A stretch of DNA of 62,707 bases, the filler included, from Collodictyon triciliatum (Eukaryota), in assembly GCA_043381765.1 (NCBI GenBank). It is 7 parts of 7 records of this genome, joined end to end, with 100 filler letters (N's around TTAATTAATTAA, not from the genome) between each part and the next. Parts side by side here need not be neighbours in the genome. Positions count along the whole stretch, not along the records: positions 47,440 to 57,878 come from JBHJMP010002673.1; 6 more parts are not named here. The stretch is one strand, 5' to 3'. A model generated the notes under the pieces. The model was not told the DNA's origin, ran no database searches, and worked only from the letters and a program-made list of their open reading frames with translations. Shown piece by piece: positions 1-62,707 of this stretch. The translations under genes and the position numbers were made by a program. Positions within the stretch are counted from its first letter, which is position 1; each line of letters begins with the position of its first letter.

Positions 1-699
1 CTAGTTCTGAATGGAAAAAATCAAAGCGTTTTAATGTATAGTTTGAGTTATTAATAAAAATCAAAGGATAAGAAAAAAAAGGATCGAATAATAAAAAACG
101 TGTCAGAAATGACAATAAAAACAACAACAAAAGAAAGTGATAAGAGTATAAAAAATACCAAGAGAGATATTGAATAGAAGGGAATTAAAGAGGAAAAACA
201 TACAAGAAAAATAGATGGAAATTAGCATATACGTGTATAAATTGTGAAATGAAATGGAGAAGAATAAAAAAATGTTGATATAAGATTACAAAGAGAAGAA
301 ATATACTTCAAAGAGCATACATGGAAGATAATAAAAGACATAAACAAGATAAATAGTGAAAAGACGGTTATAAACTATATAAGCTATTATAAAAAGAAAA
401 TAAAAACAAAAGAAACAATAAAATATGCAAACGTGTGTTTTATGATCGAGAGACAAATAATAATGCAAAAAGAATAGAAAAAACGGAGCAATAAAACACA
501 AAAAAAAAGACAACATAGAGATTTATTTACGAAACATATGTAAGTACCCAAACAAAGACCTTACAGAAGGGTACTGCAGTATATAATGTGACACTGTAGT
601 TCTACCATTCGAAACCAGGTTCATCTCAAACAGGAAAGAAAATATCAATATAGAAATATTAGTTTCACAATTTATTCCACGAATATACTACAATTTTAC

Positions 700-803
700 A
701 TGGGATGAACATAGCCCTGCCGGCCGGTCAAAAATTTGGAGCGAGATGAACGGTTCATCCCAGGTTCATCCCAATTTACTAATGCCGGCCGGCGGGGCCA
801 TGT
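700..803. repeat. GC-rich inverted-repeat element (MITE-like)
   Basis: CATAGCCCTGCCGGCCGG (710-727) vs CCGGCCGGCGGGGCCATG (785-802) form a 16/18 inverted repeat. The motif GTTCATCYC occurs in both orientations (about 619, 702, 743, 753, 764) in otherwise AT-rich DNA. Confidence 0.45.
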
Positions 804-1223
804 ACTGCAAGTATTAGGACCTCTTGTTATTGAAAACAATACAAAATCATTTGCAGCTTTATTTCTTGATCTCTTCTCAACACTTTATGGAATAATAAAA
901 CAGTTTATTGAGAGAAAAATCAATCTACCCCCTGTTTTTTTTATTTATATAAATAAATAATAACAGTCATTACAACAAAAATCATATCAAAATTCGAGAT
1001 AGAAGACTCTAATCCTTCAACAGAGAAATGGTTAAACACCACAATAGAAATAAAACCCCTTTGAATATAATATAAATACATTCTCTTCTATGTCATATTT
1101 TGAATAGTGAATTGATATCTTTTGACTAATGATGATTCATTTTAGCAATTTTTGCGTATTAACATGTTTTATATATAAGAATGACATAATTAATCAAAAA
1201 TAATCATTCAGAAAGATATTCAA

Positions 1224-10447
<9,224 letters not shown>

Positions 10448-10547
10448 NNNNNNNNNNNNNNNNNNNNNNNNNNNNNNNNNNNNNNNNNNNNTTAATTAAT
10501 TAANNNNNNNNNNNNNNNNNNNNNNNNNNNNNNNNNNNNNNNNNNNN
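10448..10547. other. Artificial contig linker N44-TTAATTAATTAA-N44
   Basis: Identical 100-nt linker with stops in all six frames. It also occurs at 15702-15801, 26249-26348, 36813-36912, 47340-47439 and 57879-57978. Confidence 0.97.
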
Positions 10548-11278
10548 GAAATGACTGGTTGATAGGCTCGGTGGTTAGTAAGGGCTGAATATATCGAGAT
10601 GATGTTTTACCACTATCCCATATCTCTTCGCTTGCGGCCAGAGTAGCAAGGAATGCGGATGTGCTTTAGCAGGCCATTCAAGAGGCTTTACTGTGTTAGG
10701 TTCTCCAGTTAGAATGTATTTTTCCTCGTTTTTCACCGTATCTGCAGACCAACATTGCGAAAATTGTAAATATATATTGAAGAATAAAGATATAATTAGT
10801 CTTATGGGCGGTGGGCAACAAGTAACAATTTTCCATTATATAGTGATGTTGACGAAAGTCCTCGGCTATGGTTCTCTACCGAAAACATATCTCTTTTATT
10901 TATGCTTTCAATTTTGCAATATGGTGGAGGTTTTGGCGAACTGAAAATAACATTATTACGGAATTATGGGTCTGTGAATTGCAACAAGTATGTATCACAG
11001 CCTGGTTATGATAAATTCAGCATATCTATCTTAAGGAGACGACCGTGTAATCATAATGCTTTTTTTTACAAAAATTGAGCTAGTGAAATAATAAATAAAA
11101 ACAAGTGGCTGAATAGTATCATATGGTTCAACGGTAGTATGTTTTCTTTTCTTTTGTTTACTGCTGTTTTATTTATGAGAACGAATGGGTTATATTTACC
11201 AATGGAGTCGGCATGAGTGAATAAAAGGTTAAAAAAATACATGAAATCCAAAGCAAGGAAAAGATTATTGCATTATCA

Positions 11279-11986
11279 TCACCAACTTGAGTGATTTCGG
11301 TTTCGAAAAGGGGTTGCAGGGAGTCGAGGGGTCGATGCGGTCGAGGGACAGCCTTGTGTGGTATCCAATTGTGGATTGGCTGATGGGGTATCTGCTAACT
11401 GAAGTGCAGATTGGAACCAAGTCACACGAAAAGATGAACAGAGGGTCTCCCTGAGATGGCGAAAGGTTTTTAAATCTACTGCTAGGTGGAAGCGAAGGGC
11501 AGCAAGGAAGTGGAGCTCCAGCTTAGCCAGTATGTCAACTGGTATACCCGAAAGCCTATGAAACGTTCTATTGTTGTAAGGCGAATCTTCATGAATTTTG
11601 TTTGCGATACACAATGCTGTTGTCAGGATGGGTATGATGTTTTCACTGGTCAGATAGGAATGCGTCATCCTGAGAAAGCGATGAACGTAATGGACTGAGA
11701 TGATAATAACAGTAGGAGATGCAACGTGGTAGAGCTCGGCTCGATGGAGGAGTGACTGCACATCCCTAACCAAAATGGCGGGCTGTTCAAATTGCTTATT
11801 GTAAGGTAAAACAACATCAAATGCCGTTTGTTGCAGTGATTGACGACGGGTGATGGACTGCAAATATGACGAGACTTGATGGATGAAAGGAGAGAAGTTT
11901 GCCATCCTGCATGACAGTTCGATGAAATAGTTATTCTGTATAGTTGTGAACCCATGTACGTGAAATACCTTTGTAGATTGAATCAT
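11279..11986 (-). CDS. PHO80/CycU(P)-type cyclin, intronless
   Basis: Cyclin box PTVIIISVHYVHRF...LTSENIIPILTTALCIANKIHEDSPYNNRTFHRLSGIPVDILAKLELHFLAALRFHL. The true start may be the downstream Met (MANFSPF). Confidence 0.85.
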   Translation of the reverse strand: MIQSTKVFHVHGFTTIQNNYFIELSCRMANFSPFIHQVSSYLQSITRRQSLQQTAFDVVLPYNKQFEQPAILVRDVQSLLHRAELYHVASPTVIIISVHYVHRFLRMTHSYLTSENIIPILTTALCIANKIHEDSPYNNRTFHRLSGIPVDILAKLELHFLAALRFHLAVDLKTFRHLRETLCSSFRVTWFQSALQLADTPSANPQLDTTQGCPSTASTPRLPATPFRNRNHSSW

Positions 11987-12616
11987 AAACTTTGCATTTC
12001 TAGTTAATAGGTATGGGCAAGCATGATAAGGGTGGGATGTGTGTATGTTTCGAAGAATTGTAGTAGCGAAGGATGTTATTATGTCTCGATTGATGTGCGT
12101 TGCGCTGCACGTAGGCCTTTGCGTGTGCCAGTGTGGTTAGTCCAAAGGAAAAATAAAACATGCAAGAAAACAAAAAAAAACCATCGAGTTGCTTTGTCCA
12201 ATCACGTGCGATAACGCGTTCTTGATCTCTGGTCGTGGCATCAATTATATCGCCCCGCGGTAGGTTTTTAGTTTGAGTGTTTTGGCAATGAATTGCAAAG
12301 CTGCCGCATGAGAAATTTAGGTTTATTACCACCCTAGGATTTCCCCATTATTTCCAGGTTGTATGCAGTTTCGGCTTCTTTGAGTCGAGGCTGCTCACAG
12401 AATTCTGCCTTAATTCTGGCTTTGTTTCGTGGCATCACATCATTTCGATGCATCAGGAAGGTTTGTCTCTTGTGTGGGTTTCGTATCCACCAATTAAGGC
12501 AAGTGGCTCCCAGTAATACCGTAATCGGTGGGCAAGTCAGTGCGAGAACGGGAGGCTATTTTCTTCTATCAGTGTTCGTCATGTGTCTTGCTCGAATGAC
12601 GCACACAGACAACAAT

Positions 12617-13215
12617 TATTTTTTTTATTCTTCCTTTCAATTTTGTGCAGGATGGTGAAGATGCTGGCTTTGGTTCGCTAGCCATCATTTGCATGAACGC
12701 TACTTGGTGGCTGGTTGGCGGAGAAGTAGTCGGTAATCAGGAATTGCATCCTGCGGTTTGGTCTGTAGCATGGGTCTTGTGCTTGCATGAGGGATATAAG
12801 GCGAGGTTTAATATCCTTCTCAGCTTCTTTCCACATGTCTCTTCTCATAGTGCTGAGTAGTAGAGAATGTGCAGGTGGCGAAGAAAGCTATTGAGGAAAG
12901 TGATTTATATGATGTCACCCAGTCTGTTATCAGGAATGTGTGGCTGGTTGTTGAATCTTGCTTTGCGTGAGTATATGCGCGCTATCCACATAGTCCATAG
13001 CAAATGGCCTCGCGTCACTGCCCAGAATGTTTTTGCATCTGGACGCAGCTGTTGCAGAGGCCCAAATATCGCCTGGATTGGGCCAACAGCCGCAGCCGTC
13101 TTGAGTGTCAGTCGAAGAATCTCACCGGCTGTTTCGCGCAGGTTTTGAGCGAAGGGACATTGCACAAATGTGTGCTCAATGGATTCATCACAGTTGCTGC
13201 AAAGCGTGCATTGTT
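12617..13215 (-). mobile_element. 5'-truncated L1/Tx1-type LINE remnant (ORF2 C-terminal zf-RVT plus 3' end, family B)
   Basis: Minus strand reads QCTLCSNCDESIEHTFVQCPFAQNL...LLWTMWIAR..RKARFNN (CxxC-x7-H-x4-C zinc knuckle and downstream W..W..R motif). It ends in TCCTGCACAAAATTGAAAGGAAGAATAAAAAAAA (AATAAA plus A tail). Confidence 0.75.
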
Positions 13216-13864
13216 AGGAGACTGACAGCTTTTGTCACACTTGTACTCTACAGATCAGTGATAAAATGCATTAAAAATTCGGCACCACCAAGTCGAGCAA
13301 TCGGATTATTTTACCCCCTTTTTTTCCACTTATTCACGATGCACAAGCGAGAAAGCTCCACGCGTCGCTTCGGCCGCAGGCGTGTGCATGGTGCATTATC
13401 ATTTGTGGAAATTAAAGTAAAATAATGATTGCTGTTCAATTGTCGGATAAAACACTCATGATTTGCGGTTAATAATTCATAACCACACATCAGTACTTGG
13501 TATTACCCTTTAGCGGCGATTTGGTCCACCATTTCATGCAATCTAAAAAAAACTGACGCAGGGCAGCCTCTGTCGGACACTTCAGCCCAGAAGATTCCAG
13601 AGAAGGATTCATTCTTTGAATATTCTTTGGCTTCGTGCAAGAAGCATATATCTTCGTCGAATTACAATAGATTTTCTCCCTTTCCTTTTTCATTGAAATC
13701 AAGAAACGTCACCTGTCTCTGCTGCTGTGCAGTTGATGTGCCTGTGGAAAAGCAAAGCCAACAGACAACGAAACGCCGATTCTCGCACTGGCACACAACC
13801 CTACTTGCTCCATCCTCAAAACTCACAAGAACGGCCTGCCCTTCACCGTCCTGCCTTCGCTTCA

Positions 13865-14541
13865 ATGTCCAACAAGGCTGCAGATTTGGAAGAGCTGCAT
13901 AAAATCACCCAGGATGCAAACGTCGCTGCCTTACTTAATCGCTCAGAACTGGAGCTCCAGTCGGTAAACCTGACCTCTGTGCCATGCGGTGTCTTTTGGT
14001 TGGGCAGTGTCGTCCGATTGGATCTTTCATGCAATTTCTTGTCAACTCTGCCACCACAGATATCCTGTTTGACAAGCCTGGTTGTGCTTGATGTCAGTGT
14101 CAACTTTTTGTCATCTTTACCAAAAGAAATAGCAGACTTGTCGAGTCTCGAATGGCTCAGCGCCAATAAGAACGAACTGTTGGCCCTGCCATCAGAGATA
14201 TCACGTATGACGGGTCTTGTTGGTCTCGGTCTTCATGGCAATTCAGTGAGTTTTTTTCTTCTTCTATTCCATTTATTTTCATAAAGTTTGGCATATGAAA
14301 ATATCATGCAATTATGCATGCTTAGATGGTGGAGCTTCCGCTGCAAATCACAGCCCTTGTAAATCTAAAGGAGCTCTGGATTAATGGAGGAGGTACTCAG
14401 ACAATCAGACAAGCGCCGTATGGCATAACAAATCTTCCGTGTTGGCAAAATAACTCGTATTATGACAATCAATTTGTACGTGCTTTGGAGCTCTTCGATC
14501 ACGGAAGCAGCGCGGCTTTGCATGAATCCCACTGCAACTAG
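13865..14541 (+). CDS. Small leucine-rich repeat protein (one intron, 14246-14325)
   Basis: LxxLDLSxNxLxxLP repeats (LVVLDVSVNFLSSLPKEI, LEWLSANKNELLALPSEI). A GTGAG...CTTAG intron joins in frame to MVELPLQITALVNLKELWI. The start codon is uncertain. Confidence 0.8.
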
Positions 14542-15140
14542 TGAGTCTGGCCCGAGTCGGCGGCTATGTGACTGCTAAAAGACTTAATAGATAAACAATC
14601 ATACATTCTATGATTGTTTTCAATGTCTGATCTAAAATATCACTTTTTTGGTACAGGTTAGAGCATCAACGTAGATATTTTTTTGGCAACTTCATTAAAC
14701 AGGCATAAATTGATCCGGCTTGTTCGCCTACTTATTGAACTTTCTGAGTTCCTCTACGATCGTACGGTTCTATTAATTGAAGAAGCTGTGATAAAAAGTA
14801 AAGTGTAGCCATTTATTGTTGGTCCCAATTTCGTATTTAACACTACCGCCCCAGTTAAAATTGACAATACCTCATCGAAAAATCAACCATGGACCACTTT
14901 TTAGTCTTGATAAGCACGAAGATGAAGAGCATACCGTGCAATATGACATTTTGAAAGTTTATGTTATATTTTCTTTATTATTGTTTGGGTGGTTCAAGTA
15001 GGAAGAAATAAAGGAATAAGTTGCATTTAGGTCATCATTTCCTACTTAAATAAAGTAAACCAAAAACTGAAATGTCATGACGACACTGTGAGTCAGAAAT
15101 GGAAACAATAAAGGCAAACACAGAGCTTTCGCAAGTTACG

Positions 15141-15701
15141 AGCAACAACGAACGACAAGTAAAAGCCCCGCAAAAAAATGCACCCACCAAGCAGATAAGC
15201 AGCAACGGGGTCAAGGAAGCCAAGGCCAGGCAACAACAGAGCCCGCAAGACTCGTAACAGATACGCGCATACAGCGACAGCGACGATGACATGGAAGGAA
15301 ATCTCGGTTTCTCTTCAGAATCCTCGCACTCGAGTCCCCCACCGCATACATCGGACAAGCTCGCACATCGCAAGACCCAAGAGCAGCGCATCACCAAACC
15401 CCGAAAGAACCCCCCTTTAAACTACCCATTCAGACTGACGTGAATATGGTTAACATAGGAGGCCTCAAGGCAGCAATCGTTACTTATCCGAAAGGATACT
15501 CCAAAGCGAAGGCAACACAAGAACTAGCGCCCATCAAAGATAGTCCGTTAAACCTGCTACAACCTGTCGCACCGAGAACCAAGGAGCAAGAGCAAATGCC
15601 ACAAGTCGAATCCAAGCTTGGAACTTCACACACCAAAGACAGTCCGAGCAAGCAGGAGCGTATGTTTCTAAAACCACAAACGCGTATCCATACTCCGTAT
15701 A
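15141..15701 (+). mobile_element. Partial copy of the ORF1-like interspersed repeat (second copy at about 24888-25449)
   Basis: Alignable over about 560 nt to 24888-25449 (e.g. shared ACAGCGACAGCGACGATGACATGGAAGGAAATCTCGGTT and GAGCAAGCAGGAGCGTATGTTTCTAAAACCACAAACGCGTATCCATACTCCG). Cut by the contig end. Confidence 0.8.
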
Positions 15702-16689
15702 NNNNNNNNNNNNNNNNNNNNNNNNNNNNNNNNNNNNNNNNNNNNTTAATTAATTAANNNNNNNNNNNNNNNNNNNNNNNNNNNNNNNNNNNNNNNNNNN
15801 NCCTCGTCCCTTCAATTATTTGGATATTGTGCTTGCTCCATCACTATCATCTGCAGACTGTGCTTCTGATGATGAGTCGACTGTGACTGAAACTACCACA
15901 TCCACAGCAACAAATGTGAATTCATAACAAAAAAAATTCTCCGATTTTCAGTGTTTTTCTTCTTAAAACATGGACGCCTCTTTCTCAATAAATCCCCTTC
16001 CATATACAAAATACATAACAAATAAAAACAAAGCCTTCGATTCTTGACAGAAAGGCAAAATGTTATAGAATGACGAAATTTAAAGTCTAAGCGCACAAAG
16101 TAAGATTGTCATTCCAAAAAATAAGATTCGTGTTATTTAGGGCAATTTATAAAGTGATTTTAACACAAATATTCTCGTGATTTAGCACTTTTTATAAAAA
16201 AATAGTATTTTAGACTAAAAGCAAAATAAAGCTTTGAAACTGTGGAATTATCAAGAATGAATTTTTCTATCTCAGACGCCTCACAAAAATTATTATAAAA
16301 TTCTACTTATCAAAGGCTTATGTTAAAAATTGCAAACGCATCGGAATCTACTGAAGAACTCTCTTGCATTCCCGAGGCTGCTGAAATCGAAACGATTAAA
16401 AATCACAAGTATAATTGAAAGCTTCGTACAGTTTTAGAGTTCTTGGAGTATTCAAACAGATTGTTGGAAATCTCATATTCCTTCGAGATAAGTATGATTT
16501 CTTATTTAATATGTAGTTTTATAACCAAATCCACTGTCCATAATCTTCATATAAATAATTATGTATAGAAGTTTATGTTGCAATTTGAATTATTCCTTGC
16601 AGATTCAATATGAACTAATATTCATCACTAGTACTGTTTATTTATTAATTTGCTTGTTGGACTATAGTTTAAAAATTATAATTTTAATT

Positions 16690-16820
16690 ATGGATGAAGA
16701 TTTTGTTTTTTTTCCCTTTATTCGATTCAAAGTGTAGCGAGGTTATGCCATACAAGGGGGCGGGATGGGAGCTCATGGGAGAGAGCAAACGCGAGTAGGG
16801 GAATGGATGAAGATTTTGTT
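16690..16820 (-). mobile_element. Family A retro-insertion, longest copy (95 nt) with perfect 18-bp TSD
   Basis: ATGGATGAAGATTTTGTT at 16690-16707 and 16803-16820. The insert on the minus strand is C-rich and ends GGCATAACCTCGCTACACTTTGAATCGAATAAAGGG-A(n). Confidence 0.85.
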
Positions 16821-16997
16821 GAATTTGACTAATAATGCGACATAGTAATTGAAAAAAAGTAATGACTGATAGAAAAAATTTTGGTTTTTTAATTCTACAC
16901 GTTTAAATTGCATCCATCTTATTCCCATTCCTCCTTTTGAAAAATATTAAAAACATTACTTTCAATTACGCCTGACTCTCCGCAATTATCAATTAAC

Positions 16998-17660
16998 ATG
17001 CTTTATTCCAAGCTGTTTCGATATGAAATCATCAGACCGAATCCCTACAAACCGGAGAAGATGAGTCGTTGGGCCGAAGCTATAGGCATTATAGACCAGT
17101 CGATAGTCAAAAGCTGGAAACAACCCGTATACCTCAGCTACTCCCGAAACACCGCGCCCTACTTCTCAATATCTCCAACAGAGAGCTGTGGATAGGTGCA
17201 CCTGTAGTCCATGCAGCAATCTCTTCCCAATGCACCATGTGCCATAGTGGACATAACTCTATCGAACAAATTTATTAAGTGCTCTCTTGCTCAAAAAGTG
17301 ATAGAATTCATTCACAAGATGCTCTCCGAGCTTGATTATGCTCCCAACCAACCCAGCGTGTCCGGCATCCTGTTTGGCTCACAATACAAATGACCCATGA
17401 CTCTAGAATACTCTGGGCAGTCACAAGGGGACATAAGCCGCGATGTGAATATTTCATGTATTCTCGTGGTCATATTAAATTTCCTCGGAATTTGGTGCAA
17501 CACAATGACTGCTCGTTTGAAATAAATGTCACAGATATTGAGCAGAAACACTCAATTTATTGAAGACAACGACATAAGCAAATTCTGTCAAAAAATTTCC
17601 TTTGATTGTTTCAAAAATGTAATAAAAACAACGCTTAAATGGGATGAAATATTGTAATTT
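16998..17660 (+). mobile_element. Degenerate LINE ORF2 3' fragment (zf-RVT-like), frameshifted
   Basis: Joining frames gives LLPKHRALLLNISNRELWIG...QCTMCHSGHNSIEQ/FIKCSLAQKV...GIWCN. This resembles the L1/Tx1 ORF2 C-terminus and the 12617-13215 remnant; multiple stops and frameshifts. Confidence 0.6.
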
Positions 17661-19421
17661 CTAAATTTATTTCAGCTCATCTTTCTTAATTTCCATAATA
17701 CAAATTGCAATACAAGAACTCAATTTTGCCTTTCTTAAATTTATTTTAATAATTGGACATATTAATCGAAAGAGCTTTAAATTTTTTGATATAATGGATT
17801 TGAAACATAAAGATTATTAAATATAATAGGAGACCAGGCTTTCATTTTAATTAAAACGAAAGCCTTTCTTGTTCATATTTTTATTCATTGACATATTATT
17901 GCTTGACTTATTTTTTGTAAAAATTTTTTTTGTTATTTATCAGGCAGTTTTAAAAATAAATCAAGAATAACTTAGTGAAAAACAAACTACCTCGATATAT
18001 AGACTTAAATAATAAAGCTAACACTATATTAATGTACTTTTGTTGACAATAAAATCTAAATAATCGTATAAGGATGCATTCAAGTTGATTAATATACAGC
18101 ATGTTGTTATTATCAAGTGATCAAGAATAACATAGCCAAGTTTCGAACAAATAGGCTTCACTATTATAATTTTGGATATGAAACATGGTAATAAAGCTTT
18201 ATTACTTTTCATAGGGAGCTGGCTCTAAACTTTTTGGATGGATAATGATGTGTGAACCTTGTCTTACCTTGAACTTAAGACAGAAGAGAAAAGGTGAGAC
18301 ACTGACAAAAATTCGTAACCATTCTAGAGACGCAAGGAATGATATCTATTATTTTCGTCCTTGTCGCCAGAAGTATGTGGATAATTTTTGCATTCAATCA
18401 AAGTTGAAAATTTCCGTGTATTTATCTACGCTTCAATCTTTAAACCATACTGTTAGTGTTGCATAAGAATCAACTTAAATATACGTTAAACCGGCCAAGA
18501 ACTCACGTAACGTGCAAAGAACCAAAGAAAAGTGCAAAGACGTTACAATTTTTTGCACTGGAGTGATTTGTTAGTATGTGGCCAAATGAACCTTACGCTG
18601 ACATTTTTTGCCGCGGATTTTTATGGGATTCAGTCAAAATAGATTTAAACGCCAAAAATTATCGAATATATTATCCACACCCGCCAAATTGACCCATGGA
18701 CATCCACCGAAAGTAACGGACTCGTTTAGCCCATCAGCTAGATAGTGTATTCGTAGCGCTCTGTTGAAGAGACAGTCGCTAAAATTGCATTTCCATTAGC
18801 GAAGTTAATAGCATCGACGATATTCTGTATGAATTCTCAAAAAAACTGGCATAACAGCCGAAAAATAATATTCAATATATAGTTTTTCTCTTGGTATAAA
18901 CACGATTTTCTTTTGTATAAAAGAACTTTTATTTATTTAAGCGTGAGTTTATCATAGAAGTGACGGTCTATAAATACGACGATGTATCAAGGAGTCCAAT
19001 TATCGTATAATCTTACTCAATTTTCTTACAAAAAGGCATTTTTTCAACATCACGGAAGAAAATTGATAAAATTAAAAATCGAAGCAAATCAAGAGAAATT
19101 GACACATTACAACATCATGAATAAAAATATATTAAAATAAATTCAATATTTGCGTTAATTGACCATCGTTCTTTTTATTCGAATAATATTGATATCATTA
19201 TTGTTAATCATTAAAACTCAAAAATCATCATTTTTCATAAAATATTAATAGAAAATAGCATAGAAATGAATTCCTCAGTTATGTTTCTAATTATTATGTA
19301 AATACCGATTTTTGGATAAAAATTTTTCTATTTTTCATTATGGTGAATGAGCTATAATATTGAATGTACTGAATATTCGCTCAATATTTTAATCCAGTGA
19401 AATATCCAGATATTTTGGAAA

Positions 19422-22400
19422 ATGACCACTCGCACACAAGACAACAAGCCGCGTATTTCACTGGCTTCTGATGAATCCTCTGGTCCAAAAGACCCAAACA
19501 ATAACGCCTGGGCTGATGTGATTTTTGCTTAAATAAACTTTATTTTTGTTTTAATGATTATTTTTTTATTCTTCCTTTCAACTTTTGTGCAGGACCGAGG
19601 GATTTTTGTTTTAATGATAGAAATATAAAGCTTAATCATTATTCAAGTCCTATTAATTCTAAAACAAAGGTTATTTAGAGTTTTATGTGATATTTAAATA
19701 ATTAATGTATGCCTTTTAAAAACCAGGCAGAAATGAAGAAGAGCATCCAACGCACTATATCCCTGCGTAATTCGATTCTATTGTTGTCCTTCGTCTCAGT
19801 CGTCTCAGTCGCCCTGGTGAGCGTTGTGCCCTCCTATACTTTCGGCTTCTCGGTTAGTACATTTATCATATAAAATCTTGGCAACAGATTCACTTTGTTA
19901 GTAATGAAAAATCATTCATAAATTATTCAATACGGGCACTGAATCTGTAAACGGATAATTCCAGTCTGTGAATGATATTTCCGACCAGCTTCAGACCCAG
20001 GTTTTCACATCAATTTTATTCATATCACTTGTTATTTAATATATTTATTTGATGGAAATATTGTACAAAATTCTATGCCAAATGTTGCCCTGAAAGAAGT
20101 AAATCTATTTTAGACCGTGGAGCGAATAAGACAAGAAATTCAAGCATCTCTTGACATTCCACATGAAGCCCTTCGAGTCTTGGAACTTACCTACTACCAA
20201 ATGAAACTTGAAGACAACGGAATTCAATGCAACAATTACGCCGCCCGCTTCGCAAATATGGGCATTGTCGAAGTTCGTATTAATCTCCGTTTTCCTAAAT
20301 AAAAGAAAGTCTCCGAAAGACATAAACCGAACAAAAAACATAAAAGTAATTTTCATCTCAATAAATGCTAATATCAAAAACAGAAAAGCAACATTCTGTC
20401 CCAAGCCTATATCGGATACCAAGATGGTGGTATTAGCGGTATAATCAATTCAAATCCTCATTTACATAGATTTTGTGTGCCTAAACTAAGACTATTGAAA
20501 TTTATGACTTTGTTTGCAGTTTTGGAATGCGAAAAAATATTAAGTCCTTTAGATAAACCAAGATTTTACTCATACATTAGCCATCGTGAAAGATTCTGGC
20601 TCAAGCTCAATAATTTGCAGTTCACATGAAAATGGATATTCATTGCAATTCTCTCCGCCTATGTCATGGTCGACCATTAATAAGCCGCACGACGAGATCC
20701 CAGTTGTTGAATCTGTACAAGGTTACAACGCATCGACACGCGTTTGGTATGCCATACTTCAATCAGAGTAAACTTATACTGATGAACCACGCACATGTAT
20801 TTTGGTGTTCGAAAAACAAGAGAAAAACCTTACACATTAAAATCAATCCTATTCTTAAACAATCTCAATCCTCTTTTTTTCACAAATGTTTTTCACAATA
20901 AAAAAAGGTACACAGCAGCTGTGAAAAAAAAAGGCCCGACATGGAGTCCAGTCTATTCCTCAATCACCGCAGGTGGCTCAATCCTGGCCATGACTGCTGT
21001 GCGCCCGATTTTTAATGATGTGGAAAGCAGTGAGTAATTTTTCTTTGATTATTCATTTCTCGTCCTATTCCAAAGGCTAATATCGACCTCTGATAGTAGC
21101 GTATTAACTGGGACATACAACTCAATACGAACCACAGGCAATATTATTGGAGTCGCCGGAATTGAAATGAATCTCAATCTTATCCAAGAAAAGCTGAAAA
21201 GTATCAAGACTAGCAAGCACGGTTACGCATATATCCTCCAGAAGGTGTGTTTTCTTTTCAACCATTTTTTAATGCCTTTTATAAAATAAAGCCATACATC
21301 TCATCGGACTGAATAATATTTAGGACGGAAATCTCATCGCTAATACCTTGAATGTTCCAATTGCCGATGCTAATGGTATGGTCAACTACAAGAACTCCAA
21401 TAACAAGCTCATGGCCAAATCAGCAAACGTAACACAAATCTTAATCCAATTTTCATAATTTTATATTTGATTATTATTTTTTTACTTAATTTTCTTTGAA
21501 TCGAATATAGGCAAAAAATTTAACTTAATTTTCACTACTAATATATCTTTACAACAGAAATTGAAAAAGAACTCGTTTGGTGAGTTGGAAGCCATCAGCG
21601 GCATCCGATCATTCTCCACTTATAACGGAGGCGAAGAGTACCTTACATTCGCCTCTACATTGGTCGATCCTCGTGATGGTATTGAATGGGTAAGCTTGAT
21701 AACTTTGTGCGTATAAAAGCGCCATTCTGTGAATCATAGTATTAACAACTGATATTTTATTATCAATCAGAAACATAAAGAACCAAAAAAAAAAGGCAAA
21801 ACAATTCTGTTTTGCCTTAATTTTTTCATAAGGTAAACTAAATTTTTCAACCTAGACGGTTATTGTCCTGATTCCCCGTAGCGACATCTTTTCGAAAGTT
21901 GACAGTATGATAGTGCTTTCCTCATCACTTACAGCAGCGCTGTTTGTTGTCACCCTGATTGTCACAATGGTTGTGTCTACATACATCAGCAGGTATATAT
22001 TGAATAAAAATGAAATACTGGGTAATCTTGTCCATTGAAATCATGGGTAAATGTTGAATATAGAGATAATTCGATTGCCTTTTAATAATATTAGGCCTTT
22101 GAATGTCGTTGCAGATGCCATGCAAAATATCTCCAGGCTTAACTTCGACAAGAGAGCATCGGTAAACACCGATTATATATATTTGAAATCTTTCATCAAT
22201 TTTAAAAATCACTGAATATCAAGTCATCAGAACTTACTCAATAAGCTGACCAAATCATGCAGGGAGATTCTAGCTCTACCTTGCGTGAAATTCGTATGAT
22301 TCAGTCCTCATTCCAGGTAATTCATATTTTTTTTTAGAATTTAATCAGTTGGAAAAGGACTGTCCCAAGCCAATCTGACAACTAATTTTTTAAAATCAGG

Positions 22401-23999
22401 TGATGAACACAGCCTTGCAGTCTTTCGGCAAATTTGTACCTATGGAGGTAGTCAAGAGAATAATGAATAATTCTGCTTTTGCCCATGGACTTTATGTTGA
22501 GCGCAAGATGTTGACTCTGATGTTTTCTGGTACGTGCTCAGTGCTGTTAAAATCATTAATCAAAACTTTAGTGGCGTAAGAATTGATTTTTCATCGAGAT
22601 AGCGAAAAATCGTTTCAACAGACATAACAAATCTAGCTCAAGTATCCGATTGCATGAAAATGACACATCTTTCATATAAATTAATTTAATAATACTGTAT
22701 TGATGTTGAAATAATTTTTTTATAGATTTGAAAGGCTTTACATCGCTTGCAGAGTCTTTGCCAATGGACACTCTATTGATTCTTCTTTCAGATTATCTAG
22801 AAATGATGACGTCTATGGTATCACTTTCTGAAGGAGTTATATGTGATTTTATCGGAGATGGAATAATGGTTTATTTGTATTTTTATAAACTGTATCATTA
22901 TAATTATGAAATGTACGTACTGAAATGAAAAATTTTGCAAGCACCGCCACGCTGTATGATTCTATTTAAGTTTCACCTAAAATATTCATTACTGCAGTCA
23001 TTCTGGAACTCGCCAATACCAGTAGCTTTTCACGAGGCTTCTGCAATCAAAACAGCTTTACTGCAATCGGTTTGTCACAAAAATGTTATTTCTACTTTAC
23101 AATTACATCAATCTGTAGCATTAAATTTTTGTCATTATGATTTATTGTTTGGATTTATACAATTATGTGGCATGTGTTGTAAAAAGTCCGATAAAAAAGG
23201 AGGTCAGAATAATTTCTTAACCAGGAAGCACTGAAAAATCTGAATGGAAAATGGATTTCAAATGGATACATCAGCGAGGGCCTTGAAATGAGGATTGGGA
23301 TTCACACAGGCGAGGTGCTTGTCGGAAACATCGGTTCGACAAATCGAATGAAGTATGGAGCAGTGGGCGATGCCGTCAATATTGCATCTAGGTTTGTAGA
23401 ATGTGTAATGTGCTCTATGATATATTATTAGGGTGACATAGGTAAATTTTTGCATTATTTCGATTGTTACAGATAATTCTTATAGAATTATTTTTTCCCT
23501 ATTAACAACATGTTCAAAGGCTGGAGGGTCTCAACAAACGGTATTGCACTGAGATTCTCATCAGTGAGGTGACTTACGAGCGAGTTAAGGAGCTTTTCAT
23601 GTGCAGACCATTAGAATCTGTTGTTGTAAAAGGGAGGTGTGACATATCCCACGAAGATAGTTTTTTTTTAAAGATCAACCATTTTTCTTACCATATTTTG
23701 GTGCGGAAATTTAACAGTCTTAATATTTTACATACAGGACAGAATCAATCAAGATTTACGAAGTACTGGGATCTATTGAGGACTTTAAGTCTGAATCCAG
23801 CCGCGCTTTAATTGAGAAAAAGAAAAATGTCCTGGAAATCATCCAAAATCTCCACCTAAAATCTCAAGATATCAAAATGCTTGCCATCGACCAACTCAGA
23901 GATTATGTTTGTCACAACGATGATATCACAGCGTATAAAATATTGGAGATTGTGACGAGCCCTTCCTACAATGGCATATCAATTCTGGACGCAAAATGA
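19422..23999 (+). CDS. Multi-exon membrane class III nucleotidyl cyclase (TM-dCache-TM-HAMP-cyclase), bacterial type
   Basis: TM1 [24 protein letters not shown]; dCache-like [26 protein letters not shown]2 and HAMP-like [13 protein letters not shown]. Cyclase motifs [59 protein letters not shown]. Stop TGA at 23997-23999. Confidence 0.9.
19542..19618 (-). mobile_element. Family B micro retro-insertion (43 nt) with perfect 17-bp TSD in cyclase intron 1
   Basis: ATTTTTGTTTTAATGAT at 19542-19558 and 19602-19618 flank TATTTTTTTATTCTTCCTTTCAACTTTTGTGCAGGACCGAGGG, which matches the 3' end of the LINE remnant at 12617-12652. Confidence 0.8.
21480..21533 (+). mobile_element. Family A micro retro-insertion (24 nt) with 15-bp TSD (14/15), intronic
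   Basis: TTTTACTTAATTTTC + TTTGAATCGAATATAGGCAAAAAA + TTTAACTTAATTTTC. Confidence 0.7.
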
Positions 24000-24349
24000 T
24001 AACCTGGCTACCATAGTTCAATAAAATTGATACTGATTGGGAGCTGATTGTTTGTGCGATTGCAGTAAAATGTTCTGGTTTCGTTCGAATAAACCAGTTT
24101 AATGGATTAAGAACCACATTAAATTGTTTTTTGAGATATCATTATGTGGAGACATTAACATGGTATAATATTTGAATTGGTATTTCTACGTTACTCAGGG
24201 TATGTTTTTAAACTAACCGATGATTTAAGCGAAGCTTCTTGCACAATATAAAAAAATCAAGACGGAGAGTCAGGCATAAATAATAGTGTATCAGAGGCTT
24301 CTCGAGTTTCAGCCAGTTCTAGTTCCAACACTGGTGCAGAAAACCCTGA

Positions 24350-25621
24350 GTTGCATGTAAGTCTAGAAAGACCTGTGAAAGGAAGCCGCCTGCAAGTCTG
24401 TCTGATCGGAGAGTATTTTTGCGTGATGTCGAGCAATTCGCCTACAACAAGAACAAGGCCCGCATACTCACAGATGCGCTCGCCTCCTTCTTGAAAGCGA
24501 ACAAAAATTGGGAAGAGTCCATCCGATTGCGCTTACCGGACAGCGAAGGCCTTTGCCTGATCGCCTTCTGCACTGCAGAAAACACCCGAAAGCTTCTGGA
24601 GCTGAAGCAGGTAAGTTTGAGCGATATTACGATCAGCTTCAGCAGAAGTAAACCAACAGAGACCTCGGCGATGCTCTACCAACTACCGCTGGACGTGTGG
24701 CCGCAACTCCTTCGTGAGGAGCTGAAGCCGTTCAGACCAACCCACCTGGATACATCAAATAGGACAAAGGTTTCTTCACAGACACGGCCGTGGTGAAGCT
24801 CCTTTGCCACAAGAACCAGCTCCCTGCAAAGTTTACGGTCGTGGGTAAAAAGTATCCAAAGCGCATCCTCAAAGAGCGTCCGCCAGCAGCGAACAACGAA
24901 CGACAAGTAAAATCCCCGCAAAAGAATAAACCCGCCAAGCAGACAAGCAGCAACGGATCAAGGAATCCAAGGCCAGGCAATATCAGATTCCGCAAGACTC
25001 ACAGCAGATACGCGTGTACAGCGACAGCGACGATGACATGGAAGGAAATCTCGGTTCCTTTTCAGAATCCTCGCATTCGAGCCCCTCCACCGTCACCAAC
25101 GCCGGACAAGCCCACACATCGCAAGACCCAAGAGCAACGCATCTCCAAACCCCGAAAGAAATCCCCTTAAACTACCCATTCAGACTGACATGAATATGGT
25201 TAACACAGGAGGCATCAAGGCAGTCTTCGTTACTTATCCGAAAGGATACTCCAAAGAGAAGACAACACAAGAACCAGCGCCCACCAAAGATAGTCTGTTT
25301 ACGCTGCCCCAGCCCGTCGCACCGAGAACCAAGGAGCAAGAGCAAACACCACAATTCAAAACCAAGCTTGTAACTTCACACACCAAAGAAAATCTGAGCA
25401 AGCAGGAGCGTATGTTTCTAAAACCACAAACGCGTATCCATACTCCGATTAAGCAAAGTCCACTGTCGGCTACGCATGGTTCCGAAACCAGGGGACGGTC
25501 AAGCGCCACTTCCGATAATTCCAGACAATCAACGATGTATCGCTTTTTATCGGAGTCTCCCAGCAAGAAACGCAAGGAAAGTGACCCGTTGTCCCTTCAA
25601 AAGACTCATCCTGTGGAATGA
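24350..25621 (+). mobile_element. Frameshifted LINE ORF1-like (tandem RRM-like) repeat
   Basis: RRVFLRDV...GLCLIAFCTAENTRKLL (RNP2/RNP1-like) and SAMLYQLPLDVWPQLLREELKPF (LINE ORF1-like), then a low-complexity basic/Ser-rich tail. Intronless, GC-richer, several frameshifts, second copy at 15141-15701. Confidence 0.6.
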
Positions 25622-25821
25622 AATATGATGTTTAACTGTCTGAGATAGATGGTTGGAAAGGACTTGTCAGAATCAATTTTCGAAGTAACTGCCATGTGCG
25701 TACTTTCATCGACCCGACAACTTTATCCGCTCTTCTGTCAGTACCGAAAAAAACAGAAATCTAATGAAAAAATTGGACAGATATATTATATTTTATTGTG
25801 TGCCATCCCTTGCAGGGAGCA

Positions 25822-25894
25822 GCCGAAATAGCTCAGTTGGAAGAGCGTAAGACTGAAGATCTTGATGTCCTTGGTTCGATCCCGAGTTTCGGCA
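25822..25894 (+). tRNA. tRNA-Phe (GAA)
   Basis: GCCGAAA/TTTCGGC acceptor stem, D arm GCTC..GAGC, anticodon loop CTGAAGA, T loop TTCGATC, 73 nt, followed by a T-run. Confidence 0.97.
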
Positions 25895-25898
25895 GGCC

Positions 25899-25909
25899 TT
25901 TCTTTTTTT
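25899..25909 (+). terminator. RNA polymerase III T-run terminator of tRNA-Phe
   Basis: TTTCTTTTTTT just downstream of the tRNA. Confidence 0.7.
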
Positions 25910-26348
25910 CAGTGGGCGCATCTGTAATGTTTTTTGGGCTTTGTGGGATTCGCTCATTGTAATTTTTTTTTTCCATATAGATTGTGTAATCGCAAGGAGT
26001 GGGCTCTGTTTACACCAACAGGAAATCATCCATCAGCTAAAACGAATATGAGAAAAAAAAACAAAAATAAAAAATAAAAAAAGAATCATAGGAAGATAAC
26101 ACATTTTTTGAGAACACACCAACACCCACCCGGCTGACCCACATATTTGAAAAGATGAGCAGCTACATACAAAATCCATTAAAAGCTGTGGCTCTGTTCG
26201 TGCAGTATAACGCGCTTTACTCATGAAACTCAGCATGAAGCTACATCTNNNNNNNNNNNNNNNNNNNNNNNNNNNNNNNNNNNNNNNNNNNNTTAATTAA
26301 TTAANNNNNNNNNNNNNNNNNNNNNNNNNNNNNNNNNNNNNNNNNNNN

Positions 26349-26451
26349 AAACAAACAAACAAACAAACAAACAAACAAACAAACAAACAAACAAACAAAC
26401 AAACAAACAAACAAACAAACAAACAAACAAACAAACAAACAAGCAAACAAA
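26349..26451. repeat. (AAAC)n microsatellite at contig start
   Basis: Tetranucleotide tandem repeat. Confidence 0.95.
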
Positions 26452-26639
26452 TAGGCAAATAGGCAATTCATTAAGGGACAAGCAGTTACACGCAACACTA
26501 ATACCGCCACAAGTTATAAGCTATAATAGGCGGATAAACAGATATACTCAAATCAACCAGAAAGCAGGCTTTGATCTCGATTGAAGATGCCTCCAAAGTT
26601 TGCCGGCAGCATCACAGCCCCAGGAAAGACTCAGGTTCT

Positions 26640-26699
26640 CTTTTTCTTTTTCTTTTTCTTTTTCTTTTTCTTTTTCTTTTTCTTTTTCTTTTTCTTTTC
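26640..26699. repeat. (TTTTTC)n microsatellite
   Basis: Hexanucleotide tandem repeat. Confidence 0.9.
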
Positions 26700-26847
26700 T
26701 ACTGACATCATAGAAATTACCCGAATATCTTGTTATCAACATTTTTATCAACCAACACTGTATTTTCATGCATACAAAGACACCAAAACGCTAGATCTCG
26801 CAGACATGAAACACAAGCAATTCACACACTTTTTTATTTGTTGATAA

Positions 26848-29800
26848 ATGTCTTCGATGAATCTAATTCAATCTGATAAAACAATGGCACAAACAATACG
26901 CAGACCCCTGGACGTTGGTTTCGGGATGAAAAAGAAGGATTTGTTTTGGCAGAGGCAAACCCACGCGAGGCTGGAAAATACATTATCAAGACGAAGACAT
27001 CTGTATCATTTGAACACCTTTTTCTTCACGATTACAGATATTTGAGCATATGGCACATTCTTAGTTGTCATGCGTAACTACAAAAGATCGCATGCCATTC
27101 AATCTTTTTTATTGTTTAACTTTGATACGGTTGTCCTTCTTTATCCCTTTTTCTTTTAATTTCATTGAGCAGCAAAAAGAGGCCAACGGTGAAAGTTGGG
27201 CTGCAAATCCGCCGGACCAAGATGGAGTTCCAGATAATACTCAGTTGATGCATTTACATGAACCGGGGTTGCTCCACAACATAAGGCAGCGATACAGTCT
27301 TGAAAAGATATATGTAAGAAATATCCTGTTGTATATGCTTAGAGGTATCATTTGAAACTGCCTTTGGTTGTTGTTGCTGTTTTTGGTGGTGTTTTTGGTG
27401 GTGGTGGTGTTGTTGTTGCTGTTTTTAATACTTAAATCTCCTTTATTTTCTTGTTAGTCTTACACAGGCTATATTTTAATTGCCGTGAATCCCTACAAAA
27501 GTCTGCCTATATATGACGATGAAACTCTTCAATCTTATCGGGGTAAATCCATCGGTTCTCTGCCTCCACATGTGTTTGCAGTCGCTGACCGAGCGTATCG
27601 CCTCATGAAGACAGGTTTTTATCTTCAAATTATGATGAAGTTTAAAATATAATATTCACCACGGATGATGGCTTACTATTTCAAACATGTAAATAATAGA
27701 CCAGCGAAATCAATCCATTCTCATCAGGTCAGCATTTCAATCAAATCACAACCTAAATCAATGAGATTAGTGAAATTTGTGAATGTGTGTTTGTTGACAT
27801 GAATCCACACATATTTCCATAATTTTACCTAAAATATTAAAATGATTCTTTTCTGTCTTCCTGTCCCATCATAGTGGTGAATCAGGTGCAGGCAAGACAG
27901 AAACAAGCAAAATTGTCATGAAATTCTTGGTGAAGGTATTATTTTTCTTGTTTCTTTACATAATGGGTGCAAATTATAGCGATTTTTTTGAAAATATAAA
28001 TAAATTCAAAGGTTGGTGGTCGCTGTCAAGTCGGAGGTGAAATAGAAGATAAAATTCTTGAGAGCAATCCGATTATGGAGGCTTTTGGAAACGCAAAGAC
28101 AATCAGAAATAATAACTCATCGCGATTTGTATGAACCGTAAATCCTATTTCCTGCTTTTTGAAATAGTATTTTTGGGTGACCGACACTATTCTTTATATT
28201 CAAAAGAATGCATGTATATTTGCCTCTATTTATTCTTTTCATCCCTGTTGATTCGTCATGATATTAACTGTTCGAACAATTTTAATATTACTGCATCTAT
28301 TTAGGGAAAATTTATGGAGATGCAGTTTAACAAAGCCCTTTTTGTGTCAGGCACCCACATAGAAACATGTACACTTTTTCAAAATGAAAGCAACGTAAAC
28401 ATATGACCTCGTAATGTTACACCTCATTAAATCTTATCAACATCTTATTGTTTAATGATTTTTATCTACAAAAAAAAAAAACTCAACAAACCAAATCGTG
28501 TAACGGCAGACTTACTCGAACAGGTTTTTTTGAATAATATTTTGCTTTTATTTTCTATTTTCTCCTTATTTAAACTCTACATACGATATTATCTATAAAA
28601 ATAAAAAAGGCTATCATAAAATTTAACGAGCAATAAATATTAACTGACTCACAGTCTCGCATCGTTCACCAAAGCCTAAATGAAAGAAACTATCACATAT
28701 TCTATCAACTATGCTCTGGAGCAACAGAAAAAGAGAAATGTAAGTCTTTACTAACATCTAACTTTGAAAGTTAATATGATTCATATTTGAATATTCGGCT
28801 CTAATTTAGCACTTACATTTCATAAATCAATCAAAAAATTGATTTTTTTTCTCTTTCCAGTGCTTCTGCACCTTGAATCTGCCGAAAAATATCATTATCT
28901 CCGCCAGGGAAATGCGTGCACTATTGATGGCGTAGATGATGCCCAGGAGTTTCTAGCAGTCAAAGTAAGTATGCTATGAGGTGCTGTTCAATATCTTTCT
29001 GAAACATTAATTCAAAAAAGGTTTTACACCAAAAGGACTATCCGTGTTTTGAACTAATTAAATCTTGCCTTTATAGAAAGCAATGACCAGCTTAGGCTTG
29101 TCGAATGACGTTCAATTCGAAGTCATGAAAATACTCGCAGGCATTTTGAATCTTGGAAATATCGAGTTTTCTTCAGACAGGAATGAACATGCCAGTATCT
29201 CTAACCCTAAAGGTATCACAATTTTCTCAACAATTCTATATGTATTTATTACCATGTCGCATTTTTTTTCTCTCTTGTACGAATGTGCACTTTCATTTTC
29301 TAAGAGTTTCTGGTTAAGTGGTCGATTTTGCGTCGGAATTGCTTGGGCTAAGCGCTTCAAAATTGGTTCAATTTTAATATCCACATTTTAATCGACGTTG
29401 CTAAAATAGCAAAGTAACATCTACACCTTTTACAGACCGACGTTCTGTGCACAAGGTCAATGAAAACCACAAAGGATACGTTCAAAATACCTCTTAAGAA
29501 ACAAGAGGTATTCCACGAAAAATATGCGTGCCATATGAGGCCCTATTTAAACATGAATTTAGTATGAATACAAAGATATTGAATATGTATCAGCCGGTGA
29601 AAAAAAAAAATCGCAATAGGCAGAAGACCAGCGTGATGTCCTATCAAAATCTATTTACAGTCACCTTTTTGATTGGATGGTCATGAAAATCAATCACAGT
29701 CTTGCCAGGTTTATCTAATCAGTATCTTCTATAACATATCAAAGTAGCTTATTCCATAGGAGCATAATCGTTCTTCATAATTTTTACTTTCTTTAGTTTT

Positions 29801-32800
29801 ATCTCCCATGATATAAAACCTTAAAATTCTCTCTATCGAAATAGTGATGAGGATGAATTTGCCCACATTGGAATTCTTGATATATTCGGATTTGAGTGCT
29901 TCCAAGTAAATCCATAATATAATCAGTTTTTACTACCCTTCTGATGTAATCCAACGAACAAGATTCATTTTAATAAAAAAAAAAATTACCAGAAAAACTC
30001 GTTCGAGCAACTCTGCATCAACTTTACAAACGAGACACTTCAACAATACTTTAATGATTGCATTTTCATTCAGGTCATTTTTCCGGTTTTTCTTTTTGTA
30101 AACTTGATTCAAAATTTCGGTTCACTTTATTTTATTAATTTATCAAATCCAATCCTTTGAATTTATTATATAGGAATTAGATTTATATGCTCGCGAAGGA
30201 ATCCGCGCGCCAGATATTGATTTCCAAAGCAATCAAGATACAATTGATCTTATCAATAAAGTAGGGAATATTTGAACAATTTTAACACCTACACTTAAAG
30301 CAAATCCATATAACAATTTCAATTACATAATCCTATCTGTTTATTTTAAAATGTGTACTTTCTTACTTATTTCATTACAGAAACCGACAGGCATATTCTC
30401 AATTTTGGATGAAGAAATGAGACTTCCAAAGGGAAAAGACTCCTCTTTTTCAGAGAGAGGTAACTCTCCTTTATGCAAAAGATTAACGAAATTTACAGTT
30501 ATTAATGAATATATATATATATATTGCATATGTTTTGAGGTTTCTAATAAACCAAACAGTTTACGCCAACAACTTGAAGCACTCTAAGCTGATTAAGCCT
30601 CCAATCAGCTTGAAGACTTCAGAAGCTTTTGTTGTCAACCATTATGCTGGAACTGTGTGGTTTTCGTTGTTTTTAATTTATCTTTAGAAACTCCCTGAAA
30701 TTGTCATGTATGATTAAATTTTTATTTTTCAGTTCTTATTATACAATTAATTTTCTGAGACGGTCGCTGAGTAATTGAATAATTTAATAGGTATGCTATA
30801 CTGTCGGCCAGTTCTTGTTAAAAAATAATGATATCAAACACCCTGACCATATTGTACTTGTAAAGGGATCGACGCTATCCACCCTTTGTGAAATCTACGC
30901 GAAAGAAAAAGTTGATATGGAATTGGGTGATTGTCGTTTAAAAAACTGATACTATTCGCTACGCAATTATTCATCTATTGATGTGTATGATAACGTTTCA
31001 TGAGACTAAAATAATTTCACATCAACCACACTTATTCGTAAAAAGCATCTCAAAACTTCAACAGTGTCAGCCTTGCCTTTTCGGTATTTTATAGGCCATT
31101 TTATCAATTATGTAATATGATGCCCTTCTTTTATAACAATCCTTCAAGAAATAAAAGCGTAAATTATGGGTTTCAGAAATCTTTGGATAAGCTTATGACC
31201 AGCTTGCGGGATACCGACTCTCATTTTATTCGCTGCATAAAGCCCAACAGCCGACAAAGACCGGTCTGATTATAGCTATCTATTTTAATTATTTACCGAT
31301 CTAAAACTTCGCAATTAAAGGGTAATTTTTCTGTCTTGGTTGATGAATGATAGGCTTTGTTCGAGGGAGATTTGGTGTTGAACCAATTACGATGCAATGG
31401 GATGATGGCTGCTCTACAACTAATGCATGCAGGTTACCCTACTCGATGTCCGTATAGCGACTTATATCTCAGGTTTACTCCCTATACTGCGTATTCTAAT
31501 TCCAACTATCGATGCAATTTATTTCAAGTATCTCATCGTCTGCTGGACTCCTTTCTCTCTTTCTCTCTTTCTCTCTTTCTCTCTTTCTCTCTTTCTCTCT
31601 TTCTCTCTTTCTCTCTTTCTCTCTTTCTCTCTTTCTCTCTTTCTCTCTTTCTCTCTTTCTCTCTTTCTCTCTTTCTCTCTTTCTCTCTTTCTCTCTTTCT
31701 CTCTTTCTCTCTTTCTCTCTTTCTCTCTTTCTCTCTTTCTCTCTTTCTACCACTTTTTTTATAAATAGAATGCCATTAATTTCTTCATGCATATATTTTT
31801 TTGAAAAAAAATATTATAGTATTGCTCCAACTTTATCTATGTCGTCGACAAGTTGTCTTCTTTGTGCTGATATGCACTGTCTATAGGTTCCTTCCTATGC
31901 TTCCTGTTGAGCTATCCAGTCTAGACCCAACAAACTTTTGTGAAGCGCTCTTAATTGCGCTTGAAGTAAAAAGGTCTGAATTTGCCTTGGGACTCACAAG
32001 ATTATTCTTCCGTTCTGGACAGGTGAAAACACTCAATTCCATATCTCATAGAAAGGTTGATACTTTTTAGGAGAAAACTCACAATATATGTTTAATATTA
32101 AATTGTAAAGTGTTTAAATATAGCATCCATATATTATCGAAAATGTACTCGAAAATTTACAAATAAAATACTCAATCTCGGAAATCTATGGTTCTTTTCT
32201 GTTCTTTTTTTTTTTCGTATCGTATCAAGCTGGCTTTCCTAGAAAATCTTCGGAGCAGTGGTCAGACTGAGCTTCCAAAAGACATAGTCACTCGTATTAA
32301 AGTATGGCTGGCGAGGAAAAGATTGCGCAAGGCTATATGGAGTGTCCTGGCATTCAAAATATGTATAAATTATTTTTGCTTCCAGTTGCAAATTCTTTTT
32401 TTTTTTAAAAAAAAATAGGGAAATAGAAAAAAAATGCGCTTAACCAAAGCCCATTTTTCTAATATTTTATTGGTGTTATTTTATAATATTAATAGTGGAG
32501 GCGAGATTGAACGCCCTGCGCGCCTTGAAATTCTTTGTTCATATGGTCCACACAACAAGGAAATACATCGTTCCTCTTGTCTTAAAATCTCGAAAGATTC
32601 GACGGGGTCGAGAGGCAGCGGAAAAGATTCAGGCTGTGTATCGTGGGTATAAAGTTTACAGGAAATACAAACCAATTTTAGATGAGAGGCGAGAAAAGAG
32701 GTCAAAGTTGAAAGAAGAGGAGAAAATCAAGGAAAGAGAGAGAATACGCCAACTGCAGGAGCTCGAAAGAAGGCGAAAAGATGATGAAGAACAACGAAAG

Positions 32801-32882
32801 ATTCAAGCCAAAAGAGATGAGGTATCCAATCATATTTTAATTTTCATGGATTGTCTTAGATTATAATTATAACAAATGAATG

Positions 32883-32913
<31 letters not shown>

Positions 32914-35900
32914 CATTTAGGCAGAGAGAATCGAGCGGGAAAAGAAACAACAGCAAGAAATGCTTGAGCAGGCTGTTAGAAGGAAACTCACTGCCGAATA
33001 TGACAACATATTGGAAGAGCGCCAAAGAGAAGTATAAACAAAATTTTGAGATAGTTAACAAAACTGTTCCCTATTCATCAACTGAATCATTCATAATCTG
33101 GCACTATCAAACAGTTCAAATTGAAAGAATCAATGGCACAAGATACCATCCATGAACTCACAACAACCGTACTCTTCATTGATGCCATATGCACCATAAT
33201 ATATCCGCATATTTTGTTTCTATTTTGTTTCTATTTTTACTCAAAATGCGCAGTGGTTAATCGCTATTGTATAATCAACATATCATCAGCTGGAACAACG
33301 GTCTAAAGACGTTGTCTCTTACACTGCAAAACTGGCTGAACTTCAGGAAAAGAATTCCTATTTATTGAAGGAAAGAGAATCTGCAACAAAGAGGGTAAGT
33401 CGAAAAGTGATTTTCACAAATCAATCGTTTATAAATTAAATGGTGTTATTATGATATGGTGCATCTCTCTAAAAGAAAAATAAATAATCTTGTATGAAAT
33501 TTGAGAATCACTTTTGCTGATATTAGATTGAGGAGAATCGTAAGAAAATGGAGTCAGTTGAGATAGCAAGCCGAGAGCAAGTGACCACCCACCGGGAAGC
33601 CATGCAACTGCTAAAATCTAGTCATGAGAACGAGGCATTATCCTAGATATTTAGTTTATACACAATCTAAAGTAATGACTCTCATATAGAAAGTTAAATA
33701 TTTTTCATTTAATTTGCGACAGATTTCTGCATTAAAAAAGAGAATGGCGGATTCATCCGTATGTATAATGTTTAATTTTGTATAACCTTTTGAAAGAGAG
33801 TGTGTACATTAATCGGTGTTACATTTATTTGTACAGAACAATTCAATTTATTTCATTTCAAACTTCTTTACTTACTCTCAGATTATTTGTTTAATCGCTC
33901 CTTAACATGCACTGGTTTAAAGGATAAGAATGAACAAGAAATAGACCGACTGCGGGCTGAGCTCGAGAAGGCAAAAGAACAGATTGTTTTTCTCCAAAGA
34001 AAGGTTACCTTCCAAGCTAATCCCTCAATTGTGAATTTCAACAAAATTTGACGCACATGGTTCTCATGACCTTTTGTTTATAATTCTATTAAAATTGGTA
34101 GGTATCTCAGCTCCAAGATGACCTGGCACAGAAAGACAACGCCTTAAAGACACAGAAACTACATCATGAAGAAGAGTCCGCTAAAGTCGGTGAACTGCTT
34201 CGTCGTCCTCTATTTATTTTTTCTTGAATAAAATACTGAGAAATGATGCGGATGCTTGATTTTTAATTTTGGTATAAATGAGATTTGCTTTCATGAAAAT
34301 AAATGAATCAAAATGCTTTAGTACGATGCATCCCTTTTGAATGTTAAAGCAGAATTGAAGATTTCCACTGAACAGGTAATCGGTGAAAAAAAAAATATAT
34401 ATATGTATGATCACATGTTAAAAAAATCACAACCATCCCCTTATTTCGCTAATTATGTTTGTCCATTAGGTATCCCTCCTTCAAAAATCGCTTGCCGAAA
34501 AGAGTAAACAAGCGACAGAAAAAGGTTTGCACGTAGTACTGCTTACATCCTCGAAAATTTTCCAGTTTGCCATATTATTAGCCATATACAAACACTGTGT
34601 TCAATTGTCTTAGAGACACGGCTAGAGGCTGCTCTAAAGTCTGAGCATGAAGATGCATCCAGATTAAATCAGCTTATCAAAACAAAAGACGAAAAGGTAT
34701 TCCATAAATAAATCAACAAGTAAAGAACTTGAATATGAATTAGCAAGTAAAATCAATCATGTGAGTTACAGGAGAAGAAAACATATCACACGTTTATTCT
34801 GGTAGATAAAGCAAGTTTCTTTGTTGATGAATGAAAAAGAGGATGTTTCAAAAAGGAAGGAGGACAGCCTCAAGCGAGAAATAGATGAGGTAACCATACT
34901 TAAAGGGACGATATCTTGCCTGGAAGTATACAGATGATTCACTGTTCTGGTATTCAATACAATATTTCTTTGATAACATCATAGCTGCAACAAAAACTGA
35001 ATCGTCAAGGAGAAGACCACTTTATGGATATTACTGAGTTGCAATCGAAACTTCAAGAACAAAAGAGTGTGAATTTACATCTTCAAGAAGAATTGGAGCT
35101 TGTTAAATCAGTCAAGCCACTAAGGTTTTGTTTTTATCTTAAATTTGGAAATTATTTCAATATAATGTAGAGTATATAAAAACGAAAGCAATTGTAATAC
35201 TTGATAACTAAAGTTCTTCATATTATTCAATGTGTACGTTCCTCATCAAACTCACGAAAACTCTTCGTATTAGGAGAACTGAAGCGATTCGTTCTGCCCA
35301 ACCAAGGTTTGTTTCTACTGCAGAAGACCAAATGGAAAACAAGAGACAGTCAAAGGTAAGTCTCTTTCTCTGTCTCCACTAACATCACATTTATATTTAA
35401 CCATATCGTCTTAATCATCTCTTGTCAAGGGGCTTGCATCAAACATCGAGTATCATTATTTTTCCTATATTCATTATTTTTTTTTTACCTTATTATTCGG
35501 CCAAGAAAATACAAGAGCTGGAAGCGAAAGTTGCTAATCTGGAGAGGAGCTTGAACGACATGAAAGAGGACAAAGAATTAGTCGAAAAACATGTAACTCT
35601 CGCCATCTAAGGAAAGCAACATAATGATTCATACTTACAAACATATTGTGCGGATGTCTTTGTTCAACTTAAAGGAATTCATTTTGTTTCCAGCTTACTG
35701 GAATCGAAAGAAACTGGAAAGAAGCAGCGGAGGGACGAAGCCAGATTCAAAGCGACCTTGTGTTGATGGAAAAAAGCGTAAGTCTCTTGCTTTCTTTTTT
35801 TAAGAAAAAAAAACGAGCGAATAAGTTTATTTCATGATGTTACTTTGTAGAACACAATTTTATCAGGACGTATATTCCTAATGCAGCTCTAGAATTGCTG

Positions 35901-36128
35901 TCTTTCAATCGATTCGAATCATGTTGATGGAATCCATATAACTTGTTAAAAACCCTAACGACAGAAAGCCGAGGTCCTTGACTCTGTGACTGATGAAAAC
36001 TTCAAGCTGCAACAGCTGGTTGAAGACCTTCAATCTCTGAAAAACGAAGGTGAGGATGATTGGTTTTGTTTCCTATGGCTTTTTAGAATCTCTCATCGAC
36101 CTTTTTTCCTTTTTTTTTCCTTTTTTTT

Positions 36129-36207
<79 letters not shown>

Positions 36208-49970: not shown

Positions 49971-52900
49971 TTAATCAGATGCTTTCTGTCTCCACTCTGC
50001 TGCCTTTTCGGTGTCCTTCTCAGTACCCCATCCATTTTCATAGCATTCAGCCATCATTTGAGCCTGAAACTTTGTGTAATCTCCCTGCTCACAATATTGT
50101 GTAAAGTCCCCATCAAAAGATGCCGCACCTTCTTGAAGAAATAGTTTCTTGTTTATGGGACTCAGTCCGGTGGTGTTTTTGAAACGTATTTTGGCACCTT
50201 CAAACTTTCTTGGGCCGATAATTCGGACTGTACTTACATTTACAATCCTACTAATACCAACCATGTTCATCGCATCACTTATTTTATCAAATATTGCAAT
50301 AATTTTGCCTGGGGTATCTCTTTTAAAAAGTTGATTCTTGTCGTTGTAGGTCATATCTGATATATCAAAGTTAATTTTTTCGTTTCCGGTAGACATGTCC
50401 CAAATATGGATTGTACCGTGGTTAGTTACCGAGGCCAGCCAATTTTCGCTATTCGGTCCCCTGATTGCGCAAGTGTACGTGACAAAACCTGGATGATTTT
50501 CCAAAAGATAGATTTGATTTCCTGAGACTGCATCCCAAATACGTATTGTTTTATCGCTACCTCCGGAAGCCAAGCAATTTTCGCCATTGGGTCCTTGAAT
50601 ACTGCAAACGGCCAGGACTGTATCTGTATGTCCTTTAAATAGAATAATTTGGTTTCCTGTGGTTACATCCCAAAGCCGTAAGGTTTCATCCCAACTTCCC
50701 GAGGCTAACCACTTTTCACCACTCGGTCCTTGAATACCACAAACACCGACAACGACGTCTCTATGACCTTCTAGTATTTTGATTTGTTTTCCTGTGGCTA
50801 TGTCCCAAATAGATATAGTTCTATCGCTACTTCCTGATGCTAACCAACTTTCTCCATTTGGCCCTTGAATACTACAAATACTCAAAACACTACCAGTATG
50901 ACCTTCTAATACTTCGACGTGGTTTCCTGTGGCTACATCCCAAATGCATATTCTCGTATCAGAACCACCAGTTGCCAACCACTTTTCACCATTCGGTCCT
51001 TCGATATTACAAATACTGATGATAGTATCTGAGTGATATTCCAGTATTTTGATCTGACTTCCGCTGGCTACATCCCAAATACGTAAGGTTTTGTCCTGGC
51101 TTCCCGAAGCCAACCAGTTCTCACCGTTCGGTCCTTTAGTGCTACAAACAGTCGTAACATAATGCAAATGGCCTTCAAATTTCTTCATTTGGGCTCCGGC
51201 TGCTAGATCCCATATACGAATAGTCCAATCATCACTCCCAGAAGCCAGCCAGTTTTCACCATTTGGTCCTTGAATGCTGCAAACACTCATAATATAGCCT
51301 GTATGACCTTCGAATGTTTTGGTTTGGTTTCCAGTGGCTACATCCCAAATACATAGTCTAGTATCATCGCTTCCAGAGACCAGCCAATTCTCGCCATTCG
51401 GTCCTTGAATGCTGCAAAGACTCGCAACACCCCCAGTGTGTCCCTCGAGCACTTTGATGTCATTTCCTAAGGCCACATCCCAAATTAGAATGGTTTCATC
51501 AACACTTCCAGAGGCCAGCCAATTTTCACCATTCGGTCCTTGAATGCTGCAAACACTCATGACAACGTCCGTATGTCTCTCTAAAATTTTGATTTCCTTT
51601 GTTGTGGTTACATCCCAAATGCGCACTGTTTTATCATTACTTCCAGAGGCCAGCCAGTGTTCACCATTCGGTCCTCGAATACTGCAAACACTCATGACGC
51701 CGCCTGTGTGTCCCTCTAAAATTTTGATTTCCTTTGTTGTGGTTACATCCCAAATGCGCACGGTTTTGTCTTCACTTCCAGAAGCCAGCCAGTTTTCACC
51801 ATTTGGCCCTTGAATGCTGCAAACGCTAGTAACATATTCCATATGACCTTCAAATATTATGATTTGGCTTCCAGTAGTGATATCCCAGAGGCGAATTGTT
51901 TTATCACTACTTCCAGAAACCAGACACCTTTCTCCGTTCTGTCCTTGAATAATACAGACACTATTAACAGACCTTGCGTGTCCGTCTAATGTTTTGATTT
52001 GATTTCCAGTCACAACATCCCATACATAAATTTTTTCATCTTCACCTCCAGATGCCAGCCAGTTTTCACCATTTGGTCCTTGAAGACTGCAAACACTTCT
52101 GACATAACTTGAATGACCCAAGAAAACAGGCAGGCGACCAAAATTAACGTCATTCATATTCGCATTATCAAAGACGCAATTAGATATGCATGCATTGTAG
52201 AGAGTAATGCCAGTCAAGTTTGCGCCAGAGAAATCAACCCCATCAGCAATAGACTGCGACATATCAGCATTTGGAATTTGAATCCCTCTGAAATCCATTC
52301 CACTGAAAGAAACATCAGCATAATTCAGTATTGTTATGGCATTTGATGCGGCTTGCGATTTGCTTGCATCTGTTTTGGATTGTTCGATTATCGAAAAAAG
52401 GTTGTCTTTGTAGGCTTTGTCTTTATTCACCTTTTCACTCAGATTGAGGATAATTGCTGGCTCAAGTTTTTTATCAAGAACATTTGTCATCACTCTCGAT
52501 TTTATAATTGAGTGAGCAATTTGAGGGAGCTTGTGGCCAATTGATTTCACTAATATAGATTTTCCAGAAATAGAGTTCTCAGGTTCAGAGGAAATTGTAG
52601 ATATTTGAGTTTCAGTCGATGGTTGGGCATAATCTTGATTATCGACCGCGGAATCGTTGATTTCATCTTTGATATACTCAGCAGCAAAGAATTCGTAGAG
52701 TGACTTGTGGAAGAACTCGTACGTTGTGGCACTAGATTTCTTAATGGGGGCACATCTCAAGAAAAAGATAGAATATGTAAGCTCTCCGTCTATCGAGTGC
52801 TCAGGATTTGGATGAAAAAATTCGTCATACTCATGCTTTTTTGATTTTCCTTCGACTTTTTCATATTCCAAAGCAAGATGACCTTTTTTGAGCATAATTT

Positions 52901-55900
52901 TGGCGATGTCTTTGCACTTAATCCAAAGCAATTCAGATAAATCCTCTGGCATTCTTTTCTTCAACGAAACAGTACTTTGAAGTTTTTCTCTTTCACGCTC
53001 GAACCATCTCCTCGAAAATTTGTCTAGAAAGTCTATTCTCATCATTTTAGCATCATCCTTCGACTTGAATTCAGCTCTTTCCTTCAACAAAGATGGGAGT
53101 GTGGTGGCTGCCATGAAAATCATAAATGGGGTGGCGGCGAGTTCGTCAAGCTCTTTGATTTTCTTGAGCTCTTCTTCATATTTCTCCCCCTTTTCCCATC
53201 CTTTAATGGGATTGCGTTCTGCATACTTGTTAAAGAATTCAATTCTTTGTTTGGCCTCGAAAGGCCTTAGGTATATTTCATCCAGGGAGTAGCCATGGCT
53301 AATTTTTGGTGCGATCAAAGAGTGATATTGAGGTTTCTTGTCAAAAAATTGTTTTCGGCATCCAATCACGAACTTGCAGTTAGGCCATTCATGCAATTTA
53401 TTCGAATTGTAAAAAGATGTACCATTTTCTTCAATTTCATCATAACCATCAAGGAAGATTATAAAAAATTTCTTTTTTAACTCCTTTATCTGTTCTGCCC
53501 GGAAATCAGAATCGGAAATGTAGAGGCTGTTTTTGCTTTCAGAAAGAAGCAATTCCTCAATGGCATTTTCTCTGGGCTTTTCCAATGCAGTTAGAGCTAC
53601 ATATAAAGGAATATGTACCTTCCCATACTCATATCTCTCCCATAACAGCCGCACGATATACTGTTGTAGTAGAGACTTTCCAGAACCTGAATCCCCGAGA
53701 ATGAGGAGCACTTTTTCTTTTGAAGATATGATGAAATTCAGAATATATTCTTGGGCATCAAATTTTTTTCCTTTTTCAGCAATTCTTTCGGCTTGACCAG
53801 GGATGTAAGTACTAAATCTGCTATTAAACTCTTCATTTCGAACAGTCTCTTCTTTGATGTTTTCGATGATGTCTTGAACAGTCCTTTCGTCCATTCCAGC
53901 TTTTTCAAAAAGGACCGTGTGTAATTTGAGAATTTTCGGAGAATAAGCCAGCATATCATTTTTTCTTGTTTCCACAAATATGTTAATAGCCTCATTTTTA
54001 AACCATTTTTCATGCTGTGTGAAGTAATCCACCAAGTTATAAACCTTCTGACGCTCGGAGCCATTAGTAGTGTAGCAGAAGCGTTCATAAATCGTATCGA
54101 TAATAAGGAATGCTAGAGTCTCTCCGACTTTATCTTTCTTGACAGAAAATTGAGAATCCCAAAATTTCTTTGCTTCGTCAACACTAACAAACAAAAAGAT
54201 ACGAAATTCTTGATAAAATGTGAACCAGTTTTTCTTTATATCGATTTCCCCAACAGCAGTGGCAACCTCTTGTAATGACGCCAAAGTACCACTAATATCG
54301 AAAGAAAATGCTGCAGAAGCAGCGTTGAACAGACCAAGTCCAACTTTGCCAGCTATTTTTAGATTCTTTATAACTGGATTCTGGCCGTCACCGATATTTT
54401 TTAGAAGTTCACAGAATAAGGATTTCTTGGCCTGGACATACTGAATTTGCATCTTATTCAAAATTTCTTCACCGCGAGTCTCTATTTTTTTTTCAATCCA
54501 GCTTTGTCCAAATGTCTCCTTGTATGACTTGTACTTTTCTTCTGGAATTCCCGATGCGCCAGAAACATAGAGCGAGTTCAGGATGGAAATCAGACTGTCC
54601 AATACCTTTTGACACAAGTTTTCGTCCGACGCAAATAGGCTCCCAACACGCTCAATCAGAATATCAAGGACTTTTGCCAACAAAGTTTGGTCAAAATCAT
54701 CCTTAAGAGTATTTGCCACAACGATATTCAAGGCGTTTAGCAAGCGGTCCAACTTTTCCATCCCACTCTGCATCTTATCACCAACAGCAGTTATAAGCTT
54801 TTCTGAAATGAGTTTGTCCCCTGAAGGGGCCAGTGCAGTAATCTCCCCCAAGCTCTCATCATCGGCAGTTGGTTCCTTCATGAAAAGCTTGATTATCCGA
54901 AGAGCTCTCTTTTTCTCGGTACTCTTGTCATATTGTTGGTCTCGTTGCTCAGATATGGCTTTGGCAAGCTCGCAAGTATTGGCAGGTGTCTCAACAAACT
55001 CGTAAGCTTTAAATTCCCAATCTCTAAACAAATTTTGTTGTGTGCTGCTTGAGTCTGGCATATGGCCATATGAACTTGTTCCAGGTTGATTACATGCAGA
55101 TGGAAATGTCATTTCTGTTGGTTGGGACGAGGCCAAAGCGGGAATGTCGAAGTCCCGTTGGATATTTGAAGCACTTTGTGTATTAGCAGCGGAGAGCTGA
55201 GATATGATCTCCTGGGGTGACGTTGTGGTTGCATTTCCTTGAGATTGAATGCCCACAGGAGAAGCAGGAGAAGCACTAGATTGAGCAAAGTTGGACATGG
55301 ATGCTTGAGGAGATACAAAACGCACCAGTGAATCAATGACTTGAAAGGTCTGCTCAGAGGTTGGCAGTCGAGATACTTGATCGATGATGGTCTGAATAAG
55401 TCTTTGCTTCGATTCGTTCTGCTCGCGTAGGCTCTGGGTTTGGACAGCAGCCTGCTTTTCTATCATAGAGATATGAAGTGCTACCAATCTTTCCAACAGT
55501 TTCATATCCTCCTCCTTGGTACGACTCATGAGTAACTGAGATGCTAAGACTTGAGTCAATTGTATGGATACATTTTGACCATTCGGACTAGATATCGAAT
55601 TACTTGCTGATTGTTGATACGCCTCGTTTAATTTGGACAGAACTTCAAGGACATCAAGAGTCGAATCAGCTTGGGTATTGCGCGTGCGTGCTGTGGCAGA
55701 TACATTCCTTTGAGCCATTCGAGATGATGCACTGCCACCTCCTTTGAAATTAAAGTTTACTTCATAAATCCCGTCGCCTCGAAATGCGCAGCTTAGGGAT
55801 TCACCTGGATGAACCTTATGTTTTAAAGCTCTGGGGTCGATATTCGGGGGAAGAATTATTTCTGGATATAGTCCATTTCCAGGGTGATCCAGAGACGATG

Positions 55901-56490
55901 GCATATATGTGGCTTGACCATAATATTCATATTCATCTGTAAAAGAATAAATAAAATGAAATACTATGCTGATACTTGACGTTGTGATGACATTAAAGCA
56001 AAAAATAAATAAATCGAAACTATGCATTTTTCTTTGGGCATTACCTCCTTTCTGTGAACCAGAATTCAATCCCTCAAGGACATCCTCTTGGTCGCATGGT
56101 TCTTCCAAGACTTTCCAATTCCTGTTTAGAGTGTATGATTTTTTTTTGATTCAGAGACCCGATTAATCTACAAATTACATATGTTATGAGGCAAAATCTC
56201 TTTCTTTAGTCAAATTATTACCAGCCTTGAATTGCACCAGAACACACTTCGACGAGTTGGTCGACCATTCCCAATATATCTGGGTGATCATGGACTCCAA
56301 TACCTGGGACAATTTTTCCGGCTGGTTGGAAGTTCAGTTGAGGAAGTGTGCTGACAGGAGCGGCCTATATCGAATTTTGTCAAACTATTTGTGGTGATCA
56401 CCAGAGTTGAAAAAATACAGAGGAAAAACTCTTACTTTCAATGCTTACCTCATCAATCCTCATCAAACTCTTTCGAAGATTAAATTTCAT
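49971..56490 (-). CDS. NLR-like STAND protein: helical/ARM-like - NACHT - pentapeptide repeats - 13 WD40 repeats - SEL1-like; about 2075 aa
   Basis: Exon model 56490-56449, 56364-56222, 56121-56045, 55936-49971 keeps frame with GT-AG introns. Walker A LILGDSGSGKS (about 53690), Walker B FIIFLDGYDEI (about 53450), pentapeptide repeats (about 52140-52310), 45-aa WD40 units (about 50370-52125), C-terminal AECYENGWGTEKDTEKAAEWRQKA. Confidence 0.92.
50370..52125 (-). repeat. 13 x 135-bp coding tandem repeats (WD40)
   Basis: Units GH-x-V-x-SVCSIQGPNGENWLASGSxDxT-x-IWD; a 48-nt block is identical at 51579-51626 and 51714-51761 (offset 135). Confidence 0.92.
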
Positions 56491-57978
56491 CACGGTACAA
56501 AACGCAATTAATATCGATGTAGGAGCGAGTCACTAATACAAAAAAAAAACATTATACTAATATAATTATGTAAATTTATCATAAAACATGTTTTTTTTTA
56601 AACGGATACTGTTGTGTTGGTTAAGTTTTATATTTTCGACTTAAACCATAAACTCTTCCTTGTATAATGAGCCATCGTTCTATGGATGATTTTTTTATTC
56701 ATGTTACAATAGTCGATTAAGTGATGTATTAATTGAGAAATATCCAAACTGGATCACTGCCCTGTCCTTTTGTCTAAGTGCGCGAAATTGCTATATTTTG
56801 GACAAGCAAATCATAGCCAATTATAAAAATTTGCATGTAATAGATTTTTTTTTATTTATTTATCTCTTTACCTTTGCTTAAATACACAAATGAATCTCAC
56901 AATACATTTCTTTTCTTCTTTGGTATGTGGCTTTTAATAGAACGCTTGGAAAAATTGGGAATTAAAAAAAAGTATATATTGAATAAAGTAAATTAAAATA
57001 TGCAGCGCATCACATGATCTCTTTTACTTTCTCTCACATAATCTCAAATCGAAAGAAACAACAAATAAAAAAAATAAAAATAGAAAATAAGTCAAATTGT
57101 TCAGAGGAGTGGTCAAGAAGTTGCCGATCGTAAGTGTAATAGTTTATCTACTCCCAAGTATTTTCATAGCACTGATTAACCCATACATAAGTTGAGTTGC
57201 ATTTGCGATGTTTCGTGTGGGCAAGATATATAATTAAATACAAATAATTAAAATATCAAAGGATTTTTTTTTTTTTTAAAAAAAAAATAAATAATTAAAT
57301 TAATAGCGCCAAGAACGAAGAAAAAGCGAAGAACCTACGAAAAACAAAAGCTCATAAAGAACGAAAATATCAAAAACGTAGTAATGAAGGAAAATGAACA
57401 AAAACAAAAATAAAAAATAAAAAAGAAGAGCTCTAAGGCAAATAACTATAGGGGAAAACAAGCATTGACATAATTACCACACCAAGATCACTGGCCGGGC
57501 TGGGATCACATGACACGCCGCCAGGCAGCGCCAATCCACCTTCGATCAGATAATGCTGCCTGGATGGGATGGTTGACACGTCCACATATATTCTATTCTA
57601 TAGATGGAATTATATTTTCATACAAGTTTTATTTCCAGCTTCGGAAGGCGGATGATCGCTCTTCTTCGCCCGCCTTTTTCCCCTCATCCGCGTCACAGAT
57701 CAATAATCTGGTGCCCTAGTATTTTTCCCCCTGTGCGCAAGGATTCTAAAGAGCCCGGCACTTCGAGGCGAACACAACAAAAATAAAAAAACAAATAAAA
57801 AAACAAATAAAAAAACAAATAAAAAAACAAATAAAAAACAAATAAAAAAACAAAAAAAAAAAAAAAAAAAAAACAAAANNNNNNNNNNNNNNNNNNNNNN
57901 NNNNNNNNNNNNNNNNNNNNNNTTAATTAATTAANNNNNNNNNNNNNNNNNNNNNNNNNNNNNNNNNNNNNNNNNNNN

Positions 57979-58073
57979 TATGTATGTATGTATGTATGTA
58001 TGTATGTATGTATGTATGTATGTATGTATGTATGTATGTATGTATGTATGTATGTATGTATGTATGTATGTAT
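57979..58073. repeat. (TATG)n microsatellite at contig start
   Basis: Tetranucleotide tandem repeat. Confidence 0.95.
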
Positions 58074-59031
58074 TTTGGATTAGATAAACCATCCAACAGT
58101 GATTGGTGAATATCATCCGAAAAATTTTCAAGAAAAGCAAAAGAAATTAATGCTGTCATGCTTTGCGTTTCTCTTGGTTTTTTTATATATAAAAATTCGG
58201 ATATCATCTCGCTGTGTGCTGGCGGACAACTGATTCCATCGCCGAACCACGAAAGACACGAGGAGAGCCTTCTCTACTTTTTTTTTAATTAGTCAGTATC
58301 GCAAATACCACGCTTCACTGCCAGAATAACGCATACTGCATCAGATGACCCGGCAGGTCTTCTTGATGTTACCTTCATTCCTTCTCTTTCTCTTGCATTC
58401 TGTTCTCTAGTACCCACATGATTGTTTTATAACTCAAGCTAATCACACTGCATTCTTCTCATCTTTACTACAACTCGTGCGTATCAGTGGGATGCTTCTG
58501 GACAGCAGTCTTATATCAGGAAAATATAGTGTCAAACCCCCGAAATAAAAAAAAACAGAAATCAAGATGAAAAAGAGGTAAAGTAGAGGGAAAAGGAGAA
58601 GCGGTAGTGAATCAATTTTTCTGTTGGGGTGACAAAGTTAGCAGATGCTGGAGTATATGAGGTTTATGCATTAGCCGGCCAACTTTATTATAATCTAAGT
58701 ACCGACGTTGAACATTCCAGATATCCCTCTTAAAAAAAAAAAAGGAACAAGTAACCAACAAGTTTTCAATCCCGGCAAATTTAACTATCAATTCGAGATA
58801 ATTAGAAAATAGAATAATGGGAATAACAACATTCACGAAAGAAAGTGTTCCAAGTTGACGTGTCCTTTTCTAAACAGTATTTGCATCCGGTAGGAGTTTC
58901 CTTGCACGCACGTTCAATCCTGAGTGTTTTTTCTTCCTTTTCCAAAAGACAAACTGAGGGGATCAATAAAACATTCGTTCATAGCTGTTTGTGATTTATG
59001 TTAAATTGGTGGTGGTAGTTAGAGACGGGGA

Positions 59032-62000
59032 TTATGAAGGGTTCGAAGTAGCGTAAGGATTGATTGAATCCCTTGGTGAACTTGTATGGGACCCGACACC
59101 GCTGGCAGACGAAGGGTTCTGGCTGGGTCGCTGATGTCTGTTGAGGAGATACTCTAGACTCTCATGTTTTCTGTCTCCAGGCTTTTTCTAAGGGTAAAGC
59201 AAAATATATTGCCATCAGATTTTATAGTCATATCATTGCAGAAAACGCCATTTTGCTCACGCATACCCATCGTTGGCTGTGATAGTCGCGAATGACTAGT
59301 GTAATTACATCACGGACGCGCGGGTTCTCTGCTGTGAATTCATATATACCAGAGGCATCATGAATGTTGAATTTCGTATTGTTGGCTATGTCCAGAGAGA
59401 CCTTGAGAGATGCACCCACTGGGATTCTGTTCAACGTGTGTTTGTTAAAGTGATGGTATATGCTCAAAGCGACTCCCTGCATTAAAGATATCACGATGAT
59501 GATGGATAACAAAATTAAGACTATGGTGCAAACAGTTTTGAAAAAAGACCTTAGTCTAGTGACCATTGATTTTTGAATCTTGATATATTCTTTCGATAAC
59601 AAAATAATTCTTGACTCGTATTTGTCTTTCGTTGACGACCTCATTTGTATCTAATAGGTAAGTTTCGAATGAAAGTAATGTCAGTTGTTAGAGCTAATGC
59701 TTGAGATGATTTCTCTGTTGCACTTATAATTTTGATGTTAGTCGCAGACATTACAAGGCTTTGGCATTAAAATCGTCTTAATTTAAGAGAAGTACTCTGA
59801 ATGATGGGTTTTCTGATAGGACATTTGTCTGGGCTATATGCAGTATATCGGGATCTGTGTGGGAAAACCATACACATAAATTTTGTTTCTATAGCTGGCG
59901 TTGCACTGAATAAATAGTGATAGATCATACAGATATATAATTGTAGATAGCCACACTTTTTTTTTTTTTTTTGCCCAGAGCAACAACTACTGCACAGAAA
60001 CTCGAATACATTTTGTTTTAAATACCCGGTCTGTATAAATCTCTGCTAACATTTACATAAAATATGCTTCCTGATAGACCATCAGTTCGTATCGGAGTGA
60101 TTTCAACCCGAAGAGCACATCCAAAATCATCGGGATTAGGCTCATATTTTAATCCTTTTGCCCCTGTTTCAGAACATGGTGGTATCCATCAATTAAAGCC
60201 CAAGAAAAACAAAAATAAAAACAAAAACAAGTATAGAAATGCAAATACTATATGCTATTTTGTCATTAGCTCTGGACAATCGAGCAGGTAAACTGATTCA
60301 TACCAGCTATCGCCATGAACGCCCGGTTATCTGAGGAACGAGCCCAATGAATCAGTGACCCCCATTCTTTCCCTCCAGCATAGACATACTCGACGGAGAG
60401 CGGTGTTGTATGATAAGGACCACCCTTAACAAGGGCAGAAACGACACGAGGTATTCCTAAGCGATTATAATTCGTCGTGGGTAAATTGATTGAAGCTGTA
60501 TACTATGTGAATTAGTATACATTCAAAAACTTAAAGAAAAAAAATAGGGATAGTAGGGGCACGAGAGCCATAGTTCTCACCTTCTCTAATCGGTGTTGTG
60601 TCGACGTTGTAAACTTGATCTCCGCATTTTATCACACAACGTAAAGAGTGACCGATATCATCATAGCAAGTTTTGTAATGGTCTTCCGTCGCTCCGAGAA
60701 TTAGAGAGAAGGACTCCAGACCTTTCCTCTTTAGCCTGGCAATCGGTGCAGTGTCGAAATATATTTCAGATAACAGGTATGGGTTTTTTTGGTAAAAAGA
60801 AAAAAAATTACTAAATGGATTATCGAAAGAAAAAAAAAGGTGGCGGGGGTTGAGTTTAAAAGTTGAAAATTACCATTGATATGAAATATTTTCAGAAACT
60901 TGGATTATGCTTCCACCTCCGACTTTGAGGAGAGATGAGTCCTCGAGTACTCCATCAATTCGGAACTCGTTGGGTATTGGCTCCAGATTGATTGATACTA
61001 ATATAGAGGTAAGATAATGGTATGTATCAAATTACTCAAAAAAATTATTCTTCTGGCGAGTCATAAAACTTTTCAAAAATGAGGTAAAGTGAGTAGTTTT
61101 TCACATACTTTGTTCTTCCAGGGTGGGGAATGTAATTGGGGGGATGCTGATGGGGGGTTGGTCTGGATTGATGGTGGCTATATGTAATACCGAATCAAAA
61201 AAAAAGCATTATTCGTCATTCTAAAAGGGTAAATAATAACACAATTGAGATAAACCATATTATAAAAGAATCACAAACTGCATTAAACGTAAATGGAAAA
61301 TACCATGGCCCTGTGATTTTTTCTCAGACAACGATTCCTTATGTGTGAATGCGCGAATCAAATTTACAAACGAGTGGAGGCCAAGATTAGTATGCACTGT
61401 GGATAAAATAAAAATAAAATTCATGATTCTGAGAGGGAAAGCCTCCAAAATAAATATGACATACTGTTTCTAATGAGATTGGTAGCTTCATTTTCGGAGC
61501 ATTATCGTTAGATTCATCTGAATCTGGTTTTGATTGATTTGCCGGTTTTTTCAGGGACGACGTCGGAGGAAGTTGATTCAAAACGTGGGTAACGATTTTC
61601 CATATGTTATTAATTCCTTGGATACCGATACTACAGAGTCAATTTGAAAATGAAAATACCTTTGTCAAGAAATTTATACAGGAAAATTACTAATATTTGA
61701 ATGGATATATGATCTAGCATATAGTTTGTCACATCTATTTACTTCACTAGAGATACCTTAGCTGACGCATAATGATCGATATCATGCTTTCTTTCAGTAC
61801 TAATCTCTGCTGTGTGAGTAATAATTGGTCTTCCAACCATTGGTCATAGTCCATCTGATGAGCGAAGAGCAAATTTTTTTTTTATTATATGATGTTGATA
61901 CTAGATACAGAATGAAAAGAAAAGAGAAGAAAAAAAAAAGGAAAGGGAAATAGCTAAGAAAACAATTACCCTGGATACATTTGATTCAACACGACCAATA

Positions 62001-62243
62001 GTACTTTTTTCAGCAAGTTTGTCGACTTTTGTATGTATAGATTGGAATATATTCGATATTTCCCCGTCAGGGTCGTGCTGACTTCCATTCGAATGTGTAT
62101 GCCTGTTGATCTCTGTAGATTTGTCGTAGCTATTCACGAAATGCAAACTGCTAGAATTGGAAGACGATATCCTGAGGGCTTCAAATTGCTCTGAACGAGT
62201 AAATGATTAATGTATTGAGAGTGGGCAAGAACCAATACAAATA

Positions 62244-62318
<75 letters not shown>

Positions 62319-62548
62319 AAAGGCAAACGAACTAAAACAAAAAATGACAAAATAATTAGCACAAGAGTTACCCTGTTGCCGCTGTGATGACTGTACCAAC
62401 ATAGCGTCCTGATTTAACAAGTATTCAAACTCCTGATGCTCCAGCGCGATGGCATCGTGAGTACTTCTTACGCATTCAACAACCATATCGATTGCTGCGT
62501 CTATAATTCTCAAATCCTCTGTGGAATCACGGAATTTACTCTCCAAAC
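59032..62548 (-). CDS. Multi-exon protein with two AIR9-type Ig-like repeats and a C-terminal PH-like domain (5' partial)
   Basis: Exons give FRIDGVLED...SYQW, LILGATEDHYKTCYDDIGHSLRCVI, YVYAGGKEWGSLIHWARS, GAKGLKYEPNPDDFGCALRVEITPIRTDG (A9-like). Then IILLSKEYIKI...KFNIHDASGIYEFTAENPRVRDVITLVIRDY (PH-like). Final exon ends NPS-TAA at 59034-59032. Confidence 0.7.
62244..62317. repeat. poly(A) tract (intron of minus-strand gene)
   Basis: Long homopolymer. Confidence 0.9.
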
Positions 62549-62648
62549 TAGAAGTATTAAAAGAATTAATTCTTTAATGATATGGAAAATACTGACTATT
62601 TTTTATTTTATTCTTTTAAGATTGGAAGGAAAACGTGCGACATCGTTT

Positions 62649-62692
<44 letters not shown>

Positions 62693-62707
62693 AATTAATT
62701 TTTTTTT

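What the first reader, a model, noticed from the sequence alone, without database searches (positions are those of the whole stretch)
49971..55936. NLR-like NACHT-pentapeptide-WD40-SEL1 gene with a single 5966-nt exon in an intron-saturated genome
Seen: neighbouring large genes have introns every 100-200 nt, but this gene has only three introns, all near the 5' end, followed by about 6 kb uninterrupted. The architecture (helical N-terminus with EITALAP...GKVGLGLFNAASAAFSFDI...KKNW, NACHT, pentapeptide, WD40) recalls, from my memory of the family, the expanded NACHT-WD40 proteins of Mortierella fungi, their bacterial endosymbionts and ciliates. A terminal SEL1-like repeat is an unusual addition. 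Inference: a protist innate-immune or allorecognition receptor acquired by horizontal transfer or retroposition and given a new intron-containing N-terminus.
Basis: partly seen in the sequence, partly recalled or inferred. Interest (0 to 1): 0.72.

Follow-up and report, generated by a model that had tools for sequence, protein, structure and literature searches.

The report
Single-exon NLR-like gene in a protist
This is a real, transcribed gene for a very large immune-receptor-like switch protein, encoded almost entirely in one 6-kb exon in an otherwise intron-dense microbial eukaryote; it belongs to a family already described in Mortierella fungi and bacteria, so it is a new member and not a new kind.

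Summary
The minus strand carries a stop-free frame of 2059 codons; the next longest in the window is 285. The model gives 2075 aa.

The window is a chain of separate ~10.4-kb contigs joined by N linkers. Only the LIM gene is a physical neighbour.

The domain order is confirmed: unique ~400-aa extension, divergent ARM_5-like helical domain, NACHT with intact Walker A and B, pentapeptide repeats, 13 WD40 units of exactly 45 aa, a conserved cap and one Sel1-like repeat.

The closest are two Diphylleia rotans transcripts (30-35% identity), which share the 45-aa WD40 unit and the Sel1 tail. They group with the window at 97-99 support, apart from the fungal/endosymbiont clade.

I found no sign of recent transfer or retroposition: GC3 is 0.37, there is no poly(A) remnant on the coding strand, and the gene does not nest among bacterial sequences. 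An ancient prokaryote-linked origin of the family stays plausible.

Most likely function: a ligand-gated, oligomerising STAND sensor. New member of a known kind; moderate interest.

The parts
57478..57770 (-). 5'UTR exon; its 3' end is defined, its 5' end is not
   Evidence: Joint 56532->57478 in X1, with GT..AG on the minus strand. X1 depth is 3.0 in bin 57449-57770.
56533..57477 (-). Intron 1 (945 nt, in the 5'UTR), GTAAT...AG
56449..56532 (-). Exon 2 (84 nt). ATG at 56490-56488, preceded by an in-frame TGA at 56532-56530
56365..56448 (-). Intron 2 (84 nt, GTAAG...AG), predicted only
   Evidence: Read from the sequence. Not among the joints listed, where 9 joints were not shown. If it is retained, the frame stops at codon 31.
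56222..56364 (-). Exon 3 (143 nt)
56122..56221 (-). Intron 3 (100 nt), GTAAT...AG
56045..56121 (-). Exon 4 (77 nt)
55937..56044 (-). Intron 4 (108 nt, a multiple of 3 with no stop, so the raw ORF reads through it)
49965..55936 (-). Exon 5 (5972 nt), holding 1987 full codons and the stop TAA at 49973-49971
54957..55936 (-). Lineage-specific N-terminal extension (ORF aa 58-384): Q/S-rich and helical, with no Pfam family
   Evidence: Pfam: 0 families at E<=1. No relative among the fetched proteins.
53784..54956 (-). Divergent ARM_5-like all-helical N-domain (aa 385-775). It includes the low-confidence hydrophobic stretch at 54294-54350.
53223..53711 (-). NACHT NTPase core (aa 800-962). Walker A GDSGSGKS at aa 805, Walker B FIIFLDGYDE at aa 882.
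52134..52322 (-). Pentapeptide-repeat segment (aa 1263-1325), preceded by the family motif AASNAITIL (52326-52352)
50370..52124 (-). 13 tandem WD40 units of exactly 45 aa (aa 1329-1913)
50118..50204 (-). Conserved post-WD40 cap motif (..GLSPINKKLFLQEGA..)
   Evidence: Matches the family consensus GLSxxNxxLLxQRGA.
49974..50063 (-). Single terminal Sel1-like repeat
   Evidence: Pfam 26.5 bits, below the cut-off of 30.7. Homologous repeats in Diphylleia P0052 score 62.9 bits.
49734..49964 (-). Intron 5 (231 nt) in the 3'UTR. It holds a T69 run on the coding strand (49866-49934).
49606..49733 (-). 3'UTR exon; its 3' end is not defined
   Evidence: Joint 49733->49965 and X1 depth 8.4 in bin 49606-49946.
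47582..49032 (+). Convergent multi-exon LIM-domain gene, cut by the contig start. It is the only true physical neighbour.
   Evidence: At least 5 LIM-coding pieces separated by stop-containing spacers. An X2 contig covers one exon at about 47603-47746. Its donor is GTAAT.
47340..47439 (.). Artificial linker N44-TTAATTAATTAA-N44 (contig boundary)
57879..57978 (.). Artificial linker N44-TTAATTAATTAA-N44 (contig boundary)

Best explanation
The locus is an expressed nuclear gene of an AT-rich, intron-dense microbial eukaryote. It encodes a protein of about 2075 aa in the NACHT-pentapeptide-WD40 branch of STAND NTPases (NLR-like proteins).

Shown: the domain order, intact ATP-binding motifs, an animal-NLR-like NACHT fold, the splicing pattern, and a closest kinship to two Diphylleia rotans transcripts.

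Inferred mechanism:
- The 13-blade WD40 array, probably two beta-propellers, holds the protein closed until it binds a ligand. Its variable residues cluster after the GH dipeptide and around the conserved Asp; from recalled WD40 structure these are top-face positions, which no call checked.
- The pentapeptide beta-helix acts as a rigid spacer.
- Ligand binding allows nucleotide exchange and NACHT oligomerisation.
- Oligomerisation clusters the N-terminal ARM_5-like helical solenoid. That domain has no enzyme-like fold, so it most likely recruits a separate downstream partner.
- The role is probably non-self or danger sensing, as in other NLR-type proteins.

Gene history: the gene is a long-resident member of an old lineage shared with Diphylleia. 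The conserved core was never intronised, or lost its introns long ago. The host-specific 5' extension carries the only coding introns.
For: Gene and transcript:
- The frame is 2059 codons against a next longest of 285.
- Four GT..AG joints lie on the gene's strand in X1, and 100%-identical contigs cover 52319-55845.
- The spliced CDS is 2075 aa, with an in-frame stop upstream of the ATG.

Domains and fold:
- Pfam finds NACHT, Pentapeptide and WD40 above their cut-offs.
- Walker A and Walker B are present.
- The model of aa 385-1330 has pLDDT 74. The best PDB matches are NOD2, NLRC4 and NLRP3 (E 6.5e-9 and weaker; 79 chains at E<=0.001).

N-domain:
- The model has pLDDT 77 and pTM 0.72 and is all helical.
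- Its fold matches are ARM/HEAT solenoids only: Foldseek best E 9e-3, VIA Z 11.4.
- A profile of the window and Diphylleia N-domains hits proteins it was not built from: Chlamydiae-MAG proteins at 40-43 bits and Mortierellaceae proteins at 19-23 bits.
- The Mycoavidus homologue's N-domain is PF23948 ARM_5 at 238 bits.

Kinship:
- The best of 2943 hits are Diphylleia rotans P0052 and P0053 (297 and 277 bits).
- P0001 aligns with P0052 over 1280 residues, from the N-domain into the WD40 array, at E 3e-154.
- The window groups with Diphylleia at 99 (FastTree, 191 rows) and 97 (IQ-TREE quick, 44 rows).
- They share the 45-aa WD40 unit. Three or more 45-aa spacings occur in 2 of 229 proteins; three or more 42-aa spacings occur in 93 of 229.
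- They share the cap and Sel1 tail (35% identity, E 3e-19).

Composition: GC3 is 0.369, even along the gene; flank GC is 0.34.
Against: - No function has been tested for any member of this clade.
- The N-domain gives no hit to Pfam ARM_5 itself at E<=1, and only 17-18 bits to a profile of homologues.
- Its fold matches lie below the level at which helical repeats become informative.
- Run X1 is labelled RNA only as a guess. Whether the joined forms also exist as DNA could not be checked (table 5b not given).
- WD40 units are only 67% identical at the nucleotide level. The rapid repeat shuffling typical of fungal NWD/HET-E receptors is therefore not evident.
- Deep branches of the tree are weak and unrooted, so the history is not resolved.
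- The organism is unidentified and no whole genome is held.
Confidence: 0.72

Rival explanations
1. Recent horizontal transfer from a bacterium, for example an endosymbiont, put an intron-free NLR gene into this genome. The host then added a short spliced 5' end.
For: - The family occurs in bacteria that live inside eukaryotes: Mycoavidus and Glomeribacter and a Chlamydiae MAG (L001 at 7e-60; L015 includes the N-domain).
- Ciach et al. 2024 (PMC11291939, passages read) argue for bacterium-to-Mortierellomycota transfer of this architecture.
- The core is intron-free in an intron-dense genome.
- The 5' extension has no relatives among the fetched proteins.
Against: - The best bacterial match is only 26-30% identical.
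- The closest relatives are eukaryotic transcripts.
- The gene does not nest inside any bacterial clade.
- GC3 of 0.37 is uniform and close to the host background.
- About 330 aa of the unique extension lie in the same exon as the core.
Confidence: 0.1
2. The long exon results from reverse-transcriptase-mediated intron loss or retroposition of a processed mRNA in this lineage, leaving introns only at the 5' end.
For: - Coding introns sit only in the first ~75 codons. This is the 5'-biased pattern that cDNA-mediated intron loss is expected to leave (established model, recalled).
- LINE-like reverse-transcriptase remnants occur in the same assembly (12908-13213, minus strand).
Against: - There is no poly(A) remnant on the coding strand after the stop. 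The run there is T69, and it lies inside a spliced 3'UTR intron.
- A 3'UTR intron is retained.
- In 20 of 24 unnamed metagenome loci examined, of the 33 found, the homologous NACHT-to-WD40 part lies in one ORF of 1200 aa or more and one more has 1110 aa. Long ORFs may therefore be a family trait, though the hosts of those loci are unknown.
- Target-site duplications were not looked for.
Confidence: 0.15
3. The contig is chimeric or a contaminant: a fungal or bacterial NLR gene mis-joined to protist DNA.
For: - The window is a patchwork of short contigs.
- No read or contig was seen bridging the LIM gene and the NLR gene.
Against: - The gene has its own spliceosomal introns. All four RNA-supported ones start GTAAT, as does the LIM intron.
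- Those four introns have GC 0.25-0.28, below the 0.34 of the contig flanks.
- Identity to every fungal or bacterial homologue is 39% or less.
- Contigs with 0-1 differences to this gene occur in four runs from three studies.
Confidence: 0.03
4. It is not a non-self sensor but a constitutive scaffold or regulatory STAND protein, comparable to TEP1/NWD1-type NACHT-WD40 proteins.
For: - The N-domain is a plain helical-repeat scaffold with no enzymatic or death-fold match.
- WD40 repeats are only moderately similar to each other.
- Pfam's TEP1 beta-propeller models also match the WD40 array.
Against: - The family has a patchy distribution.
- Many paralogues occur in single metagenomes and in Hexamita.
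- Repeat variation is concentrated at a few positions.
- These are traits of conflict genes, by inference.
Confidence: 0.15

Closest known systems
Diphylleia rotans transcripts P0052 and P0053 (EukProt EP00002; uncharacterised)
   Same: They share the whole layout: the same N-domain, NACHT, pentapeptide repeats, WD40 with the unusual 45-aa unit (GPxGExWLASG insert), the cap motif and a Sel1 tail. BLASTP to P0052 gives E 3e-154, and clade support is 97-99.
   Different: Identity is only 30-35%. P0052 lacks the ~400-aa N-terminal extension, has fewer WD40 units and has at least 3 Sel1 stretches where the window has one. Only transcripts are held, so their gene structure is unknown.
NACHT-PPR-WD40 NOD-like receptors of Mortierellomycota and Mycoavidus/Glomeribacter endosymbionts (Ciach et al. 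2024, PMC11291939, passages read; Uehling et al. 2017, cited there and not read)
   Same: Domain order, the AAxNAITIL motif, the post-WD40 cap and an ARM_5-type N-domain are shared. The alignment to Linnemannia P0023 gives E 4e-123 and starts in the N-domain.
   Different: Identity is 25-30%. The window lies in a different clade. Those proteins use 42-aa WD40 units, and no Sel1 tail was seen in the three homologues read (P0022, P0023, P0049; not scanned with Pfam). The window's N-domain is too diverged for Pfam ARM_5.
Bacterial NACHT (bNACHT) anti-phage proteins (Kibby et al., bioRxiv 10.1101/2022.07.19.500537, passages read)
   Same: Both have a NACHT switch with repeat sensors, and pentapeptide repeats and beta-propellers are listed among the sensors. 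The paper proposes repeated prokaryote-to-eukaryote transfers of NACHT modules.
   Different: This is a eukaryotic spliced gene, and no anti-phage context applies. Which bNACHT clade it falls in could not be checked: 'clade 11' does not occur in the main text and supplements are closed.
Animal NLRs (NOD2, NLRC4, NLRP3)
   Same: The NACHT-module fold matches (Foldseek E 6.5e-9 to about 1e-5).
   Different: Sequence identity is 10-14%. Animal NLRs have LRR sensors and CARD/PYD effectors. Here the sensor is a pentapeptide segment plus WD40 and the N-domain is a helical solenoid.
Fungal HET-E/NWD NACHT-WD40 allorecognition proteins (recalled, not searched here)
   Same: Both are NACHT plus WD40 with variation focused at a few repeat positions.
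   Different: Those repeats are recalled to be nearly identical at the nucleotide level. Here mean nucleotide identity is 0.67 and the maximum is 0.81. The N-domains also differ.

Membership tests
NACHT NTPase (PF05729) | Profile match above the curated cut-off | tested here: met
   36.4 bits against a cut-off of 26.7
NACHT NTPase (PF05729) | Walker A GxxGxGK[ST] and Walker B hhhhDGxDE | tested here: met
   GDSGSGKS at aa 805 and FIIFLDGYDE at aa 882
NACHT NTPase (PF05729) | NACHT-module fold as in solved NLRs | tested here: met
   The top Foldseek PDB matches are NOD2, NLRC4 and NLRP3, at E 6.5e-9 and weaker. The model's pLDDT is 74.
NACHT-PPR-WD40 NLR-like family (Mortierellomycota, endosymbionts, other bacteria) | Domain order NACHT, then pentapeptide, then WD40 | tested here: met
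NACHT-PPR-WD40 NLR-like family (Mortierellomycota, endosymbionts, other bacteria) | Family motifs AAxNAITIL before the pentapeptide repeats and GLSxxNxxLLxQRGA after the WD40 array | tested here: met
   The window has AASNAITIL and GLSPINKKLFLQEGA. The columns A, N, A, I, T, I, L are invariant in the 40-row alignment.
NACHT-PPR-WD40 NLR-like family (Mortierellomycota, endosymbionts, other bacteria) | Placement inside the Mortierellaceae/endosymbiont clade | tested here: not met
   The window lies with Diphylleia (97-99), outside the 116-row fungal/endosymbiont clade.
ARM_5 (PF23948) N-terminal domain | Match to the Pfam profile | tested here: not met
   0 Pfam families at E<=1 for aa 1-780
ARM_5 (PF23948) N-terminal domain | Homology by custom profiles and collinear alignment | tested here: met
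   The profile of the window and Diphylleia N-domains hits ARM_5-bearing Chlamydiae-MAG proteins at 40-43 bits and Mortierellaceae proteins at 19-23 bits. The reverse profile gives 17-18 bits.
Sel1 repeat (PF08238) | Profile match above the curated cut-off | tested here: inconclusive
   The window scores 26.5 bits, below 30.7. It aligns to Diphylleia repeats that score 62.9 bits.
Fungal NWD/HET-E type with near-identical WD40 repeats | Very high nucleotide identity between repeat units (recalled criterion) | tested here: not met
   Mean 0.67, maximum 0.81
Processed retrogene | Poly(A) remnant 3' of the coding strand and no introns at all | tested here: not met
   The run after the stop is T69, not A, and it lies inside a spliced 3'UTR intron. 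At least 4 introns are present.
Recent prokaryote-to-eukaryote xenologue | Nesting within a bacterial clade and foreign composition | tested here: not met
   no nesting; GC3 0.369. Most tree rows are unnamed metagenome proteins, so an older transfer is not excluded.
bNACHT clade of Kibby et al. | Clade assignment from their Table S1 and tree | not testable with these tools
   Supplements are closed, and 'clade 11' is absent from the main text.

The most novel reading that the evidence does not exclude
Free-living protists from at least three eukaryotic supergroups carry their own clades of NACHT-pentapeptide-WD40 receptors: Diphylleia and this organism, Reticulomyxa, and Hexamita. These clades are intermixed with bacterial ones. 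Here the gene would be one of many paralogues with near-identical WD40 units. That would amount to an undescribed, expanded NLR-type innate immune repertoire of unicellular eukaryotes. It would have been seeded by ancient exchange with intracellular bacteria and kept intron-free to allow repeat shuffling.
Probability: 0.3. Interest if true: 0.65.

Novelty: new member of a known kind. Interest (0 to 1): 0.4.

Why it matters
NLR-type receptors are well studied in animals, plants, fungi and now bacteria, but hardly at all in unicellular protists. This locus and its relatives in Diphylleia, Reticulomyxa and Hexamita show that the NACHT-pentapeptide-WD40 design reaches well beyond Mortierella and its endosymbionts. 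My full-text searches found no paper describing that wider reach. The gene structure also makes a clean case for asking how intron-dense genomes treat such genes: a 6-kb intron-free core behind a short, spliced, lineage-specific 5' end. The questions are whether the core is ancient foreign DNA that was never intronised, and why. The protein itself follows a known design, so the value lies in evolutionary and comparative work and not in a new mechanism.

Tried and rejected
- Whole-genome search of the window's assembly: none is held, so paralogues could not be counted.
- Earlier notes on this genome: none.
- Taxon of the organism: the cyclin-like ORF 11282-12136 gave no hit at E<=1e-5. Rfam found only one tRNA. 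Pfam on ten long ORFs gave only cyclin and LRR.
- 'Shorter' protein search for fragments of the same protein: 5 hits, all 39% identity or less.
- Viral contigs: 595 pattern matches, 0 relatives.
- Metagenome contigs: 33 loci, none closer than Diphylleia. Identity was 22-30%; two loci reached 44-46% in their best-scoring segment, one of them matching only the pentapeptide part.
- No listed holder is on record as RNA; X1 and X2 are RNA by guess only.
- No cover in X1 over 48924-49605, so the LIM-NLR join was not bridged.
- Depth in the WD40 bins reached 728-833, against 3.5-14 in the unique bins of X1. Many contigs were 90-99% alike. This hints at paralogues but is not a copy number.
- My homologue N-terminus profile (hom.hmm) 'hits' Reticulomyxa P0049 and Cetraspora P0051 only because they were in its training set, so I disregarded those hits. 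Pfam sees only a sub-threshold RelA_SpoT match in P0049.
- Fold search of the N-domain: generic ARM/HEAT solenoids, with no enzyme, death-fold or pore-former match. The absence of such matches is not evidence that none exists.
- Literature: 0 papers with Reticulomyxa plus NACHT. The only Diphylleia plus NACHT paper concerns plant-derived compounds. None of the 15 papers listed contains 'Hexamita inflata'; nothing relevant.
Full report
**1. What is in the sequence**

The minus strand holds an ORF at 49971..56108 (2045 aa from a TTG). Stop to stop it is 2059 codons. Only 7 stop-to-stop frames of 150 aa or more exist in the window, and the second longest is 285 aa. In DNA of about 34% GC a frame this long cannot arise by chance.

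The window is not one piece of DNA. Twelve runs of 44 N stand in six pairs around TTAATTAATTAA. They split the window into segments 1-10447, 10548-15701, 15802-26248, 26349-36812, 36913-47339, 47440-57878 and 57979-62707. The gene sits on the 10,439-bp segment 47440-57878.

The kelch-repeat, myosin and cyclase genes that look like intron-dense neighbours lie on other segments. They belong to the same assembly but are not physically linked. The only true neighbour is a convergent LIM-domain gene at about 47582-49032 on the + strand. It is made of at least five short coding pieces separated by stop-containing spacers.

**2. Gene model and expression**

One sequencing-run search found two small runs of one study that hold 57% and 33% of the locus's sampled words. 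It also found two metagenome runs, freshwater and subsurface, that hold small shares.

Laying their contigs on 47560-57770 gave four joints with GT..AG on the gene's strand in X1:
- 55936->56045, 108 nt
- 56120/1->56221/2, 100 nt
- 56532->57478, 945 nt
- 49733->49965, 231 nt

Contigs with no differences cover 52319-55845 and show no canonical joint there. The joints inside 50.5-52.0 kb have non-canonical ends and extra letters. I read them as assembly noise in the WD40 repeats.

They add a 5'UTR intron and a 3'UTR intron that begins 6 nt after the stop codon. The 84-nt intron 56448-56365 is predicted only.

With it removed, the CDS starts at the ATG at 56490, which follows an in-frame TGA, and gives 2075 aa. 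With it retained, the frame stops at codon 31. All four supported introns begin GTAAT and have GC 0.25-0.28. The LIM intron donor is also GTAAT.

X1 is 'RNA' only by the tool's guess. The spliced joints are what show that it holds transcripts. Whether the joined forms also exist as DNA was not reported.

**3. Domains**

| Part | Residues (ORF numbering) | Evidence |
|---|---|---|
| N-terminal extension | 58-384 | No Pfam family at E<=1 in aa 1-780 |
| ARM_5-like helical domain | 385-775 | Custom profiles and model |
| NACHT | 800-962 | 36.4 bits, cut-off 26.7 |
| Pentapeptide | 1263-1325 | 30.7 bits, cut-off 20.2 |
| WD40 | 1329-1913 | 307.7 bits, 12 stretches |
| Cap motif | 1969-1997 | Family consensus |
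| Sel1-like | 2016-2045 | 26.5 bits, below cut-off 30.7 |

Walker A (GDSGSGKS, aa 805) and Walker B (FIIFLDGYDE, aa 882) are intact. An AlphaFold model of aa 385-1330, built on a 40-row alignment, has pLDDT 74. Its best PDB matches are NOD2, NLRC4 and NLRP3.

The WD40 array is 13 units of exactly 45 aa with no indels. Mean identity between units is 57% at the amino-acid level and 67% at the nucleotide level. Variation is concentrated in unit columns 5-7, 9, 28 and 30, just after the GH dipeptide and around the conserved Asp, and in a few later columns. From general knowledge of WD40 structure these are top-face positions. No call checked this.

**4. The N-terminal domain**

In the Mycoavidus protein this region is Pfam ARM_5 at 238 bits.

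The window's copy is too diverged for the Pfam model. Two custom profiles link it to ARM_5:
- A profile of 43 homologues' N-termini scores it 18.4 bits over a collinear 240 residues.
- A profile built only from the window and Diphylleia hits proteins it was not built from. Chlamydiae-MAG proteins score 40-43 bits and Mortierellaceae proteins 19-23 bits.

A separate model (pLDDT 77, pTM 0.72) is all helical. The hydrophobic glycine-rich stretch is its least confident part. Fold searches return only generic ARM/HEAT solenoids, such as IntS4 and importin-beta at Z about 11. That is below the level at which helical repeats are informative. I therefore read this domain as a protein-binding scaffold and not as an enzyme. 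This is an inference.

The first ~400 residues, exons 2-4 plus aa 58-384 of the big exon, have no relative among the proteins fetched.

**5. Relatives and phylogeny**

The word-indexed search gave 50 hits at 25-30% identity. They are Mortierellaceae, Mycoavidus and Glomeribacter, plus one Reticulomyxa and one Cetraspora protein.

The exhaustive HMMER search gave 2943 hits, 404 of them at E<=1e-30. The two best are Diphylleia rotans transcripts.

P0052 aligns over 1280 residues, from the N-domain into the WD40 array, at E 3e-154. The cap and Sel1 tail align separately at E 3e-19. It carries Sel1 repeats above the Pfam cut-off (62.9 bits). It also shares the 45-aa WD40 unit, which is otherwise absent. 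Three or more 45-aa spacings occur in 2 of 229 fetched proteins. Three or more 42-aa spacings occur in 93 of 229.

Prokaryote genomes gave 15 loci: a Chlamydiae MAG, two Gammaproteobacteria MAGs, a Nitrospirae MAG and Mycoavidus MAGs, at 25-31% identity; one of the Gammaproteobacteria loci matches only an 85-residue stretch, at 40%.

For the tree I kept rows covering the NACHT-to-pentapeptide region. That was 179 of 199 proteins and 12 of 15 locus ORFs, 191 rows in all. FastTree puts the window with Diphylleia at 99. That pair lies inside a 22-row clade (97) that also holds Reticulomyxa, three Hexamita inflata proteins, the Nitrospirae MAG and unnamed metagenome proteins. This clade is separate from a 116-row Mortierellaceae/endosymbiont clade and a 38-row Gammaproteobacteria/Chlamydiae clade.

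A quick IQ-TREE run used 44 rows: the 22-row clade, 13 named picks and every fourth unnamed row of the 38-row clade. P0056 and P0060 had failed the coverage filter. It keeps window plus Diphylleia at 97 but leaves the deeper nodes weak. The tree is unrooted and most rows are unnamed, so no donor can be named.

**6. Origin of the intron-free core**

Against a recent transfer:
- The closest relatives are eukaryotic and already 65-70% diverged.
- GC3 is 0.369 and even along the gene, against 0.34 for the flanks.
- There is no nesting among bacterial sequences.

Against a recent retrogene:
- There is no poly(A) trace on the coding strand.
- A 3'UTR intron is present.

For an old, prokaryote-linked origin of the family:
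- The distribution is patchy across bacteria that live in eukaryotes and across distant eukaryotes.
- Published arguments exist for Mortierellomycota (PMC11291939, passages) and for NACHT modules in general (Kibby et al. preprint, passages).
- In 20 of 24 metagenome loci examined, of the 33 found, the NACHT-to-WD40 part lies in one ORF of 1200 aa or more, and one more has 1110 aa. The hosts of those loci are unknown.

The data do not tell an ancestrally intron-free core from ancient cDNA-mediated intron loss. Genomic loci of the Diphylleia homologues would decide.

**7. Verdict**

This is an NLR-like receptor gene with a lineage-specific, intron-bearing 5' end, but neither horizontal transfer nor retroposition is shown, and nothing points to a recent event.

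It is a new member, in protists, of the known NACHT-pentapeptide-WD40 family. Together with Diphylleia it forms a distinct sub-clade marked by 45-aa WD40 units and a Sel1 tail.

This scan has noted bacterial NACHT-pentapeptide-WD40 genes on other DNA before. Those notes led me to the Kibby preprint.

Noticed in passing
window 10448-10547, 15702-15801, 26249-26348, 36813-36912, 47340-47439, 57879-57978: Six artificial linkers (N44-TTAATTAATTAA-N44) show that the window is a chain of separate contigs. Five are about 10.4 kb long, one is 5.2 kb and the last is cut by the window's end. Gene neighbourhood across them means nothing.
   Followed up: yes
window 49866-49934: An A69 run on the + strand (T69 on the NLR gene's strand) lies between the two convergent genes, inside the spliced 3'UTR intron of the NLR gene. 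It may be the tail of an old retroposed element.
   Followed up: partly
window 56767-57107: Inside the 945-nt 5'UTR intron, the two metagenome runs show very high summed depth (490 and 128) with many loose ends at 56845-57088. This could be a widespread short repeat or AT-rich cross-mapping.
   Followed up: no
window 15038-15421 and 24679-25190; also 12908-13213 (minus strand): Near-identical peptide stretches (for example ..TATATMTWKEISV..) occur in ORFs on two different contigs, in GC-richer DNA. A LINE-like reverse-transcriptase C-terminal tail lies at 12908-13213. These are probably copies of a mobile element.
   Followed up: no
window 1990-9057; 27065-32863; 22710-23808; 25822-25894: Other contigs carry a many-exon kelch-repeat gene, a myosin heavy-chain gene with IQ motifs, an adenylate/guanylate-cyclase-like gene and one tRNA gene. 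No stop-free piece in any of them exceeds about 140 aa.
   Followed up: partly
L001 and L015 (Chlamydiae MAG contigs): A Chlamydiae MAG encodes proteins with an ARM_5-like N-domain and NACHT-pentapeptide region (full-length, 1638 aa, in L001; the L015 ORF is cut by the contig end); WD40 was not checked there. Among named prokaryotes their N-domains are the closest to the window's (40-43 bits). This is another intracellular-bacterium lineage carrying the family.
   Followed up: partly
P0049 (Reticulomyxa filosa), residues 374-461: The Reticulomyxa homologue has a different N-terminus, with a weak RelA/SpoT-like match (15.7 bits, below the cut-off of 27). This suggests effector swapping within the protist clade.
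   Followed up: no
window 47440-47550 and 57781-57877; 57980-58075: The gene's contig begins and ends in simple repeats: (GAAAAGAT)n and an A-rich 12-mer. The next contig starts with (TACA)n. The assembly evidently broke at microsatellites.
   Followed up: no
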